NCBI GenBank assembly: GCA_038230695.1
Contig: JBBRMT010000001.1
Coordinates: 132-64,131 of the forward strand
Direction: 5' to 3'
Source of the DNA: Chloroflexia bacterium
GTDB taxonomy: Bacteria > Chloroflexota > Chloroflexia > QHBQ01
DNA length: 64,000 nucleotides
The position numbers were made by a program, and so were the translations under genes. This document shows positions 1 to 64,000 of this stretch, piece by piece (positions within the stretch are counted from its first letter, which is position 1; the number at the start of each line of letters is the position of its first letter). Under the pieces are notes generated by a model that was not told where the DNA came from, made no database searches, and worked only from the letters and a program-made list of their open reading frames with translations.

Positions 1-1
1 C

Positions 2-154
2 GATTGTGGCTACCACTGCGGGCAAACCAGCACCCCCACCGCTACCCATCAGCCGGAGCCGACCCATACCCCCGTCGCTACCCATCAGCCGGAGCCGACC
101 CATACCCCCGATTGTGGCTTCCATTGTGAACCGACGGCCACGCCCCAACCCTGA
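2..154 (+). CDS. 3' end (last ~50 codons) of a gene truncated by the window edge; Cys/His-rich Thr/Pro-linker protein (…DCGYHCG…THTPDCGFHCEPTATPQP*)
   Basis: Frame 2 reads without stops to a TGA at 152-154. It contains DCG(F/Y)HC motifs identical in style to the C-terminal tail of the anti-sigma at 1992-3446. An internal 36-bp direct DNA repeat encodes (V)ATHQPEPTHTP twice. Confidence 0.4.
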   Translation, partial: DCGYHCGQTSTPTATHQPEPTHTPVATHQPEPTHTPDCGFHCEPTATPQP

Positions 155-321
155 ACCGCAAACCGTGAACGCAACAACAAACCGCCGATGCGCCCTGGCA
201 GCAATGTCAGGGCGCGGGATACCGATAAGTAAGGTTAGAAATACAGTTATGTAGAGCAGCACGTATTGGCCTCGACTCCACTTGCTCAGGGTTATAAAAT
301 AGCCTGAAAGTCCCATAAGAA

Positions 322-352
322 AAAGCGAAGCAACTTGCCAACACCTACGTAT
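322..352 (+). promoter_or_regulatory. promoter-like motif AAAGCGAAGCAA-N11-CTACGTAT upstream of the Cys/His-repeat protein gene
   Basis: Motif of the same two blocks recurs at 1294-1323 (N10 spacer) upstream of the ECF sigma gene. A CGTA-containing -10-like block is typical of ECF-type promoters. Confidence 0.4.
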
Positions 353-461
353 ACGTTCATGTAAAGCGATTCCCCTGATGCACACGTAGGGACCGCCAGC
401 AGCGGCTGTTAACCTGACCAATCCAAGCGCAGCATAATCATAATCAATATAGGAGGATAAG

Positions 462-1109
462 ATGCCCAGCCAGATAAAGTTTTACATTCGTGTCGCCCTG
501 GTCGCCAGCGTAGTGATCGGCATCAGCATTATATTCATGCCGCAAGGAAATGCAGCCCAGGTTGGTACGCTTACCAACATTGTAACTGCGCCGCCCGATC
601 ACGGCCACCCCTGCCGCATCCTGAGCAGCGCCAATCCGCTGCCCCAACCAACTGGCACAGCCCAGGTTACGCCCATGCCGACCTGCACCCCTGAGCCTAC
701 CACCACCGAGCAACATTGCTGGCACGATTGTGGCACTCCTGAAGCGACCCGCACTCCTGATTGCGATGGCAACCACGAATGTCACACCCCAATGCCCACC
801 CCCATCGCCACTACGACCGAGCAGCATTGCTGGCACGATTGTGGCACTCCTGAAGCGACCCGCACTCCTGATTGCGATGGCAACCACGAATGTCACACCC
901 CAATGCCCACCCCCAACGCCACTACGACCGAGCAGCACTGCTGGCACGATTGTGGCACTCCTGAGCCTACCCACACCCCCGGCTGCGATGTCAACCACGA
1001 GTGCCAGACCCCTCCGCCAACCCATACTCCCCGCGCCACCCATACTCCCGAACCGACCCACACTCCCGAACCGACTCACGTCGTACTCAACCTTGGCTCC
1101 AACGGGTGA
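462..1109 (+). CDS. secreted Cys/His-rich repeat protein: signal peptide, then 3 tandem 37-aa repeats (TTTEQHCWHDCGTPEATRTPDCDGNHECHTPMPTP-I/N-A) and a THTPEPTHTP tail
   Basis: ATG preceded by AGGAGGATAAG. N-terminal hydrophobic signal peptide (VALVASVVIGISIIF…GNAAQ). Each repeat carries 4 Cys and 4 His. The repeats are near-identical at the DNA level. Confidence 0.6.
   Translation: MPSQIKFYIRVALVASVVIGISIIFMPQGNAAQVGTLTNIVTAPPDHGHPCRILSSANPLPQPTGTAQVTPMPTCTPEPTTTEQHCWHDCGTPEATRTPDCDGNHECHTPMPTPIATTTEQHCWHDCGTPEATRTPDCDGNHECHTPMPTPNATTTEQHCWHDCGTPEPTHTPGCDVNHECQTPPPTHTPRATHTPEPTHTPEPTHVVLNLGSNG
699..1031 (+). repeat. three tandem 111-bp near-identical direct repeats inside the CDS
   Basis: Unit starts at 699, 810 and 921. 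Units 1 and 2 are essentially identical and unit 3 diverges in its last third. Period 111 bp equals 37 codons. Confidence 0.8.
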
Positions 1110-1132
1110 TTTGCCAACCTACCCGCTAGCTC

Positions 1133-1168
1133 CCAATGCGCCCCGGCATCATTGCCAGGGCGCATTGG
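1133..1168 (+). terminator. hairpin CCAATGCGCCC-N14-GGGCGCATTGG (11-bp stem) 25 nt after the stop of the 462-1109 gene
   Basis: Perfect inverted repeat seen directly. Followed by ATTTCCCC, a weak U-tract. Confidence 0.45.
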
Positions 1169-1293
1169 ATTTCCCCACATCGGCTCGATTAGGTTAAGCG
1201 GAACCCGGCTCAAACTGCCGACTATTGTGGCACAAGTCAGCTTGACGCTAATCTACGCTACAAACACGCACTGGTTAGCAGGCAGTCAGAACA

Positions 1294-1323
1294 AAAGCGA
1301 AGCAAATCCCCAAAGCTACGTAT
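1294..1323 (+). promoter_or_regulatory. second copy of the AAAGCGAAGCAA-N10-CTACGTAT motif, ~75 nt upstream of the ECF sigma start
   Basis: Same two conserved blocks as at 322-352. A TATAAT-like GTTATAAT follows at ~1351-1358. Confidence 0.4.
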
Positions 1324-1398
1324 TAGAATATGGATGGGCAGCGTGTGTTATAATTTAATACTCAGGTTGGCAGGCCTGTTCGGTAAGGATTGCTGAAG

Positions 1399-1995
1399 AT
1401 GGTTTTGCAGCGGAGCGCAACTCTTGTGGTGAGCAGCACTACTGACCAACAATTCGACTTGGTCTTCAACCAATATGGCGGTTTCGTCTACACCGTTGCC
1501 CAGGCGCTGCTGAAGAACCGGCAGGACGCAGAAGACGCTGTGCAGGAAGTGTTCATCCGCGTATACCGTTCGTTGCACAATTATGACGAGGTTAAAGGCA
1601 ATATGGAGGCATGGCTGCGGGCCATTCTGCTCAATTATTGCCGCGACAAATGGCGCAAACGCAGTTTTCTCAGCATCCCCATCAGCTTGCTGGCGCATAA
1701 TCAGGACGGCGAGGATGGCAACTGGGAGGAGGCGTTGGCTAACGCAGGCGGGATCAGCAACCAGGAGGCAGGGCCGGACATGACTCTGCTGCGCCGCGAA
1801 TGTGAAGACGAACTGTGGGCGGCGGTCAATAGCCTGAGCGAGAAGCTGCGCCGCGTGGTGGTGCTACGCTACTATATGGACCTTAGCGATAATGCGGTGG
1901 CCGATACGCTCGGACTACCCGTAGGCACAATCTACTCGCGGCTGCACGCCGCGCATCGGCGCTTGCAGGCGCTGCTGTACCCTGGTGAAAAATGA
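1399..1995 (+). CDS. ECF-type RNA polymerase sigma-70 family factor
   Basis: Region 2 (VFIRVYRSLHNYDEVKGNMEAWLRAILLNYCRDKWRKR) and region 4 HTH (LRRVVVLRYYMDLSDNAVADTLGLPVGTIYSRLHAAHRRL). An alternative TTG start lies at 1390. The stop overlaps the next gene's start (ATGA). Confidence 0.85.
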   Translation: MVLQRSATLVVSSTTDQQFDLVFNQYGGFVYTVAQALLKNRQDAEDAVQEVFIRVYRSLHNYDEVKGNMEAWLRAILLNYCRDKWRKRSFLSIPISLLAHNQDGEDGNWEEALANAGGISNQEAGPDMTLLRRECEDELWAAVNSLSEKLRRVVVLRYYMDLSDNAVADTLGLPVGTIYSRLHAAHRRLQALLYPGEK

Positions 1996-3446
1996 TGAAC
2001 CACGAACAGACCCAAAGTGCGATTAGTCGCTACCTGCGTGGAGAGTTGACTGCCGATGAGCAACGCGACTTGCTTGCCCATGTCCGTGACTGCCCCCGCT
2101 GTGGCAGCGAACTGGCGATTGCCCGCCGCCTGCAACGCGAACTGCCGCAGGCTGCGCCCTATCGCGCCATCATCGGCGTGCCGCTACCTGCGGCGCTGGC
2201 TGCCAGGGTGCGGGCCAGCGTCGCCAGCCAGCAAGGGCGTAGACCACTCGGCTGGATGGAGTGGCTCTTCCCTGGAGCGCAGCCAAACCTGCGGCGCGGA
2301 GTAGTCAACGTGCTGGCCGTGTTCCTACTGCTGCTATCATTTGCCGTTGGCGTGGCCGCGCTTCGCAACGCCTTCCAACCCGGCCCGCCCCGCCCCGGCT
2401 ACCAGGCCAACTTCGCCTATGCCGCCGAGCAGGGACGCATCTATGTGTTCACCGATACCACTATCACCACCGATACGCTTACCTATCGTTGGGACTTTGG
2501 CGATGGTGGCAGCAGCAATCTACGCAACCCCCGTCACCACTATGGTGTGACCGGGGTTTATACCGTGGCAATGTCCGTAAGCGGGCCGCATGGAACTGGC
2601 GACAAGTCTCTGGGGGTGCAAGTTGGCCCGATCGTCGCCGTTACCGCCAGCCCTATGCCGACAGCGTTGCCCAGCGCCACTGTATATCTACCCGGCCTGT
2701 TTACCGCCACCCCCGCGCTACTGCCCATGCTGGATACCGCGACCCCACCAGCAACCGATACCCCGTCGCTAATTGGTCCGCCAAGCCCGACCTTGCCTTC
2801 CAGTAACCCGCTGCCATCCGCTACGACCACATCATCCGCACAACCGACCGTGCTGCTACCACAACCCAGCCCCACCCCGCCGCTATTGCCCAACTATGGG
2901 CCTACCGGCACGCCGCTGCCACAGCCGACTATTACCTCGCTACCCCAACCGAGCAATACGGCGTTGCCGCAACCAACTAGCACGCCAGTCACTGTGCCGA
3001 GCGATACGCCGCCGCCGCTAACCAAAACGCCAACCAGCGCCCCACTCACCACGCCCACCAGTGTGCCAAGTCATACGCAAGTGCCGACTGGCACGCCCAG
3101 GATTGTGCCAAGCGACACGCCATTGCCGCAGCCAAGCGACACGCCATTGCCGCAGCCGAGCGATACACCCGCTGCTACCCACACTCCCGATTGCGGCTTC
3201 CACTGCGGGCCGACCGAAACGCCGGTGCCACCGACCCATATGCCTACCGATACTCCGCCACCTACCGAGACCCCAATACCCACCCACGAGCCACCGTCCA
3301 CGCACACGCCAGGGCCACCTACGGCTACGCCTACGGCTACGCCGACCCACCATCCGCCACCGCCAACCTGGACACCACATGACCTGACTATGACACCAGG
3401 GCCGACCTGCACCCCTCATGAGGGCAATGAGCATGACAACTGCTGA
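1992..3446 (+). CDS. anti-sigma factor: N-terminal zf-HC2 zinc finger, one TM helix, PKD domain, long Pro/Thr/Ser-rich low-complexity region, and a Cys/His-rich tail (DCGFHCGP…HEGNEHDNC)
   Basis: HVRDCPRCGSELA motif (H-x3-C-x2-C). TM segment VVNVLAVFLLLLSFAVGVAAL. PKD signature WDFGDGGSS…YTVAMSVSG. Translationally coupled to the sigma gene (4-bp overlap). Confidence 0.8.
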   Translation: MMNHEQTQSAISRYLRGELTADEQRDLLAHVRDCPRCGSELAIARRLQRELPQAAPYRAIIGVPLPAALAARVRASVASQQGRRPLGWMEWLFPGAQPNLRRGVVNVLAVFLLLLSFAVGVAALRNAFQPGPPRPGYQANFAYAAEQGRIYVFTDTTITTDTLTYRWDFGDGGSSNLRNPRHHYGVTGVYTVAMSVSGPHGTGDKSLGVQVGPIVAVTASPMPTALPSATVYLPGLFTATPALLPMLDTATPPATDTPSLIGPPSPTLPSSNPLPSATTTSSAQPTVLLPQPSPTPPLLPNYGPTGTPLPQPTITSLPQPSNTALPQPTSTPVTVPSDTPPPLTKTPTSAPLTTPTSVPSHTQVPTGTPRIVPSDTPLPQPSDTPLPQPSDTPAATHTPDCGFHCGPTETPVPPTHMPTDTPPPTETPIPTHEPPSTHTPGPPTATPTATPTHHPPPPTWTPHDLTMTPGPTCTPHEGNEHDNC

Positions 3447-3470
3447 CAGCCTTAGCAAGTGGCAACTAGC

Positions 3471-3496
3471 AAAAAGCCCCGCCTGGCGGGGCTTTT
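3471..3496. terminator. bidirectional rho-independent terminator AAAAAGCCCCGCC-TG-GGCGGGGCTTTT between convergent genes
   Basis: 9-bp GC stem flanked by an A-run and a T-run. Lies between the anti-sigma (+) stop and the GNAT (-) stop. Confidence 0.8.
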
Positions 3497-3515
3497 GGTT
3501 ATCGCTAACAGTCAG

Positions 3516-3878
3516 TCATAGGAGAGGGGATGATAATGCCAACTTCACCCAGTAACGTCGCCTTATCTGGCCGCTACGCGCCACCTCATTCTCCAACACG
3601 CCACCCAACGCTTCGATAATGCGCCGCGAGGCTGCGTTGTCTGCCCCACAGGTAATCACCACTCTAGCCAGTCCAAACTCCCGCGCTTGTGCCAGCGCCA
3701 GCCTGAGCAGCTCGCGGCCATAACCCTGCCGCTGCCGTGAGGGAACGATCTCACCGCCGATGTAGCCACGCCAGTTCAGCACTTCATTGTTAGCGTGATG
3801 GCGCACACTGACCTGGCCGATCACCTCACCTTCTGCGATCAGCCAGTACAGCGTCTCCGGCACATCCTCTTCCGCCAA
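3516..3878 (-). CDS. GNAT family N-acetyltransferase
   Basis: Acetyl-CoA binding motif region QGYGRELLRLALAQAREFGLARVVITCGADNAASRRIIEALGG. Confidence 0.75.
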   Translation of the reverse strand: MAEEDVPETLYWLIAEGEVIGQVSVRHHANNEVLNWRGYIGGEIVPSRQRQGYGRELLRLALAQAREFGLARVVITCGADNAASRRIIEALGGVLENEVARSGQIRRRYWVKLALSSPLL

Positions 3879-4066
3879 GCCAGTTTCATCCGCCCAGCGA
3901 TGCAGTTCGCGCAGATGGGCGGCAAAATCGTCGCCGATTGCTGTGCAATCCCAGGCAAGATGGCGGTTCGCAGCATGATACTCTTGCAGCGCCCGCAGCT
4001 AACTATCCTTATATTACACCGAAGGCAGGGTTAGGAAATGTTCGGACATAGATACAACCCTTGCGG

Positions 4067-5195
4067 CTAGCCCTCATCCTCATCCGGCTTCACCGCTTCA
4101 TCGGCCTTCCAGTGTAGGTAGGGGTTGATAAAAGGGTCGAGGTCGCCATCCATCACCCCGAAGATGTCACTGGTCGAGTAGCCGCTACGGTAGTCGTCCA
4201 CCTTCTGATAAGGCATAAAGACGTAGGAGCGGATCTGGCTGCCCCAACCGGCTTGCACGTGTTCGCCACGCAGTTTGGCCTGCTCCTCATCCTTCTTCTG
4301 CCGCTCCAATTCCCACAGCTTGGCCCGCATAATTTTCATTGCGGTCTCGCGGTTCTGCACCTGGCTACGCTCGTTCTGGCAGGTAACTACGATACCAGTG
4401 GGGATATGGGTGAGGCGGATGGCAGTGGAGGTCTTGTTCACGTTCTGACCACCCGCACCAGTGGCGCGGTACATGTCCATCTTGATGTCGTCGTCGTTAA
4501 TCTCTATCTCAATCTTGTCGTCAAGCTCAGGCAGGATTTCGACGAGGGCAAACGAAGTCTGGCGGCGGTGCTGGCTGTCGTAAGGGGAGATGCGTACCAT
4601 GCGGTGCTGACCTGCCTCGCCGTGAAGGTAGCCGTAGGCGTTACGTCCGCTAATAGTCATAGTGCAGCTCTTAATGCCCGCCTCGTCTCCCTCGGAGACG
4701 TAATCAAGCTCCGCATCGTATTTATGCTGCTCGGCCCAGCGGGTGTACATCCGCATCAGCATTTGCGCCCAGGCCATTGCCTCGGTGCCGCCCTCGCGGG
4801 CGTAGATGCTTATAATCGCGTTGCCCGCGTCATACTCGCCGCCCAACAACAGTTCCATCTCGTCCTTGTCGAGTTGGGTGGCAATGCTGTCATGCTCGGC
4901 CTGAAGCTGGGCTAGCATATCGTCTTCGCCCTCGCTAAGTTCGGCCAGTTCGCGCAGTTCGGCGACTCGGCTGCCCAGCGTGGCCCAGCGTTCAATCTGC
5001 TCACGCAGTTCCGCCGCCCGCTGCGTTACCTGGCGGGCGGTCGGTTGGTCGGTCCAGAAGTCGGGTTGCATAGCCTGCTCGTCTAGCTCGATCAGTTCCT
5101 TCTCTTTGCGGGGCAAGTCAAAGACGGGCCTGCATCGTATTGATGCGTTCGATGAGCGCATCGAACCCGCTGGTTAGTTCTTCAGTGGTTGGCAT
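4067..5195 (-). CDS. prfB: peptide chain release factor 2 with programmed +1 ribosomal frameshift (frame-0 segment 5195..5118, shift site CTT TGA C at 5123..5117, +1 segment to 4067)
   Basis: GGQ motif (ATGAGGQNVNKT) and SPY(F) motif region RISPYDSQHRRQTSFALVEI. The upstream short ORF MPTTEELTSGFDALIERINTMQARL ends in CUU UGA C, the canonical RF2 autoregulatory frameshift site. The +1 frame continues DLPRKEKELIEL…. Confidence 0.9.
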
Positions 5196-5198
5196 GGT

Positions 5199-5462
5199 TT
5201 AGTTGTGTTCCTCCTGTTTTTCCACAATGCTTATAATTTCGTCGGCAATAAACAATTTAGCGTGACCGCCACTGTCTACCTGCCTGAGTATGCCCGCTGC
5301 CTGCAGTTTCGCTACTATACTCTTGGTCGCCGGATAGCTGATGCCCAGGGTTTGCCTTGCCAGTGGTATAGTAAGCATCGGCATCTCGAGCATATGGTCA
5401 GCCAGGCGTTGCGGCAATTCTGGGGCGCGTACCTTCGCCAGATCATCACGCCAGCGCTGCAT
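5199..5462 (-). CDS. small winged-helix/HTH-like protein (87 aa), immediately upstream of prfB
   Basis: LTIPLARQTLGISYPATKSIVAKLQAAGILRQ resembles a wHTH recognition region. An in-frame stop lies 2 codons upstream of the Met. Function unknown. Confidence 0.4.
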   Translation of the reverse strand: MQRWRDDLAKVRAPELPQRLADHMLEMPMLTIPLARQTLGISYPATKSIVAKLQAAGILRQVDSGGHAKLFIADEIISIVEKQEEHN

Positions 5463-5718
5463 GCGCCCCTACAACAGAACAGTCTCTCTGCGACATTGAT
5501 AAGCAGAACGCTAACCAAGCCAGAGGCGACGAGTTGCTTGCCCAGCTAGAACGGCTCGGCAAGTTGCGGGCGCAAGGGGTGCTTACTGAAACGGAGTTCG
5601 CTGCGGCTAAGGCGAAGTTGCTAGGATTGTAGCGGGCGTAAGCGATTCGCCCCTTCGCTAGCGTTCGCGCCTACGATGGACATTGCCGCAGGTCAGCAGG
5701 GGGGGCAGCCACCCGCCC

Positions 5719-5910
5719 CTACGCTGATTTGTCAACCCGCTCCTGTTTGGCTTTGGCGGCCCGCTGTGCAGCGATGATTGCATCTGCTCGGGCCTCGAAG
5801 ATGCGAATACCTTCCTCAAGCTCATAGCTGCCCCCTCGCTCGGCCTCGTTAGCCATGCAGACTATTATGGGGTCAATACTTTGTAGTTCAACGTCTAGCC
5901 CTTCAGCCAT
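5719..5910 (-). CDS. hypothetical small acidic protein (63 aa)
   Basis: ORF with RBS-like GAAAGGGG 6 nt upstream of the ATG. Located after a hairpin (5921-5948) downstream of korB. No recognisable domain. Confidence 0.3.
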   Translation of the reverse strand: MAEGLDVELQSIDPIIVCMANEAERGGSYELEEGIRIFEARADAIIAAQRAAKAKQERVDKSA

Positions 5911-5976
5911 CGTTTGCCCCTTTCAAACACAGGAACCCCTCTCCATAAGCGAAGAGGGGTTCGGTATAGGGACAGG

Positions 5977-6867
5977 TTAGCTGAACTTCTTGAACAGCCC
6001 ATCCAGTACCTGCGCGGTGGTCTGGCGCTCGGCGGGGATAGTGGCGGCGACGTGATCCTCGAAGGTGGCTTTGTCGCGACTCTCGTATAGCACGCCGAGG
6101 TAGTAGGGATCGTGCTTCGAGGCAGCGACCAGGGCGGCAATGTAGTCGGTTTTGTCGTAGCCCTCTGGCAGGTCAATAGACTCGTCGCGGTAAAACTTGA
6201 AGGTGTTGACCTTGTTGAAGGTGGGGCAAGGGCTGAACACGTCAATCACCGCGAAGCCGGGGTGTTCCATGCCTTGCAGGATCATCGCGGCTAGTTCCTT
6301 GGTCTTACCACTGAAGCCACGCGCTACATAGGTCGCGCCCATTGCCAGGGCCAGCATCAGCGGGTTGAGCGGCGCATCCGCGCTGCCCTTCGGCGTAGTC
6401 TTGGTCACGAAGCCGAGGTCGCTGGTCGGCGAGGTCTGGCCTTTGGTGAGGCCATAGATGTTGTTGTCCATAATCACGTAGCAGATGTTGAGGTTGCGGC
6501 GGGCAGCGTGGACAAAGTGGCCCGCACCGATAGCGAAGCCATCACCATCGCCGCCGAAGGCGACTAGCTGGATGTCGGGGTTGGCGACGCGGATGCCGGT
6601 GCTGACTGGCATAGCGCGGCCATGCACGCTGTGGAAACCGTAGCTGCTGACGAAGAAGGGCAGCCTGCTGCTGCAACCGATGCCGCTAACCGCTACGATA
6701 TTCTTGGGGTCAGTGCCTTTAGCCTTCAGCGCGTTATAGATAGCGTTCAGCACGCCGAAGTCGCCGCAACCGGGACACCAGGTGGGCTTGGTGTCGCTCT
6801 TGTAATCATCTACGGTGCGCTCCAGCAGTGCAACCTGCGATTTGGTATTATCGTTCAATACGTCCAT
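5977..6867 (-). CDS. korB: 2-oxoglutarate:ferredoxin oxidoreductase, beta (TPP-binding) subunit
   Basis: TPP-binding region GCSSRLP…GDGDGFAIGAGHF. Adjacent to the alpha subunit and sucCD. Confidence 0.85.
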   Translation of the reverse strand: MDVLNDNTKSQVALLERTVDDYKSDTKPTWCPGCGDFGVLNAIYNALKAKGTDPKNIVAVSGIGCSSRLPFFVSSYGFHSVHGRAMPVSTGIRVANPDIQLVAFGGDGDGFAIGAGHFVHAARRNLNICYVIMDNNIYGLTKGQTSPTSDLGFVTKTTPKGSADAPLNPLMLALAMGATYVARGFSGKTKELAAMILQGMEHPGFAVIDVFSPCPTFNKVNTFKFYRDESIDLPEGYDKTDYIAALVAASKHDPYYLGVLYESRDKATFEDHVAATIPAERQTTAQVLDGLFKKFS

Positions 6868-6928
6868 TGTACTTTATGCCTTTCTCGACCCTCTCCCAAC
6901 CTCCCCCGGAGGGGGAGGGGCATTTCTC

Positions 6929-8830
6929 TTAATGCTTCACGTATTCCATAATCTTAGCCAGCAATTGCGACGATTTGAGCGGTGCGCCGCCGTAGACGTT
7001 GAGGCGGACGAAATCCTTGCGATAGTGGGTGTTGAGCAGGTTGGCGTATTGGCCGGAGTAGTTGACTTCGGGGATGATGATAACCCGCTTGGTGTTGATG
7101 AAGTCGTCAAGTTGCTGAGTGGGGATGGGCCAGAGCATCCGTGGGGCGATCAGGTCCAGCTTCACGCCCTGCTTTTGCGCCTCCAGCAACGCCTCGTAGG
7201 CAACGCCGGTGGTGCTACCCCAGGCGATAATGCCAATCTCGGCGGCGGGGTCGCCAGCGCGGAACGGCTCCGGCGCGTTCTGGGCTGCGCTGATCAACTT
7301 GCGATGGCGCTTATCGGTCATGCGCGTATGATTGATTACGTCGTAGCGCGGGCGGCTAAACTCGTTGTGTTCCAGGCCGCTGCTGGTGTACTGTCCACCC
7401 GCCTGCCCCGGTATGCTCATGGGAGACACGCCATCATCGGTGATGGCATAGCGCTGATATAGCTCGAAACCGCGACTTGCAGCCAGCTCAATATCCACCT
7501 CGTCGCCCTCGCCATCGTTCTCCGGCAGCGTGCCGTTGCCATGTTGCGCTACGGGTGTAGAGTTGCTCTGCCCCAGGGTGGCGTTGGCGCTAGCAGTTGG
7601 GTCATAGAGGACACGCTGTACTAGCTTAATCTTGCTAAGGTCGGGCTTGTGGACGCTCTGGGTACGCACCGACAGGGTGGTATCGGAGAGCAGAATGACT
7701 GGCAATTGATAGCGTTCGGCGAAGTTGAAAGCGTCTATCGCCCGCCAGAAGCAATCGGACACGTCGGTTGGCGCAAGCACGACGCGGGGGAACTCGCCAT
7801 GACCGGCGTAGACCGCCATATTGAGGTCGCCCTGCTCCTGCTTGGTCGGCATTCCAGTGCTGGGGCCGGTGCGCTGAACATCAACAATCACCGCCGGTAT
7901 CTCGGCCATGCCGCTGAGGCCCAGCATCTCTACCATCAGGCTGAGGCCGGGGCCGCTGGTAGAGGTCATCGCCCGCTTGCCCGCGTAGCTCGCGCCCAGC
8001 ACCATGCCCATCGAGGCGATTTCGTCCTCGGCCTGCACCACCGCGCCGCCTACTTTGGGCAATTCGCTCGCCAGGAACTCCATAATATCGCTGGCCGGAG
8101 TGATGGGGTAGCCGAACAGGTGGGTGCAACCGCCCGCGATACAACCCATGCTCAGTAGCTGGTTGCCGGAGATGATGATGCTATCCTCTTCCACTGCGGC
8201 CGCCTTCAGGTAGTAGTTGGCGCGTTCGGGGAAACTCTCCTCGATGTAGCGGAAGCCTAGCTGGAATGCCTGTTTGTTCTTGGCGACCACATCCTCGCCC
8301 TTGCGTAGAAACTTCTCGGTCAGCAGCCGATTGATTGGCTCGATATCCATGCCAAACAGGGCGGCCAACATTCCCACTGCGACCACGTTCTTGCCCAGCT
8401 CGAACTTTAGCTCGCCCTTGGCGATTTTGGTCATGGGCAGGGCCAGGGCGCGGCGGCCGCCCTGCTCGTAGTGGAAGTCGGTAACTGCGCCATCGTCGTA
8501 GAGCAGCAGGCCATCGTCGTGCAGCTCCTCGTAGCTCTTGTCGTAGCCCTCCTGGTTGAAGGCCAGCAGAATGTCCAGCGCTGCGCCTTCGGTGTATAGA
8601 TCTTCGGAACTGAGGCGCACCTGATAGACACTATGACCTCCCTTAATCTCTGCGGGATATGTCTGAAAGGTTAGCACCTTGAAGCCAGCGCGGGCGGCAA
8701 CCTGGGCAAACAGTTCGCCTGTACTCTTCACACCCTCGCCGCTCTCGCCACCCATACGAATAACGATGCTGTGGCGCTGTTCCAGCGTCTGTTCTTCAGT
8801 AATCGTCGGTCTCTCTGCCATAGCTACCAT
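6929..8830 (-). CDS. korA: 2-oxoglutarate:ferredoxin oxidoreductase, alpha subunit (fused domains, 633 aa)
   Basis: Pyruvate/2-oxoacid:ferredoxin oxidoreductase domain architecture. Gene order sucC-sucD-korA-korB on the minus strand. Confidence 0.85.
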   Translation of the reverse strand: MVAMAERPTITEEQTLEQRHSIVIRMGGESGEGVKSTGELFAQVAARAGFKVLTFQTYPAEIKGGHSVYQVRLSSEDLYTEGAALDILLAFNQEGYDKSYEELHDDGLLLYDDGAVTDFHYEQGGRRALALPMTKIAKGELKFELGKNVVAVGMLAALFGMDIEPINRLLTEKFLRKGEDVVAKNKQAFQLGFRYIEESFPERANYYLKAAAVEEDSIIISGNQLLSMGCIAGGCTHLFGYPITPASDIMEFLASELPKVGGAVVQAEDEIASMGMVLGASYAGKRAMTSTSGPGLSLMVEMLGLSGMAEIPAVIVDVQRTGPSTGMPTKQEQGDLNMAVYAGHGEFPRVVLAPTDVSDCFWRAIDAFNFAERYQLPVILLSDTTLSVRTQSVHKPDLSKIKLVQRVLYDPTASANATLGQSNSTPVAQHGNGTLPENDGEGDEVDIELAASRGFELYQRYAITDDGVSPMSIPGQAGGQYTSSGLEHNEFSRPRYDVINHTRMTDKRHRKLISAAQNAPEPFRAGDPAAEIGIIAWGSTTGVAYEALLEAQKQGVKLDLIAPRMLWPIPTQQLDDFINTKRVIIIPEVNYSGQYANLLNTHYRKDFVRLNVYGGAPLKSSQLLAKIMEYVKH

Positions 8831-8931
8831 AGTAAAATCCTTTCCTAGTGAGTGCCGAAGGTGGAAGGTAGAAGGTAGATTGCCGCATCTGCGTGTTCTT
8901 TAATCTACGATCTGCAATCTTAGATCTGCAA

Positions 8932-9789
8932 TCAACCCAGCAGGCTGGGGATCTGGGTGGGCGACTCGGCCACCTTCGCGCCTGCCTTGCTTAGAGCAGC
9001 CATCTTAGCGGCGGCAGTGTCATCGCCACCGCTGATAATCGCGCCCGCATGACCCATGCGCCGATCCGCTGGCGCAGTGCGGCCCGCGATATAAGCGACT
9101 ACTGGCTTGGTCATACTGGACTTGATATAGTCGGCAGCGCGTAGCTCGGCATCGCCGCCAATCTCGCCAATCATCACCACGCTATCGGTGTCGGGGTCTT
9201 GCTCAAATAGCTCCAGAATATCAACGAAGCTGGAGCCAATAATCGGGTCGCCGCCAATACCGACAGCGGTACTCTGACCCATGCCCGCCTGGGTTAGCGC
9301 ATTTACCGCCTCGTAAGTCAGCGTGCCGCTCTTGCTCACCAGGCCCACTCGACCAGGGGCGTGAATGTAGCCGGGCATGATGCCAACCTTGGCCTGCCCC
9401 GGTGTAATCAGGCCAGGGCAGTTGGGGCCAATCAGCCGCGCCCCATGGTCCTTGACGAACTCGTATACCTTCACCATATCCAGCACCGGAATGCCCTCGG
9501 TGATGCAGACGATCAGGGGGATGCCCGCATCGGCAGCCTCCATAATCGAGTCGGCAGCAAATGGGGCAGGGACATAGATAATCGTGGTGTTTGGGATGGC
9601 CTCTGCCATTGCCTCGCGCACAGTGTTGTATACAGGTACGCCGATATGCGTGGTGCCACCCTTGCCGGGCGTAACCCCGCCAACCACATTGGTGCCGTAT
9701 TCGATCATCTGCTGACCGTGGAAGGTGCCATTACGCCCGGTGATGCCCTGGATCAGCAGGCGAGTGTTCTTATCTACCAGAATGCTCAA
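8932..9789 (-). CDS. sucD: succinyl-CoA synthetase alpha subunit
   Basis: N-terminus [44 protein letters not shown] and the catalytic His region are typical SucD. Confidence 0.9.
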
Positions 9790-9814
9790 GGTTGGTGTAC
9801 TCCTTTGTACATAA

Positions 9815-10951
<1,137 letters not shown>

Positions 10952-11270
10952 GGTATCCTCCTCGATGAAACTGACGCTAACTACACGCCTCATAGGGATA
11001 TTCAACATAATAGCGCGATCAATCGCGCCTAGCCACACAATAAGGGTTCGTTAAGATTATACTACTTTAGGCGTGCCAATCGCAAGTTTGGCTACGTTTA
11101 CAATTGTGATCCAAATTATTGGGGAAATTAGGACCGAGCAGTAGGCAGCCTTGGTTGGCGAGCTAACTAGCCTGTAACTTGTATCACAACCTGCGTATCC
11201 TCTGCTTATGTTCGGAACTGCAGAGGGTACTCGCGCCCGTATATGATTAAGACAGACGTTCAGGAAAGGG

Positions 11271-11771
11271 CTAGCCGCCGTTTGATGTTGGGGGAGGTAG
11301 AGGCATCTGCCGCCACTCGCTCGGTGCGCTATCGCCACTGTAGGTAGTGGCCCACACGCGCCAACGAGTGTAGCTGTACTCCAGGAAGAGGTTGCGCCGC
11401 TGGTAATTAGCGCCGATTATACCGTAAACGATCTCCGGCTTGAACCAGCTATTGCCGTCGTGTGAATACTGAAACTCAAGGTTATAGCTGGCGCTGTGGT
11501 CATTGATGCGTTGCCAGACGAAGGTGATTGGCGTATCCAGGTGGGCAGGCCGCGTGCCATCGGCAGGCGAGAGCAACACAGGTACTGAGCCAACCCCAGC
11601 CAATGGGGTAGCCGCGCCGACCGCTGCGCTGTTTGCCATTAGCGCAGCACTGGCAGCTGAAACCGATGTAGCAGGCGGTTCGCTGCCAAACATCATCATT
11701 AGCGCGGTTAGCAGCGCTGCTAGTACGGTTGCACCTACGGCCCATCTGCCATTATCTACACCAGTTCGCAA
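11271..11771 (-). CDS. secreted hypothetical protein (signal peptide, 166 aa)
   Basis: Hydrophobic N-terminus followed by an Ala/Ser-rich region. No domain recognised. Confidence 0.5.
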   Translation of the reverse strand: MRTGVDNGRWAVGATVLAALLTALMMMFGSEPPATSVSAASAALMANSAAVGAATPLAGVGSVPVLLSPADGTRPAHLDTPITFVWQRINDHSASYNLEFQYSHDGNSWFKPEIVYGIIGANYQRRNLFLEYSYTRWRVWATTYSGDSAPSEWRQMPLPPPTSNGG

Positions 11772-11813
11772 GGGTCTCCTCTTTCAACCTTCAACTTTCA
11801 ACTTTCAACTTAG

Positions 11814-13046
11814 CTACGCCACCGATCGCACCCGCTCGGCGATTGCGTCAATCAGGGCATCGTCATCGTTCCAGCCGCCAAACGTGGTAAGCTGGGTGGC
11901 GGGGGCGTACTGGGCGTGGGCGTGTTCGAGCAAGAGGGGCATTTCGGTGAGTAGGGTTACGCTATCGGCGCTATATGTGAGCGGCATCGCCAGAATCTGC
12001 TTCGCCCCCGCCGCTTGCAGTTGACTGAAGGCGTTGCCCAGGTTGGCGGGGGACGGCAGGGTGATGCTGACAATGCGCGTGGGGGCAATGCCACTGCGCT
12101 CCAATGCTCCACTCAAGCGTTCGCGGAAGGCGGCCTCACCCTTGCTCTCACCGTTGGCGCGGCGTTGCCCGATTAGCAATACGCCAACCCCGTCACGGGC
12201 TTCGCCGACGCTGGTTGTGACACGGCGCAGATATAGACGCACCAGGGCATCGGAGTCGTGCAAGGCGGGTGCATCGCGCACTTCCACCCCCAGCCGATCC
12301 ATCCGCAAACCTTGCAGCAATGACGAAGTGGCGCTGCCATTCAGGGCGGCATCGAGCGCGGGGCGGGTCACAATCAGCCGCCTCGCCCCGTCCAGCACCG
12401 CGCCCGCCGCCATTTCGTCGAGGAAGGGATGGTTGTCGCTGAAGGCGATATAGACGCGGTAACGCTTGCCCAGCTTGTCGCTCAGCTTCTGGGCAATGCG
12501 AGTGTGGATGCGCCGCTGTGGACTTTGCCCCAGTTTGGCATAACGCTGGCGGGCTTGGCGCATGGTGAAGGGGCGGACCAGAATGGGCGGTGCGGCCAAG
12601 CCGTGGGCATGGAGATGCTCGTAGGTGTAGTTATAAGGCAGGCTGCTGTAGCTGTCCGGCTCACAATTAGCATAATAGATAATCGCGGTGCGCGGTGGGT
12701 TGCTACTGGCGCTGCTATTCAGCTTCAAAGTAGCCTGACGCAAATCGGGGATGATGCTACGTTCGCGTTCGGGGCGACCCAGCAGAAAGTAGGTAGTCAC
12801 CGCATAGCCCAGGAACGCCGATAGCAGCAGGCTGACCAGCCCGACCATAGCGTTTACCACCGCGCTGCCCGCCGCGTTGATGCTGATGATCAGGGTTAGT
12901 ATACCCAGCGTGGCAAAGATCACTGCCATCAGCCCGAACAGGCGCATGTGGTGGGCGCTATCAGCAATCAGATAGAAAACCAGCATCGCGCCGGTGATAA
13001 GACCGATAACTACCGAGAGGGCGATGCCTACATTGAAGTTAGCCAA
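11814..13046 (-). CDS. membrane protein with 3 N-terminal TM helices and a C-terminal duplicated CbiX/chelatase-like fold (weak)
   Basis: TM helices are seen directly. The C-terminal halves loosely resemble class II chelatase (CbiX-like) units; this is inference only. Start TTG at 13046 (AGGAGG 9 nt upstream) is preferred over TTG at 13055. Confidence 0.45.
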   Translation of the reverse strand: MANFNVGIALSVVIGLITGAMLVFYLIADSAHHMRLFGLMAVIFATLGILTLIISINAAGSAVVNAMVGLVSLLLSAFLGYAVTTYFLLGRPERERSIIPDLRQATLKLNSSASSNPPRTAIIYYANCEPDSYSSLPYNYTYEHLHAHGLAAPPILVRPFTMRQARQRYAKLGQSPQRRIHTRIAQKLSDKLGKRYRVYIAFSDNHPFLDEMAAGAVLDGARRLIVTRPALDAALNGSATSSLLQGLRMDRLGVEVRDAPALHDSDALVRLYLRRVTTSVGEARDGVGVLLIGQRRANGESKGEAAFRERLSGALERSGIAPTRIVSITLPSPANLGNAFSQLQAAGAKQILAMPLTYSADSVTLLTEMPLLLEHAHAQYAPATQLTTFGGWNDDDALIDAIAERVRSVA

Positions 13047-13217
13047 TTGTCTCAACCTCCTGCTTGATAAGCCGCATTATAGGGCTTGCCTGGGGCTTTG
13101 GCAAGAGGTACTTTTGGTTAGTTTAATTGAACCAATTTGCCCTATGCGACGTATATGACTTATAATAGGAAGCATCAGGGCGCAGCGTTAACCGCCCTGC
13201 ACGGGAGGAGAACGGCG

Positions 13218-13916
13218 ATGGCAACCATGGAGAATGATGAGCAGCGGGTGCAAGTAAACTATGCTGCCCCGCTGTGGGCAACGATTAGCGCCAGCTTGCT
13301 GCTGGTGGCGGTGGTTGGTTTCCTGGCGATCCTCAGTTTCACTGGCTTGATTAACCTGCTTGTCAACGAGCGTGATGGCTTTACCGCGCTATTTTGCGGC
13401 TTGCTCAACCTGCTGCTGTTCACCGGCCTGGCCTTTTTTGCCGTCGCCATCACCAAAGGGGCGCGCGACCTGGGTACGCCGATGCAGCTTACCAACGGCC
13501 TGATTGTTGATCATAGCTACCGTCAGCAGCGCGGCGGCGGCGCATACTGGCTGGTGGTGGATACCGATGCCCAGTCCGAGCCTGCGCCAATAATGCGCTA
13601 CATCCCGATGGCGCAGAGCAAGGCGCTGAAGAACGACAATACCCGCCTGGTCTTTGGCGTGAACCCTGCCCCCGCCGACCCCGACGTTCCCACCCCGGCC
13701 CCTGCTGAGGACGACCCCAACCAGATATTTGCCCGCAACGAGCGCCTCACCATGCCCACCATCCTGCGCTTCCGCGTGGATAAGCCGCTCTACGAGTCGC
13801 TGCGGCTCAATGACCGCGTCACTATCGCCCACTCTCGTTACCTGCAACACGTATATTACGTGCAGCAATGGGAAGGCAATCATGGGGTGGTGCTGAAGAA
13901 TAAATCGCTGCTCTAA
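13218..13916 (+). CDS. hypothetical membrane protein (2 TM helices)
   Basis: ATG at 13218 with GGGAGGAGAAC SD. The ORF track's upstream extension from 13137 lacks an RBS. Confidence 0.5.
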   Translation: MATMENDEQRVQVNYAAPLWATISASLLLVAVVGFLAILSFTGLINLLVNERDGFTALFCGLLNLLLFTGLAFFAVAITKGARDLGTPMQLTNGLIVDHSYRQQRGGGAYWLVVDTDAQSEPAPIMRYIPMAQSKALKNDNTRLVFGVNPAPADPDVPTPAPAEDDPNQIFARNERLTMPTILRFRVDKPLYESLRLNDRVTIAHSRYLQHVYYVQQWEGNHGVVLKNKSLL

Positions 13917-13985
13917 CCAAGTGGCAAGTTGAAAGTGATTGAAGTAAATCGTAGGGGCGGGCAGCCGCTCGCCCTTGTGTATTGA

Positions 13986-14708
13986 TCACGTAATGCTGAA
14001 CCACACCCCGTATTGCACTGCCCTCAGTTTCTTCGCCACCGCTTGCGATGCAATATTCTCCCACCAGGTGCTGTAGAGCGGCAGCCTGCCAGTTGCGCGC
14101 AGGGCAGCGGCCCAACCGCGCACCGCTTCGGCAGCATAACCACATCCGCGATAGGTCTCAATTGTGTGTACGCTGGCTTCAGCTACCTGCGCCGTGATGC
14201 GGGCGGAGGAGCAAGCTGCTACTGCCATGCCGTCCGCAACCATCACTACCACTGGCTGATGCTCGGCTATATGACTCAGCGTGTAGGGGTAATTGGCTTG
14301 CAGCAAGGTCGCGTTCTCCGGCGTGATCGTCACCGATTGTAGGGGTGGAGGGTGTTCACCCTGAGCGAGTTCCGGCAGATAGTAAGATGGGCCAGCATAA
14401 ACCTTGCTAATTGGAGCGTACTGCCCTAGCAATTCCTGATACTCGGCAATATGGTAGGGCAATTCTTGTAGCTCACTGGCAACTGGCTCATCAGCGGTCA
14501 ATCGCGCAAGCGCGGTGACGAGACTAGCAGGCAGATCGTAGCGGACACGCCAGAGGTTGCCTGCACTGGTACGGGATAGGAAGAAGCGTGGCGCAGGGCC
14601 GTCAGGGTCAGGTTCATTGACGCGCAGCAACCGGCCACTTGCGTCGTAAACGTAGAGTGCGTCGGCCTGCAGTTCGGCTAGTTCAATATTGCTAAAGTTA
14701 ATGCTCAC
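13986..14708 (-). CDS. GNAT-like acetyltransferase domain protein with an N-terminal extension
   Basis: C-terminal RGCGYAAEAVRGWAAAL resembles GNAT motif A. The start overlaps the stop of the upstream gene. Confidence 0.5.
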   Translation of the reverse strand: MSINFSNIELAELQADALYVYDASGRLLRVNEPDPDGPAPRFFLSRTSAGNLWRVRYDLPASLVTALARLTADEPVASELQELPYHIAEYQELLGQYAPISKVYAGPSYYLPELAQGEHPPPLQSVTITPENATLLQANYPYTLSHIAEHQPVVVMVADGMAVAACSSARITAQVAEASVHTIETYRGCGYAAEAVRGWAAALRATGRLPLYSTWWENIASQAVAKKLRAVQYGVWFSIT

Positions 14709-16357
14709 TTAGTCCCCAACGCTGCCGCATCATACTGATTGCTATAGTTCCAAAGCATCCAGCCGGAAGTGTTATAGCTGGCAGCAGCGGCGGTTTCCGC
14801 CTTAATCTCGGTGGGGCCATAGCTGACATTGTTCGAGGTGAAGGCTTGCAGCCAGGGACGCAATTTGGCGTGGGCATCGAGCAGTCTGGGAGCGCCCTTC
14901 TGCAAGACGTAGCCCACAATATCGGAGGGATGCTGATCTGGCACGTCAAAGCCGAGGAAGCCCTTGCCAAACGAGGAGGGATAAAGGGTGGGGCAGAGAT
15001 AATCGGCGTACTGCGCCATAAGCCCAAAGTCGAGGCCGCCACCGCCATCACCTTTAGTGGTGGGGGTGAGGCCGTAGGTGGTAGCCGCCACCATGCCACC
15101 CAGGGGCGCAACTGCCGCCTGCGCTCGTAGCAGGAAGTCTTGCACCGCCGCGCTGGCAGCCTTGCCATTGGCAAGTGGAAAGGCCATATCGCCAAGCGCC
15201 CCCACGGTAGGGAAGCCTACATCGTCGAACTGTATTTCATCGAAGCCGCGACTGACTAGCTCCTTGGCGATGCTCAGATTGTAATCTGCCGCCGCCGGGT
15301 TGTAGGGATCTAGCCAGTGGTCGCCGTTAGCGTCGCTCCAGGAGCCTCCATGCCCCGCGCTATGTATTGCCCAATCGGGATGGGCGGCAGAGGCGGGGTC
15401 ATCCCAGAACGTGACCATGCGGGCGATAGCGTAGATATGGTGCTGCTTAAGAGTTGCCAGCACACTGTCGAGGTCGCCGATGCCGCCATGACCCATAGCA
15501 TTATCCTGCTGCACGGCGGGTAGGCGACTATCGTACAGCACGTAGCCAGCGTCGCCTTTCACCTCGATGACAAAAGCGTTGATGCCGGTCTTATCCGCCA
15601 GGTCAAGCAGGGCGGCGAAGTTACCAGGGGTGTTGACTGTATCGGCACGCACGTAGATGGCTTTGGCCTGGAAGGGGGTTAGCTTGACCGTGAGGGTGGA
15701 GGTAGCGGCAAAGGTTGTAGTCATTACCTGGTAGCCGGGGGCTTTGACCAACATGGTGCGGGTGGGGTCGAGGTCGCCGAGCGGCAGGTTGATCGCGCCG
15801 CTCTTGCCAGTAACGCTGCTGATCAGCGAACCAGGGGTGAGCGTCTCCACACCTTGCGCGGTTGCCCACTGCTGGGCGGTGCCAACGAAGATGAAGGCGG
15901 ACGGCACTGGCTGACCGCTGCTAGCATCAACTACCGTGCCGCGCAGCGAGGTGGGGCGCAAGCGACGATCAAAAGGGTTGGCCCCGGTTACGCTGGCAAT
16001 CGGGATGGTCTGGCTGATGTAGCCATCCACGGCAATGATGATACGGGCATCATCAGGCAGGTTGCGAAAGGTGTATGCGCCGCTAGTGTTGCTGGTGGCG
16101 GTCAGGGTGGTGGTATGGCGCAGGAAAGGGATGGGGTTGGTATCGGTGATCGGCTGATTGGTTTCGGCTTGCATGGTCACGCCCACGATAGGCTGGCCGC
16201 TGTAAGCATCGCTGATATGGCCGCTGGTGAAGTGTTCGGGGATAAACTGGTAGTAGCCAATGCCGATCAGCGCACCCAGCGCCACGATGAAATAGGCAAG
16301 GAAGTGTGGCCCCGGCGCTTTCTGTTCGTCTTCGTATATCCAACTAGGTCGGGGCAT
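14705..16357 (-). CDS. membrane-anchored putative glycoside-hydrolase-like protein (DUF4015/GHL-type TIM barrel) with a CarboxypepD_reg-like beta-sandwich
   Basis: Paralogous to 16487-18772. Shared blocks: YAIARMVTFWDDP / YVIARIVCFVEPG, WLDPYNP…GFDEIQFDDVGFP / WLDPTNP…GFDEVQLDYMRF, and CPTLYPSSFGKGF / SPMIYPSHFSPGE. SD GGGGAGG 5 nt before the ATG at 16357. Confidence 0.55.
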   Translation of the reverse strand: MPRPSWIYEDEQKAPGPHFLAYFIVALGALIGIGYYQFIPEHFTSGHISDAYSGQPIVGVTMQAETNQPITDTNPIPFLRHTTTLTATSNTSGAYTFRNLPDDARIIIAVDGYISQTIPIASVTGANPFDRRLRPTSLRGTVVDASSGQPVPSAFIFVGTAQQWATAQGVETLTPGSLISSVTGKSGAINLPLGDLDPTRTMLVKAPGYQVMTTTFAATSTLTVKLTPFQAKAIYVRADTVNTPGNFAALLDLADKTGINAFVIEVKGDAGYVLYDSRLPAVQQDNAMGHGGIGDLDSVLATLKQHHIYAIARMVTFWDDPASAAHPDWAIHSAGHGGSWSDANGDHWLDPYNPAAADYNLSIAKELVSRGFDEIQFDDVGFPTVGALGDMAFPLANGKAASAAVQDFLLRAQAAVAPLGGMVAATTYGLTPTTKGDGGGGLDFGLMAQYADYLCPTLYPSSFGKGFLGFDVPDQHPSDIVGYVLQKGAPRLLDAHAKLRPWLQAFTSNNVSYGPTEIKAETAAAASYNTSGWMLWNYSNQYDAAALGTK

Positions 16358-16363
16358 CACTAC

Positions 16364-16379
16364 CTCCCCTTTCGGGGAG
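16364..16379 (-). promoter_or_regulatory. hairpin CTCCCC-GAAA-GGGGAG whose 3' arm is the Shine-Dalgarno of the 14705-16357 gene
   Basis: Perfect 6-bp GC stem. On the mRNA, GGGGAGG lies 5 nt before the AUG, so SD sequestration is possible. Confidence 0.4.
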
Positions 16380-16482
16380 TTTTAAGTTTTGAGTTCTGAG
16401 TTATGAGCTATGACCCTGTACTGGTTGGATACCTGTCGCTGCCATCATCAACTCAAAACTTAAAACTTAAAACTTAAAACTC
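16377..16482. mobile_element. ~106-bp AT-rich element bounded by 19-bp imperfect terminal inverted repeats built from heptamer repeats (GAGTTTT AAGTTTT GAGTT … AACTCAAAAC TTAAAAC TTAAAAC TTAAAACTC); MITE-like or complex regulatory hairpin
   Basis: The left arm GAGTTTTAAGTTTTGAGTT (16377-16395) is the reverse complement of AACTCAAAACTTAAAACTC, found at 18/19 match in two registers (16450-16468 and 16464-16482). It is strongly AT-rich in a GC-rich genome and sits between tandem paralogous genes. Confidence 0.4.
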
Positions 16483-16486
16483 ATCA

Positions 16487-18772
16487 TTACTTCTTGGTGT
16501 CGAGGGCGCTGGGATACTGGTAGTTGTTGGAGGCATCCCACATCATCCAACCCCACACGCCATCCTCACTGGTGGCCTTTGTTTGCAGGCGAATGACATC
16601 GCCAGTGTAAGTCAAGGTGCCATTGAGGGTGAAGTATTGCAACCAGGGGCGATATTTGGCAAAGTTGTCGCCAGTTTTCGCCAACCGCTGCTGGGCGTAG
16701 GCATCTGCCGCCTTGATGATCTCATAGGGGTGGTCGTTGGGGATGTTGAAGCCCTGCTCTCCGGGGCTGAAGTGCGACGGATAGATCATGGGGGAGACAT
16801 AATCCAGGTGACTGATGACGTACTCCCAGATCTGGCCGATGTTGCGATTGACTGGTCCTTCAGGCTGGTCGGGCCACAGGATGTAGCCAAACACATCACC
16901 GCTGAGGAAGGTGTCGGTGTAGCGGGTCAGTTCGTAAGCCTTGCTCACGAAACTCTCCACGTACTGCGCCTTGGTCTGCCACGGGATGTTGTTGCCATTG
17001 CCAATCTTGAAGATGGGGTCGCCCTGGCTGGCCGACGTGTCGGAGAGGAAGCGCATATAATCGAGTTGCACCTCGTCGAAGCCCATACTCTTGACCTCGT
17101 TGATGATGCTGAGGATGTGGTTGACCGAGTCGGGGTTGGTGGGGTCAAGCCACTCCTGGCCCAGACCGCCGACGATGGGCTTGCCGGTAACGCTGCTCTT
17201 CACTGCCAGGTCAGGGCGGTTGTTGACCAGCCCAGGCTCAACGAAGCAGACGATGCGGGCGATAACATAGAGGTGATGTTGCTGTTGCAACATTTTGACG
17301 AAGGCGGGCAGGTCATCGAAGTAGGCAGCGTGGCCCACCTCCTTAGCCAGCGGGATGCTGCTGCTATATACCAGCGCGATGCTGCCGTTGTCCTGGATGT
17401 TCAGCACAATCGAATTAACGTCCTTGCTGTCCACCATCTTCAGGCTGTTGCCCAGCAGGTCGGAGCTAGATGACCACTCGGCAGTATAGTACAGGCCGTG
17501 GACATGGAACTGCTTGAGCGCCACATCCTTGACCATCTCGTGCTGGGTTGGCACTTTGGTTAGCTCGTAACCGGAATCCTTGAAGTGCAGCACCGGGTTG
17601 GGTGGCAGGCCGTGCAGGGTGTAGTTGCCGTTGGCATCGGTGAAGGTGATCATGTTGCTGGTGGTAATCGGCTGCTGCAAGAGAGTGGCGGGCGGCGGCG
17701 GGGTGGCAGTCGGCGTAGGCGGCGGTGGCGGTGGTGGGGTAAAGGTGGGCGCACCGGGAGCAGCGCTTGGCACCACATAGATGCGGACAGCGTAGCCGCT
17801 ATCGGCCTTCGCGTCGGTGGTCTGCACCGGTACCCAGGCATAATCGGTGTCGGGAATGTCCGCGCCAGTAACCTTCAGGATGGTGCCTTCGGGCAGCAGC
17901 CGCACATGGTCCGCGCCATGCTTGGGCGTGGCAGCCAGCCACAAACCATCGGTGTCGGTGCCGAATACACGCACGTAGCCGAGGTTAGCGGTGGAGGTGG
18001 TCACGGCAGTGGCAGCGGCGGGTGGAGCTGTAGGGGTGAGGTCGGTGGTGGCGGTCAGGTCTGGCGCAGCGAAAGGCTTGCCGCCATAGTTGAACGAACT
18101 GGTTACGGTGGGGGTGGCTTGCAGCGGCGCAGTTGCCGCGCCGCTATCGCTGGGGTAGGCACGCACCATCACGTTTGCCAGCGGTTTGCCGCTGGTTGCG
18201 TCGGTTACTTTACCGTGGATGGAGTCGGGGATAAGGCTGACCGTGTTGGAGCCAGGGTTTAGCTTGACGTTCTGGGCTGCGGCATAACCATCGGCGCTAA
18301 TCGTAATGCTGGCATCGGCATCCAGCTTATTGAAGCTGTACGCGCCGTTACCATCAGTCGCGCCGGAGAGCGCTCCGCTGGCCTGCTGCACGGCAACGGT
18401 TGCGCCCGCCACTGCCGAGCCGTCCCAGGCATTGTTCACCTTGACACTGATTGCTGCGGCGGGCGTGTCGGTGGATGAGGGGGCGCTGGTGTTGGTGGCG
18501 GCTGGGTTGCTACCACTGCCGCCGCTGCTGCTACCATTGCTGCCGCTATTATTCGAGTTGGGGTTTGTGCTATTGCCTGCGCCTGCTGGCGTAGCTGCGC
18601 CATTTGCGCCAGCCTGGCTGCCGGGCGTGTTGGTGGGGCTGCCTGAGTTGCTGGATTGGCTGCTGCCACCGAACATATCACAACTCGACAATACCAGGGC
18701 GAATACCAGCAACAAACTAATCAATCGCCCATCTTGCAGCAGCCGCTGCGTCATCATGCTATTGCTCTGCAC
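16487..18772 (-). CDS. larger paralog of the putative glycoside-hydrolase-like protein: lipoprotein signal, Ser/Asn/Gly-rich region, two CarboxypepD_reg-like domains, Pro-rich linker, DUF4015/GHL-type catalytic domain
   Basis: Lipobox LVLSSC. Conserved blocks shared with 14705-16357 (see that entry). GTG start with GAGGAG SD. Confidence 0.55.
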   Translation of the reverse strand: MQSNSMMTQRLLQDGRLISLLLVFALVLSSCDMFGGSSQSSNSGSPTNTPGSQAGANGAATPAGAGNSTNPNSNNSGSNGSSSGGSGSNPAATNTSAPSSTDTPAAAISVKVNNAWDGSAVAGATVAVQQASGALSGATDGNGAYSFNKLDADASITISADGYAAAQNVKLNPGSNTVSLIPDSIHGKVTDATSGKPLANVMVRAYPSDSGAATAPLQATPTVTSSFNYGGKPFAAPDLTATTDLTPTAPPAAATAVTTSTANLGYVRVFGTDTDGLWLAATPKHGADHVRLLPEGTILKVTGADIPDTDYAWVPVQTTDAKADSGYAVRIYVVPSAAPGAPTFTPPPPPPPTPTATPPPPATLLQQPITTSNMITFTDANGNYTLHGLPPNPVLHFKDSGYELTKVPTQHEMVKDVALKQFHVHGLYYTAEWSSSSDLLGNSLKMVDSKDVNSIVLNIQDNGSIALVYSSSIPLAKEVGHAAYFDDLPAFVKMLQQQHHLYVIARIVCFVEPGLVNNRPDLAVKSSVTGKPIVGGLGQEWLDPTNPDSVNHILSIINEVKSMGFDEVQLDYMRFLSDTSASQGDPIFKIGNGNNIPWQTKAQYVESFVSKAYELTRYTDTFLSGDVFGYILWPDQPEGPVNRNIGQIWEYVISHLDYVSPMIYPSHFSPGEQGFNIPNDHPYEIIKAADAYAQQRLAKTGDNFAKYRPWLQYFTLNGTLTYTGDVIRLQTKATSEDGVWGWMMWDASNNYQYPSALDTKK

Positions 18773-18954
18773 CGTAACTCCTCACTAGCGACGATGGCCC
18801 GCCGCCTGGTAAATCTGCTTTGTTCCGTGGTGAATTGCGCGGCTGAATTACCGCTTGCGGCGCTTATTATCCCTTACCTGCAGGAATCTGTCAAGCTACG
18901 TGTGAAAATATGTTATACTTTTGCCGCATAAGAACTATACGGCGGAGGTCATGG

Positions 18955-19383
18955 ATGGGGTTTGCAATCATTTCGATTTTGCTACTGGGGTTGGTGTTGG
19001 CACTGATACTTGTACATCTGGCAATTAGCCGCTTGGTGCTGCGCCAGCCCGACTGGGGAGGGGGCGAGAAGCTGGCTGCGTTGGCTGCCTCAGCCTTCCT
19101 GCTTGGCACCTTCTGGCTGGCCTTTGGTGGCCTCTACCTGATCATTCTTGATACCCAGAATCCGCCTGTCGCATACCCCTGGGGGGGCATCCTCGCCTTC
19201 CTGGCCTCACCGCCCTCCTACATCTTTACCCAGGTGCGCGGCATAGATTTCTTCCAGTGCTTCTACAACGGCAACGGGGCTTGTGATCCGGTGCAATTTG
19301 TCGGCCCCGCGCTGCTCACCTTCACATTGCTGCTGGCGCTCAGTGGCCTGCTCGTGTTGCGGCGGAGAAAAGTTGCAACTTGA
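18955..19383 (+). CDS. hypothetical membrane protein (3-4 TM helices)
   Basis: ATG at 18955 with GGAGG 6 nt upstream. Hydrophobic helices seen directly. Confidence 0.45.
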   Translation: MGFAIISILLLGLVLALILVHLAISRLVLRQPDWGGGEKLAALAASAFLLGTFWLAFGGLYLIILDTQNPPVAYPWGGILAFLASPPSYIFTQVRGIDFFQCFYNGNGACDPVQFVGPALLTFTLLLALSGLLVLRRRKVAT

Positions 19384-19390
19384 TAGCAGG

Positions 19391-20254
19391 TCAATCCCAA
19401 TCAATCAGCCAGTGTTCAAGCCAGCCCACTCCAACATAAGCGAATATCGCCAGACTGGTCATAGTGATGGCGGCAGCAAAGAGCATCGCCGAGTCGAAGT
19501 TGGTGCGGGCCATAGTCATCAGAAAGCCGAGGCCGGAGTCGGAAGAGATAAACTCGCCGATAATTGCGCCAGTTAGCGAGAGGGTCAGGCCCATACGGAT
19601 ACCGGCTAGCAAGGTGTGCAGTGCCAGCGGTATCTCTACGTGGCGGAGTGCCTGCCAGCGGCCCGCGCCCATCGTATACGAGGCATCCACCAGATCCTTA
19701 TCCACCGAACGCAGCCCGGCGGTAGTGTTGACCAGGATGGGAAAGAAGACGATCAGGGCGCAGATGATCACCTTCGAGGAGAGGCCGAGGCCGAACCAGA
19801 GTACCAGCAGCGGGGCAAGCGCCAGCATCGGCATCGCCTGGGTTGCGGCGATGTAAGGGCCAAGCACCCGCGAGAGCAGCGCCGAGCGCGACAACAGATA
19901 ACCAAGCGTCGAGCCGATTACGAACGCGGCAGCGAAGCCGAGCAAGGCTTCCGATAGCGTCGCGCCCAAATGCTTCCACAGATCGCCAGTTTGCACAAAC
20001 TGGGCGAAGGCCAGCCATACCTCCGGCGGCGTAGGCACCATAAAGTCAGGCACCACCCGTGCCGCAGTTACCCACCACCATACTAGCATAGTGATTAGTA
20101 GGGCGCTGATCACCGGCCAGAAGCGGCTACGCTCTAGCCATTTGACCATGCGCTTGCGACGGGGGGCAGGAACGACAATCGGCGCAGGCACACTGGTGGC
20201 ACGGGGTGGCAGCGGGCTTGCTTCTATCTGTTTCTCCAGCGCTGGGCTGCTCAA
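19391..20254 (-). CDS. ABC transporter permease, nitrate/sulfonate/bicarbonate (SsuC/TauC) family
   Basis: EAA-like loop region …DASYTMGAGRWQALRHVEIP and the 6-TM pattern typical of BPD_transp_1 permeases. Confidence 0.8.
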   Translation of the reverse strand: MSSPALEKQIEASPLPPRATSVPAPIVVPAPRRKRMVKWLERSRFWPVISALLITMLVWWWVTAARVVPDFMVPTPPEVWLAFAQFVQTGDLWKHLGATLSEALLGFAAAFVIGSTLGYLLSRSALLSRVLGPYIAATQAMPMLALAPLLVLWFGLGLSSKVIICALIVFFPILVNTTAGLRSVDKDLVDASYTMGAGRWQALRHVEIPLALHTLLAGIRMGLTLSLTGAIIGEFISSDSGLGFLMTMARTNFDSAMLFAAAITMTSLAIFAYVGVGWLEHWLIDWD

Positions 20255-20456
20255 CTTTCCCTACTTTCTAGCAACGGCGGCTCCCACGCAAGCGGATAGA
20301 TAGATTTTGCGCGGCGAATAATCGCTATTATAGCGCAAACCCACGCGAAACGCATAGTTCCCGCACAGCGACAGGTGGGTTACTAGTTATTGGATGGCTA
20401 GATACCCTAACCAGGGCGGGCCACCGCCCGCCCCTAAGATTACCCCATAACTTGTA

Positions 20457-21779
20457 TCACACCTCACAGCGACAAGACGGGACAATCATGCCCTGCCGCC
20501 ATCGGCATAAAGGCTTGGTTGCCTCGACGAACTTGTTGGTGTAGAAGGTAGTCGGGTCAGCAGTGATGGTAATCAGGTTCAGCGATTTAAGCAGATCCTG
20601 ACTGGCCTGCCAGCCCGCCGGGTCAGACCAGCCGAGCGGGTGGCCGCTGGGCGGCTGCTCGTAATCGAGCGTCGCGGTCATCACATCGCGCTGCACCGCC
20701 ACCTTGTCAGGGCTGATGGTTAGTTGCTTTAGCGATATGTCGAACGCGCCGCTGGGATCGCTCAACGTATCCTGCAACCCGTGCTGAGTGGCGCTAATGA
20801 AAGCCTGCACGATTTCGGGGTGTTGCTGCATCAGGGTGTCGCCCACCGCGATACCACTGGAGATGAGACTGCCGCTGCTGGGCAGTTGCAGGGTCTGCAC
20901 CTTGTAGCCCAACGCCCGCATCTGCACCGCCTCGTTGGATATGAATGTAAAGGCAATATCTACCCGCTTGCTGCTCAAAGCTTCGACCTCGTTGAAGCCA
21001 ATCTGGGTTTCGGTTACATCCTTGTCGGTCAAGCCACCCGCTTTGAGCATTGCCTCCATGCCGACGTAAGTAGGGCTGCCCGCCGCCGAGTAGCCGATGC
21101 TGTGGCCCTTCAGGTCGGCAGGGGTCTTCAGGGTGAAGCCGCCGCTGGTGAGGGCCAATGCACCCACTGGATACTTCTGGAACAGGGCCATTACGTAGGT
21201 GATGTTCGCGCCCTTCAGCCGCGCAGGGATAATCGCATCGCCACTGGCTGAGGCAAACTGGATCTGCTGTCCATCGCTGAGAAGCTGATAGATGTTGGCG
21301 ATCTGGCTATAATTGAACGATACATCCAGGCAGGCGGCGGTGTAGTAGCCCTTCGCCGCTGCTACATAGAAAGGCGCATCGCTCACGCTGGGGGTGAAGC
21401 CGGTCGCCATCACGATTTTGGTGGGTGCGGTGCAGGCGCTGGATGTCGTACCAGCAGTGCCAGTTATGGCCGGGGTTGTCACAGCCGTGCTAGTCATCGC
21501 CATTGTAGGGCCAGCGGTAGCTGCTATCGCCGCAGTAGCAGTCATTGCCATGGTCGGCGTACCCATTGCGCCAGTCATAACCGCTGTGGTGGTCATCACC
21601 GCAGTAGCCGCCGCTGCGCCGCCGGTTGCAGTGGCGAGGGCCACTGCTGCGCCGCTGGTTGTAGTAGCAGATGCGCTGGTGGGAGCGGGGATGGCAGTGG
21701 GGGCGCTGCTATTGCCACCGCAGGCAGCCAGCAATGCCAGGCAAATAAACAGGGATAGAACCGAAAACAACTTATGCAA
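20457..21779 (-). CDS. ABC transporter substrate-binding lipoprotein (NMT1/THI5/SsuA-like) with a long Ala/Thr-rich linker
   Basis: TTG start with AGGAGG 5 nt upstream gives (M)HKLFSVLSLFICLALLAAC with lipobox LLAAC. The C-terminal domain is SsuA/NMT1-like. Confidence 0.7.
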   Translation of the reverse strand: MHKLFSVLSLFICLALLAACGGNSSAPTAIPAPTSASATTTSGAAVALATATGGAAAATAVMTTTAVMTGAMGTPTMAMTATAAIAATAGPTMAMTSTAVTTPAITGTAGTTSSACTAPTKIVMATGFTPSVSDAPFYVAAAKGYYTAACLDVSFNYSQIANIYQLLSDGQQIQFASASGDAIIPARLKGANITYVMALFQKYPVGALALTSGGFTLKTPADLKGHSIGYSAAGSPTYVGMEAMLKAGGLTDKDVTETQIGFNEVEALSSKRVDIAFTFISNEAVQMRALGYKVQTLQLPSSGSLISSGIAVGDTLMQQHPEIVQAFISATQHGLQDTLSDPSGAFDISLKQLTISPDKVAVQRDVMTATLDYEQPPSGHPLGWSDPAGWQASQDLLKSLNLITITADPTTFYTNKFVEATKPLCRWRQGMIVPSCRCEV

Positions 21780-22147
21780 AGCTTCCTCCTTCAGACTCTC
21801 AATAAATTGTATGCCTCTAGCAGTCACTCCGAATGACTATGTGCTGAGGCAGATGGTCACACGTAACGGCCCAGGCGCAATGCAGGTAGAACTGCCCGCT
21901 CAATGCCTGCAAGCAAAAAGATTATAACATAGGCTCGCTCATAATATCAAGTGGCTATTGCTAAAACGCCGCTTTTTATGTTATAATGAGATGAGCAATG
22001 ATGTTTTATTCTTAACAAGAATATATTAGAAAGGGATTTAGCCTACTTTCTACTTCAAAGAATATTCCACATCCTCCTCACCATGCGGCGGGGTAACTCT
22101 GCTATAATAACCCTACGGGCAACAACATAAAACTGGAGGGTAAGATA

Positions 22148-22603
22148 ATGAAATGGGTAACACGTCAAGGGGTACGGCTGGATCGCACCGCCTGCACCTG
22201 GCTGATTCGTCGTTACATTGACCGGCAGGCGGAGATTAGTTATGTGGAAGCGGAGGCGATCCCTACAGCAGTGCAGGAAGGCGCATTGCCGTTCCATAAC
22301 ACCACCTCGGAGGACGCGGATATGGAGCGCACCAGCTTCGACCAGCTGCTTGCCGAGTACAAGTTGGATCAGCAGGATAGCGCCCTCACCTTGCTGGGAG
22401 CGATCCTACGCGGCGCAGAGCTACGCGAAGCCGATGCGCCATCTGAGTCGGCGGGGCTGGAAGCGATTGCCCAGGGTATAAACGCGCTGTCGCACAACGA
22501 TGACGAGATGGTGACGCTGGCAATGCCGCTATTCGATGCGCTATATGCCTATTGCAAGCGCAAAGCCGAGGGCCGCAGCGGGTGGGCCAATCAAGAAATG
22601 TGA
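22148..22603 (+). CDS. small Chrome_Resist (ChrB C-terminal domain)-like protein, paralog 1
   Basis: MKWVTRQGVRLDRTACTWLIRRYIDRQAEISYV… matches the WVTRE-R-K-DRIACPWLI-RFID signature I recall for the ChrB/Chrome_Resist family. Paralogous to 25180-25632. Confidence 0.55.
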   Translation: MKWVTRQGVRLDRTACTWLIRRYIDRQAEISYVEAEAIPTAVQEGALPFHNTTSEDADMERTSFDQLLAEYKLDQQDSALTLLGAILRGAELREADAPSESAGLEAIAQGINALSHNDDEMVTLAMPLFDALYAYCKRKAEGRSGWANQEM

Positions 22604-22803
22604 ACAGGTAGGTTACGTCAATTTGCTGGGGAGATGGTGTATCTTCGTAGGGGCGAACCGTTGTTCGCCTTGGTCTATTAACAATTCGTCAAGCAGCTGA
22701 AGTGTTATCCGTAGTGGCGGGCGGCTGCCCGCCCTGGTGCAATTTACACCATCTGCGCGGCTAATTGGTCTAACAAGTTAAGAGGAATGGGGAGCGATAC
22801 ACA

Positions 22804-23637
22804 ATGGTTGAAGGCTGGCAGCGCCATCAGGACTGGTTCTGGGAGGGCAATGTACAAGCCCGCGTGCTGGCATATATGGAGGAAGAGGGCTTCACTATCC
22901 TCAGCCTCGGCGACCCATCGCCCGCCGAGCAAGGGGTGGAGATTGCCGCCGAGCGTAACGCAGAGCAGCAGGTTAGCCATCGCCTGGTTAGCGTGCGCGG
23001 CTGGCCCAGTGCGCTGTACACCAGGGGTTCGCTGGCGGGCCAGCCACGCTCCGCATCGCCAGAGGTGATCGCTCGCAGTTGGATTGCCCAGGCGTTGCTC
23101 GACCTGGCGCTGGTAAGGGGCAGCGACCCCGATGTTGAACTCAGCCTGGCGTTGCCCGCGATGGCAAGCTACATCCGCTATTTGCAGCGGCTACGCTGGT
23201 TCCTGGCCGCGGCGCGAACTTCAATCTATCTGGTGGCGCAGGATGGTCGAGTTGCTGTCACCCCGCCGGGAGCATCGCCGGTCAGCGCGGTAGCCGCTAC
23301 ACCGGCCGTGCGGGTAATCGGGCAGCGACGCAAGGTGGGTTTGCCGGGGGCATCGCGGATGCGGCTGCCGCTACTTCATGCCCTGATCAGCGCGGGAGGC
23401 GAAGCGGTGCGGAGCGCGGTGATCACCAGTGTGGCCCGCTGGTTCCCCAATCTTGCCCAACCGCTGCCCAGCGAGTTTGGACAGCGCCTATCGGTAGCGC
23501 AAACAATGTTGCAAACCGAAGGGATGACCATGCTGAAGGGGCGGGGCATCTGGCAGATCACCGACGCAGGCCGCGAGTTCTATGCTGGCAACTGGCATGA
23601 ATGGCGGCTTAAGTCGGGCCTGGGCGTAGAGGAGTAG
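22804..23637 (+). CDS. hypothetical protein (277 aa), no recognisable domain
   Basis: ATG with AGAGGAATGGGGAG SD. Sits between the Chrome_Resist paralogs. Confidence 0.5.
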   Translation: MVEGWQRHQDWFWEGNVQARVLAYMEEEGFTILSLGDPSPAEQGVEIAAERNAEQQVSHRLVSVRGWPSALYTRGSLAGQPRSASPEVIARSWIAQALLDLALVRGSDPDVELSLALPAMASYIRYLQRLRWFLAAARTSIYLVAQDGRVAVTPPGASPVSAVAATPAVRVIGQRRKVGLPGASRMRLPLLHALISAGGEAVRSAVITSVARWFPNLAQPLPSEFGQRLSVAQTMLQTEGMTMLKGRGIWQITDAGREFYAGNWHEWRLKSGLGVEE

Positions 23638-23718
23638 CAGGACGCACTGGGCAACTGAGCGGGATAAATCCCGCCCTTACATGGATTGGCGTGGAAGCGC
23701 ATATTTATTGCGCCCGCC

Positions 23719-25023
23719 CTACTTTGCAGCAATCTCGACCTTGACCACATCAGGCTTGATTATATCAGCCTTCTGGAAGCGCCCGCTGGCAAGGAAGAGC
23801 AGCAATGCCGCCGCAAAGGAGATTAGAGCGCCAAACTCGAAGGTTGCCGCTGGCCCATAGGCGTACCACAGCCAGCCACCCAGCGCGTTGGCAGGCAGGG
23901 CGGCAAAGCCAGTCATGCCATTAAACCAGCCCATTGCCGTGCCGCGTTGCCCTTTGGGGATCAGGTCGGAGACCAGCGCCTTGCCCACACCCTCGGTCGC
24001 CGCAGCGTACACGCCATAGAGCAGAAACAGCGCCCAGGGTTGCCATGTTTCTGTTGCGGCGGCCCAGCCCATGTACACCAGGCCGAAGGAGAGGTAGCCA
24101 GCGATCAGCACCGGGGTGCGGCCATAGCGGTCGCTGAGAACGCCAAGCGGGGTGGCAAGCAACGCGTACACCACATTGTAGCCAAAGTAGACCAGCGGCA
24201 CCGCTTCGAGTAGACCCATCAGCCCTTCGGTGCGAAGAAAAATGAACGCATCCGACGAGTTGCCCAGGGCAAACAGGGTGGAGATAAAGGTAAATATCCA
24301 AAACGGTGCGCCCAGGCCGCCCAACCGCTGCCAGAGCGGAAGTGCAGGGGCAGATGGCTTGACCGCTACAACGCTTATCTCGCGGCGCGGTTCGCGCAGG
24401 AAGAAGATCAGCACCAGCACACTGAGTATACCTGGCACCACCGTCCAGGCAAAGACCAGGCGCAGGTTCTGGAAGTTGAGACCGAGGATGATCGCAGCCA
24501 GCAGTGGGCCGAGCGCCGCTCCGAGGGTGTCCATCGCCCGATGGAAGCCGAACGCCTTGCCGCGGTAAGCCGGATCGGTAGCATCGGCAATCATCGCGTC
24601 ACGGGGGCTACCGCGCATACCCTTGCCGGTACGGTCGAGGAAGATGAGGCCGAGCGCCTGCGGCCACGAGGATACCAACGATAGTAGCGGCTTGGCTGCA
24701 TTGGAGAGGCCATAACCGAACAGGATCAGCGGTTTGCGCTGCCTGCTGTCGGCCAGCCGACCGGAGAAAATCTTGACAATGCTGGCGGTACTCTCGGCAA
24801 TGCCCTCGATTAGCCCGGCCAGCACGATGGGCGTGTTTAGCACGACCACCAGAAAGAGGATGCGTAGCGGAACAATCATCTCGCTGCTGATGTCGGTAAA
24901 CAGGCTGACCATACCCAGCACAAACACGTTACGGGTCAACCCGGCAAATAGCCGCTCTCGCAGCGAACGCGGAGCCACAGCTTTTTCAGCCGTTTCAGTC
25001 GTTTCCACCTTATCAGTTTCCAT
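23719..25023 (-). CDS. MFS transporter
   Basis: 12-TM pattern with the MFS motif region GRLADSRQRKPLILFG (G-R-x-x-D-R-x-G-R-K-like). Confidence 0.8.
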   Translation of the reverse strand: METDKVETTETAEKAVAPRSLRERLFAGLTRNVFVLGMVSLFTDISSEMIVPLRILFLVVVLNTPIVLAGLIEGIAESTASIVKIFSGRLADSRQRKPLILFGYGLSNAAKPLLSLVSSWPQALGLIFLDRTGKGMRGSPRDAMIADATDPAYRGKAFGFHRAMDTLGAALGPLLAAIILGLNFQNLRLVFAWTVVPGILSVLVLIFFLREPRREISVVAVKPSAPALPLWQRLGGLGAPFWIFTFISTLFALGNSSDAFIFLRTEGLMGLLEAVPLVYFGYNVVYALLATPLGVLSDRYGRTPVLIAGYLSFGLVYMGWAAATETWQPWALFLLYGVYAAATEGVGKALVSDLIPKGQRGTAMGWFNGMTGFAALPANALGGWLWYAYGPAATFEFGALISFAAALLLFLASGRFQKADIIKPDVVKVEIAAK

Positions 25024-25179
25024 GCTCGATGCGTTCCTGTTCTAAATGGATTGACGGCGTACTGCGTCGGCGCATATTATACGCCAGATTGCGCCAGCTT
25101 TCCAGCCTTGTCTCATCCCGCCTTGATTGGCGATAATGGCCCTGTCCAAACCCTATCACTCAGAGAGGAGACTTTATAC

Positions 25180-25632
25180 ATGAAGTGGATTACTCGTGAA
25201 CACGTCAGGATTGATCGGGTTGCCATCCCCTGGCTAGTCAAGAAGTTCGTTGACCCCGATGCCGAGTTCATCTTCGCCCCCCGCGAGGAGGTGCTGGCGC
25301 AGGCCGAGGCGACCCACGCCACCCCATTCGATATACCGGGGGTTGAGTTGAGCCACCACGACGACAAGTGCGGCTTCGATGCCTTCATTGCCAAATACAA
25401 CCTCACCGACCCCGCCCTGCTACGCGTGGCCGACATTGTGCGCGGCGCGGATGTGGCAGCCTGGAAGGGTAAGTTCCCCGAATCGGCAGGGATAGAGGCG
25501 ATCGCCCACGGCTACTTCCTGCTCAACCTGCCTGATCAGCAGGTACTCGATCTGGAATGTCCGCTCTACGACGCGCTCTATCGCTACTGCCAGGACAAGA
25601 TCGAGAAGCAAGCGGCCACGCCGCAAAGTTGA
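25180..25632 (+). CDS. small Chrome_Resist (ChrB C-terminal domain)-like protein, paralog 2
   Basis: MKWITREHVRIDRVAIPWLVKKFVDPDAEFIFAPREEVL…FDIPGVELSHHDDKCGFDAF…IVRGADVAAWKGKFPESAGIEAIAHG. ATG at 25180 with GAGAGGAG SD; the track ORF from 25051 is an upstream read-through. Confidence 0.6.
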   Translation: MKWITREHVRIDRVAIPWLVKKFVDPDAEFIFAPREEVLAQAEATHATPFDIPGVELSHHDDKCGFDAFIAKYNLTDPALLRVADIVRGADVAAWKGKFPESAGIEAIAHGYFLLNLPDQQVLDLECPLYDALYRYCQDKIEKQAATPQS

Positions 25633-25744
25633 CGCATTACAACCGTGCTGATACAATGTGCGTTATGGAGAATGTCTGCGCGGTGCGGCAGACATTCTCT
25701 GGTAGAAGAAATAAGATTAATAATTGGAATAGGAGAAAGAAGGA

Positions 25745-28700
25745 ATGTCAAAGTTTCTTACCCGCCTGCTGGTCGCTAGCCTGGTGTTGTTCGCTATCAG
25801 TATGTTGGCGTTGACCAGCGCAAGTTATTCCACCAGCGCTGCCCGCGCTACCGCCTTCAGCGCCGCCCCTGCGCCGAAGGTCGAGCAGGCGGTGCTGAAT
25901 GATACCGCCAATGGCAAGGTAGGCGCATTTGTGGTGCTGCTTGCCGATCAGGCCAACCTCAACGCCGCCTATAGCATGAAGGACAAGGATGCGCGGGGCT
26001 GGTATGTCTACAACACGCTCAAGAGCAAGGCCGACCAGACCCAGGGGCCAATCATCGCCTTGCTCACCAAGCAAGGGTTGAATTATCAGTCCTTCTGGGT
26101 TGCCAACGCCATCGTCGTCTACAACGGCAGCCGCGCTGTGGTTGACCAGCTTGCCGCCCGTAGCGATGTCCAGGCTATCGAGTCGAACGACTCGTTCATG
26201 GCGATCGAGCCGCCGCAGATTGCCAATGCCAAGCCAGCAAGCGTATCCTTGACCAAAGCAGTCTCCGCCGTCACCAGCGTAACCATTCCCTGGGGCATTA
26301 GTAACGTCAATGCTCCCCAGGTGTGGTCAATGGGCTACACCGGCCAGGGTATCGTGATTGGCAACGCCGACACCGGAATGCAATGGGACCACCCCGCGCT
26401 GAGGCCCCACTATCGGGGCTGGAATGGCAGTACCGCCGACCATAACTACAACTGGCACGACTCCATCCACGACTCCAGCGGCAACCAATGCGGCAACGAC
26501 TCGCAATTCCCCTGCGATGACCAGGGCCATGGCACGCACACCACCGGCACGACTGTTGGTGATGATGGCAATGGCTATGAAATCGGCGTAGCCCCCGGCG
26601 CGAAGTGGATCGGCTGCCGCAACATGGACGCTGGTAATGGCACGCCCGCTCGCTATACCGAGTGTTTCCAGTTCTTCATCGCGCCCACCGACCTGAACAA
26701 TCAGAATCCCAACCCTGCGCTCCGCCCCGACGTGATCAACAACTCGTGGGATTGCCCATCCAGCGAGGGCTGCGGTCAGCTAACCCTGCTGACGGTGGTA
26801 AACAATACGCGGGCAGCGGGCATTTTCGTTGAGGCATCGGCGCAGAACTCCGGCCCTGGCTGTTCATCGGTGGCGAACCCGCCCGCCATCTACGACTCCG
26901 CCTTCGCCACCGGTGCTTACGATATTGGCGACAACCTTGCGGGCTTCAGCAGCCGTGGCCCAGCCACCATGACCGGCCATCTAAAGCCCCAGATCAGCGC
27001 CCCCGGCGTACAGGTACTCTCCAGTGTACCGCATAACGCTTACTCTTCAAACTACAGTGGCACCTCGATGGCAGGCCCGCACGTGGTGGGGTCGGTCGCG
27101 CTGCTCTGGTCGGCCCGCCCTCAGCTTGAGCGAGACATTACTACTACCGAGCAGATACTGGAAAATACCGCCAATCCTAATGTCATAGTTTCGGGCGGAC
27201 CGCAGACCTGTGGTGGTATCCCCAGCAGCCAGATCCCCAACAACTCCTTCGGCTATGGGCGGGTTGATGCCCTTGCCGCCGTCAACTCCGTGCCGCTGCA
27301 AACTCCCACCCCGACTGTGACTGGCACACCGCCCACCGCGACCGCCACCAACACGGCTGCGCCTACCAATACGGCTGCGCCCACCAACACAACCGCGCCC
27401 ACCAACACAACTGCACCAGCAACTGCTACGCCAACGCAGACCCCCTGCCCCGCGTTCTGGGTCAACGACTCCAACATCCCCGGCCCGCGCATCGGCGCTG
27501 CTGCGGCAGGTGGCAACAGCGTCATCTTCGAGGCGGGCGGCGACGATGGCTCTGCCAGCCACATCTCCAATACCGCCGCAATGTACACCGGCTCTGGCGC
27601 ATGGCAGGCTATCCCCAATATGCCTATCTCCACGACTGATGCCTCCGGCCTCAGCAATGGCACCAACTTCTACGTGGTGGGTGGTAAGGATGCCAGCGGC
27701 CTGCCTACCGCCAACGTGCAGATTTACAACTCGATTAGCAACACCTGGACGATGGGAGCGCCCATCCCCACGCCCGTCTACGGCGCGGTCGGCGCTTATG
27801 TGTTTGGCATATACCTGTTCGGCGGTTGCACTGATGCCGCTTGCTCATCACCCGCCAGTATCACTCAGATATATGATCCCGTGAGAAACACCTGGGGGCC
27901 AGGGGTTGGCGTACCAGGCGGTCTGGCCCACGGCTTTGCCGCGCTGCTTGGCAGCAAGAGCATCTACGTCGTAGGTGGACTGGACAGCACGGGCGCGGCA
28001 ACCAACCGCCTACAGATCTACGACTTTGCCGATAATCGCTGGCACTCCACCGGACTCACTCAGTTGCCTAACACATGGTCGGGGATGGCGGGCGGTATAT
28101 TCAATGGTGAACTATACATCTTCGGCGGGGACACTAATGGCATCACCAACCGTACCATCAGCTACAACCAGACGCTCAACGCCTGGACCGAACGCGCCCC
28201 ACTTAATCTGGCTACTACTGATATGCAGGGTGGAAGCCTACATGGCAGCCTCTACATCGTCGGCGGCAGCACTGGCGGTAGCAACGCCACCAGCCGCGTC
28301 GAACGTTACTCGTCCAATTGCAACGGCACACCTACGCCGATTGCCACTGCCACGCCAGGCGGTTCGACCGACACTCCAACCCCGGCCAGCACTATGGGAC
28401 CACCGTCTCCAACCGTGGCTGCATCGCCGACTGCTGCGCCACCCTCGCCTACACCGTGCATTACAACGGGCGGCTGGAGTGCAATTGCCTCGATGCCCAC
28501 CACAGCAATACGCAATGCCGGTGTCTACTACCCGCCCAACGGCAAGTTCTACTCGCTTGGCGGCAGCACGGCCAAAGGCGCAAATACCGACATCCTCAAC
28601 CCTTATGAGTATGACCCCACCGCCAACACCTGGATTACCCGCAGCGCCAGCTTCGATAATCCCTTTGTGGACAATATGGTTGCCGCCGCCCTCACCGATA

Positions 28701-30085
28701 CCACCGGCACCCACATCTACACGGTTGGTGGCAGTCAAGGCAGCGCCTTCATTACCACCGCCGAGGTGCGTGTTTACGACCCAATTGCCAACACCATCAG
28801 CGTGCTGACCAGCGACCCGTGGACGCAGACGGTGATCAGCCCGAACATTCTACCGGGCGGGTTCGCGGTGATCAACAACACGTTGTACATTCTGGGCGGC
28901 ATCGCCCTCAACGCCGACCCTACGCAGCAGTACACCATCCACGACATCTGGCAGTTCGACCCCAACCGGGCAGCCGGGTCACGCTGGGTACACAAGCTGT
29001 CGCGTTTGCCAGTCGCTGAAGGCTACGTGCCAGCAGCGGGCCTGGGCAGCGACATCTACACCGGCGGCGGTGCGGTAATTACAAGCACATCGCTGATTGA
29101 TGTAGCCAACGCTTACTGGAACGATACCCCCACCGACACCATCTTCACGGTAACTCATGCGCTGACCGCAACTTCAAACACCCGTGGCGTAGATATGACC
29201 GACCCGATCAATGGGGATAAGATGTGGGTTCTGGGCGGCGGCTTCAATGGGCCTTATGCCGATGTGCAGATTTATGACCCTGCCACCGACACCTGGACCG
29301 CTGGGCCAGCGATGAGGCAGGCCCGCCGCAACTTCGCAGCCGATGCTAACAATGACCATATCTGGGTGGCAGGTGGCTATGACGCGGGCGGCAATCCGAT
29401 AGCAGCGGCGGAGGTATACAACCCATCCGCGCCCTGCGCTAGCCCCACCCCTGCACCTACTAACACACCTGCGGCAACCCCAACTGATTGCCCCAACCTG
29501 TTCGTGGATGTCAACGGCAACACCTTCTACACCGCAATCCACTACCTCAATTGCCGTGGCGTGGTCAACGGCCTCGATGCTACGCACTATAGCCCCGCTG
29601 GCACGTCTACTCGCGGCCAGTTCGCCAAGGTGGTGACGCTAGGCTTTGGCACGCCGCTATATACGCCGAGTGTGCAAGACTTTGTGGACGTGCCACCCAG
29701 CTACTTCGCCTACGTCTACATTGAGAGCGGCTACCACGCTGGTATCCTCAGTGGCTTCGACCCCGCCACCTGCACCGCGCACGGTCTGGCTACACCCTGC
29801 TACTTGCCTAACCTGCCCATCACGCGCGGCCAGCTTACCAAGCTAGTCGTCAATGCCGGTGGCTACACCCTGATTACGCCAACAGGTGGCACCCAGGACT
29901 TCGTTGACGTACCCACCACCAACGTCTTCTACGTTAGCATCGAGACCGCCTACCACAACGGCATCGTCCACGGCTACCCTGGTGGCCTCTACCTGCCCAA
30001 CGCCAACATCCGCCGCGACGAGATGGCCCAGATCGTCTACACTGGCATCATCAACCGACCACACTTAGCCCAGGACTTAGTGTGA
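25745..30085 (+). CDS. giant secreted S-layer-anchored protein: signal peptide, inhibitor-I9-like propeptide, subtilisin-like peptidase S8 domain, TP linker, ~2 Kelch-type beta-propellers, three C-terminal SLH domains
   Basis: S8 catalytic triad contexts VIGNADTGMQWDHPAL (Asp), HGTHTTGT (His) and GTSMAGPHVVG (Ser). Repeated Y(V/I)(V/F)GG Kelch blades. SLH domains FVDVNGNTFYTAIHYL…, FVDVPPSYFAYVYIESGYHAGI…, FVDVPTTNVFYVSIETAYHNGI…. Confidence 0.8.
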   Translation: MSKFLTRLLVASLVLFAISMLALTSASYSTSAARATAFSAAPAPKVEQAVLNDTANGKVGAFVVLLADQANLNAAYSMKDKDARGWYVYNTLKSKADQTQGPIIALLTKQGLNYQSFWVANAIVVYNGSRAVVDQLAARSDVQAIESNDSFMAIEPPQIANAKPASVSLTKAVSAVTSVTIPWGISNVNAPQVWSMGYTGQGIVIGNADTGMQWDHPALRPHYRGWNGSTADHNYNWHDSIHDSSGNQCGNDSQFPCDDQGHGTHTTGTTVGDDGNGYEIGVAPGAKWIGCRNMDAGNGTPARYTECFQFFIAPTDLNNQNPNPALRPDVINNSWDCPSSEGCGQLTLLTVVNNTRAAGIFVEASAQNSGPGCSSVANPPAIYDSAFATGAYDIGDNLAGFSSRGPATMTGHLKPQISAPGVQVLSSVPHNAYSSNYSGTSMAGPHVVGSVALLWSARPQLERDITTTEQILENTANPNVIVSGGPQTCGGIPSSQIPNNSFGYGRVDALAAVNSVPLQTPTPTVTGTPPTATATNTAAPTNTAAPTNTTAPTNTTAPATATPTQTPCPAFWVNDSNIPGPRIGAAAAGGNSVIFEAGGDDGSASHISNTAAMYTGSGAWQAIPNMPISTTDASGLSNGTNFYVVGGKDASGLPTANVQIYNSISNTWTMGAPIPTPVYGAVGAYVFGIYLFGGCTDAACSSPASITQIYDPVRNTWGPGVGVPGGLAHGFAALLGSKSIYVVGGLDSTGAATNRLQIYDFADNRWHSTGLTQLPNTWSGMAGGIFNGELYIFGGDTNGITNRTISYNQTLNAWTERAPLNLATTDMQGGSLHGSLYIVGGSTGGSNATSRVERYSSNCNGTPTPIATATPGGSTDTPTPASTMGPPSPTVAASPTAAPPSPTPCITTGGWSAIASMPTTAIRNAGVYYPPNGKFYSLGGSTAKGANTDILNPYEYDPTANTWITRSASFDNPFVDNMVAAALTDTTGTHIYTVGGSQGSAFITTAEVRVYDPIANTISVLTSDPWTQTVISPNILPGGFAVINNTLYILGGIALNADPTQQYTIHDIWQFDPNRAAGSRWVHKLSRLPVAEGYVPAAGLGSDIYTGGGAVITSTSLIDVANAYWNDTPTDTIFTVTHALTATSNTRGVDMTDPINGDKMWVLGGGFNGPYADVQIYDPATDTWTAGPAMRQARRNFAADANNDHIWVAGGYDAGGNPIAAAEVYNPSAPCASPTPAPTNTPAATPTDCPNLFVDVNGNTFYTAIHYLNCRGVVNGLDATHYSPAGTSTRGQFAKVVTLGFGTPLYTPSVQDFVDVPPSYFAYVYIESGYHAGILSGFDPATCTAHGLATPCYLPNLPITRGQLTKLVVNAGGYTLITPTGGTQDFVDVPTTNVFYVSIETAYHNGIVHGYPGGLYLPNANIRRDEMAQIVYTGIINRPHLAQDLV

Positions 30086-30102
30086 GAACTGAGGATTTAG
30101 TA

Positions 30103-30146
30103 TAAACAGAGGGAGGGCGCATCTAGTGGTGCGCCCTCCCTCTGTT
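30103..30146. terminator. bidirectional terminator: perfect 18-bp stem AAACAGAGGGAGGGCGCA-TCTAGTGG-TGCGCCCTCCCTCTGTTT between convergent genes
   Basis: Perfect inverted repeat with AAA/TTT flanks. Lies between the S8 protein stop and the clpC stop. Confidence 0.85.
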
Positions 30147-30164
30147 TCAGTTATTCCTCAGTGC

Positions 30165-32702
30165 TTACTTGTCTTCGTCGTCCGCACCTGCGCCGATTAG
30201 TTCGGGCAGGCGGTCGTCGTCAATCACCGGCTTGTCGGGGTGGGTGGCTTCGAGCTTGAACATATCGTCCTCGACGGTGACGGTGACGTTGCTGCCTATC
30301 ATGAAGCGACCTTCGAGGATGCCCTCGGCGAGGGGGTCTTCGATCAGGTTCTGGATGATACGGCGCAGCGGACGTGCGCCAAAGTTGGGGTCATAGCCGC
30401 GCTTGGCAAGCAGATCCATACCCTCATTACTGACATCGAGGGTCATTTCCTGCTCCTTGAGCTGCACGCGCACACGAGCCAGCAGCAGGTCGGTGATATG
30501 GCGGATGTTGTCGCCAGTGAGCGAGTGGAAAACCATGATGCCGTCAATGCGGTTGAGGAACTCAGGGCGGAAGGCCCGCTTGAGTTCGCCCATTACCTTA
30601 TCCTTCATCTTGTCGTACTGGCTCTTGGCCGCCTTCTCGCTGTCGGTCTTGGTAGCGAATCCCATGTTCATGTCGCGGTTGATTAGCTCTGCGCCCACGT
30701 TGGAGGTCATAATTATGACCGTGTTGCGGAAGTCTACGCGGCGGCCCTTTGCGTCGGCCAGGTAGCCGTCTTCGAGGATCTGCAGCAGCATATTGAAGAC
30801 TTCAGGGTGAGCTTTTTCGATCTCGTCCAGCAGGATGACGCAGTAGCTCTTGCGCCGCACCGCCTCAGTAAGCTGACCGCCCTCTTCGTAGCCGACGTAC
30901 CCAGGAGGCGCACCGACCAGGCGAGAGAGGTTGTGTCGCTCCATGAACTCGCTCATGTCAATCTTGACCAGCGCCTCTTCGCTGCCAAACATTTGCTCGG
31001 CCAGCGCTTTCGCCAGTTCTGTCTTGCCCACCCCGGTTGGGCCGAGGAAGATGAAGCTGCCAATAGGCCGCTTAGGATCCTTAAGCCCGGTGCGGGCGCG
31101 GCGCACCGCCTTCGATATGCCGGTAATCGCCTCATCCTGACCGACTACCCGTTGATGCAGGTGGGTCTCCAGTTGCAGCAACCGCACGGACTCTTCGCCC
31201 GCTATGCGTACCAGCGGGATACCAGTCCACATACTGACTACCTCGGCGATATCCTCTTCGGTGACGTAAGGCTTCTCGGCGCTGTGTTCGCCATCAATGC
31301 CCTCCTCCATCTCCGACAGCCGCTTGCGTAGCGCATCGGCGCGGTCGCGGAAGTCGGCAGCTAGCTCGAATTGCTGTGAGGCGCTGGCCTCGTCGCGCTG
31401 CCGCTCCATATCGCGCAGGGCATTCATTGCCTCGCGCTGGCTGGGGCGGGTGGAAGAGCGGGTGAGCCGCACGCGGCTGGATGCCTCGTCAATCAAGTCA
31501 ATCGCCTTGTCGGGCATGAAGCGGTCGGAGACGTAGCGGGCTGCCAGATTGGCGGCGGCCTTGAGCGCCTCGTCGGTGATGTAGAGGCGGTGATGTTCCT
31601 CGTAAAGCTCCTTGATACCGCGCAGGATCTGGATGGTCTCCTCGATACCCGGCTCTTCCACCATCACGGGCTGGAAGCGGCGCTCAAGGGCGGCATCGCG
31701 CTCGATGTACTTGCGATACTCGTCCAGCGTGGTCGCGCCGATGCACTGCATCTCGCCCCGCGATAGCTGCGGCTTGAGAATGTTGGCGGCATCTACCGCG
31801 CCTTCCGCCGCACCTGCGCCGACAATGGTGTGCAATTCGTCAATGAACAGGATGCTGCCAGTGTCCTTGATTTCGGCCATTACCTTCTTCAGCCGCTCCT
31901 CGAACTCACCGCGATACTTGGTGCCAGCCACCAATGCGCCAATATCCAGCGACAGCAAACGCTTGCCAATCAGTGTCTCTGGCACGTCGCCTGCGACGAT
32001 GCGCTGGGCCAGCCCCTCGACGATCGCGGTCTTACCCACTCCTGGTTCACCAATCAAGGCAGGGTTGTTCTTAGTGCGCCGCGATAGTATCTGGATAACT
32101 CTCTCGATCTCCTTCTGCCGCCCAACGATGGGGCCGAGCTTGCCCTGGCGGGCGGCTTCGGTCAGGTCCATGCCAAGTTGGTCAATGAAGGGGGTTTTGC
32201 TGTTGACTTTGGAGCTAGACGCGCCCGCAGTAGCGTAGCTGCCGCCACCGCCCGCCGCGCTGGCGTTCAGAACCTTGATCACTTCGGCGCGAACCTTCTC
32301 CAGGCTCACTCCAAGGCTTTCGAGTACGCCAGCGGCGATGCCCTCACCCTCGCGCACCAGGCCGAGTAGCAGGTGTTCGGTGCCGATGTAATGGTGATTG
32401 AGCTTGCGGGCTTCGTCAATCGCCAGTTCGATCACCTTCTTGGCGCGAGGGGTCAGTCCGATGTCGCCAACCACCATCTTTTCACCCCGCCCAATAATGA
32501 ACTCGACCGCGCTTCGCACCTTGTGCAACTCTACGTTCAGGTTTGCCAGCACGCGGGCGGCCACGCCATCACCCTCACGCACCAGGCCGAGCAGGATATG
32601 TTCGGTACCGATATAGTTATGATTGAAGCGTTGCGCTTCTTCCTGGGCGAGGTTGAGTACCTTACGCGCCCGTTCGGTAAACTTATCAAACTTATCTGTC
32701 AT
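30165..32702 (-). CDS. clpC: ATP-dependent Clp protease ATP-binding subunit ClpC (two Clp_N repeats, two AAA+ modules, UVR motif)
   Basis: Begins [26 protein letters not shown]. Walker A motifs GEPGVGKT and [18 protein letters not shown] before the ATG at 32702; the upstream extension to 32747 is unlikely. Confidence 0.9.
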
Positions 32703-32854
32703 CGTCTTCTCCCAGTTCAGGCTAATGTTGACAACGCGAATGGTCACTACTGCTAAATATACGTACTGGCGGAGTTTTTCTATTCAATTTTCTTGCCATC
32801 ACAATTATACAACGGTGGCGGCAGGGTGATGGTTATATTTGTATTAGAAAGCGG

Positions 32855-32886
32855 CAAGCCCCCAATGCTTGCGCGGTGGGGGCTTG
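32855..32886 (-). terminator. hairpin CAAGCCCCC-N14-GGGGGCTTG downstream of rpsA
   Basis: 9-bp GC stem ~75 nt after the rpsA stop on the minus strand. Also lies within the clpC upstream region. Confidence 0.5.
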
Positions 32887-32961
32887 TGGTTTAATGCGGG
32901 TAGGTAGCCCTCTTGTTGGCGCCGAGTAGATGCAACGGTTAGTTGATAACCGCCAGCTTCG

Positions 32962-35589
32962 TTACTTGGTGTCACCACCATTGCCAGAGTGTGTGCCTTC
33001 TTCAGCGCCCGCCTCGCCATGCTGGCTGGACGCTTCAGAGCCGGTGCCGGTCTCCTCGGTAGGAGCATCGGAGTCGTTGTTGCCCTGGTTGGGGTAGGTT
33101 GTCGTGCCGCTGGCATCTCCGCCGCTATCGGTAGCCGCAGCGGTGTCGGCTTGTACCTCGCCACTGCTGGCTTCTGCAACGCTGAGAACGTGGCTGCCGC
33201 TGGCGGCAAAGCTCTCGCCGGTTGCCACATCGCCACTGGCGGCATCACTGTCGCTAGCATTACTTGGCGCGGCAGGCGCGTCGTTACCCGCTGGGTCGGA
33301 TACTGCGGATACGACCTGGGCCGCTACCTCATCATCCTGCGCGGCGGTTGGCGCAACAACCTGGTCAATCACCTCGGCGTTGGCAGGCTGCGACTCACTG
33401 ATATGGGGCATTGCGGGCGGTGTGGTGTTAGTGTTCATGGTTACGTCCACAGTGTTCATCGCCGAGCGTGGTGTTTCGATTGCGGAAGTCTCATTAGTAT
33501 CGCCCGACTCATCGCGTTGAGCCATCGCCTCGCGCATTGCCAGTTCCATTGCGCTCTGCCCGCCGCCACCGAAGGTGGTCTGGCTGGGGATTTGCGCCTC
33601 ACGCGGACGGCGGTCGCCGCCACGGTCACGCCGTTCGCCAGCGCCGCTGCCGCGTTCACCTCGGTCGCGTCGTTCGCCACCGCGCTCACCGCCGCTGCGT
33701 TCGCCGCGTGGCTCACCGCCACCGCTACGCTCACCGCGTGGTTCGCTGCCACGTTCGCCACGGGGTTCGCTGCTGCGCTCAGGGCGGGGACCACGTTCGC
33801 CACGTTCGCCGCCGGGTTGACCTTCGGCTAGGATGTCATCCATGCTCGCGCCTTCGACTGCCCGCTTGAGGCTGAGGCCGATGCGCTTGCGCTGCGGGTC
33901 AATGCGGATGATGCGCAGGGTGTGGTGTTCGCCCTCATGCACGGCATCGCGGGGGTGCATGATACGGCCCTCGGATAGCTCGGATACGTGGATTAGGCCT
34001 TCGACCCCATCAGCGATGCGGGCGAACGCGCCAAAGGTGGCAAGCTGGGTTATCGTACCCTCCACCAACTGTCCTACCTGATAACGGCTGGTGATGTCCA
34101 TCCAGGGTTCCTGCTGGGTGCGCTTCAGACTGAGCGCGATCTTGCGATCCTGCTCGTCTACGCCGAGGACGTAAACATCAACCTCCTGGCCCACCTTCAG
34201 CACTTCACTGGGGTGGTTGACGCGGCTCCACGACAGTTCGCTGAGGTGGATGAGGCCGTCAGCCCCGCCAATGTCAACAAACGCGCCAAAGTCGGCGATG
34301 CTGACCACGCGCCCGTGGCGGGTATCGCCCGCCTTGAGTTCGGAGAGCAGCCGCTCCTTCATCACTTCACGCTGCGCGGTAAGCGCCAGGCGTTCGCTGA
34401 GGATGAGGCGATTGCGGTTGCGGTTGATCTCGATGATCTTCAGGCCAATCTGCCGCCCAACCATCGCTTGCAGGTCGGCTTGCTTGGCCTGGTCACTGCC
34501 GCCCAGCCCGGTTACCTGGCTGGAGGGAACGAAGCCGCGCACACCGTCGAGGTTGACCAGCAGGCCACCCTTATTGTAGCCGCTGACATCAGTCTGGATG
34601 ATCTCGCCCGCGTCAAACTGCCGTTGCAGCTTGCGCCAGCTTTTCTCCTGGCGGGCGCGGTTGAGCGAAAGGACGGCGTGGCCCTCGTTGTCCTCCGGTG
34701 TCACCACCGACACGAGTATCTCATCGCCTTCTTTCAGCTCACCAAACTCGGTTGGGCTGAGGTCGGAGAGTTCGTTGCTGGGGACGATGCCTTCAGATTT
34801 CGCGCCAATGTCTACCAGCAGCTCGTCCTTGCCCACGCGCATGATGCGCCCCTCGATTACGTCACCATACTTGAGCGTCTTGAAGCTCTGCTGCCCATAC
34901 ATACTCATCAGTTCTTCCATTGTCTCACCGCCAGAGGCAGACGAGGCGCTGGATGCTGCAGAGGCGCTGGATGCAGTGTCGGTGGAGGTAACAGGAAGGG
35001 TAGAGGTATCTTGCTCGGCAGCAGCTTCGGTTGCCACATCGGCGGGCCGCCAGGGTGTTTCGCTGGATGCTTCAGCAGCGTCGGCCTGATCAGCAGCGGG
35101 GGCGCTAGCCTCGACTTCGTCGGCGGCGCGGGAGGCTTGCACATCGGCAACCGTGCTGGTCGCTTCCTCTTGCGTCGCGCTAAAGTCCTCACTGGTGGGT
35201 GGGGCTTGTTCATCAGCAACTGCACTGGTCGCTTCCGCATGGGTCGTGCTGGAGTCGGTGGTTTCAAGCGGGGCTTGCACATCGGCAACCGCGCTGGGCG
35301 CTTCTGGTTGCCCCACATTGATGTCTTCGCTAGTGCCGCTCAACGCCGTAGCGATGGGTGGCTCATTACCAGCGGTGCCGCCATCCGGTTCGGCGAGGGT
35401 ACTGGGCTGTAGCTCCGTGCCAGCTTCGGTGGAGGAGACATCAGCGTTGGATGAGGTGTCCGCTTCGAGCATCGAAGCAGGGCTGGGCTGGGCATCCGAG
35501 GAGCCATTGCCGCTGGGGGGGATAGTTGGCGAAGTGGTGGGCTGCTCGTCAGCGGCCGTGTTCTGCGCCTGGGCCTGGGTATCGTCCAT
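32962..35589 (-). CDS. rpsA: 30S ribosomal protein S1 with unusually long acidic low-complexity N-terminal (~220 aa) and Arg/Gly/Glu-rich plus acidic C-terminal extensions (875 aa as the ORF)
   Basis: Multiple S1 domains (e.g. GDVIEGRIMRVGKDELLVDIGAKSEGIVP; GQLVEGTITQLATFGAFARIADGVEGLIHVSEL). Start uncertain: an internal Met (MEELMSMYGQQSF) would give a conventional N-terminus. Confidence 0.8.
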   Translation of the reverse strand: MDDTQAQAQNTAADEQPTTSPTIPPSGNGSSDAQPSPASMLEADTSSNADVSSTEAGTELQPSTLAEPDGGTAGNEPPIATALSGTSEDINVGQPEAPSAVADVQAPLETTDSSTTHAEATSAVADEQAPPTSEDFSATQEEATSTVADVQASRAADEVEASAPAADQADAAEASSETPWRPADVATEAAAEQDTSTLPVTSTDTASSASAASSASSASGGETMEELMSMYGQQSFKTLKYGDVIEGRIMRVGKDELLVDIGAKSEGIVPSNELSDLSPTEFGELKEGDEILVSVVTPEDNEGHAVLSLNRARQEKSWRKLQRQFDAGEIIQTDVSGYNKGGLLVNLDGVRGFVPSSQVTGLGGSDQAKQADLQAMVGRQIGLKIIEINRNRNRLILSERLALTAQREVMKERLLSELKAGDTRHGRVVSIADFGAFVDIGGADGLIHLSELSWSRVNHPSEVLKVGQEVDVYVLGVDEQDRKIALSLKRTQQEPWMDITSRYQVGQLVEGTITQLATFGAFARIADGVEGLIHVSELSEGRIMHPRDAVHEGEHHTLRIIRIDPQRKRIGLSLKRAVEGASMDDILAEGQPGGERGERGPRPERSSEPRGERGSEPRGERSGGGEPRGERSGGERGGERRDRGERGSGAGERRDRGGDRRPREAQIPSQTTFGGGGQSAMELAMREAMAQRDESGDTNETSAIETPRSAMNTVDVTMNTNTTPPAMPHISESQPANAEVIDQVVAPTAAQDDEVAAQVVSAVSDPAGNDAPAAPSNASDSDAASGDVATGESFAASGSHVLSVAEASSGEVQADTAAATDSGGDASGTTTYPNQGNNDSDAPTEETGTGSEASSQHGEAGAEEGTHSGNGGDTK

Positions 35590-36002
35590 TAAGATTTGCC
35601 GTCCTTATTTTTGATTCTTGCCTCGTCATGCTATGCCGCTTGCCTTGCTCTGGCCGGAGCAAGGGCAATCTAACCATTGGATGGGATGCTGGGGTTCAGC
35701 CTGCCTGTACTCCCGCCGACGGGGTGGAGTATCCTCTGCACAGGCATAGCTTTGCGAGGCTTCGATGGCTATTATACGCCATCCTGCGTTAAAATGCAAG
35801 GAACGCATAAGTAGCGCAAATGATACAAGCCCTATTGTTACTGCGCCCATTGCGGTGTATAATTACGGCGCATCAGAGGAAATAGTTTGTGTTTGGGCGG
35901 GCGCAGTTGGTAGCTGGTGGAAGCCATACTTGCAGCGTATAGCGCGGCGGCGCAAGCTTGGGCAAGAAGCGCAGCAGCCCAGGCAGGAGTGGAGGAGTGA
36001 GG

Positions 36003-36689
36003 ATGACACAGGGAGGACACGAGACCGACTGGGTGGTTGAACACCTGGGCAAGAGCGGTATATTCATATCGTTGAGCGAGGGGGCGCGACGGCTGCTGGC
36101 CGAGCGGATGCGGCGGCGCATCTATCGCAACGGCGCTTATATCTTCAACAAAGGCGATGTGGGTATCAGCCTCTATGTAATTGTGCGCGGTCGGGTCAAG
36201 CTGGTAGACCCAATCGAGAGCGGTGAGGAAATCATCATCGCGGTGCTGAAGGCTGGCGCGGTACTAGGCGAGTTGTCGCTATTCGATGGTGCGCCGCGCT
36301 CGGCCACTGCTGAGGCGCTCGAAGATGTGGAGGTGCTGGCCCTGGCGCGGGAAGATTTCATCGCGGCGCTGCGCTCGTTCCCCGACATGGCTCTAGCCCT
36401 GCTGGCGGGCATGGCCCGCACCATTCGGCGCATGAACGGCGAGGTGGAGGCGGCCATCTTCCTCGATCTGCCGGGGCGGGTGGCGAAGAAGCTGCTGGAA
36501 CTGGGCAAGGAGAGCGAAGGTACGACCCTGCATATCACTCAGACTGAGTTGGCCGACACGGTGGGCGCAACCCGCGTCAGCGTCAACAAGATTCTGGGCG
36601 ACTTCGCCAGCAGCGGCGCGGTACGCCTTGGCAAAGGGCGCATCGAGATTGTCGCCCCCGAAATGCTGCAGCGGCGCATCGTGTATTGA
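36003..36689 (+). CDS. Crp/Fnr family transcriptional regulator (cNMP-binding domain plus C-terminal HTH)
   Basis: cNMP-binding beta-roll (…GAVLGELSLFDGAPRSATAEALEDVEVLAL…) and HTH ITQTELADTVGATRVSVNKIL. ATG at 36003 with GGAGGAGTGAGG SD. Confidence 0.8.
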   Translation: MTQGGHETDWVVEHLGKSGIFISLSEGARRLLAERMRRRIYRNGAYIFNKGDVGISLYVIVRGRVKLVDPIESGEEIIIAVLKAGAVLGELSLFDGAPRSATAEALEDVEVLALAREDFIAALRSFPDMALALLAGMARTIRRMNGEVEAAIFLDLPGRVAKKLLELGKESEGTTLHITQTELADTVGATRVSVNKILGDFASSGAVRLGKGRIEIVAPEMLQRRIVY

Positions 36690-36788
36690 GTGATGAGTGA
36701 TGAGTGAAGTAGGAGGTTGCTCGTGCAGCTAAAGCTATAGAGACATTCTACATTCTACTGTCTACCTTCTGAATCAGAGGAATGAGCC

Positions 36789-36824
36789 GGTCAACAGGCA
36801 GCCATGACGGCTAACCTGTTGACC
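36789..36824. terminator. hairpin GGTCAACAGG-N16-CCTGTTGACC between convergent genes
   Basis: Perfect 10-bp inverted repeat seen directly. Confidence 0.5.
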
Positions 36825-36924
36825 AACCCACGGAAAGAGGAGAGTTGAGAGGAGAGGAGGTAGGGGAGGGTTCAGCGGGCGCGGTATGGGTCAGATACCG
36901 GCTCACTGAGGGGTGGCAGGGTGT

Positions 36925-37158
36925 CTACCAGCCCCTCCCGTTGCGGGCTACCCACATGGGAGCCTGATTCATCTGATACGAGCGGGTCAATGCGCTGTCG
37001 TAGCTCTGGTAGGAAGCCACTGGCATTGGGTTGATCGCAGAGGTGGCCTGTTGAAGCTGGCGGTCGGGCCGGGCAAAGTTGTTGTACAGGGTGTGGGCCT
37101 CGCCCTCGCGCTGCTCCTCATATTCGTGGAGCAAGCGGCGGATTATGCTGGATGTCAT
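36925..37158 (-). CDS. hypothetical small protein (77 aa)
   Basis: ORF with AAGGAAGAAAAGGAA upstream of the ATG. No domain recognised. Confidence 0.25.
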   Translation of the reverse strand: MTSSIIRRLLHEYEEQREGEAHTLYNNFARPDRQLQQATSAINPMPVASYQSYDSALTRSYQMNQAPMWVARNGRGW

Positions 37159-37542
37159 TTCCTTTTCTTCCTTTGCGGTCGGGGCGGGATGTTTTTGTTT
37201 TGCTTGCGCCCGACACCCTTATGATACTGCATCTGTGTGCGGCGGCGTATAAAGCGCTTTACAGACGGCGTGTAAAGTTGGCTACAGATAGGGAGGATAG
37301 AACCATGAAGCGCCAATCAGATTCGCCGCCATTGCGGACAACCGAGCAGCGCGGTTTCATCCCCGAAGATAAAGGGGAAGGCTGGGATGGCGAGTAGACC
37401 GAAGCTATATCCGATGCGCCAGCAATTACGACAGCGCGACGACCTACCCGGTTGTCGCGCCGTTTGGCAACTACGCCTGCTTATGGACACTCGAGGACGG
37501 CACCATGTGGCTTGGGGGAGCAGGTGGTATTTTGTTTAGGGA

Positions 37543-40057
37543 TTATTGATGCTTAGAAACTGGTCTGTTTCCAATGGGGGTGTTTGTTGGAGTTGGGTTA
37601 GTAACTCGGCGGATAGCATGAGCTATCATACTACTAATCTCATCCCGTCTAATATTATCATTGGGACGGAAACAGTGATCATTAGTGTCATTGCAAAGAT
37701 CGCCGTTTGTTATACCGGCATAGTGAATTGTCTCAATGGCATTAAAATCCCAGTCGGTGGAGAGTACATCTCTAAAAAAGCTTGCTTCTTGTCCGCCAGT
37801 AGGTGTAGAAGTGATTGTTAGGTACTTCCTAGCTCGGTAGATGGTAACCGCTAGCTGCCCACGAGTGACGGCTGCGTTGGGACTGAAAAGCCCGCCACCA
37901 ATGCCGTTCATTATCCCTACATGATTCACCGCCTCGATGTACTGATAGGCCCAGTAGCTTGATGGTACATCAGTAAAAGTGGGGCTTCCGGGCGTGAAAG
38001 TGGCTACACCGTATGCAAGACAGAGTATCTTGGCAAGTTGTGCACGGGTGACATTTTGGCTAGGGCCGAAAGCGCCACCACCAACACCAGACATCACTCC
38101 GCCACAAGCCAAAAACAGAATGTCCGTGGTAAAAACATTGCCGCTTATATCGTTAAAATTCGTAGTACAATAAGTGGGAAGGCTATTAACCGCATTGTTA
38201 GCGTTGATCAGACCCCACCCCATGCTGGTATCTGGTTGGTGGTAGTTGCCGAAGGTAGTGCTGTGTTCTATGTAATACTCTACCTCCCCTACTGTCATAT
38301 TTGGCCTCACAGACAGAAGCAAGGCGCTAGGCCGGTCACATGGGGAGCGGCCATGGAGGTGCCACCGTGTGTGTTGTAGCCGCTAGGGTCACAGAATATG
38401 TTACCCCCAGGGGGCGGAGTGTAGAGACATCCGGTCTTCGGTACACTAGAGCGAACATCGTCGCTAGGGGTGCCGTCCCTATTACCGCCAGGGGCCACTA
38501 CTTCAGGCTTTACGAGGTTTGTACTGGCATATGGAACCGCAGTCAAAGTTGGTATCAACGTAGGTGCAGGTCCTTCTGAACTGTAAGTCGCAAGCGCAAC
38601 ATTCCCGAATTGGTCAGGATGACCTACAGCTCCAACGCCAAAACCAAGGCGAAAGCTGGCAGGTCTGTCAATTGTTTGTGTGCCATGTACGTTGCCGGAA
38701 GCGAAGACAGTAGTGATGCCTGATGCTGCCAATGCATCCACTCCATCCAGCATCTCGATGTCTGTCTGATCGTTAGTTCCAAAGCTCCCATTAACAATGT
38801 TAGGTGCTTCGCCCGGCTCTGGGGTTCCTTGGAGGTTCTTTGGCCCTTTCATCCACGCCAAACATTGAGCGGCATTAAAGCTAAAAAAGCTGTTATTGTG
38901 GTCAATTGCTTTACAAGCTATCCACTGAGCAGCAGGTGCTACTCCAATCTAGTTAGTTCCATCAAGACCCAGGATAATGCCAGTTACATGGGTGCCGTGA
39001 CCCATATCGTCATACGGTGCGCTGTTGTTGTTCCCAACTGGGTCATACCAGTTGTATTCAGCTCCTGGGGTGGCCCCACGCCACTGACCAGCTACTGCCG
39101 GGTTCGATGGGTCCACCCCAGTGTCAATAACACCTACTGTAATCCCGTAGCCAAGAATCGGTGTAGGGCGGCCCCAAGCAGAGGGGGCGTTGATCAGGAT
39201 AATGTTCCATTCCCTGTCTGAGGCTGCGCTGGAGGTCCCGATAGGGAGGTATTAGGTTTTGTTTGCAAAGAGCTACGCTGCGTCGGCGTGCATCGGGGTG
39301 CAGATTGGGTAGGTTGGATCGTCGGGCTTGCGTTTGCATTAGGGTAGTAGTTGCCTGGATTAGATGACTCACCAGTTGCGTCTAGGTAGTGATAGTTTGG
39401 CTGCAAATAACCGATGTCATCGCGTGCGGCCAACACTTCAACCGCATGGGCTGTGCCTATAACATGGAATGAGTTCGGGCTGTCAAGGGCCGCGTACTGG
39501 CTTACCTCGCCTTCCTGCTCTAGTAGAATAATCGCGGCTTTGACCGCTGGCTGAGTGCGCTGGCTTACTTCAGTTATTCGGTCTTGAATGGTCTTACCTG
39601 CCTGAGTTTGACCCATTGAGCTAGTACCCTCAAGTGAAGGTTGCTCTTTGAGCAGCACAATAAAATCAACACTTTTGGGGTTATCCTTCATCGCCTTAGC
39701 CAAATCAGCATTGATCTTGTCTCTAGGATTAGGCGTTCCAGGTGTGCTTACTATGGTTGGTGAAGCAGGTGTGCTTACTATGGTTGGTGAAGTAGGTGTA
39801 TCTATGGTCGGAATAGGAGTAGGGTATATAAATGAAGCTATCGGGCTGGGTAGGAACGGCGTAGCGGTTGGCTGGCTAAGGTCAGCGGTGGGTGAGTCTA
39901 GGGCCGCCATCACTGAGGCGCATGGAGTGCCAGCAATACTATTGGTCGTTGAGGACTGAGTCCCTCCACTTGGGGGAGTTGAAGATGGAGCAGTACAAGC
40001 CACCAGCACGAGCGCCACCACCACCAGCGTATATACCTGAGTTCTAATCCTCTTCAT
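37543..40057 (-). pseudogene. decayed subtilase (peptidase S8) with 3 C-terminal SLH domains: lipoprotein signal and I9 propeptide (39194-40057), catalytic Asp/His segment, in-frame TAG at 38948-38950, Ser segment (38307-38861), then a -1 frameshift into the SLH part (37543-38322)
   Basis: Pieces read VGVIDTGVD…HGTHVTG…GTN*IGVAPAAQ…GTSMAAPHVTGLA|(frameshift)|LLLSVRPN…GWGLINANNAV followed by three SLH motifs. Lower GC than surroundings. Confidence 0.55.
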
Positions 40058-40465
40058 GTCCTTCTCCTTCTGTTCGGATAGCCTGCCCACCATCAAATAC
40101 GCATACGCAGGCGGATTGTACCACAAGCATGAGTAATCATCAATAGTACTTTTGGTGCCGTGCATCTAGTACCTGCGCGTGTCTACAGAATACAGACGAA
40201 CGAGCAGCAGGAAAAGTTCCGACCAAGGCGGACATAGTCCGTCCCTACGCACATAAATAAATACCTCGCTCACAAGGTTCTGATGGCGTTGTTGACCTAC
40301 CCTCAGCCCATGCCGGTGGGAGGGGAGAACATCAGAACTTTGTTTATCTGGCAATAAACGTTGCGTTTTGATGAACTGCATCCTATGCTTGACGCAATCT
40401 TGCGGTAGGGCTATAATAACCGTAGGCGAAGGCTGGCCTGGCAGACCAACCCTGGAGGTGCAGCG

Positions 40466-41041
40466 ATGGATAGTGCGGTACTAGAGCAAGCGCGAGCCGG
40501 TGATGCAGCGGCGTTCGCCGTGATCTACGAAACCTACAATCTGGCGATCCACAACTACGCCTATCGGCTGCTGGGCAACCAGGAGCAGGCCGACGATACC
40601 ACCCAGGAGACCTTCATCAAGGCGTACCAGAGCATCGGCAGCCTGCGTAACGAGGCGGGCTTGCAGGCGTGGCTATATCGCATCGCCTCCAACCTCTGCC
40701 TCGACGCGCTGCGGCGGCGCAAGGTGGTAGCGTGGCTGCCGTTGCGCGAGGAGCATAGCCGCGATGATACCCCGCCGCACGGGGTCAGCCTCGAACTCGT
40801 CGCGCCGCACGCCGATTTTGCCGCCGATTTCGCCGAGGCCGATGCGGTTCACGCCGTGCTAGCCCAGTTGCCCCCCCCACTGGCCGCCTGCCTGGTGTTG
40901 CGTAGCGTCGAGGGCTTCTCCTGCGACGAGATTGCCGAAATCCTGAAGATACCGCGTGGTACTGTCTGGAGCAGACTAGCGCGGGCGCGGGAACTGTTTG
41001 TCGCCGCCTACAATCATAGTGGGTCAGCGGGGGGCAAGTAG
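40466..41041 (+). CDS. ECF-type RNA polymerase sigma-70 family factor
   Basis: Region 2 QETFIKAYQSIGSLRNEAGLQAWLYRIASNLCLDALRRRK and region 4 LVLRSVEGFSCDEIAEILKIPRGTVWSRLARAREL. GGAGGT SD. Confidence 0.85.
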   Translation: MDSAVLEQARAGDAAAFAVIYETYNLAIHNYAYRLLGNQEQADDTTQETFIKAYQSIGSLRNEAGLQAWLYRIASNLCLDALRRRKVVAWLPLREEHSRDDTPPHGVSLELVAPHADFAADFAEADAVHAVLAQLPPPLAACLVLRSVEGFSCDEIAEILKIPRGTVWSRLARARELFVAAYNHSGSAGGK

Positions 41042-41044
41042 CAA

Positions 41045-44000
41045 GTGGGCTGTCCAGCATATAAAGACCTGCTCTCGCGCTACATTGACAACGAACTAAG
41101 CAAGCGTGAGCGCGAGGAGCTACAGGCGCACCTGCAAGTATGCAGCCGGTGCAGCCACGCGCTGGCTAAGTACCGGCAGATGGAAGCATTGCTCGGCAGC
41201 AACGCAACCAAGCCTGCGCCCAAGCCCAACCCTGCCGTGCGCGACAAGGTGTTGGCCGCCATCGAGCAACAGCAGCGGCAGCGCAGCCCGCTCAGTCGCA
41301 TGATGCATGGCAATAGCACCCGCCGCTTCAGCATCGCACGGGTAGCCGGGCTGGTGGTAATCGTCGGCGCGTTGAGCATCACTGCCGTGTTGCTGGCGCA
41401 GAACCCGGCAGCGCGGGGACTGTTGGGCCACGTTGCCGACACGGCGGGCGAACCCTCACCCACCCCCGATGTCGCCTTGACCAAAGTGGCGCAGGCCAAC
41501 GCTACAGCGTTGGCCGTGGCGGCTCTGCCACCGGCGCACATCACCAGCGCTGCGCCAGTAAGCAGCCAGAATCAGCTGCTCAAATCCGCCGCCGTGCCGC
41601 TCGATGCCGCCATTGCTATCCGCTTCGATGCGCCCATGGAGCGGGCTTCAGTAGAGAGCGCCTGGCAGATCAGCCCGCCCATCCCCGGCAGCTTCGATTG
41701 GGTGGCCGACAACGAGGTTCACTTCATTCCCTACAACCTGGGCTACATCCCCGCAGTTACCTATACTCTGATGTTGAGCAGCGCCGCCCATGTGCTGGGC
41801 GGCGGCTCACTGGCCGCACCCTTCACCTACACCTGGGCGACCATCGCGCCGCCCGCGTTGGTTGGATATGACCCTCCAAACTTGTCCGCCAATGTGGCGC
41901 TCACCCAGAGCATCGCCCTTAGTTTCAGCCAGCCGATGCAGCATCCCAGCGTGCAGATGGCTTTCAGCGTCAGCCCCAGCATCGCGGGCAAGTGGGCGTG
42001 GAACGCAGATAACCAGCAGGCCAGCTTCACCCCCGACGCGAGCTGGCAGCCGAACACCGCATATGCGATCAGCCTTAGCCATATGGCCGCCAGCGCCGCC
42101 GCTGTGCCGCTGGGCAAGGATGCCAACTGGCAGTTCGTCACCACCGATGTTGCGAAGGTCACGTTTAGCGCCGCGCAGCCGGGGCTAACCCTGCCGCTAA
42201 TCGCGCTGCCAGCCGGGCTGAGTCACTACAACATTCCGTTCAGCTTCAGCCAGCCTGATAACAGCATTAGCCAGCTTGTCTTCCAGCTATCCGCCGTCAG
42301 CGGCGGCGACATTGCCGCCCTACCGAAGCTGAAGCTGCTGGCGAACAGCGCTGTTGCCGTAAACGGCGCGACTAGCTACAGCGGCACGCTGACCCTGCAA
42401 CTGCAAGTCGGGGTCTATTTGCTGGCCGCGCCGACCGGCCAGCAGGTCTATTTGCTGGTGGGCGATGAGCAGCTAGTGGCGAAGCAGGCAGGCAGCCAAC
42501 TGCTGTTGTGGACCACCCGCAACGGCAAGCCAGTAGCCGGACAGGAGTTGCAGATATACGATGCTGCCCACACCCTGCTTGATGCGGGGCGCAGCAGGGC
42601 GGATGGCCTTTACCTCACCAACCTGAATCCAGGGGCAACCCCGGCCCTGGTGTTGGCGATAGACGGCAAGGTGGCGCGGGCGGTTGCCTTTATCGGTGGG
42701 CAACCTGCCAGTGGTGGCAACGTGCAGATATATGCCTACACTGATCGCGCCGCCTACACTGCTGGCGATGCCCTGAACTTCAAGGTGGTGGTACGCTCCG
42801 GCGATGCCACTGCCTACCAGTTGCCGTCGGTTGATGCCAGCATCAACATGGCCCTTGCCGATGCCAGCGGCGCTAACCTCGCCAGCGTAATGTTGCGCCC
42901 CGACAGCTACGGGACGGTGGGCGGCAGCTTCCCCCTCGCGCCTACGTTGCGCCATGGCTGGTACACCCTCAGCGCGGCGACCCTGGGGCAGCAGCAGCAA
43001 CTAATGGTATATGTCTACCAACAGGGCGCGGTTTCCCAACCAATCACCATCAGCGAAACCTCACCGCTAACCGCCACCGCAGGCAGCTTGAGTGTCACCC
43101 TGAACAAGAGCGCGTACAACGTTGGCGACACTGCCACCCTGACCATCAGCAATGCGCCCACCGCCAACACGCCGGTACTGTTGACCGTGGAGCGTGGCGG
43201 TTTCATCCTATACCGTAGCGGGGTAATCAGCGGCAGCGCCACCATTGAGTTGCCGATTAGCGCAACTATGGCTCCAGCGGCGCGGGTGCAGGTTAGCCTG
43301 CTGACTACCAACGGGCCGATCAGCACGGGAGCCAATCTACACGTGCCACTGGGCCACACCCTCGCAGTGGTTATAACCCCTGACTCCAACGCCAGGCCGG
43401 GGCATAATGCCATCTTCACCGTATCGGTAAGCGACAATCAAGGCCAGCCGCTACCTGCAATCCTATCTCTCAGCGTGGGCGATGCCCCACCCAGCAGCGA
43501 CATCAGCGCCGCTTTCTATCCCACCATGGTTATGCCTGCGCCGCTATATAGCGCCGCGCTAGCCTCACCCTCCACTCAAGATGTAGTAAGGCTGGGAGCA
43601 GACTCCCTCCCCCAAGATAGGGGAGGGTTGGCTGCAAACCCCCTCCCCCAAGATAGGGGAGGGTTGGCTGCAAACCCCCTCCCCCAAGATAGGGGAGGGT
43701 TGGGGAGGGGGGTCGTGCCAGCCACCCAGCTTGCCTACTGGGGCGGCAGCCTGCTGGTGGGCGCAAGCGGGGTGGCGACTTATAGCGTAGCCCTGCCCAA
43801 CACGGCACGGGGCGACTGGTGGGCCACGGCGCGGGTGGTCGGCGCAGACAACCGCTTCGGCCAGGTCAGCGCCAGCTTCGCGCTCACTTCCCCGCTGCAG
43901 GTTGTGCCACTTGCGCCCACCAGCTTCGTGCAGGGCGATCGGGTCAATATCGGCGCGACGCTGATAAACCATACCAATGCGCCAGTCAGCGGCCAGATAA

Positions 44001-45958
44001 CCCTGAGTTCCGATGGCCTGACCTTGATTGACACCAAACCGGCGCAGCAGAGCGTCTCGATTGCGGCAGGGCAATCACAGACCATCACCTGGCGGGTGCA
44101 GGTGCGCCGCGCCCGCGCAGTGCGGATGGTGTTCGACTTCTTTGCCGATGATGCTAGCAACAAGGGACTGGCGATGCCGCTGGATAGCTCGGTGGATGTC
44201 AACGCTGCGGTGCAGCCCGCCACGCCGGAGCAGGTCAGCGCCAGCGCAGGGATGACCGCTGCCAGCGCGACGGTGACGGCGACGATGCAGCCAGAACCAG
44301 CCGCCGACCTGAGCAGTATGGAGATCGAGGTTGACCCCTCGATCGCATCGGCCCTGATTGGCAGCCTGGGGGCGGAGCTTGATGCCAATGCTTCAGGCAG
44401 TGAGGCGATGAGCGGGCTGGCGGCGGAGGCGGCCCAGTTGGATGATGCCTTCAGCCGCTTGCAGTACAGCAAGGCGGCTTTGCCAGGCTTCACCGAGGCA
44501 GTAGGCGCGGCGATGCAGGGCGTGTATACCAACCAGCAACCCGATGGCGGCTGGGGTGACAGTGGCGCGGGCAGTGAGGTGTGGACAACCGCTTTCACCC
44601 TGCACAATCTGGCCCGCATCCGCGATGCCGGGCAGGAAGTGGATACCCAGGTAACGGCGCGGGCGGTTGCCTGGCTGCGTCGCCAGTTGCCGCAGATGAC
44701 TGACGAGCAACGCGCTTATAGCTACTACGTGCTGGCTCTGTACGGCGCAGCGGATCTCAGTGAGGTGCGCCTGCTGCTGGCCCAGCCGCTCGACCACTTT
44801 GGCGCGGCGGCCCTGATCCTGGCGCTGCAACGGTTGGGCGACCGTGAGGCGGCGGTGTTGCTAGCGCATCAACTTTCGGTAGCGGCGACTATCAGCAATG
44901 GTGAACTGGCTAGCTGGCAGTCCGATGCGGTGGGCAGCGATGTGGCAACCGCCACCGCAGTCGAAGCCTTGCTCCAAACTGTGCCTAGCGATCCGCTAAT
45001 CAGTCGCGGGGTGAGCGGGCTGCTTGCGGCGCGGGTGAGCCGCCGCTGGGCAACGACGCGTTCGAGCAGCACGGCGTTTGCCACCCTGAACGATTACGCG
45101 ATTGAAACCAGCGATGGCCGCAACAGTGGCGTGCCATTGCGGGTCAACAACGATGTGCCATCACCACCGCAACCCGTTCACAATCCGATTGGCGGTTACA
45201 ACTTCAAGCTATACCTTAATGGTACGCTACTAACCGAGGTGGATGTGGATCCCAGCAACCTCAGCGCGGCGCATCGCCTGATCAGCCTGTCCACCGATAA
45301 GCTGCAAGCGCAGAATGTCATCCAGATAGTGAGTAGCGGCGGCAATCCCCTCTATTATGCGATTACCACCCATTATCGCCACAGCATCAACGCCAGTTTT
45401 ACTGCCAGCGACGATGATGCCCGCCGCTTCAGTCTGGAGAATCCCCGCGCCATCCCCTCAAACGCTAGCAACATTCTGAGCATCAGCCGCAGCTACCAGA
45501 ACCTCGACCATCCTGATGCCAACCAGATCGTTGTTGGCGATACGCTACGAGTCTTGCTCAATGTACAGGTGAGCAGCGATGCCGCGCCAGTGCTACAGGC
45601 GGTTGTCAACGATCCGCTGGCCGCAGGCTTCACCTTGATTGGGCCAGAGCAGGCAGCCCGTCCGCTGCGTAGTATGGGCAGCCGAGGTAGCCCTGATGGT
45701 GGCTTTAGCAGCGACAGCGCGATCGCCAACAGCGTCTACGCCAGCTTCAACCACGATGCGGGCAGCGTCAGCTTCAACGTGGCGCAGATGCAGCCGGGCG
45801 CAACCTATAACTTTAGCTATCTGGAGCAGGCCACCATAAGCGGCGACTTTTCCGCCCTGCCTGCGTCGGCCTATCCCGCCCAGCAACCCGATAGCGTGGC
45901 AACCTCAGCCAGCAACCTGATCAGCATAAATGCGCCCAGCAGCAAGGGACAGGAGTGA
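41045..45958 (+). CDS. anti-sigma factor (zf-HC2, single TM) fused to a ~1550-aa extracytoplasmic region: Big_5/SbsA-type Ig-like domains, macroglobulin (MG)-like domains, and an alpha-2-macroglobulin thioester-domain-like alpha/alpha toroid lacking the CGEQ thioester, ending in an A2M receptor-binding-like domain
   Basis: N-terminus MGCPAYKDLLSRYIDNELSKREREELQAHLQVCSRCSHAL (H-x3-C-x2-C). TM FSIARVAGLVVIVGALSITAVLLA. TED-like YTNQQPDGGWGDSGAGSEVWTTAFTLHNLARIRDAGQEVDTQVTARAVAWLRRQ (compare human A2M …YDGSY…NTWLTAFVLKTFAQAR…ALIWLSQRQ). The position expected for CGEQ reads SGSEA. GTG start 3 nt after the sigma stop. Confidence 0.7.
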   Translation: MGCPAYKDLLSRYIDNELSKREREELQAHLQVCSRCSHALAKYRQMEALLGSNATKPAPKPNPAVRDKVLAAIEQQQRQRSPLSRMMHGNSTRRFSIARVAGLVVIVGALSITAVLLAQNPAARGLLGHVADTAGEPSPTPDVALTKVAQANATALAVAALPPAHITSAAPVSSQNQLLKSAAVPLDAAIAIRFDAPMERASVESAWQISPPIPGSFDWVADNEVHFIPYNLGYIPAVTYTLMLSSAAHVLGGGSLAAPFTYTWATIAPPALVGYDPPNLSANVALTQSIALSFSQPMQHPSVQMAFSVSPSIAGKWAWNADNQQASFTPDASWQPNTAYAISLSHMAASAAAVPLGKDANWQFVTTDVAKVTFSAAQPGLTLPLIALPAGLSHYNIPFSFSQPDNSISQLVFQLSAVSGGDIAALPKLKLLANSAVAVNGATSYSGTLTLQLQVGVYLLAAPTGQQVYLLVGDEQLVAKQAGSQLLLWTTRNGKPVAGQELQIYDAAHTLLDAGRSRADGLYLTNLNPGATPALVLAIDGKVARAVAFIGGQPASGGNVQIYAYTDRAAYTAGDALNFKVVVRSGDATAYQLPSVDASINMALADASGANLASVMLRPDSYGTVGGSFPLAPTLRHGWYTLSAATLGQQQQLMVYVYQQGAVSQPITISETSPLTATAGSLSVTLNKSAYNVGDTATLTISNAPTANTPVLLTVERGGFILYRSGVISGSATIELPISATMAPAARVQVSLLTTNGPISTGANLHVPLGHTLAVVITPDSNARPGHNAIFTVSVSDNQGQPLPAILSLSVGDAPPSSDISAAFYPTMVMPAPLYSAALASPSTQDVVRLGADSLPQDRGGLAANPLPQDRGGLAANPLPQDRGGLGRGVVPATQLAYWGGSLLVGASGVATYSVALPNTARGDWWATARVVGADNRFGQVSASFALTSPLQVVPLAPTSFVQGDRVNIGATLINHTNAPVSGQITLSSDGLTLIDTKPAQQSVSIAAGQSQTITWRVQVRRARAVRMVFDFFADDASNKGLAMPLDSSVDVNAAVQPATPEQVSASAGMTAASATVTATMQPEPAADLSSMEIEVDPSIASALIGSLGAELDANASGSEAMSGLAAEAAQLDDAFSRLQYSKAALPGFTEAVGAAMQGVYTNQQPDGGWGDSGAGSEVWTTAFTLHNLARIRDAGQEVDTQVTARAVAWLRRQLPQMTDEQRAYSYYVLALYGAADLSEVRLLLAQPLDHFGAAALILALQRLGDREAAVLLAHQLSVAATISNGELASWQSDAVGSDVATATAVEALLQTVPSDPLISRGVSGLLAARVSRRWATTRSSSTAFATLNDYAIETSDGRNSGVPLRVNNDVPSPPQPVHNPIGGYNFKLYLNGTLLTEVDVDPSNLSAAHRLISLSTDKLQAQNVIQIVSSGGNPLYYAITTHYRHSINASFTASDDDARRFSLENPRAIPSNASNILSISRSYQNLDHPDANQIVVGDTLRVLLNVQVSSDAAPVLQAVVNDPLAAGFTLIGPEQAARPLRSMGSRGSPDGGFSSDSAIANSVYASFNHDAGSVSFNVAQMQPGATYNFSYLEQATISGDFSALPASAYPAQQPDSVATSASNLISINAPSSKGQE
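43605..43703 (+). repeat. 2.7 tandem copies of a 36-bp unit (CCCTCCCCCAAGATAGGGGAGGGTTGGCTGCAAACC) in frame within the anti-sigma/A2M-like CDS; each unit can form an 8-bp GC hairpin (CCCTCCCC/GGGGAGGG)
   Basis: Seen directly; copies start at 43605, 43641 and 43677 and encode LPQDRGGLAANP repeats. Confidence 0.8.
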
Positions 45959-45959
45959 T

Positions 45960-47252
45960 ATGGAAAAGTTCGTCATCGAGGGCGGCCACCGCCTGCACGG
46001 CGAGATTACCCCCACTGGCAACAAGAACGCCGCCCTGCCGCTGCTAGCCGCCTGCTTGCTCACGGCTGATACAATTACCTATCATAACCTGCCCCAGATC
46101 AATGATGTACGGACCATGTTGGCGATCCTGCAGAGTATCGGTGTTACCGTGGACACCAGCCGCTGGGATGCGGATAAGAGCGTGCGGCTGACAGCGCAAC
46201 GGGTAGCCAGCAGCGAACTCGACTACGAACTGTGCCGCCGCATCCGTGCCAGCCTGCTGCTGATGGGGCCGATGCTGGCACGGGTGGGCGAGGTGCGGGT
46301 CGGCAAGCCGGGCGGCGATTATATTGGCCGCCGCCCGGTGGATACCCACTTCCTTGCTCTGGAGGCGCTCGGCGCAACGGCGGTGATTGACCGTAGCGCT
46401 TACAATCTAAAGACTAAGGGCTTGCGCGGGGCGGACATCTTTCTAAACGAGGCCAGCGTGACCGGCACCGAGAACGCGATTATGGGCGCGGCGCTGGCCG
46501 AGGGCAGCACGGTGATATGCAACGCGGCCTGCGAACCGCACGTGCAGGAGCTTTGCCTGTTCCTCAACGACCTGGGCGCAAACATAAGCGGCATTGGCAG
46601 CAATCAGCTTTACATCGAGGGGGTTGCCGCGCTACACGGTGGCGAACACACCATCGAGAGCGACAACATCGAGGTAGGCAGCTATATCGGGCTGGCGGCG
46701 GTAACTGGCAGCGAACTGCTAATCCGCAACGCCATGCCCAGGCATCTGCGTATGACCAGCCTGGTATTCCGCCGTCTGGGAGTGGAGTTGGAAGTGCGCG
46801 GTGAGGATGTGTTCGTCCCCGGCGGGCAGCAACTAAAGGTGCAGAACGATCTGCGCGGCGATATCCCTTACATTGACGATGCGCCCTGGCCCGGCTTCCC
46901 CGCCGACCTGATGAGCATCGCCCTGACGGTGGCAACCCAGGCCAGCGGCACGATTATTATGTTTGAGAAGATGTTCGACGGGCGGCTGTTCTTTGTGGAC
47001 AAGCTGAACGGCATGGGCGCACGCATCATCCTATGCGACCCCCATCGCGCCGTGGTCATCGGCCCATCACGGCTGCATGGCGAGGAGCTATCCAGCCCCG
47101 ACATCCGTGCTGGTATGGCGATCCTGCTTGCCGCGCTAACCGCCGAGGGCGAAAGCGTCATCCGCAACGTGCAGCAGATCGATCGCGGCTATGAGCGCAT
47201 CGAGGAGCGCCTGCAAGCGTTGGGCGCACGTATCGAGCGGGTGGCGGACTGA
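45960..47252 (+). CDS. murA: UDP-N-acetylglucosamine 1-carboxyvinyltransferase (MurA), natural Cys-to-Asp active-site variant
   Basis: MEKFVIEGGHRLHGEITPTGNKNAALPLLAACLL… The active-site loop reads KPGGDYIGRRPVD where E. coli has LPGGCAIGARPVD (Cys115). ATG at 45960 with GGGACAGGAG SD. Confidence 0.9.
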   Translation: MEKFVIEGGHRLHGEITPTGNKNAALPLLAACLLTADTITYHNLPQINDVRTMLAILQSIGVTVDTSRWDADKSVRLTAQRVASSELDYELCRRIRASLLLMGPMLARVGEVRVGKPGGDYIGRRPVDTHFLALEALGATAVIDRSAYNLKTKGLRGADIFLNEASVTGTENAIMGAALAEGSTVICNAACEPHVQELCLFLNDLGANISGIGSNQLYIEGVAALHGGEHTIESDNIEVGSYIGLAAVTGSELLIRNAMPRHLRMTSLVFRRLGVELEVRGEDVFVPGGQQLKVQNDLRGDIPYIDDAPWPGFPADLMSIALTVATQASGTIIMFEKMFDGRLFFVDKLNGMGARIILCDPHRAVVIGPSRLHGEELSSPDIRAGMAILLAALTAEGESVIRNVQQIDRGYERIEERLQALGARIERVAD

Positions 47253-47283
47253 TGGGGTGAGGCTTATACCTAATTGGATGCTG

Positions 47284-47586
47284 CTACACCATCCACAAGC
47301 CTGGAAAATAGGCAGCAGCCTTAGCAGCCACTCCCCGTTGTGCATCCTCCAGAGTAAGCGGTTCCAACCTGAAAGGCGCTGAAGCCCAAATTGCTTGTTC
47401 GGCCAAGGGATAATACTTGAGCTGGCCGCCCGAGCCTCCATACCATTCAAAGATTTTACCTTTATTATCTTCACCTACAAGACGGTTCGTTGTAGGGAAA
47501 CTCCATTTTAGGCTTTGCGGATCAGGAAGATTTAGAGCAAGTTGATGTAGCTGGTAAATGCCTTTCTTATTCCACGAAAGGACCAA
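47284..47586 (-). CDS. 100-codon ORF in frame with, and separated only by a TAA from, the upstream 156-codon ORF; likely the C-terminal part of a nonsense-interrupted restriction endonuclease
   Basis: TTG directly follows the TAA at 47587-47589 in the same frame. Low-GC island. Confidence 0.3.
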   Translation of the reverse strand: MVLSWNKKGIYQLHQLALNLPDPQSLKWSFPTTNRLVGEDNKGKIFEWYGGSGGQLKYYPLAEQAIWASAPFRLEPLTLEDAQRGVAAKAAAYFPGLWMV

Positions 47587-48057
47587 TTAGGAACTCTTAG
47601 CCAGATCTACTCTGCCGCCATTGCCAATGCTAACCTGCTGATGCCATCTAGCAATCAGTTCGACAAGTGCCATTCCTACTATTGCAGGATTATCTCTATA
47701 GGTAGCTTCAGTAAGAGCTTTGCCCCTGAGATGCTGCCAAAACTTTTTGTTGGAGTTGGATAGCTCTACAGTCAGCTTGCCAGTTCTATTTATATCATCA
47801 AGAGTTCTCCTCATCTTGCATGATATACCATAGAAAATGCCACTTCTTTCAGATATAGGCACAAGTACATCGAATATTGCCTTGCTCTCCTGTGCTGAAC
47901 CGCCAAAACCTATAGCCACTGCACGCTCAAAGTCACGCCAGCCAGGAGCGCTGCGACCATCTGGCAAAATTAGCATACCAGTCCCATCTTGAAATGTACT
48001 TAGCAACAAACGCAGTTTTTCTAGCTGGTTCGCGGTAGGAGTATCAGGTGTGGTCAT
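47587..48057 (-). CDS. putative restriction endonuclease (N-terminal 156 codons), translationally coupled to the upstream C-protein gene
   Basis: ATGA overlap with the C-protein stop. Classic C-R operon arrangement opposite a Dam-like methyltransferase. No confident PD-(D/E)xK assignment. Confidence 0.4.
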   Translation of the reverse strand: MTTPDTPTANQLEKLRLLLSTFQDGTGMLILPDGRSAPGWRDFERAVAIGFGGSAQESKAIFDVLVPISERSGIFYGISCKMRRTLDDINRTGKLTVELSNSNKKFWQHLRGKALTEATYRDNPAIVGMALVELIARWHQQVSIGNGGRVDLAKSS

Positions 48058-48296
48058 ATCTTCTCCTCATTGGTAGAGTAACCGTCCAAGTCAAGCTCAT
48101 CTTTCAATAGCTGATCGGTACTTACATCGAACAAACGGGACACCGATAGTACAAACTTAACTGTAGGGATCTTCTTACCAGCCTCTATCTCGCTGATGTA
48201 GCCATGCGCTCTGTGGCCCAAAGAAATGGCTAGCTGCTTAAGACTTAGCCCTCGCGCCACCCTAAGCTTATGCAACTTTTCACCAAACCTTTGCAT
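48054..48296 (-). CDS. R-M controller (C) protein, XRE-family HTH (80 aa)
   Basis: LHKLRVARGLSLKQLAISLGHRAHGYISEIEAGKKIPTVKFVLSVSRLF is an HTH_XRE fold. Size and position (overlapping the R gene start) are typical of C-proteins. Confidence 0.65.
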   Translation of the reverse strand: MQRFGEKLHKLRVARGLSLKQLAISLGHRAHGYISEIEAGKKIPTVKFVLSVSRLFDVSTDQLLKDELDLDGYSTNEEKI

Positions 48297-48320
48297 TATA
48301 CAAACTCCTGTGTTATGCTC

Positions 48321-48349
48321 TTGACAGTAGAGAATTATTATGTTACAAT
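48321..48349 (+). promoter_or_regulatory. sigma70-type promoter TTGACA-N17-TACAAT driving the methyltransferase gene, followed by the inverted repeat GTCTC-TGATA-GAGAC (48350-48364)
   Basis: Near-consensus hexamers with a 17-nt spacer seen directly. The inverted repeat lies between the -10 and the M-gene RBS and is a candidate C-protein/operator site. Confidence 0.55.
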
Positions 48350-48408
48350 GTCTCTGATAGAGACGTTATGAATGTAGTCTCCAAGTTTGGCGAAAGGACA
48401 TTCCAACC

Positions 48409-49290
48409 ATGGGCATCAGAGAAGCTCAGATCATTAGTGACTACCAGATGATCAACAGCCCAATCAAATGGGTTGGTGGTAAGTCCCGCCTGCGTAAGTT
48501 CATTGTCGAGCTGCTGCCAGAGCATAGCTGCTACGTGGAGCCGTTTGCAGGCGCAGCCTGGGTACTGTTCGGCAAGCCGCCTTCGCCGGTCGAAGTTCTA
48601 AACGATCGGGATGAGGATCTTACCACCTTCTTCCGGGTGGTCAAAGAGAAGCCAGAGGAATTGATCGCCTCCTTCGAGTGGGAACTAGTTGCCCGCGTTG
48701 AGTTTGAGCGATTGGCCTCACTTAACCCCAAGCAGCTCACCGATGTGCAACGCGCCCACCGTTTCTACTATCTGATCACGGCGGGCTGGGGCGGTGAATT
48801 GAATTACCCTCGCTTCCAAACCAGCATTAGCGATGGCGGCCACGGCAATCGGCTAATTGGTGCGCTTAAAACCCTGCGCCAGCGGCTGGAGCCAGTTCAT
48901 GAGCGGCTACGCACTGTGATCATCGAATGTCTTGACTGGCGCGATTGCATTGAGCGCTATGACCGGCCCGGCACAGCTATGTATCTTGACCCGCCCTATC
49001 CGGGCAACAAGTGTAACTACGCGCACAATATGCGCGAGTGGACCGATCATCTTGCGTTGGCAAGCCGTCTCGCCAATGCCAAGTGCCGCTGGATTCTCTC
49101 CTCATATGACATAGGGGAGGTGCGTGCCACATTCGGCAAATATGTAATCACGCCGGTGCAATCTTTCTCTGGTATGAGTACCGAAAAGAACGGCGGCACC
49201 AGGGTGCTGAACCAGGAAGTGCTTATTACTAACTTCGAGCCTTCCACTTCTACGCAGGAAGTCATTGCAGCGGATAAGCCTTGGTTCTAG
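48409..49290 (+). CDS. DNA adenine methyltransferase, Dam-like (D12 class, N6-adenine)
   Basis: Motifs KWVGGKSRL (K-W-x-G-G-K), VEPFAGAAWV (AdoMet-binding F-x-G-x-G) and DPPY (catalytic motif IV). Confidence 0.85.
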   Translation: MGIREAQIISDYQMINSPIKWVGGKSRLRKFIVELLPEHSCYVEPFAGAAWVLFGKPPSPVEVLNDRDEDLTTFFRVVKEKPEELIASFEWELVARVEFERLASLNPKQLTDVQRAHRFYYLITAGWGGELNYPRFQTSISDGGHGNRLIGALKTLRQRLEPVHERLRTVIIECLDWRDCIERYDRPGTAMYLDPPYPGNKCNYAHNMREWTDHLALASRLANAKCRWILSSYDIGEVRATFGKYVITPVQSFSGMSTEKNGGTRVLNQEVLITNFEPSTSTQEVIAADKPWF

Positions 49291-49559
49291 GCTCTTCATG
49301 CTATATCCCAGCTAAAGTTTGCCATGTGCAAGCCTTTATAGCCGCTCTATTTCATGCCGAAGAACTCACCCTAGACGCAGAGCTGTAAGTCTGTCTCGAC
49401 CAATCCGAAACCATCTTCGATACTTTTAATTATACCAAATCGTCGAGTAGGTGTGCGCTTACGAGTGAAGGCCGCCAATTTATACGCAACGCCCCAGCAA
49501 GGTTTGTGCGTAATCTCACTTGATCGCACTTCCGGCTGCAAAATAGAGCGAGTAAAGTA

Positions 49560-49589
49560 TTGACAGTTGCCCCTTTCGTATTGTATATT
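49560..49589 (+). promoter_or_regulatory. sigma70-type promoter TTGACA-N18-TATATT upstream of the ABC-3 permease gene
   Basis: Seen directly. AT-rich intergenic region. Confidence 0.5.
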
Positions 49590-49637
49590 CTAGGCAGGAC
49601 AGGCAGCACGACGGCTGCCAATAATTAAGACCCCATC

Positions 49638-49652
49638 TGATACACAGTATCA
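49638..49652 (+). promoter_or_regulatory. perfect palindrome TGATAC-ACA-GTATCA between the promoter and the start codon; candidate metalloregulator (Zur/Fur/MntR-like) operator
   Basis: 6-3-6 inverted repeat seen directly, ~30 nt upstream of the ATG at 49684. Confidence 0.4.
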
Positions 49653-49683
49653 ACAAGCAGGGGCCTGCAGCGAAGGGAGATCA

Positions 49684-50580
49684 ATGTTCGACCAACTAAG
49701 CCAATGTATGCAGCAGGGCGGTATCGGCTATTGCCTGACCAGTCCACTTAGCTACCCCTTTATGCGTTATGGCATGATCGAAGCGGCGCTGGTGGGGCTA
49801 ATCTGCGGGGTAATCGGATGCTACGTGGTGCTGCGTGGCCTCGCCTTTCTCGGCGATGCTTTCTCGCACGGTATTCTCCCCGGCGTTGTGATCGCCTATA
49901 TATTGGGCCAGAGCGTGTTTCTTGGCGGGTTGCTGGCCGCGATTATTATTGGCGCAATTATCGCCCTGCTGTCGCAGAATCAGCGTATCAGCGAGGACAC
50001 CTCGATTGGCATCATCTTCGCATGCGCATTCGCGCTCGGCATCGTGCTGCTAAGTAGCCAGCGCAACTACACCTCCAGCCTCACCACTATCCTAACTGGC
50101 GATGTGCTGGGGGTCAGTCCAAACGATATTGTTCTCACCATCATCGTGGGCGCGATTGTGGTGGGCGGCGTGGCGTTGCTATACAAGGAGTTCCTACTCA
50201 CTAGCTTCGACCGCGCCATGGCGGCGGCGATGGGCTTCAACATCGGCCTGCTCGACCTCGCGCTAATCGTGCTGATTGCACTCGCAGTGGTGGTCAGCCT
50301 GCAGGCGCTGGGCAACATACTGGTGCTGGCGATGCTGGTCACTCCTGCGGCTACTGCTCGCTTGCTCACCGATCGGCTGCCGAGGATGATGGTGATCGCC
50401 GGGGCGCTGGGTGCGCTCGAAGGTGTGGTCGGTCTATACACATTCTTTTACGTCAAGGTGGCGGCGGGCGGCTCGATTGTGCTGCTATCAACCATCGTTT
50501 TCATGCTGGTGCTGGCGCTGTCACCGAAGCACGGCGGGCTAGCATGGCTGCGCCAGCGTCGCGCCCGCGCTACCACTTGA
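49684..50580 (+). CDS. ABC-3 family metal (Mn/Zn) transporter permease, ZnuB/MntB-like
   Basis: MIEAALVGLICGVIGCYVVLRGLAFLGDAFSHGILPGVVIAY… is a typical ABC-3 permease N-terminus with 8-9 TM helices. No cognate ATPase or SBP gene is adjacent. Confidence 0.75.
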   Translation: MFDQLSQCMQQGGIGYCLTSPLSYPFMRYGMIEAALVGLICGVIGCYVVLRGLAFLGDAFSHGILPGVVIAYILGQSVFLGGLLAAIIIGAIIALLSQNQRISEDTSIGIIFACAFALGIVLLSSQRNYTSSLTTILTGDVLGVSPNDIVLTIIVGAIVVGGVALLYKEFLLTSFDRAMAAAMGFNIGLLDLALIVLIALAVVVSLQALGNILVLAMLVTPAATARLLTDRLPRMMVIAGALGALEGVVGLYTFFYVKVAAGGSIVLLSTIVFMLVLALSPKHGGLAWLRQRRARATT

Positions 50581-50669
50581 TATAATAGCCTCAGTTATCA
50601 GGTAGATATACTGGTTAATTTCCAACTCATCCGCTAGCCGAAGCCGTGAGGGTAAAGGCATCATTGGCA

Positions 50670-52433
50670 TCAGGGCGTTTGCTGGTAGGTTTTGCACGTA
50701 GCGGCAGAAGCGGTGAGGCGATAGATCTGAACCTGGGCATCGTTGTATAGCGGCTGCAGGAAAGCAGCCTGGGCCGCCATTGCCGCGCGGTGGCTTGCCA
50801 GCCAGCTTTGGTCAACCACCAGGGTGTTGACCCCCAATCCGCCGCCAAGTTCACACATCAAGCCAGGCTGGGGAAACTGGGTTGCCATCGTAAGTTGGAA
50901 GTCGGTGTAGCTGGGAGGGAAATAGCCAGAGTAGCCATTGACGATCGGCTTCTGGTGATCAATCTGCGCGAACATCCGCCAGCCTTCGATTTGATAGGCG
51001 GTGATGCCTATTCCATTGGGGAAGGGTATGTGCGCGACAATCGCGCTATCTGGCTGCGCCTTCAGCCACTGGGTCCAGGCGGACGCGGCGCTGGTGGGGA
51101 TGGGCAGGAGCGGCGCTGGCACATTCAGGTTCTCCGCTGTAGCAAGCAGGCCCAGCACGATAATCAAGGCTACGCCGCCACGCAACGGGCGCTGGCGCAG
51201 GCGAGTTAGCAGGTAGCCCAAGGCCAGCGCAGCCAGCGCAGCCAGCATCATCTGCATGATGATAGCAAAGCGGAAGGGACTACGCAATTCGTCGAAGCCG
51301 GGCAATATCCGCAGCGCCGAGAACGGCGGCCAGCCCAGGATGCTAAGGTTCAGGCCCATTGCCAGCAAGGCTGCGCCAACTGCCCCGATTGCCAGGTAGA
51401 GTATCCAGCGCCGCGCCGCCCGCTCTCGCCAGCCCAGTATCACCCCGACTATCGCCAGCCCCAACACGATGAAGCCGGGGAACAATCCGGCGGTATCGTC
51501 CAGGCTGGAAGGAGGGAATGGGATGGTAGCAGTGTTGGGGCGGGTGAGGAAATCGCCTCCCTGGGCCGATAGCGCCTGCACCACGAAATCCTGACGGGTG
51601 AGGCCCAACTGCTGATGCAGGCTATAGACTGGCAGAATGATGGGCAAGAGCAGAAGTCCAGCGACCAGGAAAGATCCAGTCAGATTGAGGATGGTGCGGC
51701 GGGCAAAACGTTGTTCGCTGAGGGCAACAATCGCGGCAGCCAGAGCAAAAGGAACGAATATCAGCGCGTACTGCTGGCAGGTGAGGTAAGCGACGATGAA
51801 GCCGAGGCCCGCCCATACTGCATCGCGCAATTTGCCGTTGCGCCCGAAGCGCACCAGTCCTTCCAGCGTCCACAGCATCCCAAATACGGGAGTAAGATTG
51901 AGTACGCCGAAGACTTTGGCAACGAACGGCAGACCCACCATCAGCACACCGCCGAGCAGCGCGGCAGTTCGACTAGCGTCCAGGGCGCGGGTCAGGCGGT
52001 AGGCAAAGATGCCGTTGAGGGTAAGCACCGCAAGCTCCGCAATATTGTTGACCAGCGCGGGGGTTGCCCCCACCGCCCACAGCGGCGCGACCATTAGCGA
52101 AGTGAACGGCTCCGGCTCGGAGTAGCTAAATACGCCCTGGTTGGGGTAAAAGAAGGGCGCATCCCAGTAACCAGCGAAGCCGTGCATCAGCCGATCCGCG
52201 TTCCACCATAGCGTCCAGATGGTGAGCAGCCCGACCATCGCCCCCTGCTCATTGCCGAGCAGGATGGCGCTGTCGAGATGCAGGGCTAGCGGCCAGGTGA
52301 CAATTAGCGCGGTCAAGAGGCAGGCCGCAACTACCACCAGCCCCCATAGGATGCGATCGCGCTGGCTGCGTTGCGCGGGTACTGTTACTTCAGGTGACAA
52401 TGCGCTTGGCGCAACCGCAGTCGTATCGCTCAT
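50670..52433 (-). CDS. large polytopic membrane protein, possibly a GT-C-fold glycosyltransferase-like protein
   Basis: Approximately 12 or more TM helices plus periplasmic loops. Family assignment is inference only. Confidence 0.4.
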   Translation of the reverse strand: MSDTTAVAPSALSPEVTVPAQRSQRDRILWGLVVVAACLLTALIVTWPLALHLDSAILLGNEQGAMVGLLTIWTLWWNADRLMHGFAGYWDAPFFYPNQGVFSYSEPEPFTSLMVAPLWAVGATPALVNNIAELAVLTLNGIFAYRLTRALDASRTAALLGGVLMVGLPFVAKVFGVLNLTPVFGMLWTLEGLVRFGRNGKLRDAVWAGLGFIVAYLTCQQYALIFVPFALAAAIVALSEQRFARRTILNLTGSFLVAGLLLLPIILPVYSLHQQLGLTRQDFVVQALSAQGGDFLTRPNTATIPFPPSSLDDTAGLFPGFIVLGLAIVGVILGWRERAARRWILYLAIGAVGAALLAMGLNLSILGWPPFSALRILPGFDELRSPFRFAIIMQMMLAALAALALGYLLTRLRQRPLRGGVALIIVLGLLATAENLNVPAPLLPIPTSAASAWTQWLKAQPDSAIVAHIPFPNGIGITAYQIEGWRMFAQIDHQKPIVNGYSGYFPPSYTDFQLTMATQFPQPGLMCELGGGLGVNTLVVDQSWLASHRAAMAAQAAFLQPLYNDAQVQIYRLTASAATCKTYQQTP

Positions 52434-52470
52434 CGGCCAATTATCCGCCTTTATCTAAGATTTAACCTGG

Positions 52471-52986
52471 TCAGGGTCGAATCATCGGGGTGCCAACTAC
52501 GGTTGCGCCAGTGGCAAACGGGTCGCCCAGGGCGGCTTTTAGCGCAGCCAGCGTGGGCGCGTCGGTGCCGGGGTAGATTACCAGGAGGCGGCCCGCCTTG
52601 TAGAAATGGGGCTGGGCTATCCACGAAATCATCATGGTGGGGATGGAGCCATCTGGCCCGATCTTACCTGCATCCACCGCCATTGCTGCCGCCGTGGCGT
52701 ATTCAAAGGTTTGCACGCTCTGCCCATTGACGTTCAGGCTCTGCCCGCTGACGCTGAGGAAGGGCTGCTGAATTGCGCCTTCGCTGCTTACCTTCGCCCC
52801 TCCTTGCTGCAAAGCAGCCATCAGGCTAGCGCGATCCTGAACTGTTGCCGCCGCGGGCGTTGCTGTTGCAGGTGCGGAGCCTGACCCACCGTATGCCCCC
52901 CCGCCACTGCTATCGCACCCGCTGAGAGCCAGTAGGAGTAGTACCGCGCCGATGATGCTCGGCCATAGTTTTTGCTGCTTAAACAT
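52471..52986 (-). CDS. hypothetical lipoprotein
   Basis: MFKQQKLWPSIIGAVLLLLALSGC lipobox. AGAAAGGACGGAAAA SD before the ATG at 52986. Confidence 0.5.
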   Translation of the reverse strand: MFKQQKLWPSIIGAVLLLLALSGCDSSGGGAYGGSGSAPATATPAAATVQDRASLMAALQQGGAKVSSEGAIQQPFLSVSGQSLNVNGQSVQTFEYATAAAMAVDAGKIGPDGSIPTMMISWIAQPHFYKAGRLLVIYPGTDAPTLAALKAALGDPFATGATVVGTPMIRP

Positions 52987-53166
52987 TTTTCCGTCCTTTC
53001 TACTATATGCAGTGTTTTGACTGCTATAGATAGAACGGTAATGCCCCATCCAAAGTTCCCGCCATATCATCCGGCATTGAATGCCACATGAAAACCCCAG
53101 GCGGTATAGTCAAGCCGATGCCGCCTGGGGTAGTTGTCGCTAATTCTTCGGATGCGGGTATGGTCA

Positions 53167-53814
53167 TCAGTTCGAGCCGCTCTTGGCTGCCAGCAGCGCA
53201 TCCTGTACGGTGTGTCCACTCATGCTCTTGGCAACATCGCTGCCCGATACGGGGCCGAGGGTGCCATCGGCGTTGATGTGGTAGCGGCCTTCGGGGCTAA
53301 CTGGGCGCAGCGTACCATCCGGCCCCGCCTCCATCAGCATGAAGTAACGCTCACCTACCTGGTAGGCAGGGTCATCGTCGAGCATCATCGCATTAACCTG
53401 TACGTCGGGTGGTGGCGCGGCGTTGGGGTCGCCTTTGCCTGAGCCAGCGGGCGGGCCAGCCGGGATATTGGAAGGGCCGCCGGTGTGGAAGACGGTGAGC
53501 TGCTGCCCGGCGCTAATTGCGCCCTTGTCGGCCTTCAGCACTTGAATGGTGATGTGCTGGGTGGGGATGGCAACCTTGCCAGTTGGTTCGGCCTGCACCG
53601 GAACAACAATGTCCGGGCCTTTGTTGATGGCTACGACCTGGGCCTCGACGATTACCTGAGCCTTGTTCACCACCTCGCCGAAACTCTTGGGCTGGAACGC
53701 CCATACCGCATGAGCGGTTCCGCTTGGCCCGGCAGTGTAGTAGATTGCGAACTGGACGACGAGCGCGATGGTCAGCGCGGCAACCCCAGCCCACATCAAC
53801 CGAAACTTGTTCAT
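53167..53814 (-). CDS. secreted hypothetical protein
   Basis: Signal peptide MNKFRLMWAGVAALTIALVVQFAIY. No domain recognised. Confidence 0.45.
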   Translation of the reverse strand: MNKFRLMWAGVAALTIALVVQFAIYYTAGPSGTAHAVWAFQPKSFGEVVNKAQVIVEAQVVAINKGPDIVVPVQAEPTGKVAIPTQHITIQVLKADKGAISAGQQLTVFHTGGPSNIPAGPPAGSGKGDPNAAPPPDVQVNAMMLDDDPAYQVGERYFMLMEAGPDGTLRPVSPEGRYHINADGTLGPVSGSDVAKSMSGHTVQDALLAAKSGSN

Positions 53815-53875
53815 CTGGGTCTCTCCTTTTGTCTAATCGTTACTGTTGACATCGCTAGCCGAACTGCGGTTTGGC

Positions 53876-54424
53876 CTAGTGATTTCGGTACCGATTGTAG
53901 AAGTCGCTGGCGTTGTGGGAGTTGATGGTGTTGCTGCTGCCGCCGAAGTAGCCGATGCCCATGCAGCCGCCGGTGTTGTCGTGATCGAAGCCGTAGGTGT
54001 GGAACACCTCCTGGCAATACACACCCTGGATGTACCAGTAGCTACCGCCATAGTAGGTGTTGTATTGGGCGTGGCCGTGGGTGATATGGTCATAGCACCA
54101 GCAGCCCCAGTCCCATTTAGAACTGACGATGGTAGCCAACCCTGCCCAGCCGGTATTACCGTAGTTGCCGTCGAAAACGGTGACATCGGTATGGCTGCCG
54201 ACCTTGTAGTTGTAGAGGATGCTGATGTTGTTCCACTTATCCTGACGAGCAGCCTCCGCCTCAGAGGTGGTGCTGCCGGATTGCGATTCCTGAATGGTGA
54301 TATTCGTACCACTCTTGTCCCAGTGCCAGCCACCCCAGTTATGGGCCGAGACCATGCCGATGTTGGCTGCCAGCAGCATGAGTAGCATAGCTAGCGGCAG
54401 TATCAGTTTGAGTTTCCGCATCAC
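53876..54424 (-). CDS. small secreted His/Trp/Tyr/Gly-rich protein whose predicted mature N-terminus is His1 (…GMVSA|HNWGGWHW…)
   Basis: Signal peptide with an AxA cleavage site directly preceding His. 4 Cys and many His and aromatic residues. Confidence 0.5.
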   Translation of the reverse strand: MMRKLKLILPLAMLLMLLAANIGMVSAHNWGGWHWDKSGTNITIQESQSGSTTSEAEAARQDKWNNISILYNYKVGSHTDVTVFDGNYGNTGWAGLATIVSSKWDWGCWCYDHITHGHAQYNTYYGGSYWYIQGVYCQEVFHTYGFDHDNTGGCMGIGYFGGSSNTINSHNASDFYNRYRNH

Positions 54425-54865
54425 TTCTAGCCTCCTTGCTTGTGCTTTACCTGTAGATAGCGGTTAAAACTTCGATTGGGGTTGAGTTGATTGCGCCCTA
54501 AGCTGAAGATTGACGGCGGGCCGTCGCCCCAGCAAAGAGGCAGCATGAGGTAAGGGTGGCGACCTCATTTCTGCGTTGGGTGTTCCACTTCCATATGACA
54601 TCGTGCTTCACCTCCTTCCCAATGGCATAGGGCAAAGGACAATTGGCGAATTGGCAATGACGCAGTGGTAAGGTGGTCGCAGCGGGGCTGAGTGGCTATC
54701 TATAATAGTTGGATTGTAAGGAGGGTAGGGTGTGGCTGTAGTGTTAAGCAGTAGCGCCGCCGGGTGGGCGGATTGGTGGAAATGGGGGTGGCGTTGTGAA
54801 GTGGCGAGAGCATATCACAACGTCGTAGCTTTGTCAATAGTTTTGCGGTAAAATTGCAAAAATGA

Positions 54866-55837
54866 TTAGCAGAAGCCTTCCAACCAATGTTCGAGGGTGA
54901 GCAACGCCAGCCCATTGTGTGCCGCATAAGTTAGGGCAAGCAGTAGAGTTGTAGAGGCAATGAAAGTTGCGCTGATCGCCATCTTACGTGTTGATAGGCG
55001 CATCCTATATGGATCAGCTACGCCGAGCAGAGCATCAAAGCGGGCGTTCATCACTGCGCCATCTACGCGGTCTATAACATTGGCTGTAATGAGGTATGTG
55101 GTTGGGGGCCGATGAACGCTAGCCAGATGGTATAGCGCAGCGGCTAGCGGCTTAGGGGTTCGTTGTACGGCAACCGCCTCCTGATCAGCGGCTAGCTCGC
55201 GCATCGCCAAATAATGCTGATAGAGATCGCTGGCAACCGGCAGAAAGAAGAAAGCATGAGCCAGGGCGGAAGCGATCGCCATCTTGAGCGGGTCATGGTG
55301 GAGAAGATGATAGCCCTCGTGCAGGAGTATGGCTTCTAGTTCATCAGGGCTTGCGACCAGCCCCAGCAAGGCAGTGCTGATGCAGATGCGGCTAGCAATC
55401 GCCCCATAGCAGAAGGCAAGTAGCTGGTTGTTTTCCACCAGCGTTACCCTGCCTGTCAGGCCGATGCGATCTACCATCTCAGCAAGATGATCGGGTAGAG
55501 GTCGGCGCTGCTGGTGAATTGTGCCAATAGCGGCGCTGGTTCGCCGCAATTGGGCAAATGGCAGCCCTATAGCTACCGCCAGTACTCCCAGCAACCCGGC
55601 TATCATGCTATAGGCAAACAGGCGATCAGCCAGATCAGGTGAGGTTAGCAGCAGCATACAGTTATCGGCGATCAGGTGTATTCCTTGCTGCCCTTTTAGC
55701 TGCCCCCACACGCCAAGCAGTAGGCGCAACGCCAGCCAACCCAGCAGCACGGCAATCAATAGCGCCACGGCAATAAGGAGCCGCAGGCTGGCATCAGGGT
55801 CGAATGTGATTTTCGTCTTAGCCGCTGGTCTATGCAC
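54866..55837 (-). CDS. BlaR1/MecR1-like peptidase M56 family membrane protein (signal transducer)
   Basis: HEGYH zinc motif (ILLHEGYHLLHHD) and 4-TM N-terminal topology. Directly downstream of a BlaI-like repressor gene. Confidence 0.7.
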   Translation of the reverse strand: MHRPAAKTKITFDPDASLRLLIAVALLIAVLLGWLALRLLLGVWGQLKGQQGIHLIADNCMLLLTSPDLADRLFAYSMIAGLLGVLAVAIGLPFAQLRRTSAAIGTIHQQRRPLPDHLAEMVDRIGLTGRVTLVENNQLLAFCYGAIASRICISTALLGLVASPDELEAILLHEGYHLLHHDPLKMAIASALAHAFFFLPVASDLYQHYLAMRELAADQEAVAVQRTPKPLAAALYHLASVHRPPTTYLITANVIDRVDGAVMNARFDALLGVADPYRMRLSTRKMAISATFIASTTLLLALTYAAHNGLALLTLEHWLEGFC

Positions 55838-56251
55838 CTACCCCTCCTCTTTGCTGCCCTCCACGAGAAGGCGCTGGATAGCCGCAAGCCGCTGGGGGTC
55901 GGCGGTGGCAAGGTGTTCCGCAAACCTGGCAAGAGCAAGGTCGCCAAAACTCTCTACCAACCGCTCTACCTGGCGGGCAGCGGCGCTGGAGAGGAACTCC
56001 GCCCTACTCTGGATAACCTGGTAGTAATGCGTCTTGCCCTGGTGCCGACGGCGCAGCAGCCCCTTATCCGCAAGGTGGCTCATCACCGTCATTATCGTAG
56101 TATAAGCAAGCGGCGGCTGCTTAACCAGCCCAACTGCCTCATAGACCTGACGCACGGTGATTTCGTCCGCTGGTTGTCGCCATAGCCAGATCATAATCTC
56201 ACCTTCCAGGTCGCCAAGCAGTCCCTTGATGCTACCTTGCGCTTCGGCCAT
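55838..56251 (-). CDS. BlaI/MecI/CopY family transcriptional repressor
   Basis: Penicillinase-repressor wHTH …ITVRQVYEAVGLVKQPPLAYTTIMTVMSHLADKGLLRRRHQGKTHYYQ. AAGGAGA SD. Confidence 0.75.
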   Translation of the reverse strand: MAEAQGSIKGLLGDLEGEIMIWLWRQPADEITVRQVYEAVGLVKQPPLAYTTIMTVMSHLADKGLLRRRHQGKTHYYQVIQSRAEFLSSAAARQVERLVESFGDLALARFAEHLATADPQRLAAIQRLLVEGSKEEG

Positions 56252-56311
56252 CGTCTCCTTGCATCCTTTCCTGTTTCTGGCATCTCTTTTTCTATCCGCA
56301 TTATAGCTATA

Positions 56312-56672
56312 TCAATGGCTATATGCAATCAGGCGGGTGCTCCCCATGCCAGGGTCGGGTTGCTGATTGTACCAACCCTTCAGCCAGCCGGTCATAACGC
56401 CAATCTCCTTTTGCTGCGCGGAGATGATGCCACTGGCAATCTGTTTGATTTCAGCATGGTTGGCGTTGGTTGCCGCAGACTTTGCCATATCAAGCGCGGT
56501 CTGGTGATGTGGTATCATTGCTTTGATGAAGGCGATGTTGAAGGTATCACCAGAAAGCCCTTTCAATTTGTCCAGATCTGAGTTAGTGGGTCTGGGCTGA
56601 AGCAGCGCCGAAGCCGCTACCCAGCGCAAGGGCGAGGATGAAAAGCGCGGCTAGTATCTTCAACTTTTGCAT
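56312..56672 (-). CDS. DUF305 domain secreted protein; the signal-peptide frame (ATG 56672, stop 56583) and the mature-domain frame (to 56312) differ by one nucleotide
   Basis: DUF305 signature …IKAMIPHHQTALDMAKSAATNANHAEIKQIASGIISAQQKEIGVMTGWL. The ATG at 56672 with GGAGAGTAAG SD encodes MQKLKILAALFILALALGSGFGAASAQTH*. The domain continues in the +1 frame. Confidence 0.5.
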
Positions 56673-56821
56673 CTTACTCTCCTTTAATTTAGGGTTGTGG
56701 GTTCGGTGAAATCACATACTATGTTGGTATAACAGATTTTGTGCCATACACGAGGATACTCGCTACGGCTAAACTGGAAATTCGCGTTTATCTGCCCGGC
56801 TGAGGGCTAAAGCACCTGTTG

Positions 56822-58144
56822 CTAGGGTGTAACCTCGACGATCATGGTAAGGCCGCCACCGCCCTGCTCCTCCTTGCCATCGTTGGTGATATGGTGATTG
56901 ATATGACAGTGCAGCAGCCACTTGCCGGGGGCGCGGGCAGTGAAGACCACATCGTAGCTCTCGCCTGGGCCAACTAGCACGGTATTTTTGGTCAGTTGCG
57001 CCGCCTCCGGCACCGGGTTGCCGTCAGTGGCGACAATCTTGAACGGCTGTCCGTGCAGGTGCATAGGATGTATGAACTGACCGCTGCCGATGAAACGCAG
57101 CAGCGCCTGTTGACCCTGCTTCACCTTGATGGTTTCGGTGGACGGATAGCTCTTGCCGTTGATGGTGAAGTAGTTGGGCAGCATCCCCTCGAAATCCATT
57201 GCCGGGTATGTCTGACCGTTGGTTACTCGCAACTCGTTTAGCATGATCGTGTATTCAGCGTCGTATTTGATGGTCGGGTTCTTCGCATCAATTATAAATG
57301 GGGCGTAGAGGCCGAGTGGCTGCTGGCGATCTGCATCCTCATGGGTATGGTAGAAGTAGGTGCCAGGGGTGTTGGGGATGGTAAACTCGTAGGTGAAGAT
57401 ACCACCTGCGGCAATCGCTGGCTGCGTCACATCCGGTACACCATCCATGTTGTTCGGGATTTGCAGGCCGTGCCAATGTATAGTGGTCGCCTCCGGCATC
57501 TGGTTGTGGAGGATGACGCGGACGCGATCGCCCTCGATCACGCGGATCTCCGGGCCAGGCACTTGCCCGTTGTATGCGTAAGCGCCCACCAGTACATCGG
57601 GCAGGATGTTCCACTTGATCACGCTAGCGGTCAGCTCGAATTGCTTGACACCACTAACATCCTTGAATGCCAGCAGCTGCCCGCCCTTCGCTTTGGGGTC
57701 GGCAGCAGGAGCATTGGTGACATCCAACGGCGACATATTGTGTCCGCCAGTTGCGCCCATGCTCACACCTCCCGCGCCCGCTGGTGACGGTGTGGGGGTA
57801 CACTCACCTGCAGCCACCATCCCCGCCATCGCTGGTGGCTGGCACGTCCCGTCACTACCCTGTGCTGCGCCATTTGCCCTACCACCGCTACGCATCGAAA
57901 GGTCGCCAAAGTGGGCGGCCAGGCCGACACCAACGGTGAGTAGCAGCAGCGCAAGCACGGTAGCGAAAATTATCTGAATGCGGGGTACTGCCGGGCGTAT
58001 CGGTGGCCCTTCCATAGCCATACCCGCCATATCTTGCTCCTGATTATTTGCAGGCTGAGGCGGACCTTGTAGTGGCGGATCGATATTGTGATCGCCACTC
58101 ATCGGCATAGGCTTGGGACTTCGCTCATCACCGCTCATGTTCAT
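56822..58144 (-). CDS. multicopper oxidase (laccase/CueO-like) with Met/His-rich N-terminal region
   Basis: Copper-binding motifs HWHG (TIHWHGLQIP), HPMHLHG and HCHINHH. N-terminus MNMSGDERSPKPMPMSGDH…DMAGMAMEG. Confidence 0.85.
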   Translation of the reverse strand: MNMSGDERSPKPMPMSGDHNIDPPLQGPPQPANNQEQDMAGMAMEGPPIRPAVPRIQIIFATVLALLLLTVGVGLAAHFGDLSMRSGGRANGAAQGSDGTCQPPAMAGMVAAGECTPTPSPAGAGGVSMGATGGHNMSPLDVTNAPAADPKAKGGQLLAFKDVSGVKQFELTASVIKWNILPDVLVGAYAYNGQVPGPEIRVIEGDRVRVILHNQMPEATTIHWHGLQIPNNMDGVPDVTQPAIAAGGIFTYEFTIPNTPGTYFYHTHEDADRQQPLGLYAPFIIDAKNPTIKYDAEYTIMLNELRVTNGQTYPAMDFEGMLPNYFTINGKSYPSTETIKVKQGQQALLRFIGSGQFIHPMHLHGQPFKIVATDGNPVPEAAQLTKNTVLVGPGESYDVVFTARAPGKWLLHCHINHHITNDGKEEQGGGGLTMIVEVTP

Positions 58145-58158
58145 GCTACCGCTCCGTT

Positions 58159-58953
58159 CTAGTGTGTTACCGCTTCTGGATGTTTGTAATCGGTAAGCTG
58201 GGCAGGCGCTACGTCAAGTACGGCACCGGGTAGCGGCTGCTCACCAGTGCGCTGCTCCACGAGGCTACGCTCCACGTTAAGGCTGTGTCCTCCTCGCCCC
58301 AGCGCTTTCGCTGTACCCATACCGTGCTTCAGGCCGCTTTCGACCAGCCAATAATTCATCGGATAGGCGATTATGCCGCCAATTATTACACCCAGCGACA
58401 TCACGCCCCAGAAGTGGAGGCTGGTCGGCTCCATTGCGGTCATATCTTTGCTCATCAGGATGACCATTACCGGGAACATCCCCGCAGCCATCGTGTTCAA
58501 CGAGAGGAACTCCGGCAGCCAGGTGCGTTTCAGCGCCTGTGCATAGCTCAGGCCCATGATGTCCTTCATAAACAACGCCTGAAAGATGAGCAGGCCAAAG
58601 CCGAACCCAGCTGCGTATTCCACAATCAGGTCCAGCCACATGGGCAGCCCCAGCAGATTAGTTACTACTGCGGCGGTAACGATACCCAGCCCGTCACCCG
58701 CGACACAGTGGATGGTCGAGCCAAGCGCCTGCTTCCACATAGGGGCGACGAACTCTGCGTGGGTGTCAGGCAGGGGCTGATGGCAGCCAATCAGGTAAAG
58801 AAACAAGCTTACCGGCCCGCTGAACAGGGTGACGATAATCCAGGCGGGCTTCATCACCGTCATCTCCGGCGTGTTGGTATACAGATCGTAGGTCACATAC
58901 GCGACCGAGAACGCGGTAAAGACAAACCAGGTGAGCAGTACACCGTCAATCAT
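58159..58953 (-). CDS. polytopic membrane protein (possibly DUF4396-like), first gene of the minus-strand copper cluster
   Basis: Starts MIDGVLLTWFVFTAFSVAYVTY. Several TM helices. Family name is a weak recollection. Confidence 0.4.
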   Translation of the reverse strand: MIDGVLLTWFVFTAFSVAYVTYDLYTNTPEMTVMKPAWIIVTLFSGPVSLFLYLIGCHQPLPDTHAEFVAPMWKQALGSTIHCVAGDGLGIVTAAVVTNLLGLPMWLDLIVEYAAGFGFGLLIFQALFMKDIMGLSYAQALKRTWLPEFLSLNTMAAGMFPVMVILMSKDMTAMEPTSLHFWGVMSLGVIIGGIIAYPMNYWLVESGLKHGMGTAKALGRGGHSLNVERSLVEQRTGEQPLPGAVLDVAPAQLTDYKHPEAVTH

Positions 58954-59088
58954 CTTTATATTGTCCCTTTCATGTTGCATGCGCCTGCGGTGGCACGAGC
59001 TTCTCTGCTTCGCCCATGCAGCTTGACAGGGTTGCTGCAGATCTACTATACTAGCTTCGTAAATATTTGTCAAGGTCAGGAGAGTGTG

Positions 59089-60120
59089 ATGGCGGGCATA
59101 GACTGGCGGGCTTTGCTGGTGAAGGTGCAGCAGTATATCCTCTACTTCTTGCCTTTCTTCCTGATTGGACTAGCAGTGGAAGTTGGGCTGGATACGCTGC
59201 TGGCCCGCTGGCGCAACAGGCCGCTGGTGAAGGCGTGGTTGGCTGCCTGGGACAATAACTCATTTGGTGGCAAGGGGGAAGGCGAGGCTCAACCCTGGTG
59301 GTATCATGCGCTGCTCGCGTTGCGAATAGTTGCTGGCCCAGTTGCGCTCATCCTCGCCTGGCGCTGGAGTGGGCGGCTGCTCTGGCTGCGCCTGTTCGGT
59401 GGGCTGCTGGTTGCAGGTGCGCTACTCCTCATCATCTCGCGCACCAGGCGGGTACAGGCAGCCCCAGCACAGTGGCATAACGTCACGGTAGAAGATGCAG
59501 TCAACGACGTAGTGACGGAGAGCAGCGGCGCAGCGGAACCCCCGGCTACGCTGCTGGCTGCTATTGACAGCGGCCAGATTAGCGATGCGCCTGAGCGCAC
59601 AATTGCAACCAGCCCTACCTCTACAGCCACCATCGCCTTGCCACCCGCACCCAACCCATTGAAACTCTGGTGGCGCAGCCTGGATAGCTTCCTGGGCCGC
59701 GCCTTCGGCCATCGGCTAGACTGGCTGGGGCTGAAGGCGGCCATCGTTCTGATTGTAGGCGGCTTTCTCGCCCTTATTCTGCCATACAAGGTTGGCGTGG
59801 ATGCGTTTGGCGGCATCCTCCCCATCCTACTCTTCCCCCTGGTTGGCTACTTCCTGCCCACCAGCGGCGGCGCAGATATGGCAGTGGTCATCGTGCTGGC
59901 AAGCAAGGGCATGAGCCTGGGCGCTGCCTTCAGTTTCATCCTGGCCTCACCGCTAATCTATCGCGCCCGCTTGGAGGAAGTGGAACTGCTGAACGGTAGG
60001 AAGGCGATGTTCGCCTATGCTGCGGTTGGCTATGCCCTTCCGGTTGCCCTGGGAATGGCGCTATACCTGATCTTTCCCGCATGGCTGCTGTTACTTACTG
60101 GCCTTTTGATGTATATTTAA
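59089..60120 (+). CDS. predicted permease (PF03773/DUF318-like, ArsP-related)
   Basis: MAGIDWRALLVKVQQYILYFLPFFLIGLAVEVGL resembles the N-terminus of DUF318/ArsP permeases. ATG at 59089 with AGGAGAG SD. TTGACA-N17-CTATAC promoter at ~59003-59031. Confidence 0.45.
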   Translation: MAGIDWRALLVKVQQYILYFLPFFLIGLAVEVGLDTLLARWRNRPLVKAWLAAWDNNSFGGKGEGEAQPWWYHALLALRIVAGPVALILAWRWSGRLLWLRLFGGLLVAGALLLIISRTRRVQAAPAQWHNVTVEDAVNDVVTESSGAAEPPATLLAAIDSGQISDAPERTIATSPTSTATIALPPAPNPLKLWWRSLDSFLGRAFGHRLDWLGLKAAIVLIVGGFLALILPYKVGVDAFGGILPILLFPLVGYFLPTSGGADMAVVIVLASKGMSLGAAFSFILASPLIYRARLEEVELLNGRKAMFAYAAVGYALPVALGMALYLIFPAWLLLLTGLLMYI

Positions 60121-60200
60121 TGTAAGCCAGCTTGACGCTTGCACGGCTGATCTACGATACTGTCTTCAATAGAATCCAATACACAAACCAGGAGTATACA

Positions 60201-61175
60201 GTGGCCCGAACTACAACGAGAAAAAACCCGCCACCGCCTCCGCCAGTGCAGGCGGTATCAGCCATCCGCCGCAACTGGGTAGTGCTGCTGCCAGCGGCAA
60301 CTGCGCTGATTGTAGGGTTGGCGCTGTTGCTCACTTCGGGGGCGTTTGGCAGTAGCCCGAAGCTACTCAATGAGCCAGGCCAGACTCACATCCACACCGC
60401 ATTGCTCTATTCAGGTGGCGGGCAGGAGCGCATCCTGGTCGGCGCACATGATGGCCTGTACGAGCGTAGCGGGGCGCTTTCGGCAGCAGGCTGGCAGCAG
60501 AATGGTGGGGTTAGCAAAACTGATGTAATGGGCCTTGGCTACAATCCCAGCCAGCCGCGTCGTCTGTATATAGTAGGTCACAGCATCGGCGTGGCGGTTA
60601 GCGACGATGGGGGTGGCAGTTGGACAAACCTACTGCCGGGGGCAGACCCTTCTTACACCCCTAATGACGTTCATGCTCTGGCGGTTGATGCAACCGATGG
60701 CAGTCTCTACATCTGGATGGAGAAGAAGGGTATGGCCCGCTCCACCGACCAGGGAGCAAGCTGGCAGCCAATCGCCAATAATGCGGGCGGCCAGGTTGTC
60801 TCCCTACTGATGATGCACCCGACGGCGGCCCAGCCGGTGTTGTATGCGGGAACAACGGGCGGGCTGCTCCGCTCCACCGACCGAGGAGTAAGCTGGCAAT
60901 CAGTGGCTGGCACATGGGAAAAGGGCGGGGTCTATGCGCTGGCAAACGCTGGCCGCAGGATATATGCCGGAACGCCCGACGGCCTATACCAGAGCGATGA
61001 TGACGGTACAAGCTGGCTGGCAACTGCCAACCTGCCCAAGCAGCCAGTGGTGGGGGTATCTGCCAACCTGCTCGACCCCCAGCGAATGATAGTGATGTTC
61101 AATGATACCAGCATATTTGAGAGCAGCGATGGTGGAACTAGCTGGCAGGCAGCGGCGATGAGCAGCACGCCGTAA
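60201..61175 (+). CDS. membrane-anchored BNR/Ycf48-like beta-propeller protein
   Basis: Five S-x-D-x-G-x-(T/S)-W BNR motifs (SDDGGGSW, STDQGASW, STDRGVSW, SDDDGTSW, SSDGGTSW). GTG start with CAGGAG SD. Confidence 0.6.
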   Translation: MARTTTRKNPPPPPPVQAVSAIRRNWVVLLPAATALIVGLALLLTSGAFGSSPKLLNEPGQTHIHTALLYSGGGQERILVGAHDGLYERSGALSAAGWQQNGGVSKTDVMGLGYNPSQPRRLYIVGHSIGVAVSDDGGGSWTNLLPGADPSYTPNDVHALAVDATDGSLYIWMEKKGMARSTDQGASWQPIANNAGGQVVSLLMMHPTAAQPVLYAGTTGGLLRSTDRGVSWQSVAGTWEKGGVYALANAGRRIYAGTPDGLYQSDDDGTSWLATANLPKQPVVGVSANLLDPQRMIVMFNDTSIFESSDGGTSWQAAAMSSTP

Positions 61176-61198
61176 TGGCAGGAGATGGGAGTTTTAGG

Positions 61199-61846
61199 AT
61201 GATAAAGATAATACCTGGAAATTGGCAGGCGCTGGGCCGCTTTCGCTATATGGCGCTGAGTATCGCCCTGGTGGTGTTCGGCGCAATCGTGCTGTCGGCC
61301 TGCGACGCAATTGGCGGTAGCCAGTCAATAAGCAACGGCGGTGGCTACGACAAAGGCAGCGGGGCGGCAGTCGCCCTCACCCCCAGGCCGGGTGAAACGC
61401 CCAATACGGTCGCGCCGCGTATCGGGGCTTTGGCCCCGAACATCGAACTAACCACAAACAGCGGCAAGAAGATGAGCCTGGGTGATGCGCTGAAGACTAA
61501 CAAAGTTGTGCTGGTCAACTTCTGGGCCAGTTGGTGTCCGCCCTGCCGCGCCGAAATGCCCGATATAGAAGCGACCTACTCGCGCTTCCGTAACCAGGGC
61601 TTTACCGTCATCGGGGTCAATATGCAGGAGAGCAGCGACCAGGTTTCGCAGTACGCCAAAGATGGTGGCTACGACTTCCCGCTGCTGCTCGATAGCGACG
61701 CAGTTGCAGCTAATCAGTATCATGTCTCCTCGCTGCCCAGCAGTTACTTCGTGGGCGCAGATGGTATTATCAAGATGGTGAACTATGGGGCGTTGACCCA
61801 GGCTTCATTGGAAGACAAGCTACAGCAGTTGGGCCTGAGTAAGTAG
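61199..61846 (+). CDS. TlpA/ResA-like thiol:disulfide oxidoreductase (thioredoxin fold, WCPPC), membrane-anchored or lipoprotein
   Basis: VLVNFWASWCPPCRAEMPDIEATYSRFRNQGFTVIGVN. N-terminal hydrophobic segment ending in LSAC. Confidence 0.75.
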   Translation: MIKIIPGNWQALGRFRYMALSIALVVFGAIVLSACDAIGGSQSISNGGGYDKGSGAAVALTPRPGETPNTVAPRIGALAPNIELTTNSGKKMSLGDALKTNKVVLVNFWASWCPPCRAEMPDIEATYSRFRNQGFTVIGVNMQESSDQVSQYAKDGGYDFPLLLDSDAVAANQYHVSSLPSSYFVGADGIIKMVNYGALTQASLEDKLQQLGLSK

Positions 61847-61892
61847 GGGTGAATAACGAATCGCTCTTCTAAGGATGATAAAGGAGTTAGCC

Positions 61893-62399
61893 ATGTATCA
61901 GCGCGTGCGCCTAATGTTGGCGCTGGTGAGCGTGATGGGGTTGAGCCTCATATTGCTAGCGGCGTGCGATAACGGAAACCAGAGTGGCGCGGTAGCGACC
62001 TCGACAGTTGGGCCGTCTCCAACCGTGTCCGCGACAGTGGGCCAGCTAGTCACCACCGCTAAGGGCAGCTACACCGACATTAGCCCGCAGCAATTGAACG
62101 CGATGCTGGCGCACAAGGATTTCTTCCTTGTGGATGTTCATGTACCCCATCAGGGCAGATTGCCCAACCTCGATGCCCGCATTGCCTACGACAAAATCGC
62201 CGACAACTTGAACCTGCTACCAACCGATATGAACGCCCGCATCGTGCTTACCTGCCGCAGCGGGCGGATGAGTACGATTGCCAGCAACACCCTGGCCGAC
62301 CTGGGTTACACCCACGTCTTCAATCTGGTGGGCGGGTTCGATGGCTGGCAAGCGGCAGGCTATCCGCTGCTGCCCGAAGCAACGCCTAAATTGCAATGA
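61893..62399 (+). CDS. rhodanese-domain lipoprotein (single-domain sulfurtransferase, active-site Cys in LTCRSGRMS)
   Basis: Rhodanese fold …FFLVDVHVPHQG…IVLTCRSGRMSTIASNTL…GGFDGWQAAGYPL. Lipobox LLAAC. AAAGGAG SD. Confidence 0.7.
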   Translation: MYQRVRLMLALVSVMGLSLILLAACDNGNQSGAVATSTVGPSPTVSATVGQLVTTAKGSYTDISPQQLNAMLAHKDFFLVDVHVPHQGRLPNLDARIAYDKIADNLNLLPTDMNARIVLTCRSGRMSTIASNTLADLGYTHVFNLVGGFDGWQAAGYPLLPEATPKLQ

Positions 62400-62417
62400 C
62401 AGTGCGACTTATCAAAC

Positions 62418-63839
62418 CTACGGCATGATCGAGTAAACCCAGTAGTGGAACTCGTTCCAGGCCGCTGCGCCCGGCCAGGCATGGGCAGCGGCCTCAGCAT
62501 CTATACGCAGTGTGACGCTGCGTTTGCCAGCGGTGAGGCGGGGGGGCAGCATAAACTCCTCGTCGCGCCAGGCATTGTACATACTGTCGCCCGCCGAGTA
62601 CCACACCCCTGCCGCCTGCCCATCCACGCTAACCCGCCCACGCAGGAAGCCGAGGGTGTAGTCGAGCCGCCTTCGCAGCAGCACGCCCTGGTTGGCGGGG
62701 TCGAGCGCGATGGTGAAGCTGATGCTGCCACCGGCGGTTATCGCCTGTCCGCTATCGCTAAAAGGATAGGTGGTGGGATCGTCTGCGCCGGTGATGGTCT
62801 CGTAATTGCCAGCGGCGGTCGCATAGTTACCCAATGCCTGTCCCTGCCAGGCCAGACCGCTAACCTGGTCGTGATGCGCCGCCGCATTGCCTTGCGGCCC
62901 GAAGGTAAGCTCGTCAGTCTGGCTCAGGGTGGGGCTGTCGCGCAGATAGTAGTAGGCTACGCTGCTATAGGTGTAGCTATTGCCAGGATTATTGCGGCCC
63001 AGCAGGCCGTGCGCCAGCTCGAACTTCAGGCTACTGCCAAAAGGGATCGGGTCGCTAACCTGCCAGCGGTAGGCCGACACCTGCGGCCCGCCGAACTTAC
63101 CCGCCGGGTTGCCGTGGGTGGGCAGGCTGAAGTTGCCATTCTGGAAGCCCCAGCCACCGTTGAAGTAATCCTCCGTGCCGGTGCCAAGTATCTGCGGCGT
63201 GCGGTTGCCGTCTACGTAGATGGCTTCGTCACCCTCTTGCAGATAGTCCGGCCCACTTATCACCATAGTCGCACCTACGTACAACCCCGCGCCAGCAACG
63301 TTCAACAGCGGATAATTGATCAGCGGGCGCGGCTTTTCGCTATGATAGATGGCATGAAAGTAGGCCAGATTAGCATAATCGGCGGTGGGGTAGGCGTTAG
63401 CATTGTACTCCACTTCGTAATCCAGGGTCAGGGACTGGCTGGTGGGGTTGAGCAGGCTGATGGTTAGCCCCTTGCTGTACGGCATCGGCCAGTAGCTGTA
63501 GAACAGGTTGCGCGGCACATCAACTCCCACTGGCAAGCCGTTGACCTGATGTTCACCGATGCCGCTGCCGAAGAATATGCCCAGTGGAGTTTCCACATCG
63601 GGGCTGATTACATCACTGCGCTGGATGACCAGCCCAAGCAGGCCCACCGCTGCCGCTGTGGTCGGACTGAGCCGCAGCTTTAGAGCAGTGACTGCGCCTT
63701 GCCCATCCAGCGCAACGATGCGGGTTTCGCCTGCTCCGAGGGTGACATGACCCTGCTGCCGCGCTGCACTGCCCTCTGGCTTGTCCGCGCCGAACGGCAC
63801 GCTGGTGGCATTGCTGGCCTGCTGCAAAAGCTGCTGCAA
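62418..63839 (-). CDS. DUF2961 (GH172-like) family protein; N-terminus may extend beyond the listed Met
   Basis: Size and conserved blocks (…GTGTEDYFNGGWGF…) are consistent with DUF2961. Assignment from memory only. Confidence 0.4.
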   Translation of the reverse strand: MQQLLQQASNATSVPFGADKPEGSAARQQGHVTLGAGETRIVALDGQGAVTALKLRLSPTTAAAVGLLGLVIQRSDVISPDVETPLGIFFGSGIGEHQVNGLPVGVDVPRNLFYSYWPMPYSKGLTISLLNPTSQSLTLDYEVEYNANAYPTADYANLAYFHAIYHSEKPRPLINYPLLNVAGAGLYVGATMVISGPDYLQEGDEAIYVDGNRTPQILGTGTEDYFNGGWGFQNGNFSLPTHGNPAGKFGGPQVSAYRWQVSDPIPFGSSLKFELAHGLLGRNNPGNSYTYSSVAYYYLRDSPTLSQTDELTFGPQGNAAAHHDQVSGLAWQGQALGNYATAAGNYETITGADDPTTYPFSDSGQAITAGGSISFTIALDPANQGVLLRRRLDYTLGFLRGRVSVDGQAAGVWYSAGDSMYNAWRDEEFMLPPRLTAGKRSVTLRIDAEAAAHAWPGAAAWNEFHYWVYSIMP

Positions 63840-64000
63840 GGCGGCATTGTCTGGTTGGCTGCTGTTGGGGTCGGGGCTAGGGGCAAGCTGATAATCAATG
63901 TTGTAATACTGGGGCAGGTTGGTGGTGGCAATGCGGATATGGTGGGCAAAGGGCAGTCTGGCATAGCTGTAATATCCCCCACTGGAAACGCGGTTATCTC

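Follow-up and report, generated by a model that had tools for sequence, protein, structure and literature searches.

An ECF sigma/anti-sigma factor locus with neighbouring Cys/His-rich exported proteins in a soil Chloroflexia bacterium

Organization of the locus

The window analysed here is a 64,000-nt stretch of DNA from a soil Chloroflexia bacterium, whose first part (positions 1-3446) holds the 3' end of a gene named P1, the gene P2, an ECF sigma factor gene and an anti-sigma factor gene, with all the features described in an initial annotation found where it had placed them. In silico, these genes are resolved into three separate predicted transcription units, namely P1, P2 and sigma/anti-sigma. 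Each unit has the bipartite motif CGAAG-N16/17-CGTAT on its 5' side and a hairpin of its own on its 3' side.

P1 is cut by the window edge (2..154, forward strand), and translation of frame 2 (nt 2-151, stop at 152-154) gives a Pro/Thr/His tail, predicted to be disordered, that contains two DCG[FY]HC motifs, reads DCGYHCG...TPDCGFHCEPTATPQP and ends in DCGFHCEPTATPQP before the stop. Full-length orthologues are present in two related loci, L001 (P0001, 956-2020) and L003 (483-1922), where the protein is built of a signal peptide, two globular repeats of about 75 aa and a Cys/His tail with the terminus DCG[FY]HC[EQ]PT[AV]TP[QR]P. Elsewhere in Chloroflexia, GH18/peptidoglycan hydrolases, S8 peptidases, L,D-transpeptidases and PQQ dehydrogenases carry this globular module as a fusion. 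The P1 stop is followed by a terminator-like hairpin (191..214, forward strand) that has a 12-bp stem of the CGCCCTGGCAGC/GTCAGGGCG type and no T-run; it is kept in L001 and L003, and also 3' of the upstream gene in L006, L010 and L012. A TlpA-like thiol reductase gene adjoins P1 in L001 only and not in L016, and no metal-homeostasis gene is found near the locus.

P2 (462..1109, forward strand), recognized from its ORF and sequence features, is preceded by an AGGAGG ribosome-binding site and encodes an exported protein of 215 aa that contains 14 Cys and 18 His. Its signal-like helix (aa 1-25), with a G-N-A/A-Q site, is followed by a head (DHGHPC...PTCTPEPT), by three repeats of the form [HCWHDCG + CD(G/V)NHEC] and finally by a tail with THTPEP. 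In silico, P2 is predicted to be a P1-like signal peptide plus tail that does without the globular module, and its AF2 model has a mean pLDDT of 47, being confident for the N-terminal helix only. The three tandem 111-nt/37-aa repeats span 686..1018 (forward strand), where a repeat search scores the copies at 100, 92 and 78%, while TRF delimits 2.8 copies at 705-1012 with 92% matches. The initial annotation had assigned 4 Cys and 4 His to each of the three; this is exactly the content of copies 1 and 2, but copy 3 departs from it (CHTP to CQTP). A strong hairpin follows the P2 stop (1133..1168, forward strand; region -39.9 kcal/mol, z = -4.1).

The sigma factor (1399..1995, forward strand) is a protein of 198 aa with domain profile matches to Sigma70_r2 (6.6e-18) and r4_2 (7.1e-10). 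Its ORF also opens at TTG 1390, but ATG 1399 is the likely start because of an AAGGA ribosome-binding site and the gene calls of the orthologues. It belongs to a sharply bounded clade of 14 proteins with at least 61% identity, the next protein being at 37%, and in all readable members the sigma gene is followed by an anti-sigma factor with zf-HC2, PKD and a Pro/Thr-rich tail. The two genes had been described as translationally coupled. Indeed, the sigma stop overlaps the anti-sigma start in the window (ATGATG/TGA at 1992-1997), but the overlap is confined to the closest relatives; in more distant orthologues, 6-42 nt separate the two genes.

The anti-sigma factor (1992..3446, forward strand), delineated from domain profiles and sequence, does combine zf-HC2 (aa 5-37) and PKD (aa 145-211), as previously annotated. 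In particular, the zinc motif H4...H30-x3-C34-x2-C37 precedes a transmembrane segment at about aa 104-124, and the PKD domain is followed by a Pro/Thr tail of about 270 aa (aa 212-484). In silico, this translates into a predicted topology with a cytoplasmic Hx3Cx2C domain, a single transmembrane helix and an extracytoplasmic PKD domain. A lone DCGFHCG motif (TPDCGFHCG; 3189..3209, forward strand) was located in the tail by motif search, and the DNA around it is related to the tail DNA of P1 and P2. The motif occurs once in the window, twice in variant form in L006 and is absent from L003 and L010; as it is not kept in orthologues, it was rejected as a required sensor element. The C-terminal Cys loop C-TPHEGNEHDN-C (3408..3443, forward strand) is instead kept as P-x-C-T-P-x(8-11)-C in the window, L003, L006, L007 and L010. 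An intrinsic terminator detected by hairpin search (3472..3497; A-tract, stem GCCCCGC/GCGGGGC, TTTT) sits where the anti-sigma and GNAT genes converge.

A shared promoter motif and a conserved neighbourhood

An ECF-type motif, AAAA(G)CGAAG-N16/17-CGTAT, lies 5' of P1, P2 and the sigma operon. Alignment and motif search place the P2 promoter at 321..352 (forward strand), with AAAAGCGAAG as the -35 element (CGAAG at 326-330), N17 and the -10 element CGTAT (348-352), and the sigma-operon promoter at 1293..1323 (forward strand), with AAAAGCGAAG (CGAAG at 1298-1302), N16 and CGTAT (1319-1323). The 11-mer AAGCGAAGCAA occurs in the window at 323 and 1295 only. The bipartite motif has 3 matches in the window, where 0.18 are expected, and 14 over 139 kb, where 0.47 are expected, 12 of them at the expected intergenic positions. 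In L003/L016 and L001 it precedes all three units, P1, P2 and sigma, and it can be followed through orthologous loci as far as 61% sigma identity; 5' of sigma it is not recognisable in L007 and is absent in L010 and L014.

These data raise the question of whether the sigma factor controls P1 and P2 or merely lies next to them. The initial proposal of a dedicated signalling unit that may control its decorated neighbours is supported by the shared motif and the conserved neighbourhood, which make such control by the ECF/ZAS pair probable. The alternative is that only gene order is inherited, with sigma regulating itself and not P1 or P2, and the shared upstream sequence being a remnant of duplication or gene conversion. 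Indeed, the upstream regions of P1 and P2 are paralogous over more than 100 nt, so that their promoter likeness may be an outcome of duplication and the sigma promoter alone offers an independent comparison. Moreover, DNA repeats are common to the P1, P2 and anti-sigma tails, which makes sequence exchange within the locus real, and a single clade holds all loci. However, the sigma upstream region has nothing in common with the P1 and P2 promoters except the two boxes at the 16-17 nt ECF spacing, and in L003, L006, L008, L012 and L013 the boxes of the sigma promoter are kept while the spacers have fully diverged. Gene order without control is considered improbable.

Two further elements accompany these promoters. 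The box AAATAGCC[CT][AG]AAAGTCC[CT]A (297..315, forward strand) precedes the -35 element in alignments of the P1 and P2 promoters and is limited to these two; it could serve an additional regulator or be left over from the P1/P2 duplication. Upstream of sigma, the extended -10 element TGTTATAAT (1346..1354, forward strand), read from the sequence, is probably an additional promoter of the housekeeping type that maintains a basal level of sigma/anti-sigma expression; TG[CT]TATAAT is kept in L003, L006, L008 and L012, and TGTATAAT is found in L013.

The neighbourhood is conserved across the sigma clade (61-99% identity). A Pro/Thr/His-rich secreted gene lies upstream of the sigma/anti-sigma pair in 7 of the 8 independent loci with readable upstream sequence (window, L003, L006, L012, L010/11, L013 and L014/15), the pair of L007 (Ca. 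Chloroheliales, 63% sigma identity) having no such gene upstream. Cys pairs are present in the upstream gene of the window, L003, L006 and L010, and co-occurrence of the repeat family with the ECF pair in relatives was found. As all loci come from one narrow clade, this synteny is in part inherited and not independent.

The Cys/His tails

The tails of P1 and P2 are arrays of Cys-pair mini-motifs, Cx3C and C-D-x2-5-E-C, joined by T-H-x-P-E-P and P-M-P linkers. The motif-bearing genes had been presented as three consecutive genes with the same motifs, and neither point holds: they are not consecutive because the sigma gene sits between P2 and the anti-sigma gene, and DCG[FY]HC is found in the edge gene and the anti-sigma factor, while HCWHDCG and CD..NHEC are restricted to P2. 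No further occurrence of the Cys/His motifs was found in the 64 kb outside this locus. Profile searches, including that of the 37-aa repeat, matched no known domain and no known metal-binding family, and the tail family was seen in this clade only across 5.8e9 clusters, 1.84e9 HMMER representatives, GTDB genomes and JGI metagenomes. Small Cys-pair/His motifs of this kind, set in Pro/Thr-rich exported proteins, are almost absent elsewhere.

Repeat number, order and type shift fast between close relatives, as illustrated by the P2 proteins of the window and L003, which share 56% identity, versus 96% for prfB. Together with the confinement of the family to a tiny clade and the predicted disorder of the tails, this would fit a fast-evolving, low-complexity surface decoration (e.g., stalks shaped by phages or predators) whose motifs have no specific chemistry. 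This reading is judged quite unlikely, since motif cores are under purifying selection while linkers vary. Indeed, in nine EQHCW H[DE]CGTP copies (window, L001 and L003), all six variable DNA sites fall at third codon positions and the changes are synonymous only, which identifies the motifs as real coding features. In addition, the 63%-identity clade has Cys-pair motifs as well, L010 carrying at least 3 x TTTAEPCGDECQTPEP.

Known systems and proposed function

The pair resembles Bacillus subtilis sigma-W/RsiW in combining an ECF sigma factor with a single-pass ZAS anti-sigma factor, RsiW being subject to regulated intramembrane proteolysis, and in a predicted autoregulatory promoter with a CGTA-type -10 element and a predicted regulon composed of small proteins that are exported or reside in the membrane. 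For the window sigma factor, the top NCBIfam and PDB matches include SigW models, but its 95.9 bits lie far under the equivalog cut-off of 209. The sigma-W consensus is TGAAAC-N16-CGTA, and RsiW is controlled by proteolysis. In contrast, the -35 box of the window is CGAAG, and the extracytoplasmic part of its anti-sigma factor is made of PKD, a 270-aa Pro/Thr spacer and the Cys loop. The best solved-structure match is Mycobacterium tuberculosis SigE (9m9d_F, 62.9 bits) and the best NCBIfam match is the SigE family of M. tuberculosis SigE/RseA and Streptomyces (TIGR02983, 101 bits, under its cut-off of 141.55), both pertaining to envelope stress, although the anti-sigma factors of that family are soluble or otherwise built. 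Streptomyces sigma-R/RsrA shares the Hx3Cx2C zinc motif of the anti-sigma domain, but RsrA is a soluble, cytoplasmic, direct sensor of thiol oxidation, whereas the window protein spans the membrane; an RsrA-type thiol switch was rejected (TIGR03988, 16.3 bits versus a cut-off of 62.5). Among membrane-bound class I anti-sigma domains, about 48% have the zinc motif, which may play a structural part, and ZAS domains at the membrane often are structural and not sensory (PMC7406223). The pair looks like an ordinary envelope-signalling switch that appears to drive P1 and P2.

The tails resemble disordered metal-binding regions in composition and predicted disorder, with Cys pairs that occur in clusters alongside His, Asp, Glu and Met. 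Disordered His/Cys/Met-rich metal binders include the SlyD C-terminal tail, Hpn and the bacterial metallothioneins SmtA/MymT. CopI is described as having disordered His/Met-rich extracytoplasmic copper-capture regions (PMC13308877). Domain and sequence searches gave no homology of the tails to SlyD, Hpn, SmtA/MymT or CopI, which also differ in being mostly cytoplasmic and in that none sits among Pro/Thr linkers or is known to be controlled by an ECF sigma factor. Cx3C(G) spacing is found in copper sites such as CuA (C-x-E-x-C-G, cytochrome oxidase subunit II) and Sco (CxxxC), and in the twin-Cx3C Tim10/DDP zinc fingers. The likeness of the tails to these proteins is at motif level only (Cx3C, often then Gly, with His nearby), and the tails have neither a cupredoxin or thioredoxin fold nor a helix-loop-helix; P2 of L003 gives a weak Tim10/DDP match (13.8 bits, under the cut-off of 22.3).

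The composition of the tails hints at binding of thiophilic metals, with disulfide cross-linking as an equal rival. For the locus as a whole, we put at about even odds an autoregulated ECF/ZAS switch with a regulon of two exported proteins whose tails capture metals or buffer thiols. A signal at the cell surface would inactivate the anti-sigma factor, most likely through regulated proteolysis of the RsiW/RseA kind, and the freed sigma factor would then transcribe its own operon, in a positive autoregulation, together with P1 and P2. P1 would be anchored in the wall through its globular module, and the tails of P1 and P2 would cover the envelope with Cys, His, Met and acidic sites, most plausibly capturing thiophilic metal ions (Cu, possibly Zn) or serving as a sacrificial thiol buffer. 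The anti-sigma tail and Cys loop would meet the same chemistry and act as input. What speaks against a metal role is that neither a metal-homeostasis gene near the locus nor a match to a known metal-binding family was found.

A less probable, though still credible, reading keeps the regulatory unit and makes the Cys pairs structural, as local disulfide staples or as disulfide cross-links between molecules, either of which would stiffen or tie together Pro/Thr-rich stalks in the wall or sheath; in that case the regulon would serve to reinforce the envelope, in the manner of sigma-W or sigma-E, with no metal-handling role. Consistent with this, Cys always come in close pairs, each mature protein has an even number of them (14 in P2; 10 or 18 in P1 orthologues, signal peptide excluded), and paired Cys in the oxidising extracytoplasmic space may just form disulfides. 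Moreover, the P1 module is common to wall-active enzymes, the closest characterised sigma factors (M. tuberculosis SigE and B. subtilis SigW) are those of envelope stress, and the variants PCGDEC, CGDAC and CGADC have no His, so that His is not universal. A plain disulfide, however, needs no His, Asp or Glu, of which every Cys-pair loop holds at least one, nor the invariable C-D...E-C of the C-type motif, and the linkers are also rich in His and Met.

Organization of the locus

Four genes lie on the forward strand within positions 1-3446 of the window. As read from the sequence, they quite probably form an autoregulated unit made of an ECF sigma factor, its membrane-bound ZAS anti-sigma factor and a two-gene local regulon of exported proteins with Cys/His-rich tails. 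Systems of this kind are very common, and the locus is a lineage-specific variant whose unusual traits are the orphan, fast-evolving tails of the effectors and the sequence kinship between the tail of the sensor and those of the regulon.

The first gene (P1) is cut by the window edge, so that only its 3' end is present (2-151, frame 2, + strand; translated as DCGYHCGQTSTPTATHQPEPTHTPVATHQPEPTHTPDCGFHCEPTATPQP before the stop codon), and the body of the protein is known from orthologues only. Full-length P1 comprises a P2-like signal peptide, two repeats of about 75 aa with the pattern GGLA.FGYP[IL][ST][DE]E...DGK.Y.VQ[YW]FER.R[FY]E.HPE...VLLGLLG, a head region and a Cys/His tail. The second gene (P2; 462-1109, + strand) starts at ATG 462 after an AGGAGG ribosome-binding site and encodes 215 aa, including 14 Cys, 18 His, 33 Pro and 38 Thr, with an N-terminus formed by K/R, a hydrophobic helix and a G-N-A/A-Q site. 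Since P1 and P2 share the signal peptide, the head region (DHHC...PTCTPEPT) and the Cys/His tail, P2 can be regarded as P1 without its globular part. The P2 tail contains a tandem array at 705-1012 with a period of 111 nt (2.8 copies, 92% matches; Tandem Repeats Finder), and a repeat search places three in-register copies at 686-1018 (100, 92 and 78% identity). The repeat unit is TTTEQ-HCWHDCG-TPEATRTP-DCDGNHECH-TPMPTPIA.

The initial annotation had described three consecutive genes carrying the same Cys/His motifs. The motif-bearing genes and the secreted repeat protein are indeed present, but the genes are not strictly consecutive and the motifs are partitioned among them: DCG[FY]HC is found in the edge gene and in the anti-sigma gene, HCWHDCG and CD..NHEC in P2. 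None of the three motif types occurs in the rest of the 64 kb. Because Pro/Thr-rich DNA stays open in several frames, the reading frame was checked: among nine copies of EQHCWH[DE]CGTP from the window and from two related loci (L001 and L003), all 6 variable DNA sites fall at third codon positions, 5 of them synonymous, and the copies of DCG[FY]HC follow the same codon-position pattern. The cores of the tail motifs are under purifying selection, with linkers and copy number free to vary.

The sigma factor and its membrane-spanning partner

The third gene (1399-1995, + strand) matches Sigma70_r2 (6.6e-18) and Sigma70_r4_2 (7.1e-10) and scores 92.5 bits against the ECF superfamily model TIGR02937 (cut-off 42.9); by these profiles the product is assigned as an ECF (group 4) sigma-70 factor. 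Scores against the specific NCBIfam equivalogs (SigW, SigE, RpoE, SigH and others) are all below cut-off, as for SigW (95.9 bits, cut-off 209) and the SigE family (101 bits, cut-off 141.55). ATG 1399 is likely the start, because of an AAGGA ribosome-binding site and the starts called in the orthologues. The clade is isolated, with 14 relatives at 61% identity or more, among which P0122 is 99% identical to the window sigma, and a next best match at 37%. The anti-sigma gene follows directly, in what is predicted to be a common transcript, and the overlap of the two reading frames (ATGATG/TGA, 1992-1997) agrees with the translational coupling proposed initially; the order sigma then anti-sigma is kept in 9/9 orthologous loci.

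The anti-sigma factor (1992-3446, + strand) is composed of a zf-HC2 domain (aa 5-37), one hydrophobic segment (VVNVLAVFLLLLSFAVGVAAL, around aa 104-124), a PKD domain (aa 145-211) and a 270-aa Pro/Thr tail. The zf-HC2 and PKD domains recognized at the outset are both matched by profile, the former with 33.6 bits (cut-off 22.2), the latter by PKD_4 (PF18911) and PKD (PF00801) with 4e-12 and 9.6e-09 and by ColH PKD structures with 4.3e-13. The residues H30-x3-C34-x2-C37 reproduce the Hx3Cx2C signature of the ZAS/class I anti-sigma domain, indicative of a putative zinc- and sigma-binding domain, and H4 (C3 in the related loci L007, L010 and L013) is a candidate fourth ligand. A single hydrophobic segment followed by PKD and tail gives a single-pass topology with an extracytoplasmic domain, as in proteins of the RsiW/RseA type. 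No site-1 or site-2 protease gene linked to the anti-sigma was found in the window, and the literature yielded nothing relevant on PKD-containing anti-sigma factors in Chloroflexi or Chloroheliales. The pairing is usual for the phylum, in which 72% of the ECF sigmas are paired with class I anti-sigma domains (PMC7406223).

As to what the anti-sigma may sense, a soluble cytoplasmic thiol switch of the RsrA type was considered and rejected. The RsrA model (TIGR03988) gives 16.3 bits with a cut-off of 62.5, and the transmembrane segment and the large extracytoplasmic part also contradict the likeness, RsrA being soluble and cytoplasmic whereas the protein encoded here spans the membrane. The zinc motif is present in about 48% of the class I anti-sigma domains that are membrane-bound, where its role may be structural, as in RsiW (PMC7406223). 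The membrane-spanning architecture, the failure of the RsrA model and this possible structural role elsewhere make the cytoplasmic zinc motif an unlikely sensor. The tail contains one TPDCGFHCG and terminates in PTCTPHEGNEHDNC before the stop codon. Its DCGFHCG is not conserved, being absent from L003 and L010, with VCGDAC and DCGHEC present in L006 and GCGADC in L008. The DNA around it is related to that of the P1 and P2 tails, which suggests exchange between the tails of P1, P2 and the anti-sigma. The extreme C-terminus, P-x-C-T-P-x(8-11)-(G)C, is kept across the whole clade, and this C-terminal Cys loop, placed after the PKD domain and an extended spacer of about 270 residues, is the best candidate for the input element.

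A predicted promoter common to P1, P2 and the sigma operon

Alignment of the intergenic regions revealed a bipartite motif, AAAA(G)CGAAG-N16/17-CGTAT(A/T), on the + strand. It is located upstream of P2 in the window (326-352) and likewise in L003 and L001, upstream of P1 in L003 and L001, and, as CGAAG-N16-CGTAT, upstream of the sigma operon in the window (1298-1323), where it is kept in five further orthologues (L003, L006, L008/9, L012 and L013). A CGT-type -10 element and such a spacing are typical of ECF promoters, and in silico the sigma operon is predicted to be preceded by an autoregulatory promoter. In the window, GCGAAG-N14-18-CGTAT has 3 matches with 0.18 expected, and the 11-mer AAGCGAAGCAA occurs at 323 and 1295 only. 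Over the 139 kb searched, CGAAG-N16/17-CGTAT has 14 matches with 0.47 expected, 12 of which immediately precede P1, P2 or sigma on the + strand. In L016 (20.6 kb) the motif matches at the three expected sites and, by chance, at one intragenic position, and nowhere else. Among the sigma orthologues the boxes alone are retained, around spacers that bear no relation to one another, a pattern that reads as the footprint of function. The promoter regions of P1 and P2 are paralogous over more than 100 nt, therefore only their likeness to the sigma promoter counts as independent evidence. Upstream of sigma in L010, L014 and L007 no such motif is recognizable. The notion of a dedicated ECF unit that controls its own decorated proteins, advanced in the initial annotation, thus finds in silico support in the motif shared by P1, P2 and sigma. 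About 20 nt downstream of the sigma-operon motif, a conserved extended -10 element, TGTTATAAT (1346-1354, + strand), suggests a second, housekeeping promoter for basal expression.

Hairpins mark the ends of the units after P1 (191-214, +), after P2 (1133-1168, +) and after the anti-sigma gene (3476-3492 plus TTTT). In the window (191-214 and 1140-1161), L003, L001, L006, L010 and L012, each P1- or P2-type gene has a hairpin of the type GCCC[TC]GGCA-loop-[TG][GC]CAGGGC after its stop codon, which in L010 lies within the hairpin itself. As the hairpin has no T-run, it may act as a terminator that is unusual or depends on a factor, or else contribute to RNA stability. A further box, AAATAGCC[CT][AG]AAAGTCC[CT]A, is situated just upstream of the -35 element in the P1 and P2 promoters and not in the sigma promoter (window 297-315; L003 ~2015-2035 and ~363-381; L001 ~2112-2130 and ~836-854); it could be the site of a second regulator or a remnant of the duplication. 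In L003, positions 1-330, upstream of the P1 promoter, hold two direct copies of a ~95-nt element, CTCCGGTGGAGGGT.TGCGTCATGTTCTTGCAG.GCAAGCGTTCAGTAGGGGCGAAC.GTTGTTCGCCCTGGTTGGGTGTGCCAGAGCGTGACGC, which may be a small repeat or MITE-like element.

Distribution and divergence

Relatives of P2 are practically absent from the collections searched. A word-indexed search of 5.8e9 clusters returned one true match, P0001, and a full HMMER search of 1.84e9 representatives returned P0001 alone together with one spurious Asp/His-rich protein. A degenerate DNA scan for TPDCG[FY]HC in 185,579 species genomes (GTDB) gave one true locus and two chance matches, and in JGI metagenomes ten matches, all of them chance and outside any P/T-rich ORF. 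P0001 is the P1 orthologue encoded on L001, a forest-soil contig syntenic with the left edge of the window, where the P2 orthologue comes next. The true GTDB locus, L003, belongs to 'Chloroflexi bacterium GL140_3_metabat_63' and, with L016, is fully syntenic: P1, P2, sigma and anti-sigma are followed by prfB, which is oppositely oriented. When the window is compared with L003, identity decreases from prfB (96%) to sigma (88%), the N-terminal part of the anti-sigma (78%), P2 (56%) and the anti-sigma tail (53%). The repeat content is reshuffled among relatives, P1 carrying 5 x TPGCDSSNNECHTP and 3 x TPDCGFHC in L003 and 1 and 3, respectively, in L001, and the P2 of L003 mixing HCEHHCG, HCWHECG, CDSSNHEC and 3 x HCWHDCG.

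Downstream of sigma, every readable locus encodes an anti-sigma with zf-HC2, a transmembrane segment, PKD and a P/T tail. Upstream, on the same strand as sigma, L006 (sigma 83% identical) shows the end of a protein with TPSCEHQCGTP and terminal TPGCEHQCQPTPTQQP before the stop, L012 (86%) a THTPEPTHTP tail end, L010/11 (63%) at least three repeats of TTTAEPCGDECQTPEP, and L013 (61%) a P/T/R/His tail. L014/15 (65%), whose sigma is a second paralogue in the metagenome-assembled genome of L008, has a 226-aa protein whose signal peptide is of the P2 type and whose P/T tail is rich in His, Met and Trp and includes three Cys. No such neighbour is present in L007 (Ca. Chloroheliales, 63%). Genes for Cys/His or P/T/His tails therefore co-occur with the ECF pair in relatives. 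Because all loci belong to one clade, this synteny is not independent evidence. The assembly that holds L008 and L014, GCA_038239995.1, has two paralogous sigma/anti-sigma modules, whose sigmas are 72 and 65% identical to that of the window; one module follows a His/Met/Trp-rich P2-like gene without Cx3C motifs.

The globular module of P1

The two-repeat module of the P1 orthologues (P0001 aa 45-220; L003 nt ~615-1140) is very frequent in Chloroflexia, with 2189 matches at E<1e-3, and has a confident AF2 fold (pLDDT >90). It matches neither Pfam nor PDB sequences, its fold has no match in the PDB (Foldseek, best E 0.31), and neither profile nor fold relates it to LGFP or other known wall-binding repeats. 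Its fusion partners comprise GH18/peptidoglycan hydrolases, S8 peptidases, YkuD L,D-transpeptidases, PQQ sugar dehydrogenases and other exported enzymes; judged by these partners, the sole basis of the assignment, the module is an uncharacterised domain that probably serves to anchor proteins to the wall or surface. The nearest relatives of the module (P0003-P0005, 61-78% identity) have P/T/G tails without Cys, and the one contig examined, L005 with the gene for P0003, lacks both an ECF neighbour and a promoter motif of the proper spacing. The Cys/His tail is thus a recent, lineage-specific addition.

Possible chemistry of the tails

Neither P2 nor the P1 edge fragment matches a Pfam or NCBIfam family at E<=1, and no Pfam or NCBIfam profile of a described metal-binding or Cys-rich domain family matches the 37-aa repeat or the tails. 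The sole sub-threshold match is that of the L003 P2 to Tim10/DDP (13.8 bits, cut-off 22.3). The low AF2 pLDDT (35-50 for the P0001 tail; mean 47 for P2, whose model is unusable) leads us to read the P1 and P2 tails as disordered stalks. Their constant features are short Cys pairs, Cx3C (usually C-G-x-x-C or H-C-W-H-D-C-G) and C-D-x(2-5)-E-C, with at least one His, Asp or Glu in every loop, and linkers that repeat T-H-x-P-E-P and P-M-P; the distant paralogue in L014 is rich in His, Met and Trp. Copper is classically bound by Cys, His and Met. Extracytoplasmic regions that are disordered and rich in His and Met and that capture copper exist, as indicated for CopI (PMC13308877). By analogy, this composition and precedent support, and do not show, the binding of copper or another thiophilic metal by the tails. 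That the tails capture metal or buffer thiols is a reasoned conjecture and, on balance, somewhat unlikely. About equally likely, the Cys pairs could form structural disulfides or disulfide cross-links, a reading that accords just as well with the even Cys counts and close pairing, the existence of His-free variants (PCGDEC) and the oxidising location.

Other candidates were rejected. Attachment of c-type haem is at odds with the lack of CxxCH, the spacings being Cx3C and Cx4-6C; a His follows the second Cys of the pair in some copies only. A multi-core RiPP precursor does not fit, as P2 has a Sec-type signal peptide and no modifying enzymes are nearby. A conserved TlpA-like thiol reductase partner was also discarded, since such a gene adjoins P1 only in L001, is not so placed in L016, and has its window paralogue 58 kb away from the locus. 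The L001 gene (92-676, -) encodes a lipoprotein-type TlpA/ResA-like thioredoxin with a WCPPC active site, divergent from the adjoining P1. Its paralogue in the window (61175-61846, +; 39% identical) is followed by a rhodanese-domain gene, the region spanning 61175-62399.

It would be quite unlikely, although the most far-reaching reading, that the Cys-pair/His/acidic mini-motifs constitute a new disordered surface module for metal capture (probably of copper) or redox buffering, coupled to an ECF switch based on substrate mimicry. In such a switch, the anti-sigma would bear the same kind of stalk as the coat proteins and a terminal Cys loop, and occupancy, oxidation or cleavage of its stalk would report the state of the sigma-induced coat. 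If the regulatory link holds, the locus represents a compact, fully delimited ECF regulon in poorly studied soil Chloroflexia, with three promoters, two effectors and one sensor, and a defined motif that could be reused in an orthogonal sigma/promoter pair. Its effectors, disordered surface stalks studded with Cys and His, form an orphan class. Were the tails to bind copper or zinc, or to cross-link, they would be a new type of extracytoplasmic metal or redox buffer and the locus would illustrate an anti-sigma whose sequence modules recur in its own regulon; were the motifs plain disulfide staples, this would be an ordinary envelope-stress module with lineage-specific cargo.

Other features of the window

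The whole window (1-64000) contains no tRNA genes and no Rfam families at the gathering threshold. A second ECF sigma is encoded at 40466-41041 (+), and a 1637-aa protein starts 4 nt later, the region extending to 45958. The N-terminus of this protein has a zf-HC2 anti-sigma domain (HLQVCSRC) and one transmembrane helix, and its extracytoplasmic part consists of Big_5 and a complete bacterial alpha-2-macroglobulin (MG2, bait region, A2M, bMG10). With this fusion of an anti-sigma to a protease trap, the pair (40466-45958) could be an ECF switch that senses proteases; nothing was found in the literature on the combination of anti-sigma and alpha-2-macroglobulin. The gene at 25745-30085 (+) encodes an exported protein of 1446 aa, in which an S8 subtilase is joined to Kelch propellers and, at the C-terminus, to an SLH domain, the last of which indicates SLH-type wall anchoring in this organism.

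Follow-up and report, generated by a model that had tools for sequence, protein, structure and literature searches.

Among the closest described systems, EcoRV (E. coli plasmid pLG13) displays a D12 adenine methylase gene divergent from a controller (C) gene and an endonuclease (R) gene, with C overlapping R and palindromic operator sequences in the short intergenic region; C.EcoRV is classed in the 'palindromic' C-box type (PMC2632904). The PvuII, AhdI and Esp1396I circuits are characterized by a small XRE-HTH gene just upstream of the endonuclease gene and overlapping it, and by a conserved operator of the 35-bp double C-box type upstream of the C gene. In Esp1396I, C controls the methylase (M) gene as well (PMC3488213). 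A relative in sequence is found on the Micrococcus luteus plasmid pCW.Ay, whose endonuclease (WP_222959300.1, 261 aa) is near the seed of the REBASE-derived PADLOC Type II endonuclease family PDLC03417 (REase_II) and is also accompanied by a D12-class adenine methylase. Finally, the solitary Dam-family methylases offer a parallel for an intact adenine methylase standing beside a dead cognate nuclease gene.

The stretch of DNA analysed here (the window, 64 kb) carries an M gene divergent from a C-R pair, directly downstream of murA (Table 1). With a probability of about 80%, we read this locus as a C-dependent Type II system that a Chloroflexota genome acquired recently and in which R was inactivated by a single TAY-to-TAA change whereas C, the operator and M are intact. 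The C-R / M arrangement of the original prediction is corroborated by the presence of the same layout in 79 of 80 other genomic loci, the 80th being interrupted by a contig end. The window shares with EcoRV the divergent D12 methylase, the C/R overlap and the intergenic palindrome. However, the methylases of these two systems are only 25% identical, their C proteins are 41% identical over 37 residues, and their operators differ (CCCATTTTGGG-type in pLG13, TGTCTCTAnTAGAGACA in the window cassette). A homology with EcoRV was rejected for the operator and, as described below, for R. The M. luteus endonuclease is 38.5% identical to the window product over 99% of the length of the latter, when its two parts are joined, and scores 545 bits over the whole PDLC03417 model against 147 bits for the window. 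Unlike the window cassette, the actinobacterial version lacks a C gene, and its methylase is convergent, carries an N-terminal DUF6262 fusion, is only 30% identical to the window M and has PDLC03244 as best PADLOC model.

Table 1. Position of the cassette, its signals and its borders in the window.
Feature	Position	Strand	Remarks
Left island junction	47256..47283		homology with locus L083 stops at 47255, 3 nt past the murA stop
Type II restriction endonuclease pseudogene (R)	47284..48057	-	257 codons including the internal stop; terminal TAG 47286-47284
R, C-terminal 100 codons	47287..47586	-	PDLC03417 positions 189-254 of 262, E 1e-9
R, premature TAA	47589-47587	-	codon 157; near-invariant Tyr in homologues (SSYLVLSWN)
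R, N-terminal ORF	48057..47590	-	156 codons; PDLC03417 positions 13-151, E 1.9e-29
C/R overlap	48057-48054	-	TGA of C with ATG of R (ATGA)
C (controller) protein gene	48296..48054	-	80 aa, XRE-type HTH; Pfam HTH_19/HTH_31/HTH_3
Shine-Dalgarno of C	48309-48305	-	AGGAG
M promoter	48321-48349	+	TTGACA-17-TACAAT, extended -10 TG; 11/12 matches
Putative C-box operator	48349..48365		17-bp palindrome; core GTCTCTGATAGAGAC at 48350-48364; consensus TGTCTCTAnTAGAGACA
D12-class N6-adenine DNA methyltransferase gene (M)	48409..49290	+	intact, 293 aa; PF02086 MethyltransfD12, E 6.7e-22
Non-coding stretch, M to ABC-3 permease gene	49291..49683		GC 0.48; right island border somewhere inside
Promoter-like TTGACA-18-TATATT	49560-49589		faces the permease gene

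Genomic context of the cassette

The MurA protein of the window is closest to Candidatus Chloroheliales. In the closest relative (L083, MurA 95% identical), the DNA is colinear with positions 34763-47255 of the window in blastn and displays no match beyond, and an Mrr gene is found downstream of murA in place of the cassette. In the flanks the GC content is about 0.61; it falls to 0.43-0.46 over 47350-48550 and to about 0.46-0.47 over 49150-49600. The low-GC island originally delimited from about 47260 to about 49680 is thus found again in these two segments, whereas the body of the M gene is only intermediate (0.54-0.57). A lower GC content of the cassette than of its flanks was observed in 74 of 76 loci (median of 0.48 vs 0.60). 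On the right side, the non-coding stretch matched none of the loci compared and gave no Rfam hit. No flanking repeat, tRNA or Rfam element was detected that could mark the ends of the island or point to a mobility mechanism. A second broken gene of the window, coding for an S8/SLH protease (37543-40165), looks frameshifted and not substituted; this gene and the interrupted R may be real pseudogenes or assembly errors.

The endonuclease gene and its premature stop codon

The reading frames are disposed as the original prediction had described them: the C gene overlaps by ATGA an ORF of 156 codons closed by TAA, after which the same frame is open for 100 codons up to a TAG. The C-terminal piece taken alone matches the C-terminal part of the endonuclease model that the N-terminal fragment recognizes (Table 1), which shows that the open frame after the stop is not fortuitous and agrees with an endonuclease broken by a nonsense codon. 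The joined product of 257 aa matches PDLC03417 from position 13 to position 254 of 262 (E 1.4e-43) and has 926 homologues. Among the matches listed, each full-length homologue is encoded by one ORF, 255-293 aa long, or 325-403 aa when an HTH regulator is fused to it, and aligns with 97% of the joined product. The best 120 of the 926 homologues are single polypeptides across both parts, with the exception of the 156-aa product of the window and of three truncated entries, and in the 80 genomic loci R is a single polypeptide over both parts save three with other defects. The idea that the two ORFs are naturally separate genes, either encoding a two-subunit nuclease or being unrelated small genes, so that there would be no pseudogene, is drawn from the arrangement of the ORFs in this window alone and from a public annotation that apparently calls the 156-aa product a protein (P0003). 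It is refuted by these homologues, which show one gene, by the single model covering both parts and by the prediction of one compact fold for the joined product (AF2, pLDDT 93.6), and we give it practically no weight.

On the basis of the PDLC03417 match, the family of R is already catalogued in PADLOC, and the suggestion of an undescribed nuclease family was not borne out. No meaningful family was obtained in Pfam and NCBIfam scans of both fragments, the joined product and 98 family members, and a sequence-profile search of the PDB with R gave no match. The name of a prototype enzyme was sought in plasmid annotation, cluster names, the literature and a further homologue search started from the M. 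luteus protein; these sources yielded only "hypothetical protein" and one UniRef "Restriction endonuclease". MluI, MluCI and Sse9I were considered from the literature; MluCI was rejected, since it is described as a relative of EcoRI and MunI (PMC4081073). The recognition site was sought through depleted palindromes in the flanking host DNA (597 kb), where many 6-mers are depleted and no single one stands out.

The alignment of homologues reveals that Glu44, Asp63, Lys81 and Glu98 are invariant in the N-terminal fragment, the putative catalytic core, and that Ser79 is near-invariant. The C-terminal part contains 18 invariant residues, including an invariant EWYGxSGGQLKYYP block. In the AF2 model of the joined product, the core appears to have an alpha-beta-beta-beta-alpha-beta topology and the C-terminal domain is rich in beta-strands (residues 159-215). 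The original prediction had noted no obvious PD-(D/E)xK signature. From the motif pattern and the secondary structure, the arrangement E44...D63...S79-x-K81...E98 on this core looks like a variant of the signature, although no significant fold match was obtained. When the complete model and that of the N-terminal fragment were compared to the PDB with Foldseek, all matches were non-significant and most were to EcoRV (E-values of 0.2-1). The motif S79-C-K81 places the near-invariant Ser at the middle acidic position, and a comparable Ser is found at this position in PD-(D/E)xK variants of the Cfr10I type. The spacing E44...D63...S79xK81 is parallel to that of the catalytic residues E45...D74...D90xK92 of EcoRV. 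A membership of R in the EcoRV family was nevertheless rejected, with an hhalign probability of 1.8%, an assignment of EcoRV to PDLC03472 instead of PDLC03417 and no hit with Pfam Endonuc_EcoRV.

At the codon aligned with the premature stop, the 80 genomic loci display TAT (50 loci), TAC (27) or TTT/TTC (3); Tyr is thus encoded in 77 of 80 and the TAA differs from a Tyr codon by one third-position change, which favours a decaying system among the alternatives initially proposed. In the AF2 model the stop separates the alpha/beta core from the beta-rich C-terminal domain. When the N-terminal fragment was modelled alone, the pLDDT was of 83.9 (vs 93.6) and the strands 81-83 and 97-99 were not formed. 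This loss and the 18 invariant residues indicate that the C-terminal part is needed, so the window copy should no longer restrict DNA. The C-terminal 100 codons are now untranslated or orphaned.

The position of the break, exactly at the boundary of the two modelled domains, would also suit a stop that is real but bypassed, with an active enzyme produced either by an ochre-suppressor tRNA-Tyr, classical ochre suppressors inserting Tyr, or by termination and reinitiation at the TTG that directly follows the stop (TAATTG), with AAGAG 7 nt upstream, the two fragments then assembling into a split enzyme. However, AAGAG simply codes for conserved K-S residues, TAA is a regular stop that closes 12 of the 38 long frames of the window, and the window contains no tRNA gene. 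In addition, R is split at codon 157 in none of the 80 genomic loci, no other half-length homologue is found among the best 120 of 926, and the strands missing from the N-terminal fragment modelled alone are those carrying Lys81 and Glu98. We consider such a bypass as very improbable.

Apart from the stop, R contains no frameshift and 4 mismatches in 81 conserved columns, a value equalled or exceeded by 15 of 76 homologues, and no clear excess of substitutions was observed in comparison with M and C. As far as the sequences indicate, this absence of excess would be compatible with an artefact as well as with a very recent event. Compared to 97 database homologues, the window copy deviates the most (9 of 104 columns), several deviations being common with its nearest relative L016, while it is not an outlier at conserved columns among the 76 genomic loci. 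The deviation is accordingly not taken as a sign of an old decay under long-term relaxed selection. No close relative of the cassette allele of the window (more than 70% identity) was found in the databases searched, and the mutation is therefore not directly datable or polarisable.

The stop is a single base in one assembly. If it were a sequencing or assembly error, the true codon would encode Tyr (TAT or TAC) and the C-dependent Type II R-M system would be entirely functional, which would agree with the otherwise undamaged R and with the intact C, operator, promoter and M; the fragmented protease gene could likewise reflect assembly quality. Nevertheless, substitution errors that create stops are rare in polished assemblies, the protease frame seems broken in another manner, and R was inactivated independently in three of the 80 other loci, so that real R-minus copies are expected in the family. 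We regard an error as unlikely and retain the inactivation of R, which would be recent since no further damage has accumulated.

The controller gene, the palindrome and the methylase

The C protein matches PADLOC HTH_VI (E 9e-11) and, weakly, PADLOC Control_protein (4.6e-5) and the C.AhdI structure of the PDB (E 9e-4). Its homologues (52-74% identity) are found upstream of R in 80 of 80 loci. A loose pattern detected the palindrome TGTCTCTAnTAGAGACA, as one copy each, in 62 of 72 intergenic regions; the 61 copies that were scored are nearly invariant at each position. The window copy departs twice from this consensus, at the outer position 48365 and at the inner position 48356, lies 53 nt upstream of the ATG of C and is the sole full copy in the 64 kb. 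We read this palindrome as the putative operator of the C protein.

The near-consensus promoter originally predicted in front of the divergent D12 methylase is confirmed (Table 1). In the family, the consensus TTGACA-N14-TGnTAnaaT is in a fixed register to the palindrome, at 24 nt in 54 of the 60 loci with a GTCAA match. Since the -10 of M abuts the palindrome, the start site of M is expected inside the putative operator. From this geometry alone we infer that C would bind the palindrome and control the transcription of both C/R and M; the position of the C/R promoter is likewise deduced. C would thus also control M, as in Esp1396I (PMC3488213). In contrast to the PvuII, AhdI and Esp1396I type with its double C-box, the window has one perfect 17-bp palindrome adjoining the -10 of M, and the two promoters would share one site.

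The M protein, for which Met14 (48448) represents an alternative start, matches PADLOC MTase_II PDLC03253 (9.4e-52), is 63-79% identical to its cassette counterparts in other loci and contains only 3 mismatches in 128 conserved columns. The predicted motifs KWVGGK and DPPY are present, whereas the SAM-binding motif reads F-A-G-A-A and not literally FxGxG; among the homologues checked, this motif is FAGAA in L015 and FSGAA in L039. Its best relatives in the PDB are DpnM and E. coli Dam, with an E-value of only 1e-11. An identity as a Dam (GATC) equivalog was rejected, the scores being below the cutoffs of TIGR00571 (90.4 vs 114.85 bits) and PRK10904 (43.8 vs 441).

Decay and significance of the cassette family

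The hosts of the cassette family are soil and subsurface Chloroflexota, Pyrinomonadaceae, Armatimonadota and others. R contains a stop in L056 and L076 and a frameshift in L016, against one stop of M, in L039. Judged from these sequences, loss of R with retention of M recurs in the family (3 of 80 other loci vs one M stop), as in the case of the solitary Dam-family methylases. In contrast to these enzymes, the window M is not a Dam equivalog, and the R remnant, the C gene and the operator are still present, which places the cassette at an early stage and not among the established orphans.

The following sequence of events would account for these data. A mobile three-gene cassette was probably gained horizontally downstream of murA. 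In intact copies, comparison of the loci shows that the near-consensus extended -10 promoter drives the methylase at once, and that C is co-transcribed and translationally coupled with the endonuclease through ATGA. By analogy with the studied C-protein systems, a C dimer would then bind the 17-bp palindrome, touching the -10 of M and covering its start site, which would lower M and determine when and how strongly C-R is transcribed. In the window copy, the near-invariant Tyr codon 157 (TAT/TAC) would have been converted to TAA, severing the core from the beta-rich domain. Since C and its operator are undamaged, as are M and its promoter, the window copy is predicted to act now as a C-regulated orphan adenine methylase.

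A broader view would make the family a widespread, never characterised Type IIP system, combining a remote EcoRV-like PD-(D/E)xK nuclease, an undescribed class of single-palindrome C-box (TGTCTCTAnTAGAGACA) and a one-operator switch occluding the consensus M promoter; the window copy would then be maintained for an epigenetic function, as an orphan methylase under the control of C, instead of being en route to loss. We consider this view as speculative and rather doubtful as a whole.

The dead R represents an ordinary stage of R-M decay and not a new kind of enzyme. Decay in which R is lost first is thought to be a route to orphan methylases, and the window cassette provides a clean natural case of its first step, with one nonsense codon in R and C, operator and M still intact. 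The biology is modest, and the pseudogene itself is of less use than what the comparison of the loci brought to light. The family of R contains more than 900 members without Pfam or NCBIfam model, labelled "hypothetical protein" outside PADLOC and REBASE. The strictly conserved architecture of operator and promoter constitutes a ready-made and testable C-protein switch, and correcting one base of R would make it a candidate for a new restriction enzyme, originating from an uncultured lineage of Chloroflexota.

Organization and identity of the cassette

Every feature of the gene layout described in the original prediction was found in the ORF map and in the minus-strand sequence (see the table). 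The stop TGA of the controller gene (C) and the start ATG of the endonuclease gene (R) overlap in the sequence ATGA. The GC content drops from about 0.61 in the flanks to 0.43-0.46 over the segment formed by R, C and the intergenic region. It is 0.54-0.57 within the methylase gene (M) and about 0.46-0.47 over the 393 bp of non-coding DNA located 3' of M. The GC3 is uneven inside the cassette (47284-49290), with values of 0.40 for R, 0.53 for C and 0.64 for M, and reaches 0.77 in the host murA; the median GC is equal for M and R over 76 other loci. This contrast could come from a mosaic origin or from a faster amelioration of the expressed gene.

Features of the restriction-modification cassette and of its intergenic region
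Feature	Position	Strand	Basis
C gene, 80 codons, TGA stop	48296..48054	minus	ORF map and minus-strand sequence
R N-terminal ORF, 156 codons	48057..47590	minus	ORF map
In-frame TAA ending the 156-codon ORF	47589-47587	minus	sequence
R downstream frame, 100 further codons	to TAG at 47286-47284	minus	same frame as the 156-codon ORF
M gene, 293 codons, D12-class methylase	48409..49290	plus, divergent from C-R	ORF map
M promoter, TTGACA-17-TACAAT with upstream TG	48321-48349	plus, facing M	promoter scan
Palindrome core, sole full copy in the 64-kb window	48350-48364		

The C protein is an XRE-type HTH protein recognized by the Pfam models HTH_19, HTH_31 and HTH_3 and by the PADLOC models HTH_VI and Control_protein, with C.AhdI as a weak PDB match. 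M matches PF02086 and the PADLOC model MTase_II PDLC03253 (9.4e-52), scores below the Dam equivalog cutoffs and has DpnM and E. coli Dam as nearest solved, though distant, relatives (E 1e-11). The methylase motifs listed previously need a minor correction: the SAM-binding motif reads FAGAA and not literally FxGxG, and homologues carry the same motif or a near variant (FAGAA in locus L015, FSGAA in locus L039).

No Pfam or NCBIfam model was matched by either R fragment or by the joined R. Both fragments match the PADLOC Type II REase model PDLC03417 at its two ends, the N-terminal fragment at positions 13-151 (E 1.9e-29) and the C-terminal fragment at positions 189-254 (E 1e-9), while the joined R covers positions 13-254 of 262 (E 1.4e-43). 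Contrary to the suggestion of an undescribed family, this nuclease family thus already figures among the restriction enzymes of REBASE-derived resources, although it has no entry in Pfam or NCBIfam. PDLC03417 is nearly a pure single-sequence model of a 261-aa protein encoded by the Micrococcus luteus plasmid pCW.Ay (545 bits end to end), which is also adjoined by a D12 methylase. On this plasmid (NZ_CP082332.1, 3492-5406), which represents an actinobacterial branch, R is essentially the seed of the model and is convergent with the methylase, itself fused to an N-terminal DUF6262 domain. The pair has no C gene and adjoins an IS481 transposase. DUF6262 may be a regulatory DNA-binding module in this branch.

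The in-frame TAA of the endonuclease gene

The joined R was used as query against 5.8 billion proteins and returned 926 homologues. Most of the best 120 consist of one polypeptide of 255-293 aa that aligns over 97% of the query. The others are 19 longer proteins, of which 18 start with an HTH, three shorter entries and the 156-aa product of the window itself. The arrangement as two naturally separate genes is thus rejected, since the homologues are encoded by a single gene. The alignments reveal that the TAA corresponds to a near-invariant Tyr within the block SSYLVLSWN. The corresponding codon was read in 80 genomic loci of GTDB species representatives: it is TAT in 50, TAC in 27 and TTT/TTC in 3. 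A single third-position change separates TAA from a Tyr codon. R is split by a nonsense mutation, as the original prediction had mainly proposed, and the codon affected is that of a conserved Tyr. We assign a probability of about 0.8 to the reading of R as a pseudogene. A real but bypassed TAA is very improbable: TAA terminates 12 of the 38 long frames of the window, the window contains no tRNA genes and there is no sign of recoding.

If the stop is set aside, R departs from the family at conserved columns no more than M or C do. It displays 4 mismatches at 81 conserved columns, a number equalled or exceeded by 15 of 76 homologues, and its higher mismatch count against database homologues is partly common to its nearest relative. 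The TAA therefore results either from a recent event or from a base-calling error, and we regard a sequencing error as unlikely, with the pseudogene as the preferred reading.

The AlphaFold model of the joined R, built from the family alignment, is compact (pLDDT 93.6, pTM 0.89) and consists of an alpha/beta N-terminal part followed by a beta-rich part with strands 159-215. The TAA falls at the exact border of these two parts, and the lost part holds 18 invariant residues, among them the block EWYGxSGGQLKYYP. When the 156-aa fragment is modelled alone, the pLDDT decreases to 83.9 and the strands 81-83 and 97-99, which carry the invariant K81 and E98, do not form. From these models, it is therefore very unlikely that the truncated R would be an active nuclease.

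Putative operator and promoters of the intergenic region

The aligned regions upstream of C contain the 17-bp palindrome TGTCTCTAnTAGAGACA, located once in 62 of 72 loci with a loose pattern and nearly invariant across the 61 loci scored. In the window, it departs from the consensus twice, at the outer base 48365 and the inner base 48356. On the C strand, the palindrome is followed by ttnTAnCA. Of the 60 loci with a match, 54 have the next GTCAA (part of TGTCAA) starting 24 nt beyond the core palindrome. On the M strand, the same conserved block reads TTGACA-N14-TGnTAnaaT, that is a consensus -35 and an extended -10. Palindrome and M promoter account for every conserved intergenic position. 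The last base of the promoter is the first base of the palindrome, so that M transcription is expected to start inside the palindrome.

A C dimer bound to the palindrome would shut down M and tune C/R, to judge from the C proteins already studied (PMC2175313, PMC3488213, PMC2632904). A C/R -10 overlapping TGTCAA would make C a class-II-like activator with its centre near -43, and a -10 formed by the TAnCAt just past the palindrome would make it a pure autorepressor. This operator-promoter arrangement, which is conserved, is a modest by-product of the analysis that lends itself to testing.

The EcoRV system (pLG13) is laid out in the same way: its C and R genes overlap within one operon, and its D12 methylase gene diverges from this operon. 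However, identity is only 25% for M and, over 37 residues, 41% for C, R has no profile similarity and EcoRV matches other PADLOC models than the R of the window. The operator of C.EcoRV on pLG13, CCCATTTTGGG, is also unlike the palindrome of the present family. A useful homology is rejected from the M, C and R comparisons; the likeness is one of organization and possibly of remote fold.

Genomic setting and distribution of the cassette

The murA gene lies immediately upstream, and its product shares 92% identity with a partial protein that bears the label Candidatus Chloroheliales and 95% with the MurA of the closest relative, the forest-soil contig L083 (ENA ERZ1758402). Colinearity of this contig with the window extends over 34763-47255 and stops 3 nt beyond the end of murA, which fixes the left edge of the island to at most 30 nt from the R stop. 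Beyond, L083 carries a Mrr-type restriction gene, then unrelated genes. The former (9518-10441, Mrr_N/Mrr_cat, Type IV) lies directly downstream of murA, at the place occupied in the window by the C-R/M cassette (47256 onward). The region 3' of murA seems to be a variable site for defence genes. The opposite, right edge of the island is somewhere within 49291-49683, the low-GC stretch, which has no match among the fetched sequences and no Rfam family; no flanking repeats were found around the island. Within this stretch, a near-consensus promoter-like site (TTGACA-18-TATATT, 49560-49589) faces an ABC-3 (metal ABC transporter permease) gene (49684-50580).

Upstream of murA, a 1637-aa ORF (41045-45958), annotated in the relative as an anti-sigma (zf-HC2) protein having alpha-2-macroglobulin-type domains, contains about three copies of the short tandem peptide repeat ANPLPQDRGGL and is preceded in relatives by an ECF sigma factor gene. 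A second low-GC insertion (37287-40409, 3.1 kb, GC 0.51), which the syntenic relatives L083 and L084 lack, contains a subtilase (Peptidase_S8, only profile positions 111-250) and SLH-domain gene (37543-40165) fragmented into three or more ORFs of the minus strand (39194-40165, 38307-38861 and 37543-38322). This second apparent pseudogene is either recently acquired DNA decaying in this genome or a sign of imperfect assembly.

Cassettes of this family are found in Chloroflexota (Anaerolineae, Dehalococcoidia, Chloroflexia and Ktedonobacteria), Armatimonadota, Pyrinomonadaceae and other Acidobacteriota, and a few others. All 80 genomic loci have a C homologue (52-74% identity) immediately 5' of R, and 79 also have a divergent M homologue (63-79% identity), the remaining locus being cut by a contig end. 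The GC of the cassette is below that of the flanks in 74 of 76 loci (median 0.48 versus 0.60), and DNA similarity between loci is restricted to the coding regions; the cassette thus acts as a small mobile unit whose ends are not conserved.

The 18 HTH-bearing R homologues among the best 120 (346-403 aa; P0070, P0082, P0085, P0091, P0111, P0118 and others, from loci such as L005, L008 and L011) come mostly from Dehalococcoidia MAGs, and the six that were aligned are continuous in-frame C-R fusions. The operator-binding domain would therefore be attached to the nuclease itself.

R is damaged in three other loci: by a stop inside the invariant block PGWRDFER in L056, by a stop near residue 146 in L076 and by a frameshift between residues 195 and 200 in L016, the nearest relative of the window. 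M is damaged in one locus (L039, stop near its end). Cassettes of this family repeatedly lose R.
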